A stretch of 64,000 bases of DNA from an uncultured Sutterella sp. (GTDB lineage: Bacteria > Pseudomonadota > Gammaproteobacteria > Burkholderiales > Burkholderiaceae_F): contig CASDQM010000042.1 in NCBI GenBank assembly GCA_949282745.1, forward strand, positions 322-64,321. The letters run 5' to 3'. The first letter of the stretch is position 1. Every line of letters begins with the position of its first letter. This document shows, piece by piece, positions 1-64,000 of the stretch. The notes beneath the pieces are model-generated. The model worked only from the letters and a program-made list of their open reading frames with translations, did not search any database and had not been told where the DNA came from. A program made the translations under genes and the position numbers.

Positions 1-585
1 CGATTCGATGGCGAGGTCCTTGAGACCGAGGTCAATGCCCGTCACTTGGTCTTCATAGACGTCGACGATAGGCTTGACCTCTTCGAGACCGTCGTCGTAA
101 AGCACCGCCGCGTAGTACGCACCGGTCGTGTCGGCCGAGAGCGTGATGCTCTTCACTTTGCCTTCCACCTTGCGGTGAACCACGGCCTTGATGCGTCCGA
201 TCTTCGGGACCTTGATCCAGTCTTCGCCGACGGACACGCTTACACAGTGATAGCTCGACAGCTCTCCGCGGCGACTCTTCCATTTAGGAAAGCCCGCCTC
301 ATGCTTGAAGAAGCGCTGATAGGCGCCGTCCAGGTGACGCAGCGACTCCTGCAGAGCCATGCTGTCGTACTGCTTCAGCCATGCGTACTTCTTGCATTTC
401 TTCGCCACAGCGAGAAGCGGCTTCAGATCCATGATGACGGACAGACTCTCGCCTTTCTGTTTCCAGAACCGCCGCTTGAGCCACAACGCCTTGTTCCACA
501 CAAAGCGCACGGCACCCCACTGACCCCACAGGAACTTCTCCTGCTCGGGCGTGGGATAGAGGCGAAATTTGGCGGCTCTTAGCAT
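1..585 (-). CDS. tnpB: TnpB RNA-guided endonuclease, N-terminal 195 aa (partial, absent from the ORF track)
   Basis: Manual translation of the minus strand from ATG at 585 gives MLRAAKFRLYPTPEQEKFLWGQWGAVRFVWNKAL...GFPKWKSRR...VTGIDLGLKDLAIES. This shows the HTH_OrfB_IS605 N-terminus and the RuvC-I GIDLG motif. Confidence 0.93.
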   Translation of the reverse strand, partial: MLRAAKFRLYPTPEQEKFLWGQWGAVRFVWNKALWLKRRFWKQKGESLSVIMDLKPLLAVAKKCKKYAWLKQYDSMALQESLRHLDGAYQRFFKHEAGFPKWKSRRGELSSYHCVSVSVGEDWIKVPKIGRIKAVVHRKVEGKVKSITLSADTTGAYYAAVLYDDGLEEVKPIVDVYEDQVTGIDLGLKDLAIES

Positions 586-608
586 TGGCGGTCTTTATAA
601 ATTACTCT

Positions 609-628
609 GCTATAATTTCGATTATAGC
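609..628. promoter_or_regulatory. Palindrome GCTATAAT-TTCG-ATTATAGC carrying overlapping divergent -10 boxes for tnpA (+) and tnpB (-)
   Basis: Perfect 8-bp inverted repeat with TATAAT on each strand, in the AT-rich gap between the two start codons. Confidence 0.55.
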
Positions 629-654
629 ATTATTTATATTGAGAGGGTCATATT

Positions 655-1116
655 ATGGAAGACTATGATCGACGCCGCCACAGTGTCACAAAATTACGGC
701 TTCACCTCGTCTTCACGACCAAGTACCGCCGGAAGGTCATGACCCCGGAAATCCTTGCGGAAGTGATTGGGTCCATGCGTGAGACAGCTACAAAAATCGG
801 CTGCACGATCATCGAGATCAACGGTGAAGCGGATCACGTTCATGTTTTGTTGGCTTTCCCGACGGACATCACCGTTGCGTCCATCGTCAACTCGTTGAAG
901 GCCGTGTCTTCTCGGATGATCCGTCAAAAGCATCCGAACATTCTCGAAGGCGGGAAAACGGGGCTCTTCTGGACGCGGTCCTATTTCGCCGCCACTACGG
1001 GAGGCGTCACGATTGACATTCTCAAGCGTTACGTCGAAAGTCAGGGGCATGAAAGGCGAGGGCGCCCTTCCTCCCCGCCTCATAAAGGCGAGGGTTCCGG
1101 GCGTAGCTCTTGCTGA
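655..1116 (+). CDS. tnpA: IS200/IS605 Y1 (HUH) transposase TnpA
   Basis: HLVFTTKYRR, HUH motif DHVHVL, FWTRSYF and catalytic Tyr in KRYVESQ. Confidence 0.95.
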   Translation: MEDYDRRRHSVTKLRLHLVFTTKYRRKVMTPEILAEVIGSMRETATKIGCTIIEINGEADHVHVLLAFPTDITVASIVNSLKAVSSRMIRQKHPNILEGGKTGLFWTRSYFAATTGGVTIDILKRYVESQGHERRGRPSSPPHKGEGSGRSSC

Positions 1117-1143
1117 GACTGAAATTCGGGAAAAGAGTGTGAG

Positions 1144-1182
1144 CGGCCGCTTCGGAAAAAGGCGGAGCGGCCGTTTTTCTTT
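1144..1182. terminator. GC-rich hairpin with flanking T-run, probable intrinsic terminator
   Basis: cggccgcttcg/cggagcggccg stem directly after the stop codon of the 1183..2337 gene. Confidence 0.5.
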
Positions 1183-2337
1183 TTACCAACCGCGAATGTG
1201 CGGGAGTTCTTCGACGACCTTTCCGTCGCGAACGAGCAGAAGCTTCTCGTAGGGCGCCGCTGTGGGACAGGCGTGGTTCGGGAGAATCCGAAGGCGCGTC
1301 CCGACGGGGAAGTCTTCAGGGCGAAGGGCGGGCCCCTCGGCCGCCTCGATGATGCCGTGCTCCTGATTCGCGCCCTTCATGAGGACGGTGCCGCCGCGAA
1401 GAGGCGTCCCCGCCACGTCGCAGACGAGCCCGTAGCCGTAGTCGCGCTTCTGGCGCGCCGTGCCGCGGTCGCGCGACATCGCCATCCAGCCCGCGTCGAC
1501 GATCACCTGCCCCTTGGCGGGCTGATGTCCGATCACGGTCGCAAGGACCGATCCCGCGATGTCGTCGATCGTCGCGACGCCCACGTTCGTCATGAAGAGG
1601 TCAAAGAGCGAATAGACGCCGCAGCGCACTTCGGTGACGCCCGTTTCGTTCTCGGCCATGAGAACCGTCGGCGTGGAGCCGACCGAGACGATCTCCATCT
1701 TGTGACCCGCTTCGCGAAGTCTGCGGGCGGCAAGCACGATGCCGTCGCGCTCGCGTTCGGCCGCAAGACGGACGTGCTCGAGATCGGGTTCGTCGTAGCT
1801 GGCGCCAGCATGAGTCAAAACCCCCGCGAGCCGTGCGCCGTCCCGAAGGTGTTCGGCGACGGCGAGGAGTTCCGGCGATTCGGGCGCGAGTCCCGAACGG
1901 TGGCCGTCGACGTCCACTTCAAGGAGCACGGGAATGGAAACGCCGTGCTCCCGGCAGAAGTCGGAGACGGCGTCCGCCGCCGCGGCGTTGTCGAGAATGA
2001 TCTTGAGGTCGCACCCGCGTTCACGGAGGTTGGCGATTCTCTCGAGCTTCTGCGGAGCGATTCCGACGGCGTAGAGAAGGTCCGTGACGCCGTGGGAGAA
2101 GAAGTATTCGGCTTCGAGAAGCGTCGAGACGCAGGCGGGGCCTTGAAGCGTCTCCATCTGGCGAAGCGCAATCCCGATCGACTTGTGGGTCTTGAGGTGC
2201 GGGCGAAGCCGTACGCCGAGGCGGCGTGCCTGGTCGAGCGCGCGGCGAAGATTCTTTTCAAGACGGGCCTCCTCAATAACGAAGGAGGGCGTCGGAACGT
2301 TCGGATCGGTGAGCGCGAGGCCGAGAAGCGAGGTCAT
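1183..2337 (-). CDS. DSD1-family PLP-dependent enzyme (D-serine dehydratase / D-threonine aldolase-like, alanine-racemase fold)
   Basis: RPHLKTHKS PLP-lysine motif, EVDVDGHRSG, GVLTHAG, SVGSTPT, VIVDAGWMAMSRD, NQEHG and PNHAC. Confidence 0.88.
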   Translation of the reverse strand: MTSLLGLALTDPNVPTPSFVIEEARLEKNLRRALDQARRLGVRLRPHLKTHKSIGIALRQMETLQGPACVSTLLEAEYFFSHGVTDLLYAVGIAPQKLERIANLRERGCDLKIILDNAAAADAVSDFCREHGVSIPVLLEVDVDGHRSGLAPESPELLAVAEHLRDGARLAGVLTHAGASYDEPDLEHVRLAAERERDGIVLAARRLREAGHKMEIVSVGSTPTVLMAENETGVTEVRCGVYSLFDLFMTNVGVATIDDIAGSVLATVIGHQPAKGQVIVDAGWMAMSRDRGTARQKRDYGYGLVCDVAGTPLRGGTVLMKGANQEHGIIEAAEGPALRPEDFPVGTRLRILPNHACPTAAPYEKLLLVRDGKVVEELPHIRGW

Positions 2338-2432
2338 GCAAGGTCTCCCTAGAGGAAAATGCGTTGCCGTTCATTCTCGCACGGGGAGAGCCCCGTCTCA
2401 ATGTCCGAAGGAAACTGCGAACGCCCGAAACG

Positions 2433-2470
2433 AAAGAACCGCGCCCCTCCGAAGAGAGAACGCGGTTCTT
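2433..2470 (-). terminator. Intrinsic terminator downstream of the flavocytochrome gene
   Basis: aagaaccgcg/cgcggttctt stem followed by a T-rich run on the minus strand. Confidence 0.5.
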
Positions 2471-2493
2471 GGTGGTTACCGAAAGTCAGAGGA

Positions 2494-4292
2494 TCACTTG
2501 ATCGACTTTACGGCGCTTTCCGCTGAGACGACGCCCGAGACGATGGCCCAGGAGTTCATCATGGCGGTAAGACTGTCGGCACCGTTCGCGCCGCCCACGA
2601 CGCAGCCCGCACCGTAGAGACCCGGGATGGGCTTGCCGGCCTTGTCGAGAATGCGCAGGTCGGCGTCGGCCTTGAGGCCGCCCAGGGTCGTCTGATAACG
2701 GACCTTCTGTTCGACGATGTAGTAGGGGCCTTCACCCAAACCGCCCGTGATCTTGCGGTTGAAGTCCGTGTCTTTGCCGGCCTTGACCATGTCGTTCCAG
2801 TGGGCGACGGTCTTGGCAAGACCTTCGGGATCCACGCCCATGGTCTTCGCGGCGTCGGCGAGATTGTCGGAGACGGCCATCACGGGACGGCCGTTGTTGA
2901 CGATCTTCGTCCACGTCATGAGCGTTTCTTCGTTAGGAACGAGCTTGTCTTCAAGCGACTTCCGGACGTATTCCTTCCAGGCCTTCGCGTCCATCACGAT
3001 GTAGGCGATGTGGTCGGGCTGAGCGACCGTCTTGTCGGTCAAGACGCCGAGCGCGGCGTTTTCGTCGACGTAGCGCTGACCGAGCTTGTTGACGTAGATG
3101 GCGCCCGACTTCTTCATCGTGTCGGTCGAGGAGGCCGTGGCGGCGAGGCCATGGCCCGGAACCGTTTCGACGCCCTGCGGATACATTTTGACGAGGTCGA
3201 GGTTGATCGTGCCCGCGCCGATCGCGGTGGCCATCTTGTAGCCGTCGCCCGTTTCGCTGTCGAGACCGTAGAAGACGTAGTTGCTCATTTCCTTCGGGAG
3301 CATCGACTTCACGGCGCCGTAGCCGCCCGAGGCGAGAATGACGGCCTTCGAGGTGAGTTCGACCGTGTTGCCGTCCTTGTCCGTCGCGCGAACGCCCACA
3401 ACCTTGCCGGCGTCGTCACGGATGAGTTCCTGCGCGCGGGTCTGCAGCATCAACTTCCCGCCCATGCCGAGGAACTTCTCGCGCATGAGGTTGAGGTAGT
3501 TGACGGAACGCCCCGTCACGCCGAGCTGACGGTTGGCGGAGTGGTCCGGATACTGCGTGGCGGCAGGACCATAAGAATCTTCATGTCGTAGATGAGCCAG
3601 TCGACGACGCCACCCACGCGTTCCGTCACCATCTTGACGAGGGTCGGATCGTTGCGGTTCTTGCCGACCGTGAAGATGTCCTTGTAGGCGAGTTCGGGCG
3701 AGTCCTTCGTTTCCTTCATGACTTCGCGCTGATACTTGGAGCCCGTGGCGATGAGCGTGCCGGCGTTCAGAGCCGTCGCACCGCCGATCACCGGCATCTT
3801 TTCGATCAGAATCACGTTGGCGCCGAGGGTTTCGGCCTTGACGGCGGCGGAAATGCCCGAGCCGCCCGCACCGACCACGACGATGTCGGCGTTTTCCTTG
3901 ACGAGCTTCTTGGCAGCCTTCTTCTTCACGACCGCGGTGGCGAACTGGGCGGGATCGCCACCCGCCTTCTGGATCGCCTGGGCGACGGCGGCGCGGATAC
4001 CTTCGGACGTCATCGTGGCGCCCGCCACGGCGTCGACCGCGGTGCTCTGCGCCGCGACGATCGCCTTCGGGAAGTCGGCGACGGCGGCGTCCGAGATGCC
4101 GACCGTTTCGGTGTGCTTCACCACCTTGACGGCGTCGAGCTTGCCGGCCTTGACGGTGACTTCGACCGTGATCGTGCCGTTGCGGCCCTTGCCTTCACCC
4201 GTGTAGGTGCCGTCGGTCATGGCGGCGAAGGCGCTGCCGCAGAGGGCGGCGGATACCGCCAGAGCGGCGAGTCGTTTGGTTCCCATGCGCAT
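2494..4292 (-). pseudogene. Exported FMN-binding + FAD-dependent oxidoreductase (flavocytochrome c / UrdA-like family) split by a 1-nt frameshift near 3574
   Basis: ORF 3516..4292 has a signal peptide, an FMN_bind domain (DAVAGATMTS) and the FAD motif VVGAGGSG. ORF 2494..3519 has the C-terminal FAD domain (VILASGGY, YQTTLGGL, GLYGAG). Adding one base at ATT-CT-TAT restores KIPYGPAATQYPDHSANRQLGVTGRSVNY. May be a sequencing error. Confidence 0.8.
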
Positions 4293-4588
4293 GTTCTTTC
4301 TCCTTTGATGGATGGTGCAGGGTGTCCTTGTGCAGAAGAAATTCTAGAAAACACCTTCTTCAAGCGCTTCGGAACTTATCCCTAAAAGAAAACGCATAGG
4401 GTGTGGGGAGTAGGAGAGGGGAAGGATTCGCAAGGGAAAGCGCCGAATGTAAAAGAATTCATGTCCTGGTTTTGCGGCAAATCGGGACAAACCCGCGAGT
4501 GTAGTCGCGGCTACAGACAGGGATGTCGTCGGGATCGATACTCCTTTGCGAACCAAACCGCTCTTCTCAATGCTGAAAGGAGTCAACC

Positions 4589-6085
4589 ATGAGCAAAATG
4601 CATCTCACGCTGACCGCCGCGGCCGTGGCGCTCGCCATGTCGCCCGTTTGGGCCGCCGATCAGGAATACAAGACCGACATCGTCGTGATCGGTGCCGGCG
4701 CTTCGGGTACGGCCGCCGCCTGGGCCGCCGCCGAAAAGGACTTCAACGTCATCACGCTCGAAAAGGCCGCCATGCCGGGCGGCACGGGCCAGTTCTCCGA
4801 AGGCATCTTCGCCGTCGAAAGCAAGATGCAGCGCGACTGGAACTACGGCCTCACGAAGGACGAGGCGTTCCAGAAAATCATGAACTACGGTCACTGGCGC
4901 GGCAACGCCAAGATGGTGCGCGCCTTCGTCAACAAGTCGGCCGATACGATCGACTGGATGATGAAGAACGGCGTGAAGTTCGAAAAGCTCTTCTCGAACT
5001 ACCCGAACGGTCTCTACACCTGGCACATTTACGAAGGCCGCGGTGCGGGCTGGATCAACCTCTTCCAGAAGAAGTACGCGGAAAAGGGCCAGAAGCTTCT
5101 TTTGAACACCTGGGGCGAAAAGCTTCTGACGGAAAACGGCCGCGTCGTGGGCGTGGAAGCCACGAACAAGGCGGGCGACAAGATCACGATTCACGCCAAG
5201 GCCACGATCATCGCCACGGGCGGGTTCTTCGCCAACAAGGAAATGGCCAAGGAATACCTCCGCTTCCCGAACGCCGACGGTCTCGCCCAGACGGGTAAGA
5301 CGGGCGACGGCATCCGCATGGCCTGGGCCGTGGGCGCCGGCAAGGAAGGCACCGAAGTGCAGGCTTCCTATCGTCCGGGTCCGCGCGGCGTGGGCACGAC
5401 CAACCACGTGAGCGCCACCGCCAAGCAGCCGCATCTCTGGCTCACGCCCAAGGGCGAACGCTTCTGCGACGAAAAGATCATGCTCGAATGGCCGTTTGCG
5501 GGCAACGCTCTCGAACGCATCGGCGGCACGATGTTCGTCGTCTATGACCAGGCGACGCTCGACCACATGGTGAAGGACGCGGGCATCGACCTCGGCGTCG
5601 GCGTCATGGTGCCGGTCGGCACGAAGCTTACGAACTTCGACAAGGAATGGGACGCCGCCGTCAAGGCCGGCTGGGCCTTCAAGGCCGACACGCTCGACGG
5701 TCTCGCCAAGGCGACCGGCATGAACGCCGACAAGCTCAAGAAGACGGTCGAAGCCTACAACGGCTTCTGCGCCATCCGTCACGACGAAGAATTCGCGAAG
5801 GATCCGCAGTATCTGCGCGAAGTCAAGACGGGTCCCTTCTACGCGATCAAGTCCGTGGCGAGCACGCTCGGCACGCTCGGCGGCATCAAGGCGAACGAAC
5901 GCTTTGAAGTCGTGACGCCCGACGAAGAACCGATTCCGGGTCTCTTTGCTGCCGGTAACGACGTGGGCGGCATGTACGGCGACAGCTACGACCTCCTGAT
6001 GGCTGGTTCAACCGTGGGCTTCGCGGTGAACTCGGGCCGCATCGCGGTTGATTCGGCGGAAGAGTACATCAAGACGCTGAAGTAA
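4589..6085 (+). CDS. Exported FAD-dependent oxidoreductase, flavocytochrome c flavoprotein family, substrate unknown
   Basis: Sec signal peptide, VVIGAGASG, IIATGGF, GDGIRMA, TLGGIKAN and GLFAAGN. RBS aggag upstream. Confidence 0.88.
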   Translation: MSKMHLTLTAAAVALAMSPVWAADQEYKTDIVVIGAGASGTAAAWAAAEKDFNVITLEKAAMPGGTGQFSEGIFAVESKMQRDWNYGLTKDEAFQKIMNYGHWRGNAKMVRAFVNKSADTIDWMMKNGVKFEKLFSNYPNGLYTWHIYEGRGAGWINLFQKKYAEKGQKLLLNTWGEKLLTENGRVVGVEATNKAGDKITIHAKATIIATGGFFANKEMAKEYLRFPNADGLAQTGKTGDGIRMAWAVGAGKEGTEVQASYRPGPRGVGTTNHVSATAKQPHLWLTPKGERFCDEKIMLEWPFAGNALERIGGTMFVVYDQATLDHMVKDAGIDLGVGVMVPVGTKLTNFDKEWDAAVKAGWAFKADTLDGLAKATGMNADKLKKTVEAYNGFCAIRHDEEFAKDPQYLREVKTGPFYAIKSVASTLGTLGGIKANERFEVVTPDEEPIPGLFAAGNDVGGMYGDSYDLLMAGSTVGFAVNSGRIAVDSAEEYIKTLK

Positions 6086-6128
6086 TGGACGCTCGGTCGA
6101 CCGGATTTCCGTCCGGTCGACATTGTCG

Positions 6129-6167
6129 AAAGGGTCGGTTTTCACTTCTTGTGAGCCGACCCTTTTT
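6129..6167. terminator. Bidirectional terminator between convergent genes
   Basis: aaagggtcggtt...agccgacccttttt stem with A-run and T-run flanks. Confidence 0.6.
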
Positions 6168-6174
6168 CGTGCCG

Positions 6175-6918
6175 TCAGTCGTCGTTTCGCGGAGGCTGCG
6201 GCCAGACGGGCTTGGCGGCGCGTTCGTTTCTCGCGAGCCAGTCGTATACGTCGTCAAAAAGGGCGGGGCGCACGAAGAGATCGGCTCCCTCGCGCTTGGC
6301 AAGGTCCTCGCGGAACCAGGTGCTCAGAATCTTCGCGACGCTCACGCGGTTGAGGTTCACGATTTCGCCCAAGAGTTCCGCGGAGAGCCGATAGGGGATC
6401 CGCCACCAGGTCTCGCCCTTGACGCAGCCGCCTTCGTTCGTGAGCGCCGACTGAAAGAATACCTTGAGACGTTGCTCGGGCGGGAGCGTGAAGTTCGCGA
6501 CCATGCCTTCGATATGGCACTCCTCCTTGGCGATCACGCTTCGGACGAGCACTTCCGCAAAGCCCCCTTCGCTTCGCATGGCCTCCGTCAGAATCGAGGC
6601 GGGAAGAACGAGCACCTTCCCGTCGGTGATCATCTTCGTGTGCACGTTGCAACGGTTCTCGATCGCGGCCGTGAGGTCGCCCGCCGCACGTCCGGGCGGA
6701 AGGAGCCCCAGCACCTTGGGACGCCCCGTGAGTTCTTCGGCGATGAAGTAGGCGGCAAGCCCCTCGGTCAGGAAAAAGAGTTTCGCGTCTTCTCCGCCGC
6801 GCTTCAGGGTCTCGCCCTTTTTGACGGACCGCTCCGTCCCCCGCGAGCGATAGAGCGCTGCGATTTCAGGCGGATCGGCGGGCAGAACATAAGGAAGCGA
6901 CGTGAAGATCTGACGCAT
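6175..6918 (-). CDS. Crp/Fnr-family transcriptional regulator (start re-called at MRQIFT)
   Basis: cNMP-binding-like region (VKKGETL...LFFLTEG) and C-terminal HTH (LSAELLGEIVNLNRVSVAKILSTW). The longer 404-aa ORF extends into the upstream gene and its terminator. Confidence 0.85.
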   Translation of the reverse strand: MRQIFTSLPYVLPADPPEIAALYRSRGTERSVKKGETLKRGGEDAKLFFLTEGLAAYFIAEELTGRPKVLGLLPPGRAAGDLTAAIENRCNVHTKMITDGKVLVLPASILTEAMRSEGGFAEVLVRSVIAKEECHIEGMVANFTLPPEQRLKVFFQSALTNEGGCVKGETWWRIPYRLSAELLGEIVNLNRVSVAKILSTWFREDLAKREGADLFVRPALFDDVYDWLARNERAAKPVWPQPPRNDD

Positions 6919-7024
6919 GGCGGCGGACGGAAAGAAAAGGAGGAAATCTTTCGCAAGTATAGGGAAGCCTTGCGGGCGGCTCCATCCGTTCGGTCCCGAA
7001 TGTCGAAAGCTCCCTGATGATGGC

Positions 7025-7060
7025 AAAAAGAAGCCCGCGGCCTTTCGACCGCGGGACTTC
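7025..7060 (-). terminator. Intrinsic terminator after the TonB-dependent receptor
   Basis: cccgcgg/ccgcggg stem followed by a T-run on the minus strand. Confidence 0.5.
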
Positions 7061-7091
7061 CTTGATTTCAAACCGCAGATTCTCAGGAATC

Positions 7092-9158
7092 TCAAAATTT
7101 GCTGTTCCACTTGACCGTGAAGTAGCGGCCGGCTTCGTAGATCGCGTCGCTCGTCTGATAGAGTTTGTCCGTGATGTTGTAGAGGCCGACGTCGATCGAG
7201 TGAGTGCTGTCCTTGCCGAAACTCACGCCCGCCGTCAGGTTGAAGGTCGTGGCGCCGCCGAGGTGGAAGGATTTCTTCTCGCTCGTGGCATTGGTCGGGT
7301 CGTAATCGAAGTTGTGCTGCACCGACTCGGAACGCGAAATCGCGAACGCGTCCGCACGGAGGTTCAGACCTTCCACAACACCGTTCCAACGGACGCCGTA
7401 GCGGGCCGTCATTTCCGGCGTACCCGAATCATAGGTCGAAACGCCGTTCTGTTCGAACTTGCGGCGCATCAGCGTGAAGGTGGTGTAGGGCTCGAAGTTT
7501 TCAAACACATTGAACGAAAGACTTGTTTCGAGACCGTAGGTCGTCGCTTCGCTCACGTTCGTGTACCGATAGGTCTTGCCCATCGGGGTTTGGGCAGTCA
7601 ACAGCGAGTCGATGTAATCGTCCGCCTTGGAGTAGAAGACCGCGGAATCAACGCTGAAGGCTGCATTCGACCAACGAAGACCGATTTCAAAGTTGTCCGA
7701 GGTTTCCGGCTTCAAGTCGGGATTGCTCAGCGTCGTGGCACCGCCCATCGTGGAGTCGACGAAGAGCTCCTGAATGATCGGGAAACGATAGCCCTGCGCC
7801 CAGCTGGCACGCAACGAAACGTCTTCGGCGGCGCGCCAAACGGCTCCAAGGTTAAAGACGGCGTGACCGTCCGAAGAGTCGCGAGACCAAGATTCCGGTG
7901 TGCTCGGCCCCATGCTCGTAGTGCCCGTTTTTTCATAGTCCGATTCGCTTCGAACCCAGGTGTATCGCACGCCGTAAGTTAGAGAGACATCCGATAGAAC
8001 GGGCGACTCCATACTGGCATACACCGAGTGTTGTTGTTGGGTGGCATCCCAAACGCGAGTGTTTCTGACGGTCATGATGGGAAGGGGCGACGTGACCGAG
8101 TAAGTTTCCGCATCAAGACTGTCGTAGGAAAATTCATAGCCGGCAATCAGGTAATGATCCCCGAGGTGCCAATCGGACTGCACCGAAAAACCGGTTTGAT
8201 CCAGTGTGTTGTCGGCAAAGCTGTCAACTTTGGTTGAGCCTTGAATCACGTGGTTTTGCATGTCCTTGTTGGACCGCTGATGGAAGACGTCCAAACGAAG
8301 ACGGGCGAGGTAGTCGTTGACGTTGTTCATCTCGAAGAAGAGCGCACCCTTCGTACGGTCCCACTTGGGAACGTCCACGAAAAATTCGTCGTAGCTTCCG
8401 TCCTGGGTCCCCGACATGAAGTCGAGGTTGTAGTAATCGATCGTGCCGCCCACCTTCATGTTTTCGTTGATGTTGTAGGCGAGATAGAGCGAAGCGGAGC
8501 GCGAGTCGAATTCGGTGTAGGGAACTTCACCGATCGGCGTTTCGAGGTTGTCGTAGCTTTCCGTCGCGGCGTTCAAGCGGTATTCCCAACCGTTGACGGT
8601 GCCGTAGATGCCGGCGGAAACGTTCTTGCCGGAAGCGGACGTATCCATGCCGGCCGAGATTTCACCCTGGACGGGACGCGTGCCGCCCTTCTTCGTGATG
8701 ATGTTGATGGCGCCGCCGATCGCGTCGGAGCCGTAGAGGACGGAGGCCGGCCCCTTGATGACTTCGATGCGTTCGATCATGGAGGGATCGATCAGAATGG
8801 GCGCGCCCGACATCGATTTGTGTTCGGCCACCTTCTGGCCGTCGATCATGACGAGCGTGCGGAAGGCGTCTTCGCCGCGGATCTTCACGCGGTCGATGCC
8901 CTGGCCGCCGTCGTTCTTGATTTCAACGCCCGGAATGTCGGAGAGGAGGTCGCCGACGGTCTTGGCGCCGGACTTTTCAATGTCCTTGCTCGTGATCACC
9001 GAGACCGACATCGGAACTTCCATGAGTTCCTGTTCGACGCGAGAGGCGGTCACGTGAACGGTTTCGGTCTGGAGGACGTCTTCGGCCGAGACGGTGCCGG
9101 CGGAAAGAGCGAGGGCGACGGCTGCGGAGAGGCCGCTGATGGCGTGCGTAGTCTTCAT
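7092..9158 (-). CDS. TonB-dependent outer-membrane receptor, probably for iron/heme (start re-called at MKTTHAIS)
   Basis: Signal peptide, TonB-box-like ETVHVTASR, plug motif IERIEVIKGPASVLYGSDAIGGAINIITKK, NPDLKPETS and C-terminal F. Confidence 0.92.
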   Translation of the reverse strand: MKTTHAISGLSAAVALALSAGTVSAEDVLQTETVHVTASRVEQELMEVPMSVSVITSKDIEKSGAKTVGDLLSDIPGVEIKNDGGQGIDRVKIRGEDAFRTLVMIDGQKVAEHKSMSGAPILIDPSMIERIEVIKGPASVLYGSDAIGGAINIITKKGGTRPVQGEISAGMDTSASGKNVSAGIYGTVNGWEYRLNAATESYDNLETPIGEVPYTEFDSRSASLYLAYNINENMKVGGTIDYYNLDFMSGTQDGSYDEFFVDVPKWDRTKGALFFEMNNVNDYLARLRLDVFHQRSNKDMQNHVIQGSTKVDSFADNTLDQTGFSVQSDWHLGDHYLIAGYEFSYDSLDAETYSVTSPLPIMTVRNTRVWDATQQQHSVYASMESPVLSDVSLTYGVRYTWVRSESDYEKTGTTSMGPSTPESWSRDSSDGHAVFNLGAVWRAAEDVSLRASWAQGYRFPIIQELFVDSTMGGATTLSNPDLKPETSDNFEIGLRWSNAAFSVDSAVFYSKADDYIDSLLTAQTPMGKTYRYTNVSEATTYGLETSLSFNVFENFEPYTTFTLMRRKFEQNGVSTYDSGTPEMTARYGVRWNGVVEGLNLRADAFAISRSESVQHNFDYDPTNATSEKKSFHLGGATTFNLTAGVSFGKDSTHSIDVGLYNITDKLYQTSDAIYEAGRYFTVKWNSKF

Positions 9159-9188
9159 GATTGTTCTTGACGGTTGAGTGTTTGTTTT

Positions 9189-9207
9189 AAGAACGAGAAT
9201 CGTTCTC
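9189..9207. promoter_or_regulatory. Fur-box-like operator (proximal)
   Basis: AAGAACGAGAATCGTTCTC, 13/19 match to GATAATGATAATCATTATC, about 30 bp upstream of the receptor start. Confidence 0.5.
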
Positions 9208-9378
9208 AAGCAAAGATTCGCCAAATCTATCAGATGGATAGGATGTGCGTCAAGAGTCTCGATGAAGACTTTTTTCAAAATGATCTCTTTTTGCAGGGTT
9301 TCTGAAGGATTCTCCAAGTTTCGACAGCTGCGGGTGAGAGGGAAGAATAAAGCGAAAATACGCCAGAAAACCATTTGT

Positions 9379-9397
9379 GAGAATGAAATTCGTTCTC
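9379..9397. promoter_or_regulatory. Fur-box-like operator (distal)
   Basis: GAGAATGAAATTCGTTCTC, 14/19 match to the Fur consensus and near-palindromic. Confidence 0.6.
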
Positions 9398-9501
9398 TTA
9401 TCTAAAGAGATCAGCAGGACCCTTGTGTTCGATTTCCGCTGTCCGATGTACGGTCGCTATGGTGACGAAGAATCGGCGGAAGCCGAGGGCGTTCGGAGCG
9501 C

Positions 9502-9534
9502 AAAAAAGCGGAGAGGGCGTGTACCCCCTCCGCT
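9502..9534 (-). terminator. Intrinsic terminator after pepT
   Basis: agcggag...ctccgct stem followed by a T-run on the minus strand. Confidence 0.5.
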
Positions 9535-9566
9535 CTTCAGAGATTCAGACGCTTGTCGTCAATGAC

Positions 9567-10841
9567 TCAAGCCTTGGCCGGCACCTCGGCCGAGAGCTTC
9601 GCGATTTCCACCGCCACGTCACGGGCCTTGCAGAGCGACGGAATCGGCAGGCACTCGTAGATGCCGTGGTAGTTGAGTCCGCCCGTAAAGAGATTGGGCG
9701 TGGGGAGTCCCCGCGCCGAGAGACGGGCGCCGTCCGTGCCGCCGCGAACAGGAGGTTCTTCAATCGTGAGTCCCGCGCGGCGATACGCTTCTCGCGCCAC
9801 CTCGAGGACTTCGGGGAAGGCTTCGAGGTAGGGACGCATGTTTTCGTAGGCGCCGCGGATTTCGATCGTGACCTTGGCCTTCGGAACCTCGCGGTTGAAG
9901 GTTTCGACGAGGTCGCGAAGGAGCGTCTTCTTCTCTTCGTACTTCGTCTTGTCGTGGTCGCGGATAAGGATGTTGACCGAAGCGCCCGTGACGGTTCCCG
10001 ACGCGCGGTTGGGGTGCAGGAAGCCTTCATAGCCTTCCGTGCATTCGGGACTCATCTCGGCGGGAAGTTCTTCGATGAACTTCGCGAGGTGACGCAGGGC
10101 GTTCACCATCTTGCCCTTCGATGAACCCGGGTGCACGCCCACGCCTTCAAAGCGCACGACGGCCGTGCCGGCGTTGAAGTTTTCACTCTCCAACAACCCC
10201 ACGTCTCCGCCGTCAAAGGTGTAGGCGTAGTCCGCGCCAAAGGCGGGAATGTCGAAGTTTTCCGTCCCGCGCGAGACCTCTTCGTCGGGCGTGAAGGCGA
10301 CGGCGATTTTGGCGTGCGGAATTTCAGGGTGCGCATGGAGGTGTTCGAGCATGCCCATGATCGCGGCGATGCCCGCCTTGTCGTCGGCCCCGAGAAGGGT
10401 CGTGCCGTCCGTGAAGATCACGTCCTCGCCCGTGTGGCGAAGAATGTCGGGGAAGCGCTCGACCGGGTAGACGATGCCGCGCTCGGCATTGAGAACGACG
10501 TCCTTGCCTTCAAAGCGCAGGATCTGCGGACGGATGTTTTCGCCCGGAGCGTCGGGCGAAGTGTCCATGTGCGCGACGAACCCGACGGCGGGTTTGTCTT
10601 CCGCACCCTGGGTTGCGGGCAGTTCGCCGTAGACGACGCCGCCCCGGCGCACGCGGGCGTTTTGGGCGCCGAGCATCTGCAGTTCCTTGCAAAGCGCTTC
10701 AGCGAGGACGAGCTGTCCTGGGGTGGACGGAGCCGTTTGGCTTTCGCGCGAAGAAGTGGTGGGGAAGGAAACGTAGCGGAGGAATCGCTCGACGAGCGAA
10801 CGGTCGGCGGGGCTGAGGGCCGCGAGATGGTTTTCGGTCAT
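9567..10841 (-). CDS. pepT: Peptidase T (tripeptide aminopeptidase, M20B); start re-called at MTENHL
   Basis: LVERFLRYV, PSTPGQ, GFVAHMDTSPD, LLGADDKAG, FTPDEE, GGTDGA and PNLFTGG. Confidence 0.95.
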   Translation of the reverse strand: MTENHLAALSPADRSLVERFLRYVSFPTTSSRESQTAPSTPGQLVLAEALCKELQMLGAQNARVRRGGVVYGELPATQGAEDKPAVGFVAHMDTSPDAPGENIRPQILRFEGKDVVLNAERGIVYPVERFPDILRHTGEDVIFTDGTTLLGADDKAGIAAIMGMLEHLHAHPEIPHAKIAVAFTPDEEVSRGTENFDIPAFGADYAYTFDGGDVGLLESENFNAGTAVVRFEGVGVHPGSSKGKMVNALRHLAKFIEELPAEMSPECTEGYEGFLHPNRASGTVTGASVNILIRDHDKTKYEEKKTLLRDLVETFNREVPKAKVTIEIRGAYENMRPYLEAFPEVLEVAREAYRRAGLTIEEPPVRGGTDGARLSARGLPTPNLFTGGLNYHGIYECLPIPSLCKARDVAVEIAKLSAEVPAKA

Positions 10842-10922
10842 GACGGTCTCAAGAAGAAGGGAAAAAGAGCTTGCAAAAAGGGCTCCGCCCGAGCGGAGCC
10901 CCGATAAATGTCCGAGTCGCAA

Positions 10923-11753
10923 TCAGAAGTGATCAGGTTTTTTCCAACCCTTCACGAAGGCGGGCGGTTCGCGCGTGCCGGCGCTCACCGTGAGGACGTC
11001 GTAACCCGTTTCGGTGACGACGACCATGTGTTCCCACTGAGCGGAGAGCGACCGGTCCTTCGTCACGACGGTCCAGCCGTCGCCCAGCATCGTCACGCCG
11101 TAGCGTCCGGCGTTCACCATGGGTTCGACCGTGAAGACCATGCCCGGAAGGAGTTCGGGACCGGGTTTGTGCGTGTCGTAGTGGTAGACGAAGGGCTCTT
11201 CGTGGAATTTCTTGCCGATCCCGTGTCCGCCGTAGTCGTGCACGACGGAGACGCCGTTCTTGCGCACGAACTCTTCGCAGGCGACGCCGATGTCGTTGAA
11301 GTGTCCGCCCGGACGCACGGCGTCGATCCCGGCCCACATCGTTTCAAAGGCGAGGTCGACGAGGCGCTTGCCGGCGATCGTGGGCTTGCCGACCACGAAC
11401 ATGCGGGAGGTGTCGCCGTGGTAGCCGTTCTTGATGCTCGTGACGTCGATGTTGACGATGTCGCCCTGCTTCAGTTTCTTCGTCTTCGAAGGAATGCCGT
11501 GGCAGACGACGTGGTTGATCGAAATGCAGCTCGTCGCGGGGTAGGGCGTCATGCCGGGCGGCTGATAGCCCAGGCACGCCGGAATGCACTGCTGTACGTT
11601 CACGGTGTAGTCGTGAAGGAGTTCGTCGAGTTCGCCCGTCGTGACGCCGGGCTTCACAAAGGGCGTGATGTAGTCGAGAAGCTCCGAAGCGAGGCGTCCG
11701 GCAATACGCAGACCCTCGATGTCTTCGGGCGTTTTGATGGTGATTTTGGCCAT
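10923..11753 (-). CDS. map: Methionine aminopeptidase type I
   Basis: CISINHVVCHGIP, GDIVNIDVT, HGDTSRMF, GHGIG, FTVEPMVN and SAQWEH. Confidence 0.97.
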   Translation of the reverse strand: MAKITIKTPEDIEGLRIAGRLASELLDYITPFVKPGVTTGELDELLHDYTVNVQQCIPACLGYQPPGMTPYPATSCISINHVVCHGIPSKTKKLKQGDIVNIDVTSIKNGYHGDTSRMFVVGKPTIAGKRLVDLAFETMWAGIDAVRPGGHFNDIGVACEEFVRKNGVSVVHDYGGHGIGKKFHEEPFVYHYDTHKPGPELLPGMVFTVEPMVNAGRYGVTMLGDGWTVVTKDRSLSAQWEHMVVVTETGYDVLTVSAGTREPPAFVKGWKKPDHF

Positions 11754-11885
11754 TGATGGGTGCCTATATAAGAAAGTGTCTCAATGATAGCCCATCGGGG
11801 CGATGAGGCAGGCCGCCGACCCTGGAAAGCGAAACGGGACGGCGCCCGAAGAAGCCGTCCCGTCGGGGAGTGGTTTCGCCTGTGG

Positions 11886-13412
11886 TCAGACGGGGAGGAT
11901 GCCGTTTCCGAGGAAGTAGGAGCAGCCCACGCCGATGAAGATGGCGAAGATGTTGAGGATGAAGCCCGCCTTGATCATGTCCCCGATCTTGAGGCGACCC
12001 GTCCCGAAGACAATCGCGTTCGGGGGCGTGCCGACCGGCATCATGAAGGCGGCCGAGGCGCCGATCACGGTCGCAAAGAGCGGACCCTCCGCGCTGATCT
12101 TGAGCGTGTCGCACACCGCCGCGATGAGCGGCATGATGGTCGCGGCAAGCGCCGTGTTCGACGTGACTTCGGAAGCGAAGGTCGTCAAGGCCGAGACGCC
12201 GAGCATCATCGAGAAGCGGCTCGCACCCGCGAAGACCGAAGCCTGCGCGCCGATGAGGTCGGCCAGGCCCGTCGCCTGAATCGCCGCAGCCATCGTGAGG
12301 CCGCCTCCGAAAAGAAGGAGCACGTCCCAGGCGACGACGTCCTTCGTCGAATCCCAGTCGAGGGCGTGGACGCCGCGCTTGATGTCGATCGGGATCATGA
12401 AGAGAAGGAGACCCGCGCCCATGGCAATCGCTTCGTCGGAGAGGGCCTTGAAGGGACGCACGCCGTCGATTTCAAAGCCGCGCACGAGCGGACCGCACAT
12501 CCAGAGAAGGGCCGCGAGGGCAAAGACCGTGAGGACGACCTTTTCACCCGCCGACATGGGGCCGAGCTTGGCGATTTCGCCCTTCACCCATTCCTTGCCG
12601 CCCGGAATGCCCGTGAGCTTCGTGCGGAAAAGGAGCTTCGTAAGAACGAAGTAGGTGGCCGGGAGCAGGAGGAGCGTCACCGGAAGCGACACGCGCATCC
12701 ACGCGAGGAACGACACCGGTTGGCCGTAGCGGTCTTCGACGAAGCGCGCGAAGATGCCGTTCGGGGGCGAACCCACGAGGGTCGCAAGACCGCCTATCGA
12801 GGCCGCGTAGGCGATCGCGAGGAGCACCGCGATCGCGAAGTTGTTTTCGTCCTTCGAGGGCGTTTCGGAATTCTGCGTCGAGCGCACGACGCCGATCACG
12901 GCGATCGCGATCGGAACCATCATGGCGGCCGTGGCGGTGTTCGACACCCAGGCCGAGATGAAGGCGGTCGAGAGCATCAGACCGAGAACCATCTGATTGG
13001 GCTTCGTGCCGAAGAGCGAGATCGTGTAGAGCGCGATCCGTCGGTCGAGGCGCCAGCGGTGAATGGCCGCGGCAAGGAGGAAGCCCCCAAGGAAGAGGAA
13101 GATCGTTCCCGAGGCGTAGTGCTTCATCGTTGCGCCCGCCGTCGCGATTTCCAAAATCGGATAGAGCACGAGCGGCAGCATGGCCGTCACGGCGATCGGG
13201 AGGGCTTCGGTAAACCACCAGACGGCCATGAGGACCGTCACGGCGGCGCAGGCCTTGCCGGCGTGCGCGAAGGCGACCGTCTCGCCCGAGGCGTTGACGA
13301 ACTGGTCGGGCATGAGCCAATACGTAAGAAAGGCCAACACGGGACCCGCGATCAAGGCCCATGCTTTCTTGCTGTTCGGCATGACTTCGATGTCGAGTTG
13401 CGAACGTGGCAT
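11886..13412 (-). CDS. SLC13/DASS-family Na+/dicarboxylate (or sulfate) symporter
   Basis: Many TM segments, the two SNT motifs (WVSNTATAAMMVP, VTSNTALAA) and MMPVGTPPNAIVFG. Confidence 0.9.
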   Translation of the reverse strand: MPRSQLDIEVMPNSKKAWALIAGPVLAFLTYWLMPDQFVNASGETVAFAHAGKACAAVTVLMAVWWFTEALPIAVTAMLPLVLYPILEIATAGATMKHYASGTIFLFLGGFLLAAAIHRWRLDRRIALYTISLFGTKPNQMVLGLMLSTAFISAWVSNTATAAMMVPIAIAVIGVVRSTQNSETPSKDENNFAIAVLLAIAYAASIGGLATLVGSPPNGIFARFVEDRYGQPVSFLAWMRVSLPVTLLLLPATYFVLTKLLFRTKLTGIPGGKEWVKGEIAKLGPMSAGEKVVLTVFALAALLWMCGPLVRGFEIDGVRPFKALSDEAIAMGAGLLLFMIPIDIKRGVHALDWDSTKDVVAWDVLLLFGGGLTMAAAIQATGLADLIGAQASVFAGASRFSMMLGVSALTTFASEVTSNTALAATIMPLIAAVCDTLKISAEGPLFATVIGASAAFMMPVGTPPNAIVFGTGRLKIGDMIKAGFILNIFAIFIGVGCSYFLGNGILPV

Positions 13413-13655
13413 GAGTCGTTCTCCTAGTCAGTAAGTTTTTCCAACCGTATGCGTGCGGTTCCTCTTTGTAAAGACGCATGCAAACCGTAACCTATGTCAA
13501 ACATAATGCCAAAAAATTGGAAAAACCCGTGGGCAAACCCGCGACTTTTTGCGTTTTTTCGGCCGTCTAGGTCGTTTGGCGGAGGAGAGCGGAAGGGGTC
13601 TAGGGGACTGCGGCAGAGGCCCGCGCGAAAGTTCGAAAAAATCAAGGGGTTCGAC

Positions 13656-13684
13656 TTGCGTGCGGCCTTCGCCCCTGATATGAT
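13656..13684 (+). promoter_or_regulatory. Sigma70 promoter of rpsB-tsf
   Basis: TTGCGT-N17-TATGAT with an extended -10 TG and a GC-rich discriminator (tgcgcc). Confidence 0.6.
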
Positions 13685-13774
13685 TGCGCCGTCCCGCGGA
13701 GTCCTCTCTTTCGCGAGACTTTTTTTCTTTTCAATCATCACTGCGGTACGCCGGACACAGCGTTCGACGGCCGC

Positions 13775-13860
13775 GAATCGCACGCGTCCCGCACCCGAGG
13801 TGGCGCCTCTTCTAAGAAGAACGGCGTTAGCCAGCGGACGCGTAAGACACAACCTTGGAG
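13775..13860 (+). ncRNA. Probable rpsB 5' leader (S2 autoregulatory / t44-like element)
   Basis: Located 5' of rpsB with a paired cgcacgcgtcc...ggacgcgt stem enclosing further hairpins. Assigned by position and general resemblance; not verified with a covariance model. Confidence 0.4.
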
Positions 13861-13869
13861 AAATTTCAA

Positions 13870-14622
13870 ATGATCAGCATGCGCGATATGCTCGAAGCCG
13901 GTTGCCACTTCGGCCACCAGACCCGTTTCTGGAACCCCAAGATGGCCCAGTACATCTTCGGCGCCCGCAACAAGATTCACATCATCAACCTCGAAAAGAC
14001 GGTCGTCAAGTTTGAAGAAGCCTGCAAGTTCGCCCGCGAACTTTCGGCCCGCGGCGGCAAGATCCTTTTCGTGGACGCCAAGCGCGGTGGTCGTGAAATC
14101 ATCGCCGAAGAAGCGCAGCGCGCCGGTTGCGCCTGGGTTGACCAGCGCTGGCTCGGCGGCACGCTCACGAACTTCAAGACGGTCAAGGGCACGATCAAGC
14201 GTCTGAAGGACATGGAACAGCAGTTGGCTGACGGCACGGCCGCCACGCTCACGAAGAAGGAAGCTCTGGACTTCTCCCGCAACGTCGAAAAGCTCAACAA
14301 GTCGATCGGCGGCATCAAGGAAATGACGGGTCTTCCCGACGCTCTCTTCGTCGTGGACGTCGGCTACCACAAGATCGCCATTCAGGAAGCCAACAAGCTC
14401 GGCATCCCCGTCATCGGCGTGGTCGACACGAACCACTCGCCCGACGGCATCGACTACGTGATCCCGGGCAATGACGACGCCAGCAAGGCCGTCGCCATCT
14501 ACGCCAAGGGCATCGCCGACGCTGTCATCGCCGGCCGCAACGACAGCCTCGAAGAAGTCGTTGAAGCCGCCAAGGACGAAGAATTCGTCGAAGTGGCCGC
14601 CGAAGAAACGCCCGCCGCCTAA
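13870..14622 (+). CDS. rpsB: 30S ribosomal protein S2 (start re-called at ATG 13870 after GGAG)
   Basis: [29 protein letters not shown] and IPGNDDA. Confidence 0.99.
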
Positions 14623-14729
14623 TGTCCCCTGTCCCTGCGCCCTTCTCGGGACGCAGGGCTTCGAACTTTATTCGTCGCCCGTTGACTTTTTCTGACGGGC
14701 GCGTTTTTCACCTACTCTAGGAGTAAAGA

Positions 14730-15617
14730 ATGGCTGCTATTTCCGCCGCGATGGTCAAGGAATTGCGTCTGAAGACCGACGCGCCGATGATGGAATGCAA
14801 GAAGGCCCTTACGGAAGCCGACGGCGACATGGCCAAGGCTGAAGAAATCCTTCGCGTCAAGCTCGGCAACAAGGCCACGAAGGCCGCTTCGCGCATCACC
14901 GCCGAAGGCGTCGTCGCCGTCTACATCTCGGAAGACCGCAAGGTCGGTGCCATCCTCGAAGTGAACTCCGAAACGGACTTCGTCGCGAAGAACCCCGAAT
15001 TCATTCAGATGGCCAAGGATGCCGTCCGCCTCGTCGCCGAACAGAACCCGGCCGACGTCGCCGCCCTCGGCGAACTCGCCCTCGGCGACAAGACGCTCGA
15101 AGCCGTCCGTACGGCTCTCGTCGGCAAGATCGGCGAAAACATGACCTTCCGCCGCTTCACGCGCGTTGAAGCCAAGGGTCTGCTCTCCTCCTACGTCCAC
15201 GGCAGCAAGATCGGCGTCATCGTCGACGTCACGGGCGGTGCCGACGAAGTCGCTCACGACATCGCCATGCACATCGCCGCTTCCAAGCCGAAGGCTCTGA
15301 ACGAAGAAGGCATCGCCGCCGAAGCCATCGAAACGGAACGCCGCGTCGCCATCGAAAAGGCCCGCGAAGCCGGCAAGCCCGAAGCCATGCTCGAACGCAT
15401 CGCCGAAGGTTCGGTCAAGAAGTTCCTGAAGGAAGTCACCCTCTTGAACCAGCCCTTCGTCAAGGACGACAAGAAGACGGTCGGCGAACTCTTGAAGCAG
15501 AACGACGCCGTCGTCAACGCCTACACGCTCTACGTCGTGGGCGAAGGCCTTGAAAAGCGCAACGACGACTTCGCCGCCGAAGTGGCCGCGCAGGTCGCCG
15601 CCGCCAAGCAGGCGTAA
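14730..15617 (+). CDS. tsf: Elongation factor Ts
   Basis: MVKELR...[26 protein letters not shown] and position after rpsB. Confidence 0.99.
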
Positions 15618-15662
15618 TTCGGATTCGTCCGACGGGCGTTCTTCGGGACGCCCTGCACCAAC

Positions 15663-15700
15663 AAAAAACTCCGACGGGTTTCGGCCCTTCGGAGTTTTTT
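15663..15700. terminator. Bidirectional intrinsic terminator between tsf and the AKR gene
   Basis: aaaaaactccga...tcggagtttttt. Confidence 0.75.
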
Positions 15701-15723
15701 GTTGCCTGTGAAAATCTTTGTCG

Positions 15724-16578
15724 TCAGAAACTCACCGTGTCGGGGTGCAGACCCGAGAAGCCCGTGACGGGAAGGTTCGAGAGCGTGCGGATTTCCTCTT
15801 CGTCGAGCGTGAACTGAAAGACGTTGAGGTTTTCCTTGAAGTGAAGCGTCTGGTGCGAGCGCGGAATCGTGGGGATTCCCTGATCGAGGCACCAGCGGAT
15901 CAGGACCTGCGCCGGCGTTGCGCTGTGGCGTCCGGCGATTTCGCGCACGACGGGATTGTCGAGGAGCTGTCCGCGCCCGAAGGGCCCCCAGGACTGCACG
16001 ACGATCCCCGCGCGGCGGCAGAAGTTGACGGCGTGCGCCTGCGGGTAACCCGCGTGAATCTCGAGCTGATTGATCATGGGCGCCACGCGGGCGCGGGAGA
16101 GAAGCGGCACGAGGTGATGCGGGAGGAAGTTCGAGACACCGATCGCGTGCACGACGCCCGCTTCGTAGAGGTCTTCGAAGGCGCGCCAGGTCCCAGCGTT
16201 GCGGCTCTGCCAAAGCAGGGCGTCGCCGTGGGCCGAGGGCCAGTGAATGAGGAGCGCGTCGAGGTAGCTCGTGCGGAATTCCGTAAGGAGCGTCTTCACC
16301 GCCTCGATCGTGTCTTCGTACGAGTGGTGCGTCACCCAGATTTTGGAGGTGAGGAAAAAGGCTTCGCGAGGAATGCCGCAGTGAGCGATCGCTTCGCCGA
16401 GAAACGCTGCGTTGTTGTAGATCTGTGCCGAGTCAAAAGACCGGTACCCCGCTTCGATCGCGGTCGTGAGAATGCGGTTCGCCTCTTCGGGATTCGTGAG
16501 GTGCCAGGTGCCGAAACTCAGTCCCGGCAGCCCCGTCCCGTTCTTGAGCGCAATGCCGCTGTGGGGATGATTGAGCAC
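15724..16578 (-). CDS. Aldo/keto reductase (AKR5 / 2,5-DKG reductase-like)
   Basis: Catalytic tetrad in DSAQIY, TSKIW and LIHWP, plus IGVSNF, NQLE and QVLIRW. Confidence 0.93.
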   Translation of the reverse strand: MLNHPHSGIALKNGTGLPGLSFGTWHLTNPEEANRILTTAIEAGYRSFDSAQIYNNAAFLGEAIAHCGIPREAFFLTSKIWVTHHSYEDTIEAVKTLLTEFRTSYLDALLIHWPSAHGDALLWQSRNAGTWRAFEDLYEAGVVHAIGVSNFLPHHLVPLLSRARVAPMINQLEIHAGYPQAHAVNFCRRAGIVVQSWGPFGRGQLLDNPVVREIAGRHSATPAQVLIRWCLDQGIPTIPRSHQTLHFKENLNVFQFTLDEEEIRTLSNLPVTGFSGLHPDTVSF

Positions 16579-16668
16579 GATGAAGTTCCGTTTGTTTTTC
16601 TATTTGCGCAATGTTAGCAAAGCCCAAAACTTTGCGTTAGCGCAAGGTCGGAAAAGTTTTTCCGAACG

Positions 16669-16697
16669 TTCTGTCACCGTAAGGCTACGCGTATAAT
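16669..16697 (+). promoter_or_regulatory. Possible sigma70 promoter for the 16898 gene
   Basis: Perfect TATAAT at 16692-16697 with only a weak -35. Confidence 0.35.
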
Positions 16698-16897
16698 GTC
16701 GACTTCCCCGGAATTTTTCGCTTTCCTTTCGGGGCGAACCCCATCCGATCGGTCTCGAAGGGGCCGTAGCCGCCCGGAAAAATCTTTTCTTTCCGGCGTC
16801 GGGCGTCACCCGTGAAAAGGAAAGCGAAAGGACAAACCCTGAAGCGCGCAGGCGCGATGAAGAAAGAGGCCGTAAGGCCCGATGCGGAGTTAGACAA

Positions 16898-18238
16898 ATG
16901 GAGAATGACATTCTCACGTGGGCCCTCCTCGGTATGGGGGTGCTCGGTTTCGGCGCGGGCGCCGTCTGGCAGACGATTCGCAGAAAGCCCGCGAAGGCTC
17001 CGCGCCGCGTCGAGCGCGTGGCGGCCCGTGCGGCGGCCCCCGAAAAGCGCCCCGCGGCTCCCGAACCCGTGCGCGAACCCGAAGCGGGCGTCCTTCGTCC
17101 GACGATGCTCGCCGTCACGCCCGTGGCGGGCGACGTCACGGCGGCGGAACTCTTCCTGCAGCGCGCCCACGAGGGCGACCTTCCCTTCTACCGCGAACTC
17201 GAGGTCGACTTCCACGACCTCAAGGGCGTCTCGGCGCTCTTTTCGCGCTGTCCGGCGCTCGAGTGGACGCCCGAGGACGACTGGGCCCACGACGTCTACA
17301 CGGTGAGCTTCTCTCCCGTCGTCACGACCGCCTGGGCGGCGGGCCACATGCCGCGCGTCAACGCCACGGCCATGGACCTGCAGATCATCGCCTTGGGCGA
17401 CGCGGGCGTGCAGCTCGGCACCCCCATGGGCGTGGCCGATCACGAGTGGGGCGATGCGGGCCGAATTCAGACGCTTTGGGAACTCATGAATCCCGCCGAG
17501 AGCGAACACGTGCTCGCGGGGGAACTCAAGGCCGAAATCGAAGAGATCGACCGTCGCCTCCCGAAGGTGAAGCTCATGACGAGCGCGTTGGGCGGACACG
17601 AATGGACGGAACGCCGCGACGAACTCTTTGACTGCGCCCGCGACGCCAACCGCCTCGGCGCCGAAGAGGGCCGGGCCGTCGACCGCGTGGCGCGCATCGA
17701 GGCGCTCGCGAAATTCATGCGCGCGAAAAACGACGAAATCGACAAAACGCTCGACGAACTCGCCGACGGCATGAAGACGGCCAAGGACGCCGACGAAGCG
17801 CTCACGAAGGCGATTCCGCTCGCCTACGAGCGCGAACTCTCGGTACTCTTCCTGCGCGCCATCGCGCTCCTTCGCGTGATCGTGGGCGATGACTACTGCC
17901 ACGGCATGCGCTGCTCGAACCACATCGCGCTCAACGTCAAAAACTTCCCCGACATGCACCGGCTTCTCGATCGGGCGCGCCACCTCGCGCTTGACGCCCT
18001 CACGAACGAAAGCCGGGGCCTCAACGACGCGGAATTGAAGGCGCTCGGCGACGTCAAGAAGGACGCCGACCTCCTCGCCGCCGCGCACGACGAAGTCGTC
18101 GCGCGCCTCGAGAAGGACGTCGAGCGTCTGCAGACGGCGATCGACCGCCACCTCATCCTCCAGGGGCAGCCCCGGCGCTTCGCCGTTCGCCTCAACGAGC
18201 GGGGAAACCTCGAGGCCCTTCTCGTTTTGGAACATTGA
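16898..18238 (+). CDS. Hypothetical membrane-anchored protein with a helical/coiled-coil C-terminus
   Basis: One N-terminal TM (ILTWALLGMGVLGFGAGAVW), an Ala/Pro linker and host-like codon usage. No family recognised. Confidence 0.75.
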   Translation: MENDILTWALLGMGVLGFGAGAVWQTIRRKPAKAPRRVERVAARAAAPEKRPAAPEPVREPEAGVLRPTMLAVTPVAGDVTAAELFLQRAHEGDLPFYRELEVDFHDLKGVSALFSRCPALEWTPEDDWAHDVYTVSFSPVVTTAWAAGHMPRVNATAMDLQIIALGDAGVQLGTPMGVADHEWGDAGRIQTLWELMNPAESEHVLAGELKAEIEEIDRRLPKVKLMTSALGGHEWTERRDELFDCARDANRLGAEEGRAVDRVARIEALAKFMRAKNDEIDKTLDELADGMKTAKDADEALTKAIPLAYERELSVLFLRAIALLRVIVGDDYCHGMRCSNHIALNVKNFPDMHRLLDRARHLALDALTNESRGLNDAELKALGDVKKDADLLAAAHDEVVARLEKDVERLQTAIDRHLILQGQPRRFAVRLNERGNLEALLVLEH

Positions 18239-18437
18239 GGCTTCGCCGCCAGCCTGCTACACTTTTGCCACGAACCTTGACGTCGCGGCGCCCGAGGGGA
18301 TTTGTCGCGCGCGGGAAAACGCTGAGTTTTGCGCGCCCGAAAGTTTCCCGTAAGCGAAGCGCCGTACGCTTTTATAGACAAAACGCCGCGGAGGTTTCCC
18401 CGCCGGAAGCCTGCGCAGCCCCAACCGAAAGACACTC

Positions 18438-19244
18438 ATGGTCAACATTCATCCGACTGCCCGCATTCATCCCACTGCGCTTGTCGACGAACGCGCGACG
18501 ATCGGCCAAGACGTCGTCGTCGGGCCCTTTTGCTTCGTCGGCCCCGACGTGAAGATCGGAGACCGCACGGTTTTGCGCAGTCACGTGACGGTCGAAGGCC
18601 GCACGACGATCGGCACCGACAACGTCGTCTATCCCGGCGCCTGCATCGGCTGCGAACCGCAGGACAAGAAGTACGCCGGCGAAGACACGATCCTCATCGT
18701 GGGCGACCGCAACGTCATCCGCGAAAACTGCACGCTCTCGATCGGGACGGTGCAGGACGAGGGCGTCACCCGCGTGGGGAGCGACAACCTCTTCATGGCC
18801 AACGCCCACGTCGCGCACGACTGCCGCGTCGGAAACGGCACGATTCTCGCCAACAACGTGGCGCTGGCCGGGCACGTGACGCTCGAAGACTACGCCATCG
18901 TGGGCGGTCAGACGGGCGTGCATCAGTTCTGCCGCGTGGGCGCCCACGCGATGGTCGGGGGCGTCGCCGCGGTGACGCGCGACGTGCCGCCCTACGTCAT
19001 CTGCGCGGGAAACCCCTGCGTGCCGCACGGGCTCAATCTCGTGGGTCTTCGCCGTTCGGGCTTCAACGACGATCAGATGCGCGCGCTTCGCCGCGCCTAC
19101 GGGGCGCTCTACCGTGAAAACCTCACGGTGAAGGAGGCGCTCGAGAAAATCGAGGCGCTCAAGATCGAATACCCCGATGCGGCCGAAGTCCTCACGCACT
19201 TCGGCGAATTCGTCGCCGCGAGCACCCGCGGGCTGATCCGCTAA
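18438..19244 (+). CDS. lpxA: UDP-N-acetylglucosamine acyltransferase
   Basis: Hexapeptide repeats, PQDKKY, NVIRE, AHVAHDC and VHQFCRVG. Confidence 0.97.
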   Translation: MVNIHPTARIHPTALVDERATIGQDVVVGPFCFVGPDVKIGDRTVLRSHVTVEGRTTIGTDNVVYPGACIGCEPQDKKYAGEDTILIVGDRNVIRENCTLSIGTVQDEGVTRVGSDNLFMANAHVAHDCRVGNGTILANNVALAGHVTLEDYAIVGGQTGVHQFCRVGAHAMVGGVAAVTRDVPPYVICAGNPCVPHGLNLVGLRRSGFNDDQMRALRRAYGALYRENLTVKEALEKIEALKIEYPDAAEVLTHFGEFVAASTRGLIR

Positions 19245-19280
19245 GAACATTTCACCAACCCCTTTTCCAAGGACCGATTT

Positions 19281-20459
19281 ATGGGAACCCATCATCCGAC
19301 CCCGACACCCGAGCGAGACGGCGCCGTATGGCTTGCCGGCGAGGCAAGCGGCGACTTCATCGCGAGTCTGGTTCTTCCCGAGACGATTCGCCGCATGGAC
19401 GGCGCCCCGCAGTACGGCGTGGGCGGCGACAAGATGCGCGCCGCGGGCTTTCACGCCTGGCACGACATTCGCGAGCTCTCGGTTCGCGGCTACGTCGAGG
19501 TTCTTGCGCACCTGCCGCGCCTTCTGCGCCTGCGCACGGAACTAGTCGAACGCTTCGTCGCGTCGGACGCGCGCGTCTTCGTCGGGGTGGACGCGCCCGA
19601 CTTCAACCTTGGAATCGAGGCGCGTCTGCGCCGCAAGGGCATTCCCACGGTCCACTTCGTGAGCCCCTCCATCTGGGCCTGGCGTCCCGAACGCATCACG
19701 AAGATCCGCGAGGCGGTCGACCGCATGCTCCTTGTCTTCCCGTTTGAAGAGACGGTCTACAAGAATTCGGGCGTGCGCACGACCTTCGTCGGCCATCCGC
19801 TCGCGGGCATCATTCCGATGAAGCCCGACACCGCGGGCGCCCGCAAGGCCCTCGGAATCGACGATGGCCTGCCCGTCGTCACGGTGATGCCGGGGTCGCG
19901 CCCCGACGAAATCGACGGGTGCTCGGACGCCTTCTTCGGTGCGGTCGAAAAGATCATGCACCGCGTGGGCGACATGCACGTGCTCGTCCCCGCCGCGAAC
20001 GATCAGGCGCGCGCGAAGATCATCTTCAATTCGGGTCTCTTCCCGCGCGTGGCGTCCCGCATCAAGATCGTCGTGGGCGAAAGCCACCGCATGATCGAGG
20101 CGGCCGACGCGGTTCTCTGCGCTTCGGGCACGGCCGCGCTCGAGTGTGCGCTCTTCAAGAAGCCCCTGGTTGTGGGCTACAAGATGCCCGCGCTCACGGG
20201 CATGATCATGCAGAAGAAGGCCTTGATCCGCCACGTGTCGCTTCCGAACATCCTTTTGGGCGACAACGTCGTGCCGGAGTTCCTGCAGTACTTCTGCGAG
20301 GCCGACTGGATTTCTTACGCCCTCGAAGACGCGCTCACGAACGACGCCAAGCGCCGTGAACTCGAGGAGCGCTTCACGAAGATGCACGAAAGCCTCCTGG
20401 CCGACACGCCGTCGCTCGTGGCCGAAGCGGTCTGCGAAGCCGCGAAGCGCCGCCGCTGA
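19281..20459 (+). CDS. lpxB: Lipid-A-disaccharide synthase
   Basis: [34 protein letters not shown] and SGTAALE. Confidence 0.97.
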
Positions 20460-20536
20460 GCCTCCTTTTCCCGCATGAATCTTCGCTCGCTCCCGAAAGA
20501 CCTCTTTCGGCGGGCGGGCGTTTTCGTTTTTTCCCG

Positions 20537-21229
20537 ATGAAAAAATCCTCCGCCACTTCCGAACCCTCGCTTTTCGACGAAGACTACGAGGCGCTCCGCT
20601 TTGAGGGGCTCCTCGCGGGCGTCGACGAAGCCGGACGCGGGCCGCTCGCGGGCCCCGTCTGCGCGGCCGCGGTGATTCTGGATCCCGAGCGTCCGATCGA
20701 GGGCCTCGCCGACTCGAAGAAGCTCTCCGCCAAAAAGCGCGAGGCGCTCGCCCCGGTCATCCGCGAGCGCGCGCTCGCCTGGGCCGTCGCCTGGGCCGAG
20801 CCCGAGGAAATCGACCGCGTCAACATTCTTCGCGCCACGATGAACGCGATGCGGCGCGCGGTGGAGGGGCTTCAGGTCAAGCCCGAGTGCGTGTGGGTGG
20901 ACGGCAACCGTCTGCCCGACCTGCCGTATCCCGCCGAAGCGATCGTGAAGGGGGACGCCAAGGTCCCCGCGATCTCGGCCGCGTCGATTCTCGCGAAGAC
21001 CGCCCGAGACGCGAAGATGCGCGAGTATGCGGCGCAGTACCCCGAATACGGATTTGAGCGTCACGCGGGCTACGGCACGAAGGAGCACGTGGCGGCGCTC
21101 GAGAAGTACGGGCCCACGCCCATTCACCGCAAAACCTTCGAGCCCGTGAAGTCGCTTCTGCGCGAAACGGCGCAAAAGTCCGCCGAGGCGTCCGAAAAGA
21201 CCTCCGGCCGGGCCTCCGACAAGCAGTGA
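20537..21229 (+). CDS. rnhB: Ribonuclease HII
   Basis: [28 protein letters not shown] and ISAASILAK. Confidence 0.97.
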
Positions 21230-21244
21230 TCCGAGAAAAAAATC

Positions 21245-22060
21245 ATGACGAATCATCCCAACGACCGAATCGAAGTCCTCGAGAGCGACGCGAACCCCAA
21301 CGTGAAGCGCTGGCGCCGTCTCGCGACGGATCCGCGCTTCGTGAAGAAGGCGGGAGCGACGCTTCTTGAAGGCGCGCACCTGGCCGAGTGCTACTTCCAT
21401 ACGGGGCTCCCCGTCACGAATCTGCTCGTCGCGCAAAGCGCCAATGCCGAAGCGCTTCACTGGGTCGACACCTTTGTTCGCGAGCGCGGGCTTCGTCCCC
21501 GCGTCGTCGCCGACCGCTTGTGGCAGACCCTGTCGCCCGTCGAGCACGGCGTCGGCGTCATGCTCGAAGTTCCCGTCCCGAAGACCGGGGCGGTCGATTT
21601 CGCCCGCGAAGACGTTCTGTATCTCGACGGCGTGCAGGACGCGGGCAACGTCGGCACCCTCATCCGCACGGCCGTGGCGGCGGGCTTTCGCACGATCGCG
21701 GGCTCGCCAAAGACCGCGGGCTTTTACGCGCCCAAAGTGATGCGCGCGGGGATGGGAGCGCACTTCGGAGCGAAGCTCATCGAAAACTGTCCGATCGACG
21801 TCTTTGCCGAGCGCTACGAGGGAACGATTCTCGCCGCGGACGCCCGCGGCGGCGAAGACCTCTTTGCGGCGGACGATTACGCGAAGGGGCCGGTCTGCTG
21901 GATTCTCGGCGCGGAAGGCCCGGGCGTGTCGTCGGAAGCCCTCGCCAAAACGCATCGCCGCTTTTATATTCCGATCGAAGAAGCCTGCGAAAGCCTCAAC
22001 GTCGGGGCGGCCGCGGCCGTGTGTCTCTTTGACGTGCGCCGCAGACGCCTTGCCAGCTGA
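21245..22060 (+). CDS. TrmH/SpoU-family RNA methyltransferase
   Basis: LDGVQDAGNVGTLIRTA, ILGAEGPG and ESLNVGAAAAV. Usual position after rnhB. Confidence 0.93.
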   Translation: MTNHPNDRIEVLESDANPNVKRWRRLATDPRFVKKAGATLLEGAHLAECYFHTGLPVTNLLVAQSANAEALHWVDTFVRERGLRPRVVADRLWQTLSPVEHGVGVMLEVPVPKTGAVDFAREDVLYLDGVQDAGNVGTLIRTAVAAGFRTIAGSPKTAGFYAPKVMRAGMGAHFGAKLIENCPIDVFAERYEGTILAADARGGEDLFAADDYAKGPVCWILGAEGPGVSSEALAKTHRRFYIPIEEACESLNVGAAAAVCLFDVRRRRLAS

Positions 22061-22104
22061 CCGCGCGCAACGGCAAGAACACTGTCATTTCAAAGGAGAG
22101 AACC

Positions 22105-23274
22105 ATGCTGGGATTTCAATACGCGAACGCCACGCGCCTCTTTTTCGGCCGTGAAGCGGAAAAGGGCCTCGTCGAACGTCTCGCCGATGACCTCGGGCAC
22201 GAGGGCGACGTTCTCGTCGTCTACGGCGGGGGCTCGGTCGTCCGCTCGGGGCTTCTCCCCCGCGTGACGGCGGCCCTCCGGGCGGCGGGCCTTGCGGTTC
22301 ATGAAGAGGGCGGGGTCGTTCCGAACCCGCAGATCGGGCTCGTTCGCACGTGGATTCAAAAGTACGCCGAAAAGAAGCCCCGCGCGATCCTCGCCGTGGG
22401 CGGGGGCTCGGTGATCGACAGCGCCAAGGCCGCCGCGGTCGGGTTCGAAGCTGACTGCGACGTCTGGGACTTCTTTGCCGGAAAGGCGATCGTGCAGTCG
22501 GCGCTTCCCGTCTACACGATCCTGACGCTCCCCGCCGCGGGGTCGGAGCAGTCGATCCGCGCGGTGCTCTCGAACGACGAGGGGATCAAGACGGGGATCG
22601 GCGTCGAAGCGATCCGTCCGAAGGCCTCGGCCGTGAATCCCGAGCTCTTCTTCACGCTCCCCGTCTGGCAGATCGGCGCGGGCGTCACCGACATGATTTC
22701 CCACATCATGGAGCGCTACTTCACGAATACGGAGCACTGCGAGTACGTCGACGCGCAGGCCGAAGCCGCCATGCGCACGGCGGTCGACTTCGGACCAAAG
22801 GTCGTGGCGAACCCCTCCGACTGGGACGCCTGGTGCCAGATCGCGATGGTGGGAACCTATGCGCACAACGGCTACTTCGGACTCGGCCGTGAAGAGGACT
22901 GGGCCTGCCACGGGATCGAACACGAACTCTCGGGCTGGAACGGCGAAGTGACCCACGGCGCGGGCCTCGCCGTCATCATTCCCTCCTGGATGGCGTTCGT
23001 CGCGAAGAGCCGTCCCGCCCGCGTCGAAGACTTTGCGCTTCGCGTGATGCGCGTCGAAAAGGGCGCGACACAGGCTGAAACCGTCGCGCGCGGGATCGAA
23101 GCCCTCAAGGCCTTCTACCGCACGCTCGGCATGCCCGTGACGCTCACGGAACTCAAGGTGCCCGACGCGCCGATCGAAAAGCTCGCCAAGGGCGCCGTCA
23201 GAAAGGGGCTCCTCGGGAAGTACGTGCCGTTGGACGAAGCGGCCGTGAAGACGATTCTCGAGAACGCCCGCTGA
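22105..23274 (+). CDS. Iron-containing alcohol dehydrogenase (butanol dehydrogenase BdhA/YqhD-like)
   Basis: VYGGGS, AVGGGSVIDSAKA, TLPAAGSE, DMISH, HGIEHELS and HGAGLA. Confidence 0.93.
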   Translation: MLGFQYANATRLFFGREAEKGLVERLADDLGHEGDVLVVYGGGSVVRSGLLPRVTAALRAAGLAVHEEGGVVPNPQIGLVRTWIQKYAEKKPRAILAVGGGSVIDSAKAAAVGFEADCDVWDFFAGKAIVQSALPVYTILTLPAAGSEQSIRAVLSNDEGIKTGIGVEAIRPKASAVNPELFFTLPVWQIGAGVTDMISHIMERYFTNTEHCEYVDAQAEAAMRTAVDFGPKVVANPSDWDAWCQIAMVGTYAHNGYFGLGREEDWACHGIEHELSGWNGEVTHGAGLAVIIPSWMAFVAKSRPARVEDFALRVMRVEKGATQAETVARGIEALKAFYRTLGMPVTLTELKVPDAPIEKLAKGAVRKGLLGKYVPLDEAAVKTILENAR

Positions 23275-23316
23275 AAAAGCGCAGGATCCTCGAGTCGTCG
23301 TCGGGGGGCGCCATGG

Positions 23317-23362
23317 AAAAAGAGGACCGGCTCCGGGGACGGAGCGTCGGTCCTCTTTTTTT
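23317..23362. terminator. Bidirectional intrinsic terminator
   Basis: aaaaagaggaccg...cggtcctcttttttt between convergent genes. Confidence 0.7.
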
Positions 23363-23404
23363 CTCGGACGGTTCTCCTGCGAAGGCCCGCCCGAAGAAAA
23401 CAAC

Positions 23405-24316
23405 TCAACGCGAGGCGAAGCGGTGAATCGCTCCGGATTCGTACAGCCGCGCTTCACGATCCTCCGACTCGGTCTTGCGCGGCGCGGCATAAAGCCACGA
23501 GGGCGCGGGCATTCGGCGGCTGACTTCCGCCATTGCCTCGTCCGATCGAAGGAGCGCTTCCGCCTCGTCCGAGAGATGCCAAAGCACGATCGTGCGGTGC
23601 ACGTCGTAGAAGGCGGTTCCCTGCGCGCCCCGAACGAGCCAGTCGGGTTCCTTCGACGCGGCCCGGTCCGTGAGAGCGGCGCGCAAAAGAATGCGGCAGG
23701 TCGACTTCTCCGGAGAGGAGGGCTTCGGGCAGCCGAGGGAGTCGTTCGCAAGCGCGACCGCGGCGCGCTCAAGGGTTTCGTCCTGCTGCGAGGTTTCTCG
23801 CTCTTCCCGAAGCACCGCGGCTTCGAATCCCGCGCGGCGGGCCGTGTCGGCGAAGGCTTCGGTCGTCAGGATCAGAGACTGTTCGACGGCTTCCGAGGCG
23901 TTCGCGGCGTCCGAATTCGCTACGAGGGCGAACCAGTGGTCGAACGCTTCAAAAGCGGTGGTGTCGGGCTTCCACCCCAAGTTCATGAAGTCGAGCCCGA
24001 GGCTCGTCGAGAAGGGGCCTTTGGAGGCTTCGGCCAGGCTCTTCCCCTGAAGCGGACTGTTGGCGAGAATCGTGGTGCCGATGTTTCGCATCCAGTGCGT
24101 TTCCGCGGCGGCGGCCTTGCGTTGTTCGGCCGCCGTCATGTCGTCGGAGAACCGCAGAATGCCGAAGCGCGCGCCGACGTTTGCGGCGTAGGAGCGCTCC
24201 GGGAGATAGCGGGAGACGTCCTGCGGAGAGGAGGAGGGAAGGTCGGTCGACGTGGCGCAACCGGCAAGAAAGGCCGCGCAGAGCGACGCAGGCAAAAGAA
24301 GGTACGGGCGCATCAT
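23405..24316 (-). CDS. Hypothetical lipoprotein
   Basis: Signal peptide with lipobox LAG|C. No family recognised. Confidence 0.7.
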   Translation of the reverse strand: MMRPYLLLPASLCAAFLAGCATSTDLPSSSPQDVSRYLPERSYAANVGARFGILRFSDDMTAAEQRKAAAAETHWMRNIGTTILANSPLQGKSLAEASKGPFSTSLGLDFMNLGWKPDTTAFEAFDHWFALVANSDAANASEAVEQSLILTTEAFADTARRAGFEAAVLREERETSQQDETLERAAVALANDSLGCPKPSSPEKSTCRILLRAALTDRAASKEPDWLVRGAQGTAFYDVHRTIVLWHLSDEAEALLRSDEAMAEVSRRMPAPSWLYAAPRKTESEDREARLYESGAIHRFASR

Positions 24317-24535
24317 TTCTTTTCGTGAAGATATTGAAAACGAGATGAGTCTAGGGTAAGCGAGTACGTGTTTACCCTTTATTCGACCTGGGAAACTGTA
24401 ACGAAACGTATGCGGCCGGCTGGGAGAATTCGGAGGGACGGCGGGAGAGCGGTCAAAACGAAACCCGCCGAAGAGGCGGGCTTTCGGAGGGGGCGGTCGG
24501 CGTCCGGCCGTATGCGGGGCCGGACGCCTGCGCGG

Positions 24536-25147
24536 TCAATGAAGGAACACCGTGCCCGAATCGTCGCCGACGGGACGGGCGTTTTTCGGCGCGTGAATCG
24601 CGAGGGCGGGCTTCGTCTTATCGACAGGAGGAAGCGGCGCCACGGCCTGCGAGCCGTACTTCTTGCGAAGCGCGTCGATCGGTCCGAATTCGATCGCGCG
24701 CTGCGTGCAGGATTCGACGCAGATGGGCTGAAGGCCCTTTTCGAGGCGGTCAAGACACCCGTCGCACTTCAGCATCTTCTTTGCCTTGACGTCCAACTGC
24801 GGCGCGCCGTAGGGGCAGGCCGCCGCGCAGGCGCCGCAGCCGATGCACTTTTCGCGGTCGATCACGACGAGGCCGTCTTCCTTGCGCTTGAAGTGCGCCT
24901 TCGTGGGGCAGACCTTCACGCAGGCGGGATCCTCGCAGTGGTTGCACGCAATCGACAGGTAGTAGGCGAAGACGTCCTGATGCCAGGCGCCCGTCATGCG
25001 GTCCTGGCGCCAGTCGCCGCCCGCGTATTCGATGACCTTGCGCAGGTTCATCCCGACGGGGAGGTCGTGCGCGTCCTTGCAGGCGACGACGCAGGTCTTG
25101 CAGCCCGTGCACTTCGCGGCGTCGATGTAAAAACCGAGTTGCTTCAT
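24536..25147 (-). CDS. dmsB: DMSO-reductase-family Fe-S subunit B
   Basis: CTGCKTCVVAC, CNHCEDPACVKVCP, CIGCGACAAACP and KCDGC...CVESC (four [4Fe-4S] clusters). Confidence 0.93.
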   Translation of the reverse strand: MKQLGFYIDAAKCTGCKTCVVACKDAHDLPVGMNLRKVIEYAGGDWRQDRMTGAWHQDVFAYYLSIACNHCEDPACVKVCPTKAHFKRKEDGLVVIDREKCIGCGACAAACPYGAPQLDVKAKKMLKCDGCLDRLEKGLQPICVESCTQRAIEFGPIDALRKKYGSQAVAPLPPVDKTKPALAIHAPKNARPVGDDSGTVFLH

Positions 25148-25159
25148 CTCATTCCCTCC

Positions 25160-27562
25160 TTACGCTTTTTCGATCTGAACGAGCACGGTGTGCTGCGCAT
25201 TCCCCTTGGCAAGGGGGCTCGGACGGTGGTGCGTGAGCGTATTGATGTTGCCGCCCACGTCGACGCGCTTGCCGTCCTTCATGACGGGCGTGTACCAGGC
25301 GCCCTGCGGGATGGAGGTGACGCCCGGCATGATGCGCGGCGTCACCTTCGCGCGGATTTCCACCGTGCCGCGGTCGTTGAAGACCCGGACGAGGTCGTCC
25401 GTCTCAATGCCGCGCGCCTTGGCGTCGATCGGATTCATGAGGACGTGGTCCGGGAACTGTTCGCGAAGCCACGGAAGGTTGTGGAAGGTCGAGTGAATGC
25501 GCCCGTGCCCGTGGTAGCCGTAGCACTGGAGCGGATACTTTTCCTGAAGCTTGTCGCCCGGCATTTCCCAGGTCGAGAAGAAGCGCGGAATCGGGCTGAT
25601 GAGTTCTCCTTCGGGAAGCTTCCATTCGGCCGCGATCTTGGCGAGGCGTTCCGAATAGATTTCGATCTTGCCAGAGGGCGTCTTCAGAGGCGCCTTTTCG
25701 GGATCCTTGCGGAAGGCGGCGAGGGCCACGGGCGAGCGCGGGAATTCGAGCGCCTGCTTGGGGCCCGTCTTCCAGAATTCGGCAAAGGGCGGGAGTTCCG
25801 GCGCCTTCTTGCGCGTTTCTTCGTAGCACCATTCGATCCATTCGAGCTGCGTGCGGCCTTCGGTGAAGGCCTCTTCCTTGCCGAGGTACTTGGCGATGCC
25901 GCGGCAGATTTCCCAGGTCGGGCGCTGTTCCCATTCGGGCTCGACCGACTTGTGCATCGGAAGGATCGAGGCGGTGTCGCCGTTCGAGCCGCCGGAACTC
26001 GCGATGTCGTCCGTTTCGGGACCGAGCGTGTCGGGAAGCAGAATGTCGGCGTAGCGCGCCGAGGGCGTCATCATGTTGTCGCAAACGACGATGAATTCGC
26101 ACTTCGATTCGTCGCGCAGGATGGCGTCCGTCCAGTTGCTGTCTCCGTGCTGATTGATGAGGGTGTTGCCGCCCGAATTCACGATCATCTTGATGTCGTG
26201 ACCGAGCTTTTTGACGCCCTTCAAGCCGTCGTGAATGTCGTCCATTTCCTTGCCGCGCACGATCGCGTCCGTCCAGAGGAAGCACGGAATCGTGGCCTTG
26301 ACGGGGTTCTTGCCAACGGGGAGATAGACGGCCGGGAAGGAGACGTTCCCTTCGTGCTGACCGGTGTTCGTGCCGGGCAGACCGACGTTTCCGGTGAGGA
26401 TCGGGAGCATCGCGATGGCGCGGGCGGTTTCTTCGCCGTTCGCCTGACGCTGCGGGCCCCAGCCCTGCGCGATGAAGCAGGGCTTCGTCGTGCCGATTTC
26501 ACGCGCGAGACGAACGATGGTTTCGACGGGAACGCCGGTGATCTTCGAAGCCCATTCCGGGGTCTTCGGGGTCTTGTCGTCGCCTTCGCCGAGGATGAAG
26601 CTCTTGTAGTCGCTCTTCTTCGGAGCCGACGCGGGCAGCGTCTTTTCGTCGTAGCCCACGCAGTACTTGTCGAGGAAGGCCTGATCCACCCAGTTGTTGC
26701 GGATGAGCTCGTAGGCGATCGCCTGCACGAGGGCGGCGTCGGTGCCCGGACGGATCGGAATCCATTCGTCGGCCTTGCCGACGGTCGTGTCCGTGTAGAT
26801 CGGGTCGATGATGATCATCTTCGGGCGGTTGCGGCCCGAGAGCGCGCAGGTGAGCTGATAGGACTTCCCGGCGCCCGAGCCGCGCGTCACCGACGGATTG
26901 TTTCCGAAGCCCACGTAGAGCTTGGCGTTGGCGACTTCGCTTTCGTACGAAGCGGGACTTCCGCCGTAGGTCATCGGGAAGGAGGCGGAGATCTGGGCGG
27001 TCGAGTAGGAGCCGTAGTACTTGAGGTAGCCGCCCATGAGGTTCAGAAGACGCCACCAGGCGCGGCGCGAGTTGACGAGCGACTGCTGCGCGGAGCAGTA
27101 CTGCCAATAGAGCGACTCATTGCCGTAGGTCTTCACCGTGTATTCGAGCTTTTCGGCGACGGTCTTGAGCGCTTCGTCCCAGGAGATGCGCTCGAACTTT
27201 CCTTCGCCGCGCGCACCGACGCGCTTCATCGGGTACTTGAGACGGTCGGGCGAATAGATGCGCTGACGCATGCTGCGGCCCTTGAGGCAGGCGCGCAGCT
27301 GGCGCGGCGTGCAGCCGTCCGGAATCGTGTTGTCGGTTTCGATGCGGATCACGCGGCCGTTCTTCGAGAAGCAGCGAAGCGGGCAGCGGTGTCCGCAGTT
27401 GATGACGCAAGCCGTCCAGGACATCGTTTCGATGTCGTCCACGGCCGCCGCTACGGCGCGGCCGACCGGCGTCAGGGCGTAGCCGGCCAGAAAGCCGACC
27501 GCCGAGGCATGGAGAAAACTGCGCCGCGTAACGGGCGTTTCCAAAAGGTTTTGCTTGAACAT
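25160..27562 (-). CDS. dmsA: DmsA/YnfE-family molybdopterin oxidoreductase catalytic subunit, Tat-exported
   Basis: Tat motif TRRSFL, CVINCGHRC...RACLKG Fe-S motif, RLKYPMKR, GSYSTAQI (Ser ligand) and HSTFHN. Substrate not determinable. Confidence 0.9.
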   Translation of the reverse strand: MFKQNLLETPVTRRSFLHASAVGFLAGYALTPVGRAVAAAVDDIETMSWTACVINCGHRCPLRCFSKNGRVIRIETDNTIPDGCTPRQLRACLKGRSMRQRIYSPDRLKYPMKRVGARGEGKFERISWDEALKTVAEKLEYTVKTYGNESLYWQYCSAQQSLVNSRRAWWRLLNLMGGYLKYYGSYSTAQISASFPMTYGGSPASYESEVANAKLYVGFGNNPSVTRGSGAGKSYQLTCALSGRNRPKMIIIDPIYTDTTVGKADEWIPIRPGTDAALVQAIAYELIRNNWVDQAFLDKYCVGYDEKTLPASAPKKSDYKSFILGEGDDKTPKTPEWASKITGVPVETIVRLAREIGTTKPCFIAQGWGPQRQANGEETARAIAMLPILTGNVGLPGTNTGQHEGNVSFPAVYLPVGKNPVKATIPCFLWTDAIVRGKEMDDIHDGLKGVKKLGHDIKMIVNSGGNTLINQHGDSNWTDAILRDESKCEFIVVCDNMMTPSARYADILLPDTLGPETDDIASSGGSNGDTASILPMHKSVEPEWEQRPTWEICRGIAKYLGKEEAFTEGRTQLEWIEWCYEETRKKAPELPPFAEFWKTGPKQALEFPRSPVALAAFRKDPEKAPLKTPSGKIEIYSERLAKIAAEWKLPEGELISPIPRFFSTWEMPGDKLQEKYPLQCYGYHGHGRIHSTFHNLPWLREQFPDHVLMNPIDAKARGIETDDLVRVFNDRGTVEIRAKVTPRIMPGVTSIPQGAWYTPVMKDGKRVDVGGNINTLTHHRPSPLAKGNAQHTVLVQIEKA

Positions 27563-27908
27563 GGATGGAAACCTTTCAGTGGTTGTAGGGGTTCTTAGAA
27601 TGCCTGAATTGTGCGGAAAAGCTTTCCTTTAAGGTATCGGGGCTACCGTTTAGCCCTGCAGGGAATAGCGATCTTCTTAAAAGATGCGGAAGGCTTGCTG
27701 TCTAACGGGTTTGTCAGGTACGTACGGATGGCGTGGAACGCTTCCCAATTCGTGCGGGCGACGTTGCAATCCGTCCATTGAGGGCGAGGTAGGGGAGTGT
27801 CCGACGAAACCGCGTCGAACTGATCCTTTGTACTTTGAGAGCACGGAGGACGAAGGAAAGCTTCCGGGTGCCGAACGGCTAGAATGTCGGAACAAAGGAG
27901 GATTTTCC

Positions 27909-28748
27909 ATGCGACCCATTCAGGCGGTTTCGGGCGTGCTCGCCGCACTCTCTCTGGCGGCGTCGGCTGCGACGCAGGCCGCGCCCCTCAACTACTCGGA
28001 CGAAGAGCGCCTCATCGTGGATCTGCTCGTGCAAAACGACGCGCGCGACTTCGTGGCGGGACAGCCTACGTTTCACTTCGAGCAGGCGGTGAAGGACCGT
28101 TTCGGCGAGACGAAACTCATCGACCTCGACGATCTCGTTCGCGATACGGTCGACAATCCCTTCCGAGCCGACCGGCTCTACGAAGGAAAGACCATGATCT
28201 TTCCGAACGTTCGGATTCGGGAGATTCAAAAGCACGAGACGGGCGCGCCCGTCGTGCGGGCGGACCGCAATTTTCCGGTGGAACTTCATTTCGACGTCGC
28301 GACCGAAGTGATCGACGAAGTGGCGAATTTTCACCGAAACGGTACGGCGTCCTTCGTCTGCAAGGGGCTTCCCTCGTCGACGGATACTGTGAAGCTCGGC
28401 TCCTGCCGGGATTTCGGCGCCTACGTGAAGACGGAGTCGGACGTCATGCGCGGGCGTTTTCTCGAACCCAAGACGGACGCCGACTGGCTTCTCGCCTATA
28501 CGGTGCTGAAGTTCCGCGCGAATCTGCGCGACGGCGAATTCGAACTCTGCCGCGAGAGCGTCGCCAAGGGCGCGGCCTTCACGCAGGAAGACGTCGATCT
28601 GATCCTTTCGCGAAACGGCGGCCTCTTCGACGCGGCGAACGTGGAGGATCGCTTTACCGCGGTGGGCTTTGACGTTTCGCGCATCGAAGCGCTCGTAAAG
28701 AGAAGCCGCGCACTTGCGGACCCCAACAAGGAGGAGACGCGCATCTGA
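27909..28748 (+). CDS. Secreted hypothetical protein with an OB-fold (tRNA_anti-like) motif; start re-called at ATG 27909
   Basis: Strong RBS aaggagg, a signal peptide, and LDDLVRDTVDNPFRADRLYEGKTM resembling the L..y..N...Ad..Y.gK pattern of PF12869. Confidence 0.65.
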   Translation: MRPIQAVSGVLAALSLAASAATQAAPLNYSDEERLIVDLLVQNDARDFVAGQPTFHFEQAVKDRFGETKLIDLDDLVRDTVDNPFRADRLYEGKTMIFPNVRIREIQKHETGAPVVRADRNFPVELHFDVATEVIDEVANFHRNGTASFVCKGLPSSTDTVKLGSCRDFGAYVKTESDVMRGRFLEPKTDADWLLAYTVLKFRANLRDGEFELCRESVAKGAAFTQEDVDLILSRNGGLFDAANVEDRFTAVGFDVSRIEALVKRSRALADPNKEETRI

Positions 28749-28790
28749 CGCGCCGCTTCGAGAGGCTCAAAAATCGGGAGGCGCCCCGCA

Positions 28791-28835
28791 ATGACGCGGC
28801 CCCCAATTCCGGGAGAGAGAATTGGGGGCCGCGTC
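28791..28835. repeat. Perfect 19-bp inverted repeat (7-nt loop) between convergent genes
   Basis: atgacgcggcccccaattc / gaattgggggccgcgtcat. Confidence 0.9.
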
Positions 28836-28881
28836 ATGTCAAAGGGGAACGTTTTTTCCCGGCGAATGCCGCCTACCTTGG

Positions 28882-31425
28882 TCACTTCTTCGGCCGCTGC
28901 ACGAGCTGCGGACGATGGAGCGAGTCGATGATGGTGATCACCAGGCCGCGGATGTTGTTTTCCGTCGTGCGGTAGGGAGCGATGCGCATCGTGTAGAAGC
29001 GCTCGTTGTTCCCGACCACTTCGCGGTCGATCGGCGCGAGGTCCTTCAGAACGCACTTCGCGTCGGCGATGATGTCCTCCTCCGGGAAGGCGTGCGCGAA
29101 GATCTGCAGCGATCGGCCCACGTCCTGCTGCACGAGATCGAACTCGCGTCCCACGTACTCGGTGAACTTGCGGATGTTGAGCTTGCTGTCCACGAAGAGG
29201 ATCCCGATCATGGTCGAGGAGAGGAAGTTCGAGAGGTCGTTGTCCATCATCGTGAGTTCGTCGAGTTTCTGCTGATACTCGGAATTCACGGTGTAGAGCT
29301 CTTCGTTGACGGACTGGAGTTCCTCGTTCGAGCTCTGCAGTTCCTCGTTCGCCGTGAGAAGCTCTTCGTTGGCGGCCTGCAGTTCCTCATTCACGGTTTC
29401 GAGTTCCCCGATCGTCGAGCGCAGTTCGCTCTTGCTTCCCTGGAGCTCCTGTTCGAGGTCCATGATGCGCTGCGCCGCGGTGTGGTCGATGTCGTACTTC
29501 TCGGTCGTTCCGTCGAACTTGATGCTGTCGCGGTGTTCGAGAAAGAGGATCGCGATGAAGTCCTCGTCCTTTTCCGTCATGGAAATCGGCTGCACCGAAA
29601 GATCGATGATGCGGCGTCCCTTGGGAGTGTCGACGGCGATGTCCGTGTAGGTGACGGGGGCGTGCTCGTGCCGGCAGCGGTTGAGCGCCGTCGACGCGAT
29701 GAGGTGCAAATCCTTCGTAATCAGCGCAAAGAGATTGAACGTCGCCTTGCCCGGGGCGATGTTCACGTAGTCCGTGCTGTTGCCGAAGAAGTGAATGATG
29801 TCGTTGTTGCCGTTGACCACGACGGACGCCGGGAGGAAGCGCTCGAGGAAGTGAACGTAGATGTTCTCGAGTTGCTTGGGATCGTCCGAACGGGGAATCC
29901 CCGCGTGCGAGAACGTGACGGGGGGCAGAATGTTGTTGGGCACGTTGAAGACGGGCGGCTGCAGATCGTCGACCTTGCCGTCGGCGCAGTGGAGATAGAT
30001 CTTCTCCATGTTGGCGACGACCTGAAAGACGCTCGAGTATTCGCTCGCCGTCTCGCTTTTGCCGAGGAAGAGATAGCCGCCGTTCTTGAGCGCCGTGTGG
30101 AAGATGGCGAAGACGGCCTTCTGCAGAATCGGCTGGAAGTAAATCAGCACGTTTCGGCAGCTGATGAGGTCGAGCTTTCCGAAGGGAGGATCGGAAAACA
30201 TGTTGTGCGGCGCGAAGATGATCATCTTCCGGATTTCTTTCGAAATGTGGTACTGATCGTTCTTCTCGGTGAAGTACTTCGCGAGCCGCTCGGGCGTGAT
30301 GTCTTCCGAGACGCTTTCGGGGAAGACCCCCTTGCTCGCCTTTTCGATCGCCTGAGGATCGATGTCGGTCGCGAAGATCTTCACGTCGCGCTTCACGCCC
30401 GTCTCCTCCATCAGTTCCTTGAGGAGAATGGCGATCGAGTAGGCTTCTTCGCCCGTGGAGCATCCGGCCGACCAGATGCGGATCGGTTCGGTCGGATTGC
30501 CGTTGTGCAGAATCGACGTGAGAGCCGTTTCCTTGAGTTTTTCAAAGAAGTCGCTGTCGCGGAAAAAGCGCGTGACGCCGATGAGGATGTCCTTCATGAG
30601 GAGTTCGGCCTCGCCGGAGTTCTGCTCGAGCAGGTCGGCGTAGTGCTCCATCGTCGGACTCTTCGTCACGACCATGCGCCGTTCGATGCGGCGAAGCACG
30701 GTGTTGCGCTTGTAGTACGTGAAGTCGATTCCGCTCACGGTGCGCAGCATCGCGTAGATGCGGTCGAGCGTCGTGTTGGCGGAGGATTCGTCCGAAATCG
30801 CGGGAAGCGAGATGTTGTGGTAGTTCGCGAGATTGAGGAGCTCTTCGGCGAGTTCCTTCGGGGGCAGGACGAAGTCGGCGAGTCCCGTGTTGATGACCGA
30901 CCGGGGCATGCCGTCGAACTTTGCGCTCTTGGGGTCCTGCGCCATGACGATGCCGCCGCGCTCCTTGATCGTCTTGATCCCGTTGGTGCCGTCCGAGCCC
31001 GTGCCGGAGAGCACGATGCCGACGGCCCGGTCGCGCGCCTCGTTCGCGAGAGAGTCAAAGAAGATGTCGATCGGGTGATTGATCGCGCGGTGGTCGAAGT
31101 CGCTCAGAAGAAGATGTCCCGCCTTGATGGAGAGGTTCTTTTTGGGCGGAATGAGATACACCGCGTTGGGTTCGGCGGGCATGAGGTGCTCGGCCTGAAT
31201 CACGGGCATCGAGGTGTACTTCGCGAGAATCTCCGCCATGAGACTCTTGTAGTCGGGCGAGAGGTGCTGAATGATCACGAAGGTCATGTTGGCGTTGGCG
31301 GGCAGATTCGCAAAAAGGGTCTGCAGAGCCTCGAGTCCTCCCGCAGATGCGCCGATGCCGACGATGAATCGGGCCTCAGTCCGATACGGCGCGCCGGAAT
31401 GGTTCAATGCATTTTCGTTGGTCAT
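28882..31425 (-). CDS. CheB methylesterase - CheR methyltransferase - coiled coil - PAS fusion protein
   Basis: CheB triad S/H/D in GIGASAGG, IQHLSP and LSGTGSDG. CheR motifs IGVTRFFRD, IWSAGCSTGEEAYS, ATDID and CRNVLIYF. (xxNEEL)5 coiled coil and a C-terminal PAS-like domain. No kinase domain. Confidence 0.93.
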   Translation of the reverse strand: MTNENALNHSGAPYRTEARFIVGIGASAGGLEALQTLFANLPANANMTFVIIQHLSPDYKSLMAEILAKYTSMPVIQAEHLMPAEPNAVYLIPPKKNLSIKAGHLLLSDFDHRAINHPIDIFFDSLANEARDRAVGIVLSGTGSDGTNGIKTIKERGGIVMAQDPKSAKFDGMPRSVINTGLADFVLPPKELAEELLNLANYHNISLPAISDESSANTTLDRIYAMLRTVSGIDFTYYKRNTVLRRIERRMVVTKSPTMEHYADLLEQNSGEAELLMKDILIGVTRFFRDSDFFEKLKETALTSILHNGNPTEPIRIWSAGCSTGEEAYSIAILLKELMEETGVKRDVKIFATDIDPQAIEKASKGVFPESVSEDITPERLAKYFTEKNDQYHISKEIRKMIIFAPHNMFSDPPFGKLDLISCRNVLIYFQPILQKAVFAIFHTALKNGGYLFLGKSETASEYSSVFQVVANMEKIYLHCADGKVDDLQPPVFNVPNNILPPVTFSHAGIPRSDDPKQLENIYVHFLERFLPASVVVNGNNDIIHFFGNSTDYVNIAPGKATFNLFALITKDLHLIASTALNRCRHEHAPVTYTDIAVDTPKGRRIIDLSVQPISMTEKDEDFIAILFLEHRDSIKFDGTTEKYDIDHTAAQRIMDLEQELQGSKSELRSTIGELETVNEELQAANEELLTANEELQSSNEELQSVNEELYTVNSEYQQKLDELTMMDNDLSNFLSSTMIGILFVDSKLNIRKFTEYVGREFDLVQQDVGRSLQIFAHAFPEEDIIADAKCVLKDLAPIDREVVGNNERFYTMRIAPYRTTENNIRGLVITIIDSLHRPQLVQRPKK
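29297..29406 (-). repeat. Imperfect 21-bp tandem repeat encoding five NEEL heptads
   Basis: ETVNEELQAANEELLTANEELQSSNEELQSVNEEL. Confidence 0.85.
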
Positions 31426-31437
31426 GTTTCTCTCGCC

Positions 31438-34400
31438 TTATTCGCCGAAAGTGGATTGTGCATTGATTGTACCGTTTTGTAGGTATTTGGCCGCAAAATC
31501 TTCGGAGGGCAGGGGACGTTCGTAAAAGTTTCCCTGCGCCACAAAGCATTTTTTACTCAGCAGAACTTTCGCCTGCGCCTCGGTTTCGACGCCTTCGGCC
31601 ACGACGACGGCGTTTTGCCCGCGGCAGATGCCGACGATGCTTTCGACGAGCGAACGGCTCACGGGATTGCCGACGACGTCGAGAATGAGCGAGCGGTCGA
31701 GTTTGACGGTGTCGAAGCGCACCTTCGAGAACATCGAAAGGTTTGAGTAGCCCGTGCCGAAGTCGTCGAGCGCGAATCGGAAGCCCAGATCCCGATAGGG
31801 ACGCAGGGCGTGCTCGAGCGTGTCCTTTTCGACGGAGCAGGCGGTTTCGGTGATTTCGATTTCGATGAGGCTCGGGTCGATCCGGTCATAGTGGCTCAGC
31901 ACGGCGAGCACCGCGCCCGCGGCCGAGTGGTCGAACACGGTGAAGCGGGAGAAGTTTACGGCGACGGGAACGAGCGGCAGCCCCTGCGACTTCCAGACGT
32001 TCATCTGCCAGAGCACGCGCGAGAGGACGAAGAGGTCGAGTTCGCGCAGGGCCCCGCTCTTTTCCATCTGCGGGATGAAGTGCGCGGGCGAAACCGGGCT
32101 GCCCCTTTCGTCAAGTCCCCGCACGAGCGCTTCGGCGCCGCAGATGCGGCCGGTGCGAAGATCGAACTTGGGCTGGTAGTACACCGTGAAGTCGGCGATC
32201 GTCTTCGTGGAAAAGCGCGGAGCGCCCTTGGGCGTCGATGAGACGGCGGCGGCGAACGGACGGTCGGCCTGCGAGAGCATGATGGTGCGGGCCTCCTTCA
32301 GGAGGTTTTCGCCCGAGAAGATGCCCCTCGACCAGCTTGCACCCGTGGCGATCTGCCCGGGGAAGGTTCTTGCGGCAAAGCACTTCAGGTCGTCCGCGCG
32401 CTCAAAAAACGCCTCCTTCGTGACGTTCGGCGCAAGAAGGGCAAGCTCCATGTCGAAGAGGTGCACGAGCACGGCGTTCGCGAAACTGCGCCGCAGTTCT
32501 CCAGCGAGCGCCTGCATGATGGCGGCGAAGTGTTCCGTTCCGTTTTCGTTGGCGATCTTCAGGGCCTGCGGAACGGCGGCCACGAACGCCCCCATCGTCA
32601 CGCAGTGTTCCGAATTGAGGGAGGCGAGCGCGTCGTGACAGGCGGCGGGGCTCGTGAGGACGTTCGCCTCCGGGGCGAGCGGCAGAAGTTCGTCGCGGCT
32701 CGCCTTGAGCATGCGCTCGTTCAGGAGCGCAAGATAGGGGGCGAGGGCAACGGGAAGCGAGCGGTCGTCGTGCCGGACTTCAGGAGCTTCGATGACGAGG
32801 AGCACGGCCGGGGTGTTTGCAGACGTTCCGCAGGGAACGATCGCATAGGTCCAGGGCGCGCGGTCCGACGGGTCCGCGGCGTCGCCGCTTCGCTTGGCGC
32901 TTCGCACGAAGGCGGGCTTGCCCGAGGCGAGGGCGCGCGTGAGAAGCGGGAACTTCAGCATGGACCGCCCAAGGAGTGCGGGACGGATGGCGGGCTTTCC
33001 TTCGTTCGACCACTCGGTCGCCTCTTCGATCGTCCGGGCGTCTTCCGAGAGCCGCAGCGTGTAGACGCGGGCGGCGCCGTAGTGCCGTCCGAGGACCGCG
33101 AGGATCGCCTCGAGCGCCGCCAAGGGACGGGGCGTGCGGATCAAGAGGTCTAGACACGTGAGCAGGACCGCGTTTTCGTCGGGCGTAAGCGCCGAGGGGA
33201 TCGGCGAATCCGGGACGCGTTCCGCATCGGCTGTTCCGAGACGGCGAAGCGCGTCGGCGCGGGCCGCACATTCGTCGGGGCGAAGCTGCTCGACGGCGTC
33301 GTCGGGTTCCGGTGAAAGGTGTTCAAGGGCGTCGGCCGCGTCGCGCCAGAAGGCGTCGAGCCCAACGGGATCGAGTTCGCCGTGCGTGAAGACGGCCGTG
33401 AAGCGGACGTCCCGACCGGGAAAGAGTTCGAGCGCGCGGCGCACGAAGGCGAAGGCGTCTTCCAGGGCCTTCCGCGCCCGGGCGGACGTCGCGCAGTCGG
33501 GGAGAAAGACCTTGATCGAATCGGCCGATGCGCGGCTTACGATGCCGAGGGACTCGAAAAAGAGTCCGAAGGCCGAAGCGATGAAGGAAAGGGATTCCTC
33601 TTCTCTGCCGCAGGGCGCGAGCGCAGTGCGCACGAGCGCAAACGCCGAGGCGGTCGTCGCGTGGGCGAGGTGCGTTTCGGCGACGTGACGGTCTTCGCCG
33701 GGTTTGCAAAGTTCCTCTTCGTCGCGAAGAATCTTGGGGAGCCGCAGAAGGCGCGCCTCCGACCCGGCCTTTTCGGACCGGACAAGGTAGAAGTGCGCCG
33801 CAAGATGTCCGTTCTCGCCGGACGCAAGCAGTACGTAGAGCGTCGCCGCGCACAGACGGCTGTCGTTTTCGATGCGGACGAAGGGTTCGCACAGCCACCG
33901 CGGCGTGCCGTGAAACTCAGACGCCAAGCGTTCGGGCGCAAGGTTCTCCCGAAGAGCTCGCCGCGTCTCGTCGCCGAAGACGTTCCCGAGGCACTTTTCG
34001 AGGAGATCCGTGTAGCGAAGCGTCCGCACCGAAAGGTCGAAGGAATGCCCTTCGAGCCGGCAGGATTCGACGCGGTTCTCCGTGAGATCCGCGAGAGCGT
34101 AACCGTGAAGAGCCGGAAAGAGCGGCGGACACAGAGCCTGCGCCGTCAAATCCTGCGGGAGAGGCTGCTGCAGACCCAAGCCCGAGATCGTGCCGAAGAC
34201 GAGCCCCGACTCGGGATCGCTCTCGAAGTCGACGCGGCAGCGGTGATGGTTTCCGTCCGGCCGAAGCCGCAGGACGAAAAAGTCCGCGCCCCGCTTTTCG
34301 CCGCAGAGCACGCGGCGCGCAAAGGAACGAAAGCCTTCGGCGCTCTGCGGGTGCACGATTCCGCGTTCGATCAGAACGTCGGGGAAGGGACCGTCCGTGA

Positions 34401-34935
34401 CGACCGTCTCGAAGCCGTCGCCATCGGACCGCGCCAGCGAGAGAATCTGCCGCTTGCCGTCGAAAACCCAGGCGCGCAAAGCGCCGTATTCGAGCTCGAG
34501 TCGGCCGAGGGGAGACGAAAGGGAAGCAGCGTCGCGCGAGGTTTCCAGAAGGACGGCCGGCCCGTCGGAGCCCTGACGGAGGGGTTCGACCTTCACGAAG
34601 CGAAGGGATCGGACGCCCCCGTCCGCCGCGGCTGCGGTCTCTTGCAGAAGCGTGAAGCCCCGGCCGCTTTTCGCGGCCGAGAGAAGCTTCTGTGCGTACG
34701 GAACTCCGACGGCCTCGGGGAGACCGAGTCCCGTCACCGGACAGGGGGGCGGCAGATCTTCGGACACGCGGAGCATTCGGCGTGCCGCGTCGTTCAGGTA
34801 CTGCGCGTGGACTTCGTCCGAAGGCGAGACTTCGTAGAGGACGATGCCCGTTTGGGCCTCGGTCGGTCCGGCGGACCGGTTTCGGCCTTCGTCGTCGAAA
34901 GCCGCGTTGCGGGAAAGAACGAAGCTGGAAGTCAT
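31438..34935 (-). CDS. Large cytoplasmic c-di-GMP phosphodiesterase: PAS-like domains, degenerate GGDEF, GAF, degenerate GGDEF and EAL
   Basis: Intact EAL motifs YYQPK, AEALVR, AVNFS, IEITET, LDDFGTGYS, VKLD, AEGVET and AQG. GGDEF positions read ASADS and FDMEL. No TM segment seen. Upstream domain calls are tentative. Confidence 0.88.
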   Translation of the reverse strand: MTSSFVLSRNAAFDDEGRNRSAGPTEAQTGIVLYEVSPSDEVHAQYLNDAARRMLRVSEDLPPPCPVTGLGLPEAVGVPYAQKLLSAAKSGRGFTLLQETAAAADGGVRSLRFVKVEPLRQGSDGPAVLLETSRDAASLSSPLGRLELEYGALRAWVFDGKRQILSLARSDGDGFETVVTDGPFPDVLIERGIVHPQSAEGFRSFARRVLCGEKRGADFFVLRLRPDGNHHRCRVDFESDPESGLVFGTISGLGLQQPLPQDLTAQALCPPLFPALHGYALADLTENRVESCRLEGHSFDLSVRTLRYTDLLEKCLGNVFGDETRRALRENLAPERLASEFHGTPRWLCEPFVRIENDSRLCAATLYVLLASGENGHLAAHFYLVRSEKAGSEARLLRLPKILRDEEELCKPGEDRHVAETHLAHATTASAFALVRTALAPCGREEESLSFIASAFGLFFESLGIVSRASADSIKVFLPDCATSARARKALEDAFAFVRRALELFPGRDVRFTAVFTHGELDPVGLDAFWRDAADALEHLSPEPDDAVEQLRPDECAARADALRRLGTADAERVPDSPIPSALTPDENAVLLTCLDLLIRTPRPLAALEAILAVLGRHYGAARVYTLRLSEDARTIEEATEWSNEGKPAIRPALLGRSMLKFPLLTRALASGKPAFVRSAKRSGDAADPSDRAPWTYAIVPCGTSANTPAVLLVIEAPEVRHDDRSLPVALAPYLALLNERMLKASRDELLPLAPEANVLTSPAACHDALASLNSEHCVTMGAFVAAVPQALKIANENGTEHFAAIMQALAGELRRSFANAVLVHLFDMELALLAPNVTKEAFFERADDLKCFAARTFPGQIATGASWSRGIFSGENLLKEARTIMLSQADRPFAAAVSSTPKGAPRFSTKTIADFTVYYQPKFDLRTGRICGAEALVRGLDERGSPVSPAHFIPQMEKSGALRELDLFVLSRVLWQMNVWKSQGLPLVPVAVNFSRFTVFDHSAAGAVLAVLSHYDRIDPSLIEIEITETACSVEKDTLEHALRPYRDLGFRFALDDFGTGYSNLSMFSKVRFDTVKLDRSLILDVVGNPVSRSLVESIVGICRGQNAVVVAEGVETEAQAKVLLSKKCFVAQGNFYERPLPSEDFAAKYLQNGTINAQSTFGE

Positions 34936-34980
34936 AACGGTAGTCGAAAAGAATTCCGATGGATTGGCGCGGTTCGGCCG

Positions 34981-36654
34981 TCATTCCGGATACTTGACCC
35001 ACTTGCCGGTGTTGAGCCGCACCCAGTGGGCGCCCGCAAAGCGCACGACGCTCGCGTTGGCGTTCTGCGATACGGGCCAGGTCTGAGGCAGATCCTTGAG
35101 GATCGCGTTGACCTCGGCCGAGACGTCCTCGCCGTGCGTACGGTAGACGCCGCTCACGGCCGTGCGGGCCATGAGTTCCGCGATCGCCAGATAGCTCGTC
35201 GGTTCTTCGACCGTGCGGGGAGCGCCGTCGAGCTTGAGTCCGAAGAATTTCACGAAGACGGGAACGTTTGTGATCTTCGGGCTCGGAATTTCGCGAAGCC
35301 GCGCCATCTGGATCTTGTCGCCGCGTACCGCCGCCCCGTGTTCGGGTACGACGATGAAGAGCACCGGCCGACCGCTCTTTTCGATGCGGTCCATGATGCG
35401 CTCGAGCTCGTCCAGGAGGGTCTTCGCAAGCGGTGCGTAGTCGAGCGGCTTCAAGGTTCCCGGAGCGCGGTTTCCGTCGTGGAGCGCCACGAGATTGAAG
35501 AACGAAACGGTTCTCGACGCGGGCTTCTCCGAGAGGTCCGAGAACCACTGATTGAAGACGTCGCCGTCGTCGTAGACGGGCGAGCCGTCGAAGGCTTCGT
35601 AGCGGCCGCGAAGCTTCGTGAGGTCGTTGAGGGCGGGGGTGAGTCCTGCGAGCTCACGAAGCGATTCAAGATAGTTGTCGAACCGTCCGTTGTGGTCGAG
35701 ATAGAGGCGGTTTTCCCATCCCGCCGCCGCAAAGCGGTTGAGGAGTTCGCACTGCGGACGGCGCTGGTCGTAGAGGGCCGAATGCGAGGGCTGTCCGCAG
35801 GCGGCGGTCAGCAGGCGCAGGGTCGCGGGTCCCGAGTACGACGTGGCCGAGGAAAAGTCCGTGAAGCGCACGTCGAACTTCGACCAGACGTCGTGGTCTT
35901 CGAGTCCCGTCGCGGCAAGGTCGTCGCGCGAGAGCGAGCAGATGTTGACGAGCGCGATGTCGAAGGCGCCCGAAACCGATTCGGGAACGGGATCGGACGG
36001 AAGACTCGCGACGCGGTTTTCCTCCTCCGTCAGGAAAGCGGTCAGCCAGCGGTCGATGTCGTCGCCCGTGCCGTTTGCGGGTTGCGGAGGCTGAAGCGGA
36101 CCGGCCGCCGTTTCGTTCTCGGGGGCGGCCGCTTTTTCGGCTGCGACGGCGACCGCCGCCTCGGGCGCCTTCGGCTCTTCCGGCAGCGCCCAAGTGACGA
36201 GCTGCGGGAAGGCCGTGACGACGAGACCGATCACGGTGAGGGTCGAAAAGCGGATCCAGCGGCGCAGAAAGAGCCACGCGACGATCCCGGCCGCGAGCCA
36301 CGCGACGATGACGGGATTCACGGCGTTGACGACGAAGTCGATCAGAAACGACGCGGAAAAGTCCGCGAGGTTGTGCGCGTTCGCGCGGATCGCCTCGGGT
36401 CCGGGCAGCCAGCTCTCGTGCCAGAGAAGCGCAACGGCCGCAAGGGCGCCGGCAAGGTTGCGCAAAAGGTCGAGCGCGCGCGTGCCGATCGGAAGGACGA
36501 CCGCGGCGAAGAGGAGCGCGTTGTAGGCGGGCTCGAGATTCAGGTAGCCGAAGTAGGCGAGTGCGAACTTCGCCAGAAAGTACACGTTGAACCAGCCCGC
36601 GCCCTTCCAGACCGTTTCAAGCGGGGCGTCCTGGGAAATCTTGGGGCTCGTCAT
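34981..36654 (-). CDS. bcsG: Cellulose phosphoethanolamine transferase BcsG
   Basis: N-terminal TM block (WFNVYFLAKFALAYFGYLN), NICSLS, SATSYSGPA (catalytic Ser), HDGNR, VPEHGA and LREIPSPKIT. Confidence 0.95.
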   Translation of the reverse strand: MTSPKISQDAPLETVWKGAGWFNVYFLAKFALAYFGYLNLEPAYNALLFAAVVLPIGTRALDLLRNLAGALAAVALLWHESWLPGPEAIRANAHNLADFSASFLIDFVVNAVNPVIVAWLAAGIVAWLFLRRWIRFSTLTVIGLVVTAFPQLVTWALPEEPKAPEAAVAVAAEKAAAPENETAAGPLQPPQPANGTGDDIDRWLTAFLTEEENRVASLPSDPVPESVSGAFDIALVNICSLSRDDLAATGLEDHDVWSKFDVRFTDFSSATSYSGPATLRLLTAACGQPSHSALYDQRRPQCELLNRFAAAGWENRLYLDHNGRFDNYLESLRELAGLTPALNDLTKLRGRYEAFDGSPVYDDGDVFNQWFSDLSEKPASRTVSFFNLVALHDGNRAPGTLKPLDYAPLAKTLLDELERIMDRIEKSGRPVLFIVVPEHGAAVRGDKIQMARLREIPSPKITNVPVFVKFFGLKLDGAPRTVEEPTSYLAIAELMARTAVSGVYRTHGEDVSAEVNAILKDLPQTWPVSQNANASVVRFAGAHWVRLNTGKWVKYPE

Positions 36655-36866
36655 TTGTCGTCGGATGCTTTCGTCGCAATGGAGTCGGGACCAAGGTCAA
36701 GCAAGTCGCTCAATTTATACTCTCTCGAGACGGCGCGGCGGCCGACAAAGAGCCAGCGAAGCCGCGCGGCAAGGCGGGAGAGCCGCGGCGCGAAAAACCA
36801 CCCCGCGGCGAAGGCGAGGATAACCGCAATCGCAAGGACGTGGGGCTCAAAGAGAATCGGGGGCAT
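36651..36866 (-). CDS. bcsF: Small single-TM cellulose biosynthesis protein BcsF
   Basis: 71 aa with one TM followed by a basic stretch. Lies between bcsE and bcsG with a 4-nt overlap. Confidence 0.75.
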   Translation of the reverse strand: MPPILFEPHVLAIAVILAFAAGWFFAPRLSRLAARLRWLFVGRRAVSREYKLSDLLDLGPDSIATKASDDK

Positions 36867-36869
36867 GGG

Positions 36870-38465
36870 TCACTTCTTCCAGGGAAAAACGATCGGCGTC
36901 GGCACGATCGGGTTGGGACGCGGCGTTGCGTCGTCGGCCTTTGAGGCGTCTGCGCACTGGGCGAAGGTTCGCCGCGCGGATTCGTCCGTCGGACTTTCGC
37001 GAAAGGTTTCGATCGCCCGCAGCTCCGACAGAATGTCGGCCGTTTCGAAGACGAGGGAGTAGTGCGCGAAGAGTTCCGCGGGCTCCACGGCAAAGCAGCG
37101 CTCGAGCGCCAACTCTACGTTGGAGGGGTGGGAGCCGTTCAGAAACACCGCGCAGCGCCGTCCCACCGCGCAGGCGATGTCGCCCGCGCGCTTGGGCTGG
37201 AAATGCGCGAGACAGTCTTCGGGGTTGAGCATCTCGTCGGGCTCGAGCGTGACGAGCGTCCCTCGGTTGAGGGGAACGAAATTCGTCTCGCTGAAGGTGA
37301 CGAGCCGCCGCACGAGGTCGGTGAAGTCGTTCCGGTCGAGCACGCCCCTCGCGTGCGCCGCGAGAACGAAGGCGAGCGACGCCTCGAAGTCCGCGGGCAG
37401 CTCCCGCGAAAAGACGGCGTGCCGCAGATCGACCAGGGTCATGCCGATGTATTCGATCCCGGCCGAGGCCTCGAAGACGACGTTCGCGCCGCAGCCGAGC
37501 AAAAAGGCGAGCGACGCGGCGCGCACGGGCACCTTGTCGGGAACGACCGCGAGCTTCAGGTGCCGTCCCCGCGTTTTTCTGAGCGTGTAGAGCGCCCGCG
37601 CGACGGGGGCGAGGTCCTGCGTGCCTTCGAGAGAAAAGACGAGGGTCGCAGCGCTCGCGCGGCTTCCGATGCGCGCAAGCGCCTCGTTGTCGGGAACCGT
37701 CCTGAGGTTGAGGAGTCCGCTCGTGCGTTCGTTGAGTTTTGCCGAGGCGCTGTAGACGATGTCCGCGTCCTCGAGCACGGCGGTGTCCTCTTCGAACCCT
37801 TCGGGCGCGGCAAAGCCCGCGCCGTCGCGGCGCAGCGTGACTTCGAACTGTCCCGTGAAGCGGTGCAGACCGTACCAGAAGCGCGCCTGCCAGAGACATT
37901 CGTCCTTCTTCTTGGTGAGCTGTGCGAGGCCTCCGAGGCGGTGCCGGAAGGAGAGGAGCCGATAGAGGAACTCTTCGTCCCCGGGGCCGCTTCCGTAGAA
38001 GACGAGGAGAACGATGTGGCCCTGTTGCTCCGCGGCCGCGGCGATGCGCGCGAGCCGGTCCGTGAGGGCGCGCTCGTCGCCGAGCGCGACGGACGCGGCC
38101 CGACAGAGGAGAAGGATCGTCTGCGGTTCGTCAAAGAGGTTCGCGAGCGCCTGCGCCAGACCTTCGAGCGGCCAGACGTAGTAGGGAAAGCGAAGCCTTT
38201 TGATGCGGCGAACGCTCCAGGAGAGAGGCTCCCGGAGTTCGTCCGCATGCTCTCGGAAGAATTCCCGAACCTTTTTTCTTTCATCGTCGTCGCGAAGCAC
38301 GAAAAGAATCGGAGGGCGTTCGCCCTCACGGAGGCGACACCCGAAGAGAAGCGGCATGGCCTCTTCGATCGACGTCGCGCACACGACGCCCACCGAACCA
38401 GGGTTGAGCGTGCGGCGGCTGTCCGCGAGTCCCCGCAGGGGAAGTTCCAGACTGCGATCAGACAT
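36870..38465 (-). CDS. bcsE: c-di-GMP-binding protein BcsE (GIL domain); start re-called at MSDRSL
   Basis: VARALYTLRKTRGRHLKL, LLGCGANVV, and the RxGD motif RAGD followed by AVFLNG. Adjacent to bcsF/G. Confidence 0.88.
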   Translation of the reverse strand: MSDRSLELPLRGLADSRRTLNPGSVGVVCATSIEEAMPLLFGCRLREGERPPILFVLRDDDERKKVREFFREHADELREPLSWSVRRIKRLRFPYYVWPLEGLAQALANLFDEPQTILLLCRAASVALGDERALTDRLARIAAAAEQQGHIVLLVFYGSGPGDEEFLYRLLSFRHRLGGLAQLTKKKDECLWQARFWYGLHRFTGQFEVTLRRDGAGFAAPEGFEEDTAVLEDADIVYSASAKLNERTSGLLNLRTVPDNEALARIGSRASAATLVFSLEGTQDLAPVARALYTLRKTRGRHLKLAVVPDKVPVRAASLAFLLGCGANVVFEASAGIEYIGMTLVDLRHAVFSRELPADFEASLAFVLAAHARGVLDRNDFTDLVRRLVTFSETNFVPLNRGTLVTLEPDEMLNPEDCLAHFQPKRAGDIACAVGRRCAVFLNGSHPSNVELALERCFAVEPAELFAHYSLVFETADILSELRAIETFRESPTDESARRTFAQCADASKADDATPRPNPIVPTPIVFPWKK

Positions 38466-40140
38466 GTTTCGACTCCATCGTGTCGGCAAAGGGCGAGACG
38501 GTCTTGGCGTGCTCTTCTTCGTAGCGTACGGTGAGATTGCGTCCCAGGCACTTAGCGCGGTAGAGGGCGAGGTCGGCCTCGCGCACGAGCGTGAGGATGT
38601 CCTTTTCGGCCCAGTGCTTCGTCGAGGAGGAAATGCCGATCGAAACGGAGAGCGGTTGGGGCGCTTCGCCCTTTTCGCTCACGGACGCGTCCGCGAGCGA
38701 AATTCTGCGCATGCGGTGACGGATGCGTTCGGCGACGTTGTAGGCGGTCCTGGCCGTGACGCCCGTGAGCACCATGCAGAATTCCTCGCCCCCGTAGCGG
38801 TAGACGACGTCGTTTTGCGCAATGCACGTGCGGATTTGCTCGCCGAAGCGCTTGAGGATTTGGTCGCCGAAGAGGTGGCCGCGCGTATCGTTCACCCGCT
38901 TGAAGTGATCAAGGTCGATCATGATCACGGCGGAATTCCCCGGCACGCCCCTCGTTTTCTCCACGATCGCCTCGAAGGCCCGACGGTTGGCGAGTCCCGT
39001 CAAAGGATCCTTGTGGGATTCGTTGAGGAGCTCGTCGTATTGCGTGGCGAGAAGGTTGAGCGACGCGCGTTTCTGATGGAGCATCTTGCAGAAATGCATG
39101 AGCCACTCGATGACGTCGTTGATTTCCGCGATGTACGAGCCCGCAGGCATCTTCGGGAGCTTGTTGGTGTCAAGGAATCGGCGCATTTCTTCGCGCAGTT
39201 CGCCCAAGGGGCGAAGCACCAGATAGGACGTGATCGCGATCGCGGCCGCCGTCGCCAGGGTGATGAAGAGGGCCAGGGAGAAGGAGCGGAAGAGCCGATC
39301 GTTGAACTGCGTGATCTGACCGATGAGTCCCATGCGGTCCGACGTTTCCAACTTTGCATAGACGTGACTGAGGTTGCGTGCGTCCTCGTTCATCGCGTCG
39401 GCCTGGGCCAGAAACGCCGTACGCGAGGCGGCGAGCGCGTCGAGCTTGGCGGAGAGCGACTGCGGAAGTTCGCCCAGATTCGCGCAGTACTCGAGAAACG
39501 CCGTGCGTTCTTGGCTCTGAAGCGGTGCATGCGCGGACGTGCAGAGTTCGCGCGCGGCCCTGCCGAGCAGTTCGAGATGCCGACGGTGCGGCGCCTCGTC
39601 GTCGAGATGCTGCACGATCGGGAGTCTGAAGTCGTTCAGGATCCGCGCCGACGAGCCCGGAAGACCCGCGGCTACGCCCGCCGCAGCGAGGAGGTCCCGG
39701 TGGAACGCGTTGAACCCGGCGTTCACCCCGTCGCGGCCGCTCTCGTAGTCCTGACGAAGCGTCCAGGTCCGTTGCAGGCTTTCGATCAGCCGCTCCGTCA
39801 GAATCTTGGCCTCGTCGTGCTGCTCGAAGACCGTTTCCGTGAGAAGACCCCAGGTGTAGATGTAGGCGGTGCGGGCGCGCTGCGTGACGCTCGCGTATAC
39901 GAAGTCCTGCAAAGACTTGCTCAGATAGTGCAGATTGGTGGAGTTGCGCTGCGCGAGCATGATGTCCTTGAGGGTCTGCTCCTCCAATTCATACGCAAAC
40001 GCCTGAATCCGTCCGCTCATGTTGACGCCCAGGGCGAGGCTGCCGAACATCACGAGGAGAATCGCCGCCATCACCGGAAGCAGCATCCGCCGGATGGGAA
40101 CGGCCTTTTTGCCCGTGGACGTTATGCTGAAGCTTTCCAT
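38458..40140 (-). CDS. Membrane diguanylate cyclase (TM - periplasmic helical sensor - TM - HAMP-like - GGDEF)
   Basis: DPLTGLANRR, IDLDHFKRVNDTRGHLFGD, RYGGEEF, SIGIS and ADLALYRAK. The I-site position reads AQND rather than RxxD. Confidence 0.93.
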   Translation of the reverse strand: MESFSITSTGKKAVPIRRMLLPVMAAILLVMFGSLALGVNMSGRIQAFAYELEEQTLKDIMLAQRNSTNLHYLSKSLQDFVYASVTQRARTAYIYTWGLLTETVFEQHDEAKILTERLIESLQRTWTLRQDYESGRDGVNAGFNAFHRDLLAAAGVAAGLPGSSARILNDFRLPIVQHLDDEAPHRRHLELLGRAARELCTSAHAPLQSQERTAFLEYCANLGELPQSLSAKLDALAASRTAFLAQADAMNEDARNLSHVYAKLETSDRMGLIGQITQFNDRLFRSFSLALFITLATAAAIAITSYLVLRPLGELREEMRRFLDTNKLPKMPAGSYIAEINDVIEWLMHFCKMLHQKRASLNLLATQYDELLNESHKDPLTGLANRRAFEAIVEKTRGVPGNSAVIMIDLDHFKRVNDTRGHLFGDQILKRFGEQIRTCIAQNDVVYRYGGEEFCMVLTGVTARTAYNVAERIRHRMRRISLADASVSEKGEAPQPLSVSIGISSSTKHWAEKDILTLVREADLALYRAKCLGRNLTVRYEEEHAKTVSPFADTMESKHV

Positions 40141-40152
40141 CGTTTTGAGACC

Positions 40153-40947
40153 TTAAAAACTGAAGAAAGGGAAGAAGCGGATGATGAGATCCTGAAATTC
40201 CCCGTTCGACTGTAGCGTGTGGAGCGTCCGGTTGACGCCGTCGATCAGGGCATGGTCTTGAAGCTTGGCCGCGACGCGGCACTCGGTGAGCCGGTCGTCC
40301 ACGTCCGCGGCGCGGCCTCCGATGAAAAGCGCTGCGCCCTGCGGGCCGGTCAGAAGGTTGTAGCCCGGCACGCCGTCGAGAAAAATCATGTTGACTTCGC
40401 CCGCCGTCAGCGCGTCGACGAGCGCTTCGAAGGACGGATACGCCCGCCTGCGCGCGCCCTGCGGCACATATCGATCTTCAATGTAGGCGTTCTGAAGCTT
40501 TCCCTCCTGCACGCCGATCACGAGTTCCGGAATCCGGTCGTCCGTGAAGTGCTCGAAGCGCTTCTGCGTGGTGATGAAGAGACTTCCCGAACGGTAGTAG
40601 GGCTCCGAAAAGAGAAACCGGCGGCCGCGCTCTTTCGTTTCGGCGAGTCCCGCGACCACGAGGTCGAGCCGTCCCGCCTGAAGAGCGGGGAGAAGCGACG
40701 GGAAGGGGAGCGCCCGAATGCGGCAGTCGCGGCGAAGCATGCGGCAGACCTCACGCGCGAATTCCACGTCAAAGCCCGTGAGTTCACCCCGGACGTCCAC
40801 GTAGGAGAACGGCTCCACGTTGGCCTCCACGCCGATATCGAGCGGTTCGATCATGACCGGGGCCGTCGGTTGAGCGTCCCGCTCGACGAGGAACCACCCC
40901 GCGAGCAGAAGAATTGCGGCCGAACCCGTGAGAAGAATCTTTTTCAT
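40153..40947 (-). CDS. Polar amino-acid periplasmic substrate-binding protein (family 3), with no cognate permease or ATPase nearby
   Basis: EPFSY...GELTGFDVEFAR, LLPALQAGRLDLV, ETKER and FSEPYY. Confidence 0.9.
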   Translation of the reverse strand: MKKILLTGSAAILLLAGWFLVERDAQPTAPVMIEPLDIGVEANVEPFSYVDVRGELTGFDVEFAREVCRMLRRDCRIRALPFPSLLPALQAGRLDLVVAGLAETKERGRRFLFSEPYYRSGSLFITTQKRFEHFTDDRIPELVIGVQEGKLQNAYIEDRYVPQGARRRAYPSFEALVDALTAGEVNMIFLDGVPGYNLLTGPQGAALFIGGRAADVDDRLTECRVAAKLQDHALIDGVNRTLHTLQSNGEFQDLIIRFFPFFSF

Positions 40948-40963
40948 GAAGAAACTCCTTTCT

Positions 40964-42565
40964 TCAAGCCGCAGTCTCGTTTTGAACGTCGACGGCCGCG
41001 GTCAGCAAGAGAGCGCGCATTTCCTCGGCGGTCGAGGGCTTCGCAAAGCAGTAGCCCTGCAGCTGATCGGGGGAAAGTCCCTCGAGCCGCGCGTACATTT
41101 CCTCGTCCTGAATCCCCTCGAGACAGACGACGAGACCGAGTTCCTTGAAGGCCTTGATGAGACGGGCGAGGAAGAGCCGGCGCTTCTCGTCGTAGAGACA
41201 GCCGAGCGCGACTTCCCGCGAGAGCTTCACCATGTCGCAGGGGATGCTCAGAAGGAAGGCGAGCGAGTTGTAGCACGTCCCGAAGTCGTCGATCGCGGTC
41301 TGCATGCCGACGGCTCTGCACTTTTCGACGAGCTCCTGAAGGTCCTGCTGCGGAATGTTTTCGCCGGTTTCCACTAATTCGATGACGATGCGCCCGAACG
41401 GAATGCCGTTGCGCTCGGCGGCCGTGCGGAGAAAAAGAAAGAGGCTCCGGTCGACCGTGTGCGAGGGATTGAGGTTCAGGTTGAAGGTGAAGCCGTCGGG
41501 AACGACGTCGAGAACTTTCGACGCCAACTCGAGCGAGCGCCCGAAGACCCAGTGCGTCAGGGGGACGGCGAGCGTCGACTTCTCGAGCAGCCGCACGAAG
41601 CGGTCCGGTCCGAAGCCGCGGTCGGTTTTGAAGCGGAGGAGAAACTCCGCCCCGGTGTAGCGGCGCGTGAAACGGTCGACGAGGGGCTGCATGAGAAGCT
41701 TGAAGCCGTCGAAGTCGTTGAGACAGGCATGGGTCGTGAGAAGAATTTCCCGCAGCAGGAATTTCTCGTGTCCGTGCTGTGCCGGGTAGAGATCGGCGAA
41801 GGCCAGCCAGAAGGCCCGGCGCTTTTCCAATGCTTCGGCACTCGATTCGGCCCCCTCCGCAAAGATGAGCTGCGACTTCACGCTGTCGACGGCGCGGTGC
41901 TCGCGCAAAACGGCGTCGAGAAGCCGGTTGGCGCGCGTCTCGACGTCAAAGCACGTCTCCGGCGTCGAGCAGATGATCGTGTCGGAGTCGAGCTGTTCGA
42001 TCATGACGCCGGGGCTTGCCTTTTCGCGCAGCGACTCGATGATCCCGGCGGTGAAGAGCCCGAGGGAGTCGGTCGCGCGGAAGTTCGAGGTGAGCCGCAG
42101 CGCAACGATCGTGTGCGAAGCGGGCGCCGCCGCAAGACGCGCGAGTTTTTCGACTTCGTCTTTGGAGAAATCCGAAAACCCGAGGAGTTCGGAAAAGATC
42201 CGCGCGAACGCATAGAACTCGACCGTGCCCGAAAAAAGCGTGCTGTCGCCCGCGTCGCTTCGGTAGGATTTGGCGCGGATTCGGCACCAGACGACCTGCT
42301 TGTTGATGCAAAGCCGCACAAAAAGGTCGCGGCTCGCGCATTCGCGCCGGAATTCCTCGAAATGGGCGCGAAGCACTTCACGGTCGCACTCGTCCGCAAG
42401 CAGTGCGTCGAACACTTCTTCGAGGCGGCAGGGATGTGCGGGATCCGTGCCGAGTGCCCGTGCGAGGTCCGACGAGAGATGAAAAAGCCCGCTCTTGAGT
42501 TCGCCGAAGAAAAGGTAGGGCGATTCAAAATCGGTTTTGGAGCCGGCGGCGTGTGAAAGGAGCAT
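40964..42565 (-). CDS. EAL-domain protein with N-terminal PAS-like and degenerate GGDEF regions (start re-called at MLLSHA)
   Basis: MQPLV, AEFLLR, NLNLNP, IELVET, IDDFGTCYNS, VKL, LEGIQ and LQGY. Several positions deviate from consensus. Confidence 0.85.
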   Translation of the reverse strand: MLLSHAAGSKTDFESPYLFFGELKSGLFHLSSDLARALGTDPAHPCRLEEVFDALLADECDREVLRAHFEEFRRECASRDLFVRLCINKQVVWCRIRAKSYRSDAGDSTLFSGTVEFYAFARIFSELLGFSDFSKDEVEKLARLAAAPASHTIVALRLTSNFRATDSLGLFTAGIIESLREKASPGVMIEQLDSDTIICSTPETCFDVETRANRLLDAVLREHRAVDSVKSQLIFAEGAESSAEALEKRRAFWLAFADLYPAQHGHEKFLLREILLTTHACLNDFDGFKLLMQPLVDRFTRRYTGAEFLLRFKTDRGFGPDRFVRLLEKSTLAVPLTHWVFGRSLELASKVLDVVPDGFTFNLNLNPSHTVDRSLFLFLRTAAERNGIPFGRIVIELVETGENIPQQDLQELVEKCRAVGMQTAIDDFGTCYNSLAFLLSIPCDMVKLSREVALGCLYDEKRRLFLARLIKAFKELGLVVCLEGIQDEEMYARLEGLSPDQLQGYCFAKPSTAEEMRALLLTAAVDVQNETAA

Positions 42566-42615
42566 GTAGCAGTTCCTTGGTGGAGCTGTGAGTCTGACGG
42601 TGAGGCGCGATGCGC

Positions 42616-45600
42616 TCACCACTTTGCGTAAGGCGTCATGGGCGTGGGCGGTTGCGGAAGGTCTCCCTCCCAGCCGTCCCAGTGCCAACGAAGCCAGAGT
42701 CCGGCATAAAACGGCGCGTAGCGGTCCGTGTCATGCTGGTAGGTGACGGACGCGCCGAGAACGGCGTGCTTCGTGAGCCGCCGCTCGGCCGCCGCGAAGA
42801 CCGAAACGCCGAGGCCGACGGACGAATCCGCCTCCTCCCGCGCGTCGATGTCGGAAAGCCCGAGTCCCGCAAGTTTCGACTTGAAGGGATAACGGTCGCG
42901 CGCTTCGGAGCGGGAGGCCGCAAGCGAGAGGCGCGCCCGCGCCGTCCAGGACCAATGCCCCGTGCGGCGCGATTCTTCGACAAAGCCTCCCACGGACCCT
43001 GCGTCGTTGGGGGAGTAATAGCCTCCCTGCCCGAAGTAGTAGTCGGAGAGATCCTTGTCGTAATGCCAATAGAGCGCCGAAACGCCCGCGGTGCGCTTGT
43101 GATGCGCAAGATCGACGAGGCGGCGGTACCACCCCGCCATGAATTTGAAGGCGGTGTTGTCGGCGACGTCGTGACCGCGGATCCGCTCGAGCATCGCGAC
43201 CGACCAGAAGCCGTCGCGTCCGCCCAGATCGTGCGAGAGCGAAAACCGAAGGCCCGTGCGCCGCACGCCGCCCCATTCGCGGCCCGTGGCGGAATCGCGC
43301 TGACCGCCGAGCGCAAGAAGCGATCCGAATTCCGGACGGTAATAGACGCCCGCCGAAAGACCGAAGTTCCCGGCGTCCCAGGACCAGTTGACGGCGCCCG
43401 AGGGATCGCTGTAGAGCATCCCCATGGGCGTAGTGCCGATGTCGAAGTCGAGCTGTCGTCCCTCCCAACGGAAGGCGACGGACTGCCCGAAGTCGCGGTT
43501 GACGGGGTCGGCCGCGCGAAAGCCCGCCGCCGCGTTCGAGGAAGTCCCGAAGCCGTGCGGGTCGCTTCCCAAGTGCCCCATGTCGTAGCCCACGCTGTCG
43601 GTGCGAAGGGTCGCACGACCGCCGAGGGCCGGAAACGACGCTTCGCTCATCCAGGTGACGGCCGTGAGGTCGGAATAGCCGCCCGTTCCCGGGTCGACGT
43701 CGACGTTGACCCCGAAATTCAGGCGCACTTCCTCTTCGGCATAACGCTCGGCCGCGCGGCTTCGAAGCGACTGCGCGAGCCATCCGTCGGGACCGAGTAC
43801 GGGCGCTCCTTCCACGGGTTGTGCGTTCGCCCCTTCGGGCATGCGCATGGCGCGCGTGAAGGAGACGGCATTCCCCTTTTCATTTTGGAGAAAGCCCGCG
43901 CGCGCAAAAGCCCGGCGGTAGGCGTCAAGCGCCTCCGCGTGCCTACCTTCGTCATCGCGCGCCGCGGCGACCCGCCGCCAGAGCATGACGGCGTCTTCGG
44001 TCTCGTCGTCGGCGGGCACGTCAAGGAGCGCGATGCGGCGCTCAACGAGCGCCAGCGCTTCGTCTTCGGCTCCCGCGTCGTCGAGGACGCCCGTCATGCG
44101 AGCGAGACTCTTGGCGGTAAGCGCGCCGCGCGCGGCATTTTCCGTTTCGAGTGCAAGCACCAGACGGACGACTTCCTTTCGAACGTCGTCGGAATGTTCG
44201 GCGCCGCGGGCCAGAAGCGCTTCGATTTCGCCGTAGACGGCCTCCTCCCGCCAGGCGGGATCCGACCCTGCAGCGCGCCAGAGAGACCGCGCCCTGTCGT
44301 GGTCGGCCGCTTTCTGCGCCCAGTCCGCGGCCTTCGCAAGCAGCCAGGATTCAAGAACCGATTCGTCGGGAAGCGCACGAAGGGCTTCGGCAAAACGTCC
44401 TTCTTCGGCGAGGCGTTCGGCCTTCGCGAGGGCGATGTTCGTTCGCAGCGTGTTCGCCAGTTCCCGCATCGCCCGGATTCGTTCGGCATCCGCCGCACGG
44501 GGACGGGCGGGAAGGTCGGCGAGAAACTCTTCGGCGAGGCGCAAAGCCTTTCCCGGCTGATCGACGCTTCGGCGAAAGAGCGCCTCGGCGTAGCGCCATT
44601 CGCCGCGGGTCCCGGGCGCGGACCTGCGCGCCGTCGTCTCCCACAGACGGTCGGCTTCAGTCGTCTCGCCGCGTGCCCAGAGCGCCCGCGCAAGTCGTCC
44701 CGTCGTCCACGGATCGGGTTCGCCCGCTTCGAGCGCGCGGCGCAGGGCGGCGACGTATTCGGACGAGGGCGTCTCCAGGAAATTCCCTTCGGCGTCGACC
44801 GCGGGGGCGAGGCGCTCGGCCTTCGCTTCCAGGCCGTCGCGGTGAATCCCGGCGATGCGGCGCTCCAGTACCGCACGATAGGAGGCCTTCGCGTCGTCCG
44901 TGAGCGCCGCGGCCTTTTCGAGCCAACGAAGGGCCGCGGCCCGATTTCCCCGTCGCAGCGCAACGTCCGCAAGGCCCGCATAGGCGAAAGGGCGTTCCGG
45001 GTCGACGGCGAGCGCTTCGCGGTAGGCGGCTTCGGCCTTTGCGAGCGCGCCGCGCTTTAGAAGTTCGTCGCCGCGGTCGCTTGCGAGCCAGTAGCGCCCT
45101 TCGGCGATGGCGTTTCGCCAACGCTCGGCGCGCGGATCGTCCGGACGTTCGGCATAAAGACGTTCTAGCGTCGCGACGCTTTCGGCCCGCGTGGCGCTCC
45201 GGTAGACGGTCTCGAGCGCCCGGTCGAGCGCCTTTTCGAAGGCCTCGTCGGCGAGGCGCCGCTTGGCGCGCTGTGAGATGAAGAGCGACGGCGAGCTAAG
45301 CAGATTTTCGAGCAGCGCCTTGCCTTCGGCGCGGCGCGTGTCCGTCCGAAGCAGCATGTCGGCGTATTCGAGCTGCAGCGAGGGCTCGGACGGCACGCCG
45401 TGAAAGAGTTTTTCCACCTCTCGGGCGGCCTCGCCGTGACGGCTCGCGACGGCGAGAAGACGCAGGGCGGCGTAGGCCTGCGCAAGATCGCCCCTCGCCA
45501 CCCGCGCGAGCGTGCCGGCGTCGCGGCAGGTCTTCGACTCGGGCGAGGCGCACAGTTTTTTCAGAAGCTCCTCGACTTCCTTCTCGTCCTCCTTTTCGGG

Positions 45601-45846
45601 AGTGCCGTAGCGAAAGAGATGGCGCAGATAGTCGAGCTGCAGTTCCGCGTCGTCGGGCGACATGCTGAGAAGCCGCCGGAACGCATCGCGTTCCACGGCC
45701 GCGTTGTCGGTGCTTCGGGCCGATTCGATCTGCCCCGCGAGCCACCGGGTCTGAATGCCCGTGCGGTCGGGGGCGGAGAATGCGTCGGGAGCATGGATCG
45801 CCGCAAGTGCCGCGAGCGCCGCGGCGAGGGTGCGGATGGTCGTCAT
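42616..45846 (-). CDS. bcsC: Cellulose export TPR/outer-membrane pore protein BcsC
   Basis: Signal peptide, TPR-like helical repeats and a C-terminal barrel (GYSDLTA, DIGTTPMG, SLLALGG, YYFGQGGYYSP, PMTPYAKW). Confidence 0.93.
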   Translation of the reverse strand: MTTIRTLAAALAALAAIHAPDAFSAPDRTGIQTRWLAGQIESARSTDNAAVERDAFRRLLSMSPDDAELQLDYLRHLFRYGTPEKEDEKEVEELLKKLCASPESKTCRDAGTLARVARGDLAQAYAALRLLAVASRHGEAAREVEKLFHGVPSEPSLQLEYADMLLRTDTRRAEGKALLENLLSSPSLFISQRAKRRLADEAFEKALDRALETVYRSATRAESVATLERLYAERPDDPRAERWRNAIAEGRYWLASDRGDELLKRGALAKAEAAYREALAVDPERPFAYAGLADVALRRGNRAAALRWLEKAAALTDDAKASYRAVLERRIAGIHRDGLEAKAERLAPAVDAEGNFLETPSSEYVAALRRALEAGEPDPWTTGRLARALWARGETTEADRLWETTARRSAPGTRGEWRYAEALFRRSVDQPGKALRLAEEFLADLPARPRAADAERIRAMRELANTLRTNIALAKAERLAEEGRFAEALRALPDESVLESWLLAKAADWAQKAADHDRARSLWRAAGSDPAWREEAVYGEIEALLARGAEHSDDVRKEVVRLVLALETENAARGALTAKSLARMTGVLDDAGAEDEALALVERRIALLDVPADDETEDAVMLWRRVAAARDDEGRHAEALDAYRRAFARAGFLQNEKGNAVSFTRAMRMPEGANAQPVEGAPVLGPDGWLAQSLRSRAAERYAEEEVRLNFGVNVDVDPGTGGYSDLTAVTWMSEASFPALGGRATLRTDSVGYDMGHLGSDPHGFGTSSNAAAGFRAADPVNRDFGQSVAFRWEGRQLDFDIGTTPMGMLYSDPSGAVNWSWDAGNFGLSAGVYYRPEFGSLLALGGQRDSATGREWGGVRRTGLRFSLSHDLGGRDGFWSVAMLERIRGHDVADNTAFKFMAGWYRRLVDLAHHKRTAGVSALYWHYDKDLSDYYFGQGGYYSPNDAGSVGGFVEESRRTGHWSWTARARLSLAASRSEARDRYPFKSKLAGLGLSDIDAREEADSSVGLGVSVFAAAERRLTKHAVLGASVTYQHDTDRYAPFYAGLWLRWHWDGWEGDLPQPPTPMTPYAKW

Positions 45847-47042
45847 GACCGGACCTCCGAGCGGATCGGGCGCAGAAGCCGTCCGTCCCGGTCAAATGCG
45901 AAGCGCGCGTCGTCAAAGCCGAGTCCGAAGAGCGTCAGCATGCTCTTGTAATAGCTCTCGGCCGCGATCGGCAGCTTTTCGAGCCGGGCGCGAAGAAGAT
46001 CGCCCTCCGGCGAATTCGGGCGCCAGGCCAGGAAGGCCGAGCCGAAGGCGTCGGGCCCCGGCGCGGACACCGAGAGCGTGCGGATGTCGATTCTCTCCGG
46101 AACGCTTCCCCGCGCCCGGACCAGTCGGAAGACCGGCGCGAAGTGCCGCAGAAGAACGTCGCGTTCCGGAGCGTCCTTGGAGAGCATCCCCGCCCAGAGA
46201 TAGACGCGCACGGCGTCCCAGCTTCCGAAGGGACGCCCCGCGTCGACGAGCGTGCCCGTCCGGTCGAAGACGGCCCAGTCTGGTGCGGCGCCCGCGGGCG
46301 AAGCGCGCAGGGTCGTGCGAAGCGCCGCCTGATGGGCGGCCTCCCATCGGGGATCTTCGAGGGCGAAGCGCCGGAAGAGCTGCAGCGGCGTATAGCTCGG
46401 ATTGAAGGTGACGCGTCCCGCGTCGTCGACAAAGCCCGTGCGTCCGGGAAGGCACACGGGACCCAACGCGTCGGTTTCATGAAGACACGTGCGGCGAACG
46501 AGATCGAGGAGGGCGAGCCCCTCTTCGCGGTAGTAGTCCTTCTTCCAGAGTCGTCCGGCTTCGAGAAGCGCATAGGCGATCCAGAGATCGGCGTCGGTCG
46601 CGTTGTTTTCGTCGATCACGCCCCAGCGTTCGACGGGAACGGAGACGGGGGCCTTCGCGCCGCGGGGAGGCTTTTCCGTCTTGGGTACGGGCGTTTCCGT
46701 TTTGCCCCAGAGCCAGGCGGGAAGGTTATTCCCGATGTCCCCCGCGCAGAGGTTGTCGACCGTCCAGCAGCGAAGCTTTTCGAAGCGTTCCTGGTCGTCG
46801 TCGACGAGCGCGAAGAAGAGTCCGTAGGACTGGCCTTCGCTCGTCGTAATGAGGCGCGCGTCGCTCGGATCGATGAGACGGCCTTCGTCGCTCACGGCTT
46901 CGTCCGCATAGCGGCGCCAGTCGTTCCAGACGAGCGTCCGCCGGGCGACGTCATGCGCCGGGAGGGCGGCTGCGCGAGCAAGGGGCGAAGCGAGAATCGG
47001 GGTCGCGCCGAGGGCGAGGAGGAAACTGCGTTTGGCAATCAT
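45843..47042 (-). CDS. bcsZ: GH8 endo-1,4-beta-glucanase BcsZ
   Basis: TTSEGQSYGLFFAL, LPAWLWG, NNATDADLWIAYALLEAG, FNPSY, WDAVRVYLW and YYKSMLTLFG. Confidence 0.95.
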   Translation of the reverse strand: MIAKRSFLLALGATPILASPLARAAALPAHDVARRTLVWNDWRRYADEAVSDEGRLIDPSDARLITTSEGQSYGLFFALVDDDQERFEKLRCWTVDNLCAGDIGNNLPAWLWGKTETPVPKTEKPPRGAKAPVSVPVERWGVIDENNATDADLWIAYALLEAGRLWKKDYYREEGLALLDLVRRTCLHETDALGPVCLPGRTGFVDDAGRVTFNPSYTPLQLFRRFALEDPRWEAAHQAALRTTLRASPAGAAPDWAVFDRTGTLVDAGRPFGSWDAVRVYLWAGMLSKDAPERDVLLRHFAPVFRLVRARGSVPERIDIRTLSVSAPGPDAFGSAFLAWRPNSPEGDLLRARLEKLPIAAESYYKSMLTLFGLGFDDARFAFDRDGRLLRPIRSEVRS

Positions 47043-47054
47043 CTTCGACCTCTC

Positions 47055-49361
47055 TCAGGACTTGCGGTTGGACGGAATGCGAAGCTTCTCGCGGGCGCTC
47101 AAAAGCCGTCCCGAGACGACGCGCGTCATGAGGAGATAGATGAGAAGCGCCGCGCACGCGAGGAAGACGAGCGTGATCCCGAAGAGCACGAAGGGCTTGT
47201 CGAGAAGCTGATTCCAGATGCGCTGATGCCAGGGCAGGTCGCCCACGACGTAGGTTTCGGCCGGCCGGAAGTTGACGCTTCCCTTGCGGGAGAGGAAGCT
47301 CACCGCTCCCTCGACGTCGTAGAAGCTTCCCGCGGCGCCGAGCTTGTCCTGAAGGAGCGCCGTGCCGGCGCCCGGCTGCGAGAGGAGCGCCACGACCGTG
47401 CGGCCCCGGGTCACGGGGGACTCGAAACTCACGAGCGCCGCCTGACGGTCGCTCTCGATAAGGTCGGCCCGCACGCGGATCGCCCGTTCTTTGCGAAGCG
47501 CCGGACCGTCCTCGGGCGCGAGCCCGCGGCGGATTTCCTCGGCAAAGGGCGTCCCTTCGGGCAGATCTCCGCCCGAAGTGAGGTTTCCGACCACGAGGAC
47601 GTCGCGGTCGGCAAGCGCCTCGGGCGCGGGATCGGTCGACACCGTCACGAGCACGCCCGCGGTTCCCGTCTGCGAGCCGATGCGCGCGACGGCGGAAAGC
47701 ATCGTGCCCACATCCTCGGCGTCGGGATTCTTCGGGAGCACCACCGTCGTTTGCGCGAGGTCCGCGAAGCGTGAATACGGGTAGCCTGCATGCGTGAAGA
47801 GCCGCAGATTCGGAAGTTCCGCGTAGTGGTAGAACCCGCGGAAGTCGAGCGTGCTCGAAGGATCGATTTCCACCTGGTTTTCCGTGAGCGACACCGAGGG
47901 GCATTTCCCGGGAAGCGAACTGTCCGTCACCGTAACGTCGTACTGAAAGTCGAATTCGAGCGTGTTGTTCGAATCGAGGTAGACGCTCGGCAGATTGAGG
48001 GCGCGCAGCCAGCTCGCCATCGCGTCGAGCGCCGCAACGCGGCGCACAACGGGGGCACTGACCGATTCGTCGGACTCCAGCACTTCGTAGCCCATGAGCG
48101 CTTCGTTGATGCGCACGCGCACGCTCGCTGTCGCGTTTTCGCCCGGGGGCGTGTAGCGGTAGCTGAGCTCCATCGGAATGCCGGTTCTCGGCAGAACGAA
48201 GAGGTCGGGCGCAAGACGGAAGTGAACCGTGATCGGGGCGGGGAAGGCGCCGCGCGAACGAAGCTGCGACTTGTGATCGACGAGTTCGTCAAAGCGCACC
48301 TTGCGGTCCGTCGGCAGCCACTTGCGGGCGTCGTAGGCGGGGCGCGGCGTGAGGCGCGGGGATTCCGTCACGAGAACGCGCGGGCCCGCGAAGCGGTCGC
48401 CTTCGAGCGCGAGCGCCTGCGCGGCCGCAACGAGCTCTTCATCGTTGCGCCCGGCGATGACGAGAACCTTGGCCCAGTCCGAGTGGGGCGCGTTGGCGAT
48501 GCGCACCTCCGGTCCGGTGATTTCGGGCGTGCCCCGCAGAAAGTCGGGGAGCGTTTCCGGCGTCGCAAAGACGACGAAGTGTCCCTCGGCGGGCGCCTCT
48601 CCGAAGTACGCCGGCAGGGAGAGATCACGCCAGTCGGCCGTTTTGCCGGCCCACGAGGCGATGACCGCGGCCGCCTGCAGTTCCTTGTCGGAGGGGTGCG
48701 CGGAGAGGAGCACGGGGAGCGTGATGCGGCTTCGCGCGCCCGGATCGATGAAGGGGGAGGGAAGAAGCTGCAGCTCGTTGGCGACGCGGATCTTCTGCTT
48801 GTGGAGCGTAAGGGAACTCTCCCGATCGATTTCGAGCCAGAGCGACGCGTCGGCGGGGGACTCGCAGTTGTGCTCGTAGGAGCCGACGAACTCAAATTCG
48901 AGTTCGTTCATGTCCTTGAGGCGCTTGGGATTGAGTTCGACGGTCGTCACCACGGTCTTCCCGATCTCTTCGGTCGTGATCGGGAGACTCCGCTCGAGTT
49001 CGCCGTTGAGCCGCAGATTGAGCTGTGACTTCACCGGAAGGAGCACGGGCGAAGACGTCCACTTGAAGGTGACGGAAGCCTTCGTCGCGAGTTCGTCGCG
49101 GGCGATGACGAAGGGAAGACGCCACTTGGCGTTGAGTCCGGTCATGCGGATCGCGGTGTTCTCGGGCACGGGCTTCAGGGCGGCAAAGCGCTCCGTCTCG
49201 ATGCGCGTCTCGAGTGCTCCGTCGTCTGCGTGCGAGACAAGGAGCGCCTCGGCAAACGGGCGCAGATCCTCCGCGGACGTCTCCTGAGCGGAGGCGTCCG
49301 GGAGGGTCAGAACGAAACTCAGGCCCAGAAGACTGAGGGCGAAGAGGTGTCTGGTCGTCAT
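47055..49361 (-). CDS. bcsB: Cellulose synthase co-catalytic subunit BcsB (start re-called at MTTRHL)
   Basis: WTSSPVLLPVKSQL, ANELQLLPSPF, LPNLRLFTHAGYPYSRFADLAQT, YVVGDLPW and a C-terminal TM. Confidence 0.95.
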   Translation of the reverse strand: MTTRHLFALSLLGLSFVLTLPDASAQETSAEDLRPFAEALLVSHADDGALETRIETERFAALKPVPENTAIRMTGLNAKWRLPFVIARDELATKASVTFKWTSSPVLLPVKSQLNLRLNGELERSLPITTEEIGKTVVTTVELNPKRLKDMNELEFEFVGSYEHNCESPADASLWLEIDRESSLTLHKQKIRVANELQLLPSPFIDPGARSRITLPVLLSAHPSDKELQAAAVIASWAGKTADWRDLSLPAYFGEAPAEGHFVVFATPETLPDFLRGTPEITGPEVRIANAPHSDWAKVLVIAGRNDEELVAAAQALALEGDRFAGPRVLVTESPRLTPRPAYDARKWLPTDRKVRFDELVDHKSQLRSRGAFPAPITVHFRLAPDLFVLPRTGIPMELSYRYTPPGENATASVRVRINEALMGYEVLESDESVSAPVVRRVAALDAMASWLRALNLPSVYLDSNNTLEFDFQYDVTVTDSSLPGKCPSVSLTENQVEIDPSSTLDFRGFYHYAELPNLRLFTHAGYPYSRFADLAQTTVVLPKNPDAEDVGTMLSAVARIGSQTGTAGVLVTVSTDPAPEALADRDVLVVGNLTSGGDLPEGTPFAEEIRRGLAPEDGPALRKERAIRVRADLIESDRQAALVSFESPVTRGRTVVALLSQPGAGTALLQDKLGAAGSFYDVEGAVSFLSRKGSVNFRPAETYVVGDLPWHQRIWNQLLDKPFVLFGITLVFLACAALLIYLLMTRVVSGRLLSAREKLRIPSNRKS

Positions 49362-49421
49362 TTTCAACACAATCAAAGTTTTCTTGTCGTTTTCGTTGCC
49401 GGCCTTCAGGCCGTTCGCAAA

Positions 49422-51992
49422 TCAGAATTCACGTCGTCGGGGGCGTCTCGGGATAAAGTCCGAAACCCAGCGCAGGAAGCGCTGAACGTCCACCAGTCCG
49501 ATGGCGGCCCAGGAGGGCGCGAGGCTGACGATCGATCGGATGCCGAGTCCCGCAAAGGCGAGGATCGCCCGCAGGGCTTCTCCAATTCCAACGCCCGGCT
49601 TGTGCAGTGCGTCGTCCCACAGGTGGTCCCGGCAGAAGGTCGCGGCGATGAAGCGCTTCTCTTCGGCAAGGCTTCGGAAGGTGAGTTCGATCCCGACCCC
49701 GCGTGCGTTGGCTCGGCGGACGATGCCCCGGAATTCGCACGGGACGCCTTCGTCCTCCAGAACGAGCGAAACGGCTTCGGAGGCGCGTAGAAGTCCCGCC
49801 GCTTCGGCGGGCATTTCGAGATTCACGCCCGTCTGCGAAAAGTCCCGCAGGGTCGCGTGCCAGACGGTTCCGTCGTCGCGGCGAAGCGACGCGCGGCGGC
49901 GCGTCGTCACGCGGTGAAAGCGCCGTTCCTGCACGGTCTCGACAGCCACGGCGACGGCCGCGGAGAGGATCACCATGTTGTAGAGGAGCCATACGGCGTT
50001 GACGAGAATCGTCGCGCCGTCGAGGCCGCTCGAAATGAACGCGCGTCCGAGGAGCCACAGGAGTCCCGCGACGTTGAGGGCGAGAAGCACCAGATAGGGG
50101 CGCGCGATGTGCCAGTCGAGGTGGTCGGAGTCGACCTGACCGCCCTTGGTCGTCACGTTGAACTTGCCTACGTGGGGCGCAAAAAGTGCGACCGTTGTCG
50201 GAATCGCGATGTACCAGGAGAGCACCGTGTCGTAGATTTCACCCATCAGAGGGAAGCGAAGTCCCCGTTGCGCGAACTCGTTCGAGAGATTGAGATGCAC
50301 GAGGTGCGGCACGACGAAGGCGAGAATCGCCAGTCCCGGCGCCTGAATGACGTTCGCGTCGAAGAAGACGAAGGGAAGCGGCGCGATGAGGAAGATGATC
50401 CTCGGAATGCCGAGGAGGAAGTAGAACATCCCGCTGAAGAAGCACAGCCGCTGTCCGAGCGAAAGGCCGCGCCCGAAAAGCGGATTGTCGAGACGGAAGA
50501 TCTGAATCATCCCGCGCGCCCAACGGATGCGCTGCCCGATGTGCGAGGCGAGCGTCTCGGTCGAAAGGCCCGCGGCAAGCGGCGTTGAAATGAAGGCCGA
50601 ACGCCATCCCCGTCGGTAGAGCCGAAGCGACGTATGGGCGTCTTCGGTGACGGTTTCGGTGGCGATTCCCCCGATTTCGTCGAGCGCCTCGCGGCGGATG
50701 ACGGTGCAGGAGCCGCAAAAGAGCGTCGCGTTCCAGGTGTCGTTGCCGCGCTGAATGAAGACGTGAAAGAGGGCGTCCTCCTGCGGTACGGCGTCCGTGA
50801 GACGGAGGTTGCGCTGATAGGGCGCGGGCGAATAGAAGTGATGCGGCGTCTGCACGAGCGCGATCTTTCGGTCGTGGAGCATCCAGCCCATGGTGTTGGT
50901 GAGGAAGGACCGCACCGGAATGTGGTCGCAGTCGAAGATCACGACGAATTCGCCGTGAATCTTGCCGAGCGCGTGATTGATGTTCCCCGCCTTGGCGCCC
51001 TTGTGTTCTTCTCGACGGATGTAGCCCACGCCCGCCTCTCGGGCGAAGGCCTGAAAGTCGTCGCGGTCGCCGTCGTCGAGAATCCAGACGTGCAGCTTTT
51101 CTTTGGGCCAGTCCATCGACAGCACCCCGAGGATCGTGGTGCGCACGAGTTCGAGAGGCTCGTTGTAGCTCGGAATGCAGACGTCGACGTGCGGCCACAG
51201 GGAGCGGTCTTCGGGAAGGGGGTAGGGCTTGCGGTCGAGCACCCAGAAGGTCTGGAAGTAACTGAGCGCCATCAGGACGAAGGTGTAGATCTCCGCCGTC
51301 ATGAGAAGCGCCGAAAAGACGTGTCCCTGAATCGAATCGAAATTGACCGTCTCGGTGAGGCGCCACCAGAGGTAGCGCGACGAGACGACGAGCGAGAGAA
51401 GGACGAGAAGCAGTACCGTGAGCCGAATGCGCACGAGCCGAAGCACGAGCGCAAGAGCGAAGGTGCAGGCGGAGAAGAGTACCTGGAAACGGGGGTCAAG
51501 ATGCTGCGTCACGCAGAGCGCGAAAAGGACGACCACGACGGCCCCGAGCAGCGCGAGAAGGATCGCGCGCATCGGACCGACGGGCTGCGGCTCGAGCTCG
51601 GCGAAGCGTTTGGCCTCGCGACGGTCCCAGGCCTTGAGCGAGACCGTCGCCCGGTACAGGAACCGAGCGGGCAGTGAGCGTTTTTTCTCCCGAACGGGCG
51701 TCGCGCGGGATGAAGAAGCGCCGCTGAAAAAGAGGAGAAAGAAGCTTTGGATCAGAATCCGCAGGCCGTCGAGCGGGCGGGTGCGGGCGGGATCGACGTT
51801 CGAGTAGAAGTCCGAAAAGCGGGCGCGCAGGGTTCGCCAGTTCGCGTTTTCCAAAGGCAAAAAGAGCCACGCCGCCGCCAGGAGGGCGCCGTTCACGATG
51901 GAGGAAACAAGCGACGTGGACTTTTCGAGGAGCTGCGCGCCTTCCCAATCCACGCCGCGGAAGAACCGCAGCAGGACGGTTTTGATCAGCAT
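49422..51992 (-). CDS. bcsA: Cellulose synthase catalytic subunit BcsA (GT2 + PilZ) with an enterobacterial-type N-terminal domain
   Basis: LDDG, KAGNIN, FDCDH, QTPH, TEDAH, QRIRWARG, gating loop FNVTTKG, PilZ RRFHR and DFSQTG. N-terminus FLPLENANW...RPLDGLR. Confidence 0.98.
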   Translation of the reverse strand: MLIKTVLLRFFRGVDWEGAQLLEKSTSLVSSIVNGALLAAAWLFLPLENANWRTLRARFSDFYSNVDPARTRPLDGLRILIQSFFLLFFSGASSSRATPVREKKRSLPARFLYRATVSLKAWDRREAKRFAELEPQPVGPMRAILLALLGAVVVVLFALCVTQHLDPRFQVLFSACTFALALVLRLVRIRLTVLLLVLLSLVVSSRYLWWRLTETVNFDSIQGHVFSALLMTAEIYTFVLMALSYFQTFWVLDRKPYPLPEDRSLWPHVDVCIPSYNEPLELVRTTILGVLSMDWPKEKLHVWILDDGDRDDFQAFAREAGVGYIRREEHKGAKAGNINHALGKIHGEFVVIFDCDHIPVRSFLTNTMGWMLHDRKIALVQTPHHFYSPAPYQRNLRLTDAVPQEDALFHVFIQRGNDTWNATLFCGSCTVIRREALDEIGGIATETVTEDAHTSLRLYRRGWRSAFISTPLAAGLSTETLASHIGQRIRWARGMIQIFRLDNPLFGRGLSLGQRLCFFSGMFYFLLGIPRIIFLIAPLPFVFFDANVIQAPGLAILAFVVPHLVHLNLSNEFAQRGLRFPLMGEIYDTVLSWYIAIPTTVALFAPHVGKFNVTTKGGQVDSDHLDWHIARPYLVLLALNVAGLLWLLGRAFISSGLDGATILVNAVWLLYNMVILSAAVAVAVETVQERRFHRVTTRRRASLRRDDGTVWHATLRDFSQTGVNLEMPAEAAGLLRASEAVSLVLEDEGVPCEFRGIVRRANARGVGIELTFRSLAEEKRFIAATFCRDHLWDDALHKPGVGIGEALRAILAFAGLGIRSIVSLAPSWAAIGLVDVQRFLRWVSDFIPRRPRRREF

Positions 51993-52936
51993 CGGGCTTC
52001 CTCACGAAGTCGGGCGGCGCGAAGGATCAGCCAGGTGGAAAGCGCGGCGATCGCCTGGGCGCTTTCGGAAAAGCGGGCGAGCTGCGTCACGGGTCCGCGC
52101 TGCAGGGCGGACCGGGCGGCGAACTCGTCGAGAGGAATGTTCTGCGGCGCAATGCGGGCGGCAAGTCCCGGCGTCGCGCGCAGGAACTGCATCACGTCAG
52201 TGTGACTTTGCAGGGAGCTCAGCGCCTTGTTGAAGAGAACCACCTCGTTGTGGGCGATGGAGTCTTCAGACAACTTCATCGCCGTGTGGGTGTCGGGTTC
52301 CGCCACGGTGACGACGATGTCCGCCGCGTTGCGCCAACGGCGCGCCGCGTCTCCGTCGGCATGACCGAGGTCGACGACGACGTGCGTGAAGCCCGAGCCG
52401 CAGAGAGCGGCAGGGTCGAACTTGGAGGGAGGGTGCTCGGAATTTCCGTTCCCGTTTTCGTGGATGTCGAGCGCAAGAAAGAGCGGATCCGAATAACGCC
52501 AGAACGTGTCGCGAAACGCATCTTCGGAGGTGGGCGGCGCCGGCAGATTGAAGAGGGCGCAAAAGCCCGAACAATTGCATTGCGGCGCAACGGCGAGCAC
52601 GCGGCTGTCGCGGCGGGAACTTAATTGCCAGGCGGCTGCCGAGGCGACGGTCGAGCTTCCCGCGCCTTCGCGAAGGCTCTGGAAAACAAGTACGATCGGG
52701 CGTTTTTCAACGGAGAGAGGCTTTGCGGAGTGTCCGGCAGTAACGGCGTTTTCGGACGCAGGAGCGCCTCTCCCGCTCAGAAAGGCGAGAAGACCGTATT
52801 GCCGGACAAGCGTCTCCCGCCGGGCTGCATCCCGTGCCGGAATCGAAGACGGGGAAATTGTTGCGGGCGTGCAGGAACGAAGTCGCGAGGCGACAGAATC
52901 ATTCGACGTCATGCTCTCAGGTTCAGCGTTCGACAA
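51986..52936 (-). CDS. bcsQ: BcsQ (MinD/ParA-like) with a ~70-aa N-terminal extension resembling BcsR (putative BcsR-BcsQ fusion); start may be TTG 52936 or ATG 52912
   Basis: VFQSLREGAGSSTVASAAAWQL (deviant Walker A), VVVDL, LFNK, IPLDE and SESAQAIAALSTWL. Overlaps the bcsA start. Confidence 0.85.
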   Translation of the reverse strand: MSNAEPESMTSNDSVASRLRSCTPATISPSSIPARDAARRETLVRQYGLLAFLSGRGAPASENAVTAGHSAKPLSVEKRPIVLVFQSLREGAGSSTVASAAAWQLSSRRDSRVLAVAPQCNCSGFCALFNLPAPPTSEDAFRDTFWRYSDPLFLALDIHENGNGNSEHPPSKFDPAALCGSGFTHVVVDLGHADGDAARRWRNAADIVVTVAEPDTHTAMKLSEDSIAHNEVVLFNKALSSLQSHTDVMQFLRATPGLAARIAPQNIPLDEFAARSALQRGPVTQLARFSESAQAIAALSTWLILRAARLREEARC

Positions 52937-53608
52937 TCAAAGGAAAGGGTGGGTGTGGGGATGCAGTATCGGGAATTATTATTCCATTTTCTTGGAGAAA
53001 AAAGGAATGCGGATAAGCAAAAAGATCCTTACTTGCTGAATGCGTAAGGTGTATTAAGGGTAAACCCGAAGGACAGCATTGATAACACAGAAGCAAGAGT
53101 TGGCGCAAGCGGGCAAGAGGAAAAAGTTTGCCCTCGATTTTCAGGGTTATTGCATCCCTTCTTAAGAGCCGCAGAGAAAAACGAAGAAAAAGAGGGAGAC
53201 GGGACATTGTGAATCCGAGATCCGGTCTTGATCGAATTTCGCCGTTGCGGGTACAGGACCGTTCTGTCCGGGGAACGATGACCAACAGACGAGAACGGCG
53301 GAACAGGAAAAGCCGAGTCCCCGTGAATGTTCATGATTTCAAGATCGGACCGGGAAATGAGAAGTACGACACTTCGTATCGACTGCGCAACTGGGGGAGT
53401 ACGTGCTGTTGGAAACTCTTCTCTTCTCTGTCAGTGTTTCTGAAACCGATACTGAATTCACTCTTCGCGGCTCTTTTCGCCGTCCGTAAGGAGGGGCTGT
53501 CGTTTCACATACTTATGGTTAACCCTTACGTGTTTTGCGGCCTTCGCGAACGCGCCGCCGCCTTCAGCCCGGTGCCACCCCCTCCTCTCTTTCGGAGACC
53601 ACTACGCA

Positions 53609-53977
53609 ATGATGAATCAACCGTTGGAACACACTTTTCACCGTCGCCTGCCCTCCCGCATTCTTTCCCGTGAAATTCGCGAGCAGGCTCTCGAACTCTT
53701 CGAGCAGGGACTCGGTCACAAGACAGTGGCAAAGCGTCTGGCGATTTCACCGCACACGACGCGCGACTGGGGCCGAGCCTTCCGCGAAAACCGCTTTTAC
53801 CCGGCCGTCTCGACGCATCTCTACTGTTATGACGACGATGCCAAATCGACCGTCTGGAGCCTGGCGCTCCAAGGTTTCACCATCAGTGAAATCTCAAAAA
53901 AGACGAACATCAGCCGCAGCACCTGCTACGCCTGGATTCGGGCCCGCCGCGCCAAGACCGCCGGCCGCGCGAGTTGA
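53609..53977 (+). CDS. Small tandem helix-turn-helix protein (IS3 OrfA-like fold), possible regulator
   Basis: Two HTH units, ALELFEQGLGHKTVAKRLAISPHTTRDW and LALQGFTISEISKKTNISRSTCYAW. No integrase ORF follows. Confidence 0.75.
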   Translation: MMNQPLEHTFHRRLPSRILSREIREQALELFEQGLGHKTVAKRLAISPHTTRDWGRAFRENRFYPAVSTHLYCYDDDAKSTVWSLALQGFTISEISKKTNISRSTCYAWIRARRAKTAGRAS

Positions 53978-54293
53978 ACCGTTCGTCCATCCGGATCTTC
54001 TGCTGAAAGTCCAATGCTCACAACTGCTTTCAGACAATCATTCCTGATCTGAAAGTTGGAGTGGGCTCCGGTCAATTCTACGGACAATCGACATTTCTTA
54101 GGCAGTCGAGGGTTGTCTTATTGCGAGAAAACCCTTGTCTTGCTCAGACCTTTTGCGATTGTTTTTTTTTATTGATCGTATATGATTGATCGGCTTCTAC
54201 TAATGAACGTAAACGTCCCGACTTCGTCGGTTATAGAGGCCAATCGGCCTACTGCCGACGGCGTTTCTTCAAATTTATCCATTAGGAATTTTC

Positions 54294-55814
54294 ATGAAAG
54301 TGATCGTACAGGCCGGCGGCCTTGGAACGCGGATGCAAAACATGACCGCGACCAAGCCCAAGGCACTCATTGACGTGCGCAACAAGCCGATTCTCTTCCA
54401 CCTTTTCGACGCGTTCCCTGAAGCGGATTTCGTTGTTGTCGGTGACTATCGATACGAAGTTCTCGACCGTTATTTGACGACCTTCGCTCAGGATCGGCGA
54501 TGCATTCTCGTGAAAGCCGAAGGGAAGGGCAACGCTGCGGGACTCTCTGAAGCGGTCTCCTATGTCGGGGCCGACGAACCCTTCATCATCGTCTGGTCCG
54601 ACCTCATTCTCCCTGAAGGTTTCCGTCTGCCGGAAGCTTTTGAAGGATGTCTGGTGGGCACGGTTCCCTTCCGTTGCTCCTGGAGTTTTTCCGACGGCGC
54701 GTTGCGCAAGGAAGCTTCGGATCAACACGGCGTGGCAGGCTTTTACGCTTTTTCCGACAAGTCGTTCTGTGAAACCCTCCCTTCTGAGGGTTCTTTCACC
54801 ACTTGGCTTTCGATGCAGAACTTTCCCATGGCCGAACTGCCGCTCGTCGGATGTCAGGACGTCGGCACGCTCGAAGCGTACCTGCACCTGGAAAACTCGA
54901 AGTACCGTTGCCGGCCGTACAACCGCATCGAAGTTCTCGAGGAGTCGGTTGTAAAAACCGGTCTGACGAAGGAAGCGCAGGGCTACATTGCCCGCGAAGT
55001 GGATTGGTACAAAGCCGTGCGGGGTTACGGATTTGGTGATGTTCCGCAACTGTTGGAAGAGAACCCGCTGCGTCTGGAGCGCATTCGGGGACAAAATCTG
55101 TTCCTTTGTTCCCTCAACCCCGAGGGAAAGCAGGCGGCTCTTCACCGCATGACTGATGCGCTCGCCCGCCTGCATTCCTACGAAAAGCGTCCGTCCGACA
55201 GCGGGGATCTTTATCGGGAGTATTTCGAAAAGACGCTGACTCGTCTTCGCATGGTGGCCGACGTGGTTCCGTTCGGACATGACCGGACCATTCGCATCAA
55301 CGGCAAAGAATGCCTCAATGTGCTCGCAAACGTGGAGGTCTTCCGACGTGCCGTGCTCGACACCCTGATGCAGACGCATTGCACGCTTTTCCACGGAGAC
55401 TGTCAGCTCACGAACACCCTTGTCAACGAGGAGGGGCGGGTCTTTTTCATCGATCCCCGCGGTTACTTCGGCAAAAGCAAGGTGTTCGGCGATCCCCGCT
55501 ACGACTGGGCCAAAGTGTTTTATGCCGTTAGCGGCAACTTTGACCAGTTCAACGTCAAGAACTTCCGTTTTCACCAGAGCGAAGACGGCGTGGAGTTTCA
55601 GATTGCTTCGGGCGGTTGGGAATTCCTCGCCGACGAACTCTTTCAACGTATTCCGGCGGGAGAAGGCACGCGAAAGGAAATCGAGCTCATTCACGCGATC
55701 GTTTGGATGTCCATGGCGTCCCATGTTTGGGAGGACTACGACTCCATGTGCGTCGCCTTTATGAACGGAATCGCTCTTTTCAACCGCTGGTTGGAGGATT
55801 GGCATGCCGCGTGA
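54294..55814 (+). CDS. Nucleotidyltransferase fused to an APH/choline-kinase-like phosphotransferase
   Basis: N-terminal QAGGLGTRM...KPKAL and WSDL. C-terminal FHGDCQLTN, IDPRG and GDPRYDWAK. Confidence 0.88.
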   Translation: MKVIVQAGGLGTRMQNMTATKPKALIDVRNKPILFHLFDAFPEADFVVVGDYRYEVLDRYLTTFAQDRRCILVKAEGKGNAAGLSEAVSYVGADEPFIIVWSDLILPEGFRLPEAFEGCLVGTVPFRCSWSFSDGALRKEASDQHGVAGFYAFSDKSFCETLPSEGSFTTWLSMQNFPMAELPLVGCQDVGTLEAYLHLENSKYRCRPYNRIEVLEESVVKTGLTKEAQGYIAREVDWYKAVRGYGFGDVPQLLEENPLRLERIRGQNLFLCSLNPEGKQAALHRMTDALARLHSYEKRPSDSGDLYREYFEKTLTRLRMVADVVPFGHDRTIRINGKECLNVLANVEVFRRAVLDTLMQTHCTLFHGDCQLTNTLVNEEGRVFFIDPRGYFGKSKVFGDPRYDWAKVFYAVSGNFDQFNVKNFRFHQSEDGVEFQIASGGWEFLADELFQRIPAGEGTRKEIELIHAIVWMSMASHVWEDYDSMCVAFMNGIALFNRWLEDWHAA

Positions 55815-56181
55815 TCTGCGTCTCTCGCCCCTGAAGCACTCCTGGGTGCTTGATTTTGACGGAACGCTCGTCAAACACAACGGTTACAAGACGGGAGAAG
55901 ACGAATGGCTGCCCGGGGCCGTTGAGTTTCTCCGTTCCATTCCGGAAGGCGATCTCGTCATTCTGCTTACGGCCCGTGAAGAGGGTGCACGCGAGCGCAC
56001 TCTCGAATTTATCAGGGACGCAGGCGTCCGTATTGATCACGTGTTCTTCGAAGTCCCCATGGGAGAACGAATTCTGATCAACGACACCAAGCCGTCCGGC
56101 TTGGTCTGTGCACACGCCGTCACTCCTTCACGCAATCAAGGGCTCGAAAACCTAAACATCGTCATCGACGAAAACCTTTAA
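55804..56181 (+). CDS. Minimal (capless) HAD-superfamily phosphatase
   Basis: Motif I DFDGT, motif II LLTAR and INDT. Overlaps the upstream gene. Confidence 0.8.
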   Translation: MPRDLRLSPLKHSWVLDFDGTLVKHNGYKTGEDEWLPGAVEFLRSIPEGDLVILLTAREEGARERTLEFIRDAGVRIDHVFFEVPMGERILINDTKPSGLVCAHAVTPSRNQGLENLNIVIDENL

Positions 56182-56193
56182 GAAAAAAAAATC

Positions 56194-57096
56194 ATGCAGA
56201 TTCTCCAACCCATCGTTCACGAAACCGTTTGGGGCGGCGCCAAGCTCGCCGCGTTTGTCGAAACGGACTGCCGGAAAATCGGCCACCTTTACGGCGTCAT
56301 CGATACTCCGAAAATGCGCTCGAAGTTTCTCACGGGTCCCTACCTGGGAAGAACCATTCACGATTGGTTCATTGAAAACCGAGATCGTTACGGACTCGGA
56401 AATTTTGAGGAACTTCCCATTCTCACGGCGCTCGTCGAAGCGGCCGACAACCTGTCCATCCAGGTGCATCCGGACGATGAAGCCGCACGCGCGCTGGAAG
56501 GGAAACCGTTCGGCAAGAACGAATCCTTCTATTTGCTCGAGCCTCCGACGACCGGCCGAATGTTCAATGGCGTCAACGTTCAGACGGCCGATGAATTCCG
56601 CAGGCTGATCGAAGACGACCGGGCTCTCGAAGGTGTCGGCACCGTCGAGATCCATGCCGGCGACTACGTCTACGTCACGGGGGGCACGCTTCACGCCGCG
56701 GCCGCCGGTTCCCTTTCGTTTGAAATCGAAGAGAACTGCGACTCGACCTACCGTTTTTACGATTTCGATCGAGTCGACCAGAACGGAAACAAGCGTCCGC
56801 TTCAGGTCGAAAAGGCTCTTGCGTCGCTCAAGCCGGATCTCAAGTCCGCTGTTACTTCTTTTGAACCCAACACTCCACGGCGCGAACGCATGTACGAGCT
56901 CACGCTCGTCAAGTACAAGGACGCGTATGCATGCGAAGGGGACATGTTCGCCTTCATCGTTCTTTTGAGCGGTGAAACCGAGATTGACGGAATGCGCATC
57001 AAACCCGGCACGTCCGTTCTGATGGAACCCGGCGACGTGGTCGCCGTGAAAAATTGCACGGCGATGGTGACCAAACCCATTCCGTACGCATTCTGA
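56194..57096 (+). CDS. Class I phosphomannose-isomerase-like cupin (aldose/ketose phosphate isomerase)
   Basis: VWGG, LSIQVHPDD, KNESFY, GTLHA, EIEEN and TYRFYDFDR. Confidence 0.9.
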   Translation: MQILQPIVHETVWGGAKLAAFVETDCRKIGHLYGVIDTPKMRSKFLTGPYLGRTIHDWFIENRDRYGLGNFEELPILTALVEAADNLSIQVHPDDEAARALEGKPFGKNESFYLLEPPTTGRMFNGVNVQTADEFRRLIEDDRALEGVGTVEIHAGDYVYVTGGTLHAAAAGSLSFEIEENCDSTYRFYDFDRVDQNGNKRPLQVEKALASLKPDLKSAVTSFEPNTPRRERMYELTLVKYKDAYACEGDMFAFIVLLSGETEIDGMRIKPGTSVLMEPGDVVAVKNCTAMVTKPIPYAF

Positions 57097-57108
57097 GGTG
57101 TGTGAATC

Positions 57109-57750
57109 ATGAATCTTTCACCTTCGCTGATGTGCGCGGATCCCGGTCATTTTGCGGAAGAAATTGCTTTTCTCGAAGCCGCCGGCGCCGACAGTTTTCA
57201 CATTGACATCATGGACGGGGAGTTTGTTTCGAACTTTGCTCTTTCCTGGGCGGAGGTCTCGAAATTCTCCTCCATGACCACGCTCCCGTTGGAAGCGCAT
57301 CTGATGGTTCGGAATCTTTCCGTACACATCGGGTTTGCCGCTTCCAGCGGCGTAAAGCTCGTTTATCTGCACGCAGAACACCCTGACGTACTTCGCGGCC
57401 TGCAGCGCGCCCGCGTGCTGGGGTTGAAGGCGGGGCTTGCGGTCAATCCGGAAACGGACGTCGACACCCTTCGGCCTTTCGTCGACATGGTGGACGCCAT
57501 TCTCATGATGCGCGTTCGTCCGGGTTTCGCCGGACAGAGCGCCGTGTCGGACGTTGACGAACGGTTGCCTCTTCTGTGCTCTCTCTTCTCGAACACGCCG
57601 ATCATCGTCGACGGCGCCGTAACGCCTGACACCGTCGCGTCGATGAAGCGAAAGGGGGCCTCCGGATTCGTCCTCGGTACGTCGTCCCTGTTCGGGAAAA
57701 ACGAACCCTACCGCAAGATCATTCACAATCTCCGCACGCTAGCCTCGTAA
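57109..57750 (+). CDS. Ribulose-phosphate 3-epimerase family protein (AlsE/Rpe-like)
   Basis: SPSLMCAD, HIDIMDG, EAHLMV, PGFAGQ, VDG and VLGTSSLF. Confidence 0.9.
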   Translation: MNLSPSLMCADPGHFAEEIAFLEAAGADSFHIDIMDGEFVSNFALSWAEVSKFSSMTTLPLEAHLMVRNLSVHIGFAASSGVKLVYLHAEHPDVLRGLQRARVLGLKAGLAVNPETDVDTLRPFVDMVDAILMMRVRPGFAGQSAVSDVDERLPLLCSLFSNTPIIVDGAVTPDTVASMKRKGASGFVLGTSSLFGKNEPYRKIIHNLRTLAS

Positions 57751-57755
57751 CGACA

Positions 57756-60122
57756 ATGGCCGCTCCGATTTGGACCCGTTTTACGGAAAATTATTTCCGT
57801 TATCCCGTCAATTGCTCTCTCATGGATCAATTCAACCTGACGGCCGATGTTGTCCGTCAGGTCGAAGCTCTTTGCCGAGAAGACGCTTACAACATCGTCG
57901 CATACAAACATTTGGGCGATGTTTTCTATTTCTTAGGCGCAAAGGATGCGCTCGAAAAAACGTTCGGCGGGAAGGTGCACTACATCCTGTTGCCGCAACA
58001 CGAGTTTCTCGCGAAGCTTTGGGGCATCACTGACTACTCGACTTTTCCGCTCGATAAACTCGTCAAAAAAAACAAGGCTTTTGTCAGAGCATTCTTTGAC
58101 AACCGGGCACCGGATCCTTCCGTCTTGGATGCGGAACTTGACAATCTTTATCTTTTGCAGACATTCGGGAACATCCCGCGAAAGAAGAAGCCTTTCGTAT
58201 TGGAAAATCTTGTAAACAAGTTTTCTGAATACCCTTATTACTGGTGTTTTCGTTGGGCGCAGAGCGCCGGCGTGGAAGAGGAATTTCGTTTCACAGCTCC
58301 AAAAGGCGATGTTCCTCTTTCCTCTCACGCCGAAGAGGTTGTTGAAGAACTGGGAGGACTTGATCGCATCATCCTCCTCGCCCCCGAAGCGGCGACCGCG
58401 ACCGAGCTTCCGCCCGAATGGTGGGCTGTCCTCGCTCAAGCCCTCCAAAGCAAGGGCTACCAGCTGCTCGTGAACTCCAAACGCATTCGCATCCCGGGCT
58501 GTCAGTCTGCCTTCGACTTGGATTTGTCGCTCGAAGAAGTTGTTGCAATCGGACTTCGTTGCCGTGCCGTTTTCTCACTAAGAAGTGGTCTGGCGGACGT
58601 GTTGTTGCCCGCAGGACCTCGACTCTTTGTTTTCAATCCCGCGATGCTTCGACGGGAAAGGGGGAGTCTCGACTACCCTTTCGAAGAGCCGACCGGAGTG
58701 AACGAACTGCAGATCTACGGCTGGAACATTTCCGACTGTCGTTTTGAAGACATTGAGATCGGCGATCTACTTCGTCCGTATGTCAAGGCCTGCCGATGGA
58801 AGTTCTACAAGGAACTCTGCTTGAGTCTCTTTCATCATCGTAAAGGTCATCGATTCTGGTACAACGTTTTTCGCGACATTGCCGGTTGGCCCAAGCGGTT
58901 TCCCGACAACAACATCATGAATCCTCCCCCCAAGGAAAAGGAAATGGCACTGGGTCCTCTGTCCGTCTACCACAAGCGCCTGTACAGAAGGAACAACGAC
59001 TTTGTCCTGGAACGCAGTTTTCTCAACGGATTCCTCAAGACGCAACGGCGCGAGGCGGGGAGAAAACTCAAGTTGCTGGGCATTCCGGTCCTCAGCATCA
59101 AGGACAGGGAAAGCAGAACCGTAAGATTTCTCGGGGTACCCGTTTACCGCAAAAGTCGTGCGGAAGAGTTTCGCCGATATTTGTCGAAGCAGATCGCAAT
59201 CGCTTCGGAAGAAGCGTACGGAAAAGGCGAGGTTGCGGATCACGTATTCATCGTCCGCCACAACCTCGGCGAGACGACGCTGTACCTGGCGGAATTTGAG
59301 CGCTGGGCCGAGCAAGTAGGAGCCAAACGTCCGCTCCTCATCGTGTGGCGCCGTCGAGATCTTTCCTTCGTGAAGCTCTTCCTCAACGGAAAACCCTTTG
59401 TGAAGTTCATTCCGATTGCGCAAAGCGACATCAATTGCTTCCTCAAGGAGGAAGTGCAGGAAATCGACGGCATCACGATCCACGCGCCCACGCCCGAAAT
59501 CGCGGAGGCAATGAAGGAAGCCGCGTCGACACAACCTGACGTCAACTTTGCTGACTGGATTCTGCGGAGCATGTCGCTGAAGGAATGGGGGAATCCCAAT
59601 CGACCCGTTCCGACCACCGTCGCGCATAAACGCGCGGCGTGGTTGCTCAATCATGCGGGAGTGAAGAGACCCTTTGTTTTGCTTTGCCCGGAAGCAATCA
59701 GTCTCAAAACAGTGTCCGACGCGTTTTGGTGCGACTTGGCCGAGCATTTCTCCGAAGCGGGGTATGACGTGCTTGTGAATCGATATGCACCGCAGGGGAG
59801 CAGTTCGCTTTTGGAGAGTTTCCCCTCCTGCTCGCCCGACGTGGAAGTGCTTTTCGCCTCGGCTCAAAAGGCGGAACGAATCGTCTCGATGGCTAGCGGC
59901 CTGGGCGTTTTGCTTTCACTCACGGGCAAGCCGGTGGACCTTCTTTATTCCGACGTTCGAAATCGACACATCGGCTACTCGGGAGACATTTGCCGGCGAA
60001 TGTATTCCGTTCACCACATGCCTTGGCCCGAAGTGCGACAAGTCCGCGAACACACCGCCGACAACCTTCAGGCAGTTTTGATCGACATTCAAAATCGAAA
60101 CATTGCGCATACGTCTCAATGA
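57756..60122 (+). CDS. Putative bifunctional glycosyltransferase with two tandem GT9 (heptosyltransferase)-like GT-B modules
   Basis: Internal duplication: KHLGD...LLAPEA...WWAVLAQAL..KGYQLLVN...VFSLRSGLADVL versus HNLGE...LLCPEA...FWCDLAEHF..AGYDVLVN...IVSMASGLGVLL. Linker has LLGIPV/FLGVPV motifs. Confidence 0.6.
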   Translation: MAAPIWTRFTENYFRYPVNCSLMDQFNLTADVVRQVEALCREDAYNIVAYKHLGDVFYFLGAKDALEKTFGGKVHYILLPQHEFLAKLWGITDYSTFPLDKLVKKNKAFVRAFFDNRAPDPSVLDAELDNLYLLQTFGNIPRKKKPFVLENLVNKFSEYPYYWCFRWAQSAGVEEEFRFTAPKGDVPLSSHAEEVVEELGGLDRIILLAPEAATATELPPEWWAVLAQALQSKGYQLLVNSKRIRIPGCQSAFDLDLSLEEVVAIGLRCRAVFSLRSGLADVLLPAGPRLFVFNPAMLRRERGSLDYPFEEPTGVNELQIYGWNISDCRFEDIEIGDLLRPYVKACRWKFYKELCLSLFHHRKGHRFWYNVFRDIAGWPKRFPDNNIMNPPPKEKEMALGPLSVYHKRLYRRNNDFVLERSFLNGFLKTQRREAGRKLKLLGIPVLSIKDRESRTVRFLGVPVYRKSRAEEFRRYLSKQIAIASEEAYGKGEVADHVFIVRHNLGETTLYLAEFERWAEQVGAKRPLLIVWRRRDLSFVKLFLNGKPFVKFIPIAQSDINCFLKEEVQEIDGITIHAPTPEIAEAMKEAASTQPDVNFADWILRSMSLKEWGNPNRPVPTTVAHKRAAWLLNHAGVKRPFVLLCPEAISLKTVSDAFWCDLAEHFSEAGYDVLVNRYAPQGSSSLLESFPSCSPDVEVLFASAQKAERIVSMASGLGVLLSLTGKPVDLLYSDVRNRHIGYSGDICRRMYSVHHMPWPEVRQVREHTADNLQAVLIDIQNRNIAHTSQ

Positions 60123-61864
60123 TTTCCATTTCCTCTCTTTCTGTGTTTCCGCCCGCGCTCGGGCGCCTCGCGCGATATCTGGTACCGCACAAGAGGAAAC
60201 TCTTCTTGGCGGTTGTCTTCATGCTTCTCGCAGCGGCTGCATCGTCTCTCATCGCCCTGCTTCTTGGGAAACTTACGGATTCGGGTTTCTATGACGCGGA
60301 TCCACGGATGGTTCTAGCTGCGCCTGTCGGCCTCATCGTAATTGCCGGCGTGAACGGACTGAGCATGCTCATGAGCAACTATTGCCTCGGCAAGATCAGT
60401 CAGTCGGTGATGATGACCCTGCGCCGCGAGCTCTTCTCGCGGGTTCTGCGTTGGCCTGCCATGACCTACCAGAACAACCCCACCGGTCTCATTGCGTCGA
60501 AGTTCATCAACGAGGCGAATTTCGCACTCTCGAGCGCGGCAAAGTCGGCCATCATCCTCGTTCGCGACTCCGTCCAAACCGTTGCGCTCTTCGTCATCAT
60601 GATCTGGCACAACTGGTTTCTGGCCGTTGCGGCGATTTGCCTTGGTCCCGTCATCGCCAAACTCCTGCGTTGGATTTCGCAGAAGATCAGGTCGGTGATG
60701 TTCTCTAGTCAGCAGAACGTCGCCACGCTCATCACGCGTGTTAAGGAGACCTACGAAGCCGAACGGCTCATCAAGATTTCCGGCACGTATGACAGCGAGA
60801 AGCGGCGGTTCCGTGAGGTGAACGAGCAGATTGCCGACCTGGCGATCCGCATCAACAAGATCTCTTCAATCGGTACGCCTGCAACGCAACTGATCGGAAT
60901 GACGGGGGTGGCGATCGTGCTCGCCATTGCACTGTGGCAGACGCAGCGGGGCATGATCACGCTCGGCGAGTTCGTGACGTTCCTTGCCGCGATGCTTCTC
61001 GTGCTGCAGCCGCTTAAGCGCCTTGCCGGCGTCAACACGGCAATTGCCGGGATGTCGGTCGCGGCCGAAAGCATCTTTCAGACGCTCGACGAGCCGCTCG
61101 AGGCCGATGAGGGGACGATCGAGCTTGAGAACGTCAGGGGCGTCGTCTCGTTCGAGCACGTTTCGCTTCGCTATCCGAACGCGGATCGCGATGCCGTAAG
61201 CGACTTCAACCTTGACGTAAAACCCGGCGAAAGCATCGCGTTGGTCGGCCTTTCCGGCTCCGGGAAGACCTCCGTCGTGAGCATGCTTGCGCGCTTTTGG
61301 AATCCTACTTCAGGCCGCATCCTCATCGACGGCGTGGATGCGCAGAACGTGACGCTTTCTTCGCTGCGCAGACAGATCGCGAGCGTTTCTCAGGACGTCG
61401 TGCTCTTTGACGGAACCATTCGGGAAAACATCGCGTACGCCATGCCGGACGTTTCTGAGGATGCTCTTGCAGAAGTCGTTGATGCGGCAGCCCTTAAGGA
61501 CTTCATCGCTTCGCTCCCTCAAGGACTCGACACCCCGGTGGGTGAGGCAGGCAGTCGTCTCTCGGGAGGTCAGAAACAGCGCATTTCCATCGCGCGCGCC
61601 CTTCTGCGCAACACCCCGATCCTGATCCTCGACGAGGCTACGAGCGCACTCGACAGCGAATCGGAAGCGGCCGTAAAGTCGGCGCTCGACCGCCTGATGG
61701 CAGGCCGAACGACTTTCATCGTCGCGCACCGCCTCTCCACGATCCGTAACGCGTCCCGCATCGTCGTCATGAGTGACGGCGTCATTCAGGAAATCGGCAC
61801 GCACGAAGCCCTGCTCGAAAAGGGCGGCGCCTACGCCAATCTCTCAAAACTTCAGTCGCTTTGA
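60119..61864 (+). CDS. msbA: MsbA-like ABC exporter (TMD-NBD half transporter), copy 1; start re-called at the ATGA overlap
   Basis: TM domain, GLSGSGKT, LSGGQKQR, ILILDEATSALD and AHRLSTI. Confidence 0.85.
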   Translation: MISISSLSVFPPALGRLARYLVPHKRKLFLAVVFMLLAAAASSLIALLLGKLTDSGFYDADPRMVLAAPVGLIVIAGVNGLSMLMSNYCLGKISQSVMMTLRRELFSRVLRWPAMTYQNNPTGLIASKFINEANFALSSAAKSAIILVRDSVQTVALFVIMIWHNWFLAVAAICLGPVIAKLLRWISQKIRSVMFSSQQNVATLITRVKETYEAERLIKISGTYDSEKRRFREVNEQIADLAIRINKISSIGTPATQLIGMTGVAIVLAIALWQTQRGMITLGEFVTFLAAMLLVLQPLKRLAGVNTAIAGMSVAAESIFQTLDEPLEADEGTIELENVRGVVSFEHVSLRYPNADRDAVSDFNLDVKPGESIALVGLSGSGKTSVVSMLARFWNPTSGRILIDGVDAQNVTLSSLRRQIASVSQDVVLFDGTIRENIAYAMPDVSEDALAEVVDAAALKDFIASLPQGLDTPVGEAGSRLSGGQKQRISIARALLRNTPILILDEATSALDSESEAAVKSALDRLMAGRTTFIVAHRLSTIRNASRIVVMSDGVIQEIGTHEALLEKGGAYANLSKLQSL

Positions 61865-61892
61865 CGGTCGACCGTCAGAAAGGAGTTCTCCG

Positions 61893-63659
61893 TTGAACCG
61901 ACTATTCAATCACTTTGATCCGAACCTGATTCGGATTTACCGCTATCTGTTGCCGCACAAGTGGCGCATCGCTTTCGGCGCCGTCTTCATGGCGGGAGCC
62001 GCGAGCATGTCGTCGCTTACCGCAACGCTTCTGGGAAAGCTCACCGATCTCGGCTTCTATCAGCGGGAGCCGTGGGTGATCGCGGCCGCTCCGGCCGCTT
62101 TGATCGGCGTAACGCTTTTATTTGGCGTTTGCACCGTGGCGTCGTCCTGGATCATGGCGAAAGTGAGCCAGGCCGTGCTTATTACCCTTCGCACGGAACT
62201 TTACGACCGGATCATGACGTGGCCGGCAGAGCGCTATCAAAACAACCCGACGGGCGCCATCTGCTCGAAATTTGTCAATGAAGCAAACGTTGCGCTCTCC
62301 GGAGCGACGAGTTCCTTGATCGTTCTGATTCGTGATTCTCTGCAGATCGTCGCGCTCCTCTGCCTTCTTTTCTGGCAGAACTGGAAGCTTACGCTTGTTG
62401 CATTCGTGGTCGGTCCTCTCATCGTCATTACGCTCAAGATGATCGCCAGGCGCATCCGAGTAATCGTGAAGAAGAGTCAGGAAACGGTCGGTCTCATGCT
62501 CTCGCGCGTCCAGGAAGCTTACGAGGCACAGCGCGTCGTGAAGGTTACGGGAAGTTATGCCTTTGAAGAAGCCCGCTTTGAAGAGGTCAACAAGACCATT
62601 CGCCGTACGGCGCTCGACCGAATCAAGATGGAGAGCCTTGCAACTCCCATCACGCAGATGATCACGATGCTCGGCATCGCGTTTGTCGTCGGGGCGGCCT
62701 TGTACGAAGCGCAGGCAGGTCTGCTCACGATCGGTGAATTCATCACTTTTCTCGCAGCACTGCTGCTTCTCAAGCCTGCGTTGCAGCATCTGACCGGTCT
62801 TAACGGCACCTTCGCAAGCATTTCGACTGCTGCGCGCAGTCTATTTGAGGTGCTCGACGCCGAACGGGAAGTCGACAACGGGACCGTGGAAATCGAAAGA
62901 GCCCGAGGCGAAATCGTTTTTGACAACGTATCTCTTACGTATCCCGGGCAGAACGAACCGAGTCTGCGCGGCATCAATCTGACGATTCATGCGGGCGAAC
63001 ACATCGCTCTCGTCGGTCCGTCCGGGTCGGGAAAGACCTCGTTCGTCAACCTGCTGCCCCGCTTCTGGGAGCCCACGGAAGGGGAGATTCGATTGGACGG
63101 CGTGGCGCTCAACGACATCAAACTTGAAAGTCTCCGCCGGCAGATTGCGGTTGTGTCTCAGGACATCTTCCTCTTCGACGATACGATTCGGGGCAACATC
63201 GCATACGGTCTGCCGCATGCCACGGAAGAAGACGTAGCCCGCGCCGTGAAGGCGGCGGCGCTCGATGAATTCGTGGCGACGCTCCCCGAAGGACTCGATA
63301 CGCGCGTGGGAGAAGGAGGCTCGTTGCTTTCCGGCGGTCAAAAACAACGTGTATCCATTGCACGGGCCTTCCTGAAGGACGCGCCAATTCTGATCCTTGA
63401 CGAAGCGACCAGCGCGCTCGACAGCAAAAACGAAATGCTCATCAGGACCGCACTGGAAGAACTCTCGAACGGGCGCACCTGCATCACGATCGCGCACCGT
63501 TTCTCCAACATCGCCAAGGTCGATCGAATCGTCGTGATGGAAAAGGGAACCGTCGTGGAAGAGGGGATGCAGGATGAACTTTTGGCAAGAGACGGGCTTT
63601 ACGCAAAACTCCATCGACTGCAACAAAACGAACCCTCTGACCGCAAAGGAGACGAGTGA
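61893..63659 (+). CDS. msbA: MsbA-like ABC exporter, copy 2; start re-called at TTG after AGGAG
   Basis: GPSGSGKT, LSGGQKQR, ILILDEATSALD and AHRF. Clearly paralogous to copy 1 (SKFINEAN / SKFVNEAN). Confidence 0.85.
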   Translation: MNRLFNHFDPNLIRIYRYLLPHKWRIAFGAVFMAGAASMSSLTATLLGKLTDLGFYQREPWVIAAAPAALIGVTLLFGVCTVASSWIMAKVSQAVLITLRTELYDRIMTWPAERYQNNPTGAICSKFVNEANVALSGATSSLIVLIRDSLQIVALLCLLFWQNWKLTLVAFVVGPLIVITLKMIARRIRVIVKKSQETVGLMLSRVQEAYEAQRVVKVTGSYAFEEARFEEVNKTIRRTALDRIKMESLATPITQMITMLGIAFVVGAALYEAQAGLLTIGEFITFLAALLLLKPALQHLTGLNGTFASISTAARSLFEVLDAEREVDNGTVEIERARGEIVFDNVSLTYPGQNEPSLRGINLTIHAGEHIALVGPSGSGKTSFVNLLPRFWEPTEGEIRLDGVALNDIKLESLRRQIAVVSQDIFLFDDTIRGNIAYGLPHATEEDVARAVKAAALDEFVATLPEGLDTRVGEGGSLLSGGQKQRVSIARAFLKDAPILILDEATSALDSKNEMLIRTALEELSNGRTCITIAHRFSNIAKVDRIVVMEKGTVVEEGMQDELLARDGLYAKLHRLQQNEPSDRKGDE

Positions 63660-63660
63660 C

Positions 63661-64000
63661 ATGAAACTTATTTTCCCTGTCATGAGGGTCCCGTCATTCC
63701 TCCTCGGCGCCGTCGTTATCGGCTTTATGGGGACGGCTGTCGCTCAGGCGTCCGGCTCGACGACTGCCGAAGAGACGTCCGGCTTCTCACTGCCGCCGCT
63801 CACAGCCGTCGATGCCTCCAAGCGCGGAGAATGGGAGCGACTCGGCGAAGAAGCCGATCGCCTGCTTTCCGATCGCTCCTTTGTGGAGAATTGGCGGGCT
63901 CAAGCGTCGTTTCGCACACCCGCCGGAGCCCGCCGGGCACTGGCCGAGGCGGATGATCGCCTGAAGGAAATCGATCACGCCGTTCAAAAGAAGTCCGGCG
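63661..64000 (+). CDS. Secreted hypothetical protein, partial (runs off the window end)
   Basis: RBS aaggag. Manual translation MKLIFPVMRVPSFLLGAVVIGFMGTAVAQASG... is open to 64000 and looks like a signal peptide. Confidence 0.65.
   Translation, partial: MKLIFPVMRVPSFLLGAVVIGFMGTAVAQASGSTTAEETSGFSLPPLTAVDASKRGEWERLGEEADRLLSDRSFVENWRAQASFRTPAGARRALAEADDRLKEIDHAVQKKSG

What the first reader, a model, noticed from the sequence alone, without database searches (positions are those of the whole stretch)
54294..57750. Four-gene cassette that looks like a complete pathway from a ketose phosphate to an unusual NDP-sugar
Seen: tightly coupled genes for a nucleotidyltransferase-APH-kinase fusion, a HAD phosphatase, a PMI-like isomerase and an Rpe/AlsE-like 3-epimerase, all with catalytic motifs intact, directly upstream of a GT9-like protein. 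Known: heptose pathways use isomerase, anomeric kinase, phosphatase and nucleotidyltransferase (GmhA/HddA/GmhB/HddC); AmgK-MurU is an APH-fold anomeric kinase paired with a nucleotidyltransferase; AlsE interconverts fructose-6-P and allulose-6-P. Inference: C3 epimerisation, then isomerisation, 1-phosphorylation, dephosphorylation and activation would give a rare allo/altro hexose (from Fru-6-P) or heptose (from sedoheptulose-7-P). The enzyme folds differ from those of the Gmh pathway.
Basis: partly seen in the sequence, partly recalled or inferred. Interest (0 to 1): 0.72.

Follow-up and report, generated by a model that had tools for sequence, protein, structure and literature searches.

The report
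Rare-sugar activation operon in gut Sutterella
A gut bacterium of the Sutterella group carries a horizontally acquired seven-gene operon that most likely converts a central sugar phosphate into a nucleotide-activated rare sugar, attaches it with a heptosyltransferase-like enzyme and exports the product. Its core enzymes are distant relatives of a phage UDP-arabinofuranose pathway described in 2025-26, but its two entry enzymes differ, so the sugar is probably a new one.

Summary
Four tightly coupled + strand genes lie at 54294-57750:
- a sugar-1-P nucleotidyltransferase fused to an APH-fold kinase (NTK);
- a 125-aa HAD phosphatase;
- a type I PMI-like cupin;
- an Rpe/AlsE-family 3-epimerase.

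All four keep their catalytic residues. They continue into a duplicated GT9-fold transferase and two MsbA-like ABC half-transporters, forming one lower-GC island.

NTK+HAD is conserved in about 80 genomes from about ten phyla, nearly always with this GT9-like family. One NTK clade (59 loci, including the window) always comes with PMI+RPE. The other (20 loci) comes with a KdsD-like SIS isomerase.

The SIS type matches the phage pathway published in 2025-26: A5P isomerase, AfhE kinase/uridylyltransferase and AfhF phosphatase give UDP-D-arabinofuranose. The window's NTK is a full-length homologue of it (24% identity, E 2e-34).

The PMI/RPE clade differs from the phage and SIS enzymes at conserved pocket positions. 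Its epimerase has AlsE's longer hexulose-6-P loop. I infer Fru-6-P to allulose-6-P to altrose/allose-6-P to an NDP-hexose.

This is a new variant of a known kind. The sugar itself is unproven.

The parts
54294..55814 (+). NTK: bifunctional N-terminal sugar-1-phosphate nucleotidyltransferase plus C-terminal APH-fold sugar-phosphate 1-kinase (AfhE-like, PMI/RPE-linked clade P)
   Evidence: Pfam NTP_transf_3 and APH. AF2 pLDDT 91. Foldseek top hits are MurU, GDP-Man pyrophosphorylase, HddC and RmlA. 24% identity, E 2e-34, full length, to phage Bas46 gp146, annotated 'putative enzyme involved in UDP-arabinose biosynthesis'. Catalytic motifs are invariant in 15 homologues. It sits in clade P of the NTK tree.
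55804..56181 (+). Small cap-less HAD phosphatase, inferred to remove the distal (C6 or C5) phosphate of the sugar 1,x-bisphosphate (AfhF/GmhB-like role)
   Evidence: DxDGT motif and other HAD motifs are conserved in 66 loci. Family hits are weak: BT0820-type and HAD-IIIA. It lies next to NTK in 66 of about 80 loci. 48% identical to the phosphatase next to the NTK homologue of cyanophage S-SRM01. No BLASTP similarity to the Bas46 phosphatase.
56194..57096 (+). Type I PMI-like cupin aldose-ketose isomerase; entry enzyme 2
   Evidence: PMI_typeI_cat scores 35.8 bits (cut-off 22). manA TIGR00218 scores 65 bits, below its cut-off of 116. PDB 1qwr, E 2.5e-33. QVHP, GKxE and TLHA metal-site residues are conserved in 54 loci. 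It is found only with clade-P NTKs.
57109..57750 (+). Rpe/AlsE-family ketose-phosphate 3-epimerase paralogue; entry enzyme 1
   Evidence: Ribul_P_3_epim, E 3e-42, but below the rpe cut-off (154.7 vs 212.6) and the AlsE cut-off (149.9 vs 271). The genome has a canonical Rpe elsewhere at 311 bits. It forms its own clade, 100/99 support. AlsE-type phosphate loops, including the one-residue-longer beta8 loop, occur in 48 of the 49 cassette copies; the exception is L013, whose first motif did not align.
57756..60122 (+). Duplicated GT9-fold (GT-B) glycosyltransferase: two modules joined by a beta-rich linker; presumed user of the NDP-sugar
   Evidence: No Pfam or NCBIfam hit. AF2 pLDDT 83. The Foldseek top 29 are all GT9: 3tov, TibC, WaaF, WaaC. 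Internal repeat of 28% over 93 aa, E 3e-5. Single- or double-module homologues accompany NTK in about 65 loci.
60119..61864 (+). MsbA-like ABC half-transporter 1; start overlaps the transferase stop (ATGA)
   Evidence: TIGR02203 scores 642.6 bits, ABC_membrane plus ABC_tran. ATGA junction. A third, better-scoring MsbA lies on another contig.
61773..63659 (+). MsbA-like ABC half-transporter 2; the true start may be TTG 61893, which follows GAAAGGAG
   Evidence: TIGR02203 scores 634.4 bits. Start candidates are listed. The pair is conserved with the cassette in L002 and L007.
53609..53977 (+). Two-HTH protein resembling a transposase N-terminus, at the upstream edge of the lower-GC island; either an IS remnant or a regulator
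   Evidence: HTH_23, HTH_Tnp_1 and HTH_28 hits; IS630/IS1/IS3-type hits all below cut-off. GC is 53-59% for the seven genes against 63% for the neighbouring bcs genes.

Best explanation
The seven genes at 54294-63659 form one horizontally acquired operon. It makes, transfers and exports a rare sugar.

1. The Rpe/AlsE-family paralogue epimerises C3 of a ketose phosphate. Fructose-6-P to D-allulose-6-P is the most likely reaction. (Inferred.)
2. The PMI-like cupin isomerises it to the aldose-6-phosphate. By analogy with PMI stereochemistry this would be D-altrose-6-P; D-allose-6-P is the alternative. (Inferred.)
3. The C-terminal APH-fold domain of NTK phosphorylates the anomeric hydroxyl, giving a 1,6-bisphosphate. 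(By homology to AfhE.)
4. The small HAD phosphatase removes the distal phosphate. (By analogy to AfhF and GmhB.)
5. The N-terminal domain of NTK condenses the sugar-1-P with an NTP, probably UTP, to give the NDP-sugar. (By homology.)
6. The two-module GT9-fold enzyme transfers the sugar onto a lipid-linked or lipid A-core-like acceptor at the cytoplasmic face. (Inferred.)
7. The MsbA-like heterodimer flips or exports the product. (Inferred.)

The system is the PMI/RPE-fed sister of the SIS-fed UDP-D-arabinofuranose pathway of phages.
For: Architecture and coupling.

Domains and intact catalytic residues.

Homology of the core to a biochemically characterised pathway:
- NTK matches 357 phage records. 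340 of them cover at least 80% of its length, including RB69 ORF052/053 and Bas46 gp146.
- Phage loci have the order SIS isomerase, NTK, phosphatase.
- PMC13326640 reports AfhE as an Araf5P 1-kinase plus UDP-Ara pyrophosphorylase, and AfhF as a Mg-dependent phosphatase.

Comparative genomics:
- NTK+HAD+GT9-like is conserved in about 80 loci from Pseudomonadota, Thermodesulfobacteriota, Verrucomicrobiota, Elusimicrobiota, Synergistota, Melainabacteria, Bacillota, Fibrobacterota and Actinomycetota.
- The NTK tree splits into a SIS-linked clade (97/90) and a PMI/RPE-linked clade (100/99), with the phage sequences outside both.

A different substrate in the window's clade:
- 13 positions are conserved within each clade but differ between them, in the NT sugar half and in the kinase catalytic loop (HGDCQLTN versus HGDxxFSN).
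- At 7 of these 13 positions both phage enzymes share the SIS-clade state.

Hexulose-6-P preference of the epimerase:
- 48 of the 49 cassette copies share AlsE's S(L/M)MC, PGxAG(Q/R), DG(A/S/C) and GT-xxLF motifs. GT-xxLF carries the extra beta8-loop residue aligned to AlsE T196-S197-G198.
- From my recollection of Chan et al. 2008 (PMID 18700786), this extra residue elongates the site for hexulose-6-P, and deleting it switches preference to Ru5P.
- A canonical Rpe exists elsewhere in the genome, so the paralogue is not needed for Ru5P/Xu5P.

Transferase fold.

Extra exporter pair in addition to a housekeeping MsbA.
Against: - There is no biochemical or glycan-composition data for any member of the PMI/RPE clade.
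- NTK is only 24% identical to the phage enzyme.
- The window's HAD shows no BLASTP similarity to the Bas46 AfhF-type phosphatase.
- The cassette epimerases are a separate clade, not nested with AlsE. They lack some AlsE-clade marker residues listed in PMC12216980. The loop argument is therefore by analogy, and its key reference could not be retrieved.
- PMI normally handles a 3S ketose (Fru-6-P). That would fit xylulose-5-P better than allulose-6-P.
- The same epimerase clade also occurs next to IspD-like/ADH and LicD genes in other glycan loci, so it is not exclusive to this pathway.
- Phosphatase and kinase could act in the opposite order, through a free aldose, and give the same product.
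- The acceptor and the role of the ABC pair are inferred only from gene adjacency.
Confidence: 0.55

Rival explanations
1. Same pathway logic, but with a pentose. The epimerase converts Ru5P to Xu5P. The PMI-like enzyme converts Xu5P, which shares the 3S,4R configuration of Fru-6-P, to D-lyxose-5-P. NTK and HAD then give NDP-D-lyxofuranose, the C3 epimer of the phage product.
For: The characterised homologue AfhE acts on a pentofuranose-5-P. PMI's natural substrate has the stereochemistry of Xu5P at C3 and C4 (established knowledge). A C3 epimerase plus a different isomerase is the minimal change from the SIS route. The same epimerase clade sits beside IspD-like/ADH genes that resemble CDP-pentitol pathways.
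Against: A canonical Rpe is already present. The cassette epimerases are a deep, separate clade with AlsE-length or longer beta8 loops rather than Rpe-type loops.
Confidence: 0.17
2. A heptose route. Sedoheptulose-7-P is 3-epimerised and isomerised to a D-glycero-D-altro- or allo-heptose-7-P. This is converted to an NDP-heptose and used by the GT9-like enzyme.
For: The cognate transferase's only good structural relatives are heptosyltransferases. The pathway logic equals GmhA/HddA/GmhB/HddC. Some cassette epimerases, in alphaproteobacterial loci, have a beta8 loop two residues longer than Rpe.
Against: The window's loop has AlsE length, not longer. The closest characterised homologue uses a pentose. 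The genome already has GmhA and four canonical GT9 genes. GT9-like relatives also accompany SIS-type (arabinose-type) cassettes, so the fold does not imply heptose.
Confidence: 0.1
3. It makes the same product as the phages, UDP-D-arabinofuranose. The PMI-like enzyme serves as a non-orthologous arabinose-5-P isomerase, and the epimerase only feeds Ru5P from Xu5P.
For: Core homology to AfhE. D-arabinose-5-P and mannose-6-P share the C2 configuration, so a PMI-type enzyme could in principle make A5P from Ru5P (inference).
Against: The NTK clades partition perfectly by isomerase type. The window's clade departs from the phage and SIS state at 7 conserved positions, including the kinase catalytic loop. 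A dedicated, divergent AlsE-like epimerase would be superfluous.
Confidence: 0.1
4. It is not a sugar-nucleotide pathway. NTK would be a LicCA-like kinase/cytidylyltransferase activating a phospho-alcohol, and the neighbouring genes would be unrelated.
For: LicC (1jyk) appears among weak sequence and fold matches of the NT domain.
Against: There is no Choline_kinase hit in 16 kinase domains; APH and Fructosamin_kin hit instead. NTK co-occurs strictly with sugar-phosphate isomerases and a phosphatase. It is homologous to AfhE.
Confidence: 0.03

Closest known systems
Phage UDP-D-arabinofuranose pathway for arabinosyl-5-hydroxycytosine DNA: SIS arabinose-5-P isomerase, AfhE, AfhF. Found in E. coli phage HY126, with homologues in RB69, Bas46/47 and DLP3. 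Sources: He et al., Nat Chem Biol 2026; Mahler et al., Cell Host Microbe 2025; summarised in PMC13326640.
   Same: The bifunctional enzyme has the same architecture and is homologous over its full length (24% identity, E 2e-34). A small HAD phosphatase is encoded next to it. The logic is the same: aldose-x-P to 1,x-bisphosphate to 1-phosphate to NDP-sugar.
   Different: - The entry enzymes are a PMI-like cupin plus an AlsE-like 3-epimerase, not a SIS A5P isomerase.
- The window's NTK belongs to a separate clade with different residues at conserved pocket positions.
- The HAD is not detectably similar to the Bas46 phosphatase.
- The sugar goes to a GT9-like transferase and an ABC exporter in a cell-surface locus, not onto DNA.
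NDP-D-glycero-D-manno-heptose pathways (GmhA-HddA-GmhB-HddC and GmhA-HldE-GmhB)
   Same: It has the same four-step logic from a ketose phosphate. It uses a HAD phosphatase and an HddC-type nucleotidyltransferase fold (HddC is among the Foldseek hits). The downstream transferase has the GT9 fold.
   Different: The isomerase is a cupin rather than SIS. The kinase is APH-fold rather than GHMP or ribokinase. There is an extra 3-epimerase. No NCBIfam heptose model reaches its cut-off. The canonical heptose genes lie elsewhere in the genome.
AmgK-MurU (MurNAc/GlcNAc anomeric kinase plus MurNAc-1-P uridylyltransferase)
   Same: An APH-fold sugar kinase is paired with a minimal sugar-1-P nucleotidyltransferase. 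MurU is the best structural match of the N-terminal domain.
   Different: AmgK-MurU is a salvage route from a free amino sugar, with no phosphatase, isomerase or epimerase. The MurU models score far below their cut-offs (28.5 vs 250 and 26.6 vs 370).
[quoted passage not shown]
   Same: The catalytic residues are the same. The phosphate-binding loops are AlsE-type, including the longer beta8 loop. AgmD, listed in the PMC8599513 abstract, shows from my own knowledge of that paper that Fru-6-P to allulose-6-P can run anabolically.
   Different: The cassette enzymes form a separate clade from AlsE and score below the AlsE cut-off. Here the enzyme is coupled to an isomerase and an activation module rather than to catabolism or nucleoside synthesis.

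Membership tests
AfhE/AfhF-type NDP-sugar pathway (phage UDP-D-Araf) | Bifunctional protein with an N-terminal sugar-1-P nucleotidyltransferase and a C-terminal APH-fold kinase, homologous over its full length | tested here: met
   BLASTP against Bas46 gp146 gives 24% identity, E 2e-34, collinear over residues 2-502 with shared HGD...N and FIDPRGYFG motifs. 340 phage records cover at least 80% of the query.
AfhE/AfhF-type NDP-sugar pathway (phage UDP-D-Araf) | Small HAD phosphatase encoded next to the bifunctional enzyme | tested here: met
   The HAD gene overlaps the NTK stop by 11 nt. It is 48% identical to the phosphatase next to S-SRM01's NTK. It shows no BLASTP similarity to the Bas46 phosphatase.
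AfhE/AfhF-type NDP-sugar pathway (phage UDP-D-Araf) | SIS (KdsD-like) arabinose-5-P isomerase as the entry enzyme | tested here: not met
   There is no SIS gene in the window's operon or in any of the 59 clade-P loci, which carry PMI-like plus RPE-like genes instead.
AfhE/AfhF-type NDP-sugar pathway (phage UDP-D-Araf) | Same residues as the phage enzymes at conserved substrate-side positions | tested here: not met
   At 7 of the 13 clade-discriminating positions both phage enzymes carry the SIS-clade state (R129, V169, F209, F372, S373, Y416, Y477). The window has S, T, Y, L, T, F, H.
AfhE/AfhF-type NDP-sugar pathway (phage UDP-D-Araf) | Product is UDP-D-arabinofuranose | not testable with these tools
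   This needs enzyme assays with LC-MS or NMR.
Gmh NDP-heptose pathway | GmhA-type SIS isomerase and HddA (GHMP) or HldE (ribokinase-like) kinase | tested here: not met
   The isomerase is a PMI-type cupin and the kinase is APH-fold. GmhA lies on another contig.
Gmh NDP-heptose pathway | GmhB and HddC orthology (NCBIfam cut-offs) | tested here: not met
   HddC model NF049965 scores 27.4 bits against a cut-off of 300. HAD-IIIA scores 18.1 against 44.6. Resemblance is at fold level only.
D-allulose-6-P 3-epimerase (AlsE) | Catalytic His/Asp/His/Asp set and the one-residue-longer beta8 phosphate loop | tested here: met
   H31, D33/D36, H64 and D168 are present. G190-T-S-S-L-F aligns with AlsE G195-T196-S197-G198-L-F, against Rpe's G-S-x-x-F.
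D-allulose-6-P 3-epimerase (AlsE) | Membership of the AlsE clade, or reaching the equivalog score | tested here: not met
   PRK09722 scores 149.9 bits against a cut-off of 271. In the tree the cassette enzymes form their own clade, with AlsE on the Rpe side.
Type I phosphomannose isomerase | PMI catalytic domain with metal-site residues | tested here: met
   PF20511 scores 35.8 bits against a cut-off of 22. Q90, H92, E110 and H167 align with 1qwr and are conserved in 54 homologues.
Type I phosphomannose isomerase | ManA equivalog score (the same function) | tested here: not met
   TIGR00218 scores 65.1 bits against a cut-off of 116.2.
Glycosyltransferase family 9 | Match to the GT9 sequence model (PF01075) | tested here: not met
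   The 788-aa protein has no Pfam hit. A PF01075 scan of the genome finds four other genes but not this one.
Glycosyltransferase family 9 | GT-B fold closest to heptosyltransferases | tested here: met
   The Foldseek top 29 PDB hits are all GT9 (3tov, TibC 4rap/4rb4, WaaF 1psw, WaaC 2gt1, 2h1f, 6dfe), with E down to 1.3e-7.
MsbA lipid A flippase | TIGR02203 equivalog score | tested here: met
   The two genes score 642.6 and 634.4 bits against a cut-off of 602. A third copy scoring 679 bits lies next to a canonical GT9 gene elsewhere, so these two are probably specialised paralogues.

The most novel reading that the evidence does not exclude
The PMI/RPE-linked clade, including this Sutterella operon, makes a nucleotide sugar not yet known in biology. 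The candidate is UDP/NDP-D-altrose, possibly in the furanose form, which is the ring-identical C6 homologue of D-arabinofuranose. NDP-D-allose is the alternative. The route would be a natural Fru-6-P to allulose-6-P to altrose-6-P branch. A new family of GT9-fold transferases would then install it in a surface glycolipid that an MsbA-like heterodimer exports. This would add an unrecognised monosaccharide to the surfaces of many gut commensals.
Probability: 0.35. Interest if true: 0.82.

Novelty: new variant of a known kind. Interest (0 to 1): 0.62.

Why it matters
If the model is right:
- A widespread but uncharacterised pathway puts a rare sugar on the surface of bacteria from about ten phyla. 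Most of them are gut, rumen or termite-gut associated.
- The 2025-26 phage AfhE/AfhF chemistry would be one branch of a much larger cellular enzyme family with at least two substrate classes.
- It would define a new GT9-fold transferase family that uses these donors.
- It would give a concrete, testable source of unknown monosaccharides in commensal LPS and capsules. These are relevant to immune recognition, phage receptors and glycan-degrading enzymes in the gut.
- The SIS-linked sister clade also implies that some Bacillota and Actinomycetota use UDP-D-arabinofuranose for glycans. Bacterial D-arabinofuranosylation has so far been known only from decaprenyl-phospho-arabinose donors.

Tried and rejected
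- Kinase-domain profile (A3) against PDB sequences: only marginal hits (ribulosamine-3-kinase, APH(3')), E about 0.5-2, so no specific kinase family could be assigned. The Foldseek list for the whole NTK model was dominated by the N-terminal domain.
- LicCA-type choline activation: rejected. There are no choline-kinase hits, and NTK is strictly linked to sugar-phosphate enzymes.
- 'SIS and PMI are interchangeable after the epimerase', based on locus L068 (SIS+RPE): abandoned. In L068 the NTK carries the SIS-clade residues and the epimerase sits beside an IspD-like gene, as in another glycan locus.
- Link to Butyrivibrio L-altrose: considered and dropped. The chemistry gives D-series sugars, and no paper connects them.
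- Literature searches for altrose-6-P, NDP-altrose or a described PMI/RPE/NTK cassette found nothing.
- Promoter and terminator scan of 52900-54400 found nothing.
- Chan et al. 2008 and He et al. 2026 are not held. I used the former from memory and the latter through PMC13326640.

Full report
**What is there**

On the + strand the window carries five tightly packed genes:
- NTK, 54294-55814 (506 aa)
- HAD, 55804-56181 (125 aa)
- PMI-like, 56194-57096 (300 aa)
- RPE-like, 57109-57750 (213 aa)
- an unannotated protein, 57756-60122 (788 aa)

Two ABC half-transporters follow, at 60119-61864 and 61773 (or 61893)-63659.

The junctions are an 11-nt overlap, gaps of 12, 12 and 5 nt, and an ATGA overlap, with Shine-Dalgarno-like purine runs. 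The seven genes have 53-59% GC, against 63% for the adjacent, divergently oriented cellulose (bcs) genes. A two-HTH, transposase-like ORF lies at the upstream edge.

A relative at 82% nucleotide identity is labelled 'uncultured Sutterella sp.', so the organism is probably a Sutterella. The island sits in a different chromosomal context in a 69%-identical relative, between ybeY and glyQ. This is consistent with horizontal acquisition.

**Domains and catalytic residues**

NTK:
- It combines an NTP_transf_3/NTP_transferase domain (residues 1-110, extending to about 200 in the model) with an APH-family kinase domain.
- The GGxGxR...K nucleotidyltransferase signature and the kinase motifs HGD...N and IDPRG are invariant in 15 diverse homologues.
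- The AF2 model is confident (pLDDT 91).
- Its best PDB neighbours are MurU, GDP-mannose pyrophosphorylases, HddC and RmlA.

Kinase domain:
- It matches Pfam APH in 16 of 16 members and Fructosamin_kin in 10 of 16. It never matches choline kinase.
- A profile search of PDB sequences gave nothing significant.

HAD protein:
- It has DxDGT and the other HAD motifs, conserved in 66 homologues.

PMI-like protein:
- It aligns to B. subtilis PMI 1qwr (E 2.5e-33) and keeps the QVHP, GKxE and TLHA metal-site residues.
- It scores below the manA equivalog cut-off.

RPE-like protein:
- It keeps the His/Asp/His/Asp set.
- It scores below both the rpe and AlsE cut-offs.
- The genome has a canonical Rpe elsewhere, at 311 bits.

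**The downstream genes belong to the unit**

The 788-aa protein has no family hit. Its model (pLDDT 83) shows two Rossmann-type modules joined by a beta-rich linker. The top 29 PDB fold matches are all GT9 heptosyltransferases: V. parvula 3tov, TibC, WaaF and WaaC. The two halves share a weak repeat (28% over 93 aa, E 3e-5).

Both ABC proteins exceed the MsbA equivalog cut-off. The genome also has a third, higher-scoring MsbA next to a canonical GT9 gene, four PF01075 GT9 genes and a GmhA elsewhere. The window therefore encodes an additional system, not the ordinary inner-core machinery.

**Conservation**

The NTK fusion has at least 1500 full-length relatives at E <= 0.001 among the 8000 candidates scored. 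None carries an informative name.

In 80 species-representative genomes, a census of neighbours gave:

| Gene family | Loci |
|---|---|
| NTK | 78 |
| HAD, usually the next gene | 66 |
| GT9-like family, single (~400 aa) or double (~770 aa) | ~65 |
| PMI-like | 54 |
| RPE-like | 49 |
| MsbA-type ABC | 16 |

Carriers span Sutterellaceae, Oxalobacter, uncultured gut Alphaproteobacteria, Mailhella, Akkermansia, Elusimicrobiota, Synergistaceae, Gastranaerophilales, Selenomonas, Lachnospiraceae and other Clostridia, Fibrobacteria and Solirubrobacterales. The loci are glycan loci: they contain GT2 and GT4 enzymes, pyruvyl transferases and acyltransferases.

In 21 more distant loci a KpsF/KdsD-like SIS isomerase without CBS domains sits directly after NTK, and PMI is absent. 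This SIS protein keeps the GxGK, HGDLG and HPGG motifs.

**Link to a characterised pathway**

A note from an earlier agent of this scan pointed to phage work, which I checked. PMC13326640 summarises He et al. (Nat Chem Biol 2026) and Mahler et al. (Cell Host Microbe 2025):
1. In phages with arabinosyl-5-hydroxycytosine DNA, an A5P isomerase makes arabinofuranose-5-P from Ru5P.
2. AfhE, through its C-terminal kinase domain, phosphorylates it to the 1,5-bisphosphate.
3. The Mg-dependent HAD enzyme AfhF removes the 5-phosphate.
4. AfhE's N-terminal domain makes UDP-arabinofuranose.

The window's NTK hits 357 phage records; 340 of them cover at least 80% of its length. These include RB69 ORF052/053 and Bas46 gp146, which is annotated as involved in UDP-arabinose biosynthesis. 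The pairwise BLASTP result is 24% identity, E 2e-34, collinear from residue 2 to 502.

Bas46 and cyanophage S-SRM01 both show the order SIS, NTK, phosphatase. S-SRM01's pair is closer to the window: 33% for NTK and 48% for HAD.

The SIS-linked bacterial cassettes are most simply UDP-D-Araf pathways.

**Why the window's version probably makes a different sugar**

1. In an NTK tree with the phage enzymes outside, the bacterial sequences split into two clades. One is SIS-linked (20 rows, support 97/90). The other is PMI(+RPE)-linked (59 rows, 100/99) and contains the window. No locus mixes PMI with the SIS-clade NTK.
2. Thirteen positions are at least 90% conserved within each clade but differ between them. 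They lie in the sugar-binding half of the NT domain and in and around the kinase catalytic loop. At seven of them both phage enzymes share the SIS-clade residue (R129, V169, F209, F372, S373, Y416, Y477), where the window's clade has S, T, Y, L, T, F, H.
3. The epimerase is a dedicated, deep-branching paralogue (clade support 100/99) in a genome that already has Rpe.

**Which sugar (inference)**

Forty-eight of the 49 cassette epimerases share AlsE's versions of the phosphate-binding loops; the exception is L013, whose first motif did not align. These are S(L/M)MC, PGxAG(Q/R) rather than PGFGGQ, and DG(A/S/C) rather than DGG. They also share a beta8 loop GT-xxLF that is one residue longer than Rpe's GS-xxF. 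It aligns with AlsE T196-S197-G198. Some alphaproteobacterial copies are two residues longer.

From my recollection of Chan et al. 2008 (PMID 18700786; not retrievable here), that extra residue elongates the site for hexulose-6-P, and its deletion shifts preference to Ru5P. This favours Fru-6-P to D-allulose-6-P.

A PMI-type isomerase (manno-type C2) would then give D-altrose-6-P, whose furanose ring is identical to that of D-arabinofuranose. D-allose-6-P is the alternative.

Counter-arguments:
- PMI's natural substrate has the C3/C4 configuration of xylulose-5-P. That would give D-lyxose-5-P and an NDP-lyxofuranose.
- The characterised homologue uses a pentose.
- The cassette epimerases are not nested with AlsE.
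- The same epimerase clade also occurs beside IspD-like/Zn-ADH genes and LicD genes in other glycan loci.
- A heptose cannot be excluded, given the GT9-like transferase. However, that transferase family also accompanies the arabinose-type cassettes.

My estimates are: hexose about 0.55, pentose (lyxo) 0.17, heptose 0.10, same as phage (Araf) 0.10.

**Fate of the sugar (inference from adjacency)**

In the Sutterella-type islands the only other genes are the GT9-like transferase and the ABC pair. There is no initiating phosphoglycosyl transferase, Wzx or Wzy. This suggests transfer onto a pre-existing lipid acceptor (lipid A-core or a polyprenyl-linked glycan) at the cytoplasmic face, followed by flipping by an MsbA/PglK-like heterodimer.

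In the 82%-identical Sutterella relative, the synthesis genes and the ABC pair are conserved. The double transferase, however, is replaced by a single-module homologue plus an unknown 384-aa protein. This is the kind of transferase swapping seen in serotype-variable loci.

**Novelty and verdict**

I found no paper describing a PMI/RPE-fed NTK cassette, altrose-6-P as a biosynthetic intermediate, or NDP-altrose/allose formation by such a route. No curated family names any of the proteins.

The core chemistry is now known from phages, so this is a new variant of a known kind: a cellular, glycan-directed sister pathway with different entry enzymes and probably a different sugar.

Noticed in passing
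L062-L086 (for example L082:9926-12515): Twenty-one bacterial loci in Clostridia, Bacilli, Lachnospiraceae and Solirubrobacterales have NTK, a KdsD-like SIS isomerase and HAD in the phage (Afh) arrangement, inside glycan loci with GT9-like transferases. This implies UDP-D-arabinofuranose-dependent glycan synthesis in bacteria, where only decaprenyl-phospho-arabinose donors are known.
   Followed up: partly
window 57756-60122 versus L007:13502-15816: In an 82%-identical Sutterella relative the sugar-synthesis genes and the ABC pair are conserved. The double GT9-like gene is replaced by a single-module homologue (387 aa) plus an unknown 384-aa protein of a family seen in 14 loci. This looks like a transferase swap between close strains.
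   Followed up: partly
L089:1811-4012 (contig C42, about 1.6-3.8 kb beyond the window's end): A 734-aa autotransporter (Autotransporter beta-domain, E 1e-47) and two unannotated proteins, one with a signal-peptide-like N-terminus starting at window 63574, follow the ABC genes. TibC-type GT9 enzymes glycosylate autotransporters, but this neighbour is not conserved in relatives.
   Followed up: partly
L100:10121-10879 and L101:2642-3301: Cassette-type RPE-like paralogues also occur away from NTK. One lies between three LicD-family genes and glycosyltransferases in Butyrivibrio proteoclasticus P18. Another lies directly upstream of an IspD-like cytidylyltransferase and a Zn-ADH in a Family XIII MAG. 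This suggests a CDP-alditol route that starts with the same 3-epimerisation.
   Followed up: partly
window 53609-53977: A 122-aa protein with two HTH domains, resembling a transposase N-terminus (IS630/IS1/IS3-type hits below cut-off), lies between the bcs operon and the island. A weak partial homologue lies upstream of NTK in L007.
   Followed up: partly
window 54282-55880 (- strand): A 532-aa antisense ORF spans the whole NTK gene. It has no support and is most likely a by-product of composition. It outcompeted the real gene in a longest-ORF gene call.
   Followed up: no
window 51986-52936 (- strand): The BcsQ-like protein matches the BcsQ model only over its C-terminal 120-130 residues (181-302 of 316). 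Its N-terminal half is unmatched.
   Followed up: no
L001:9894-10445, L046:13294-13812 and 12 other loci: A conserved protein of about 170 aa with no family hit accompanies the single-module GT9-like genes in Bacillota and Actinomycetota loci.
   Followed up: no
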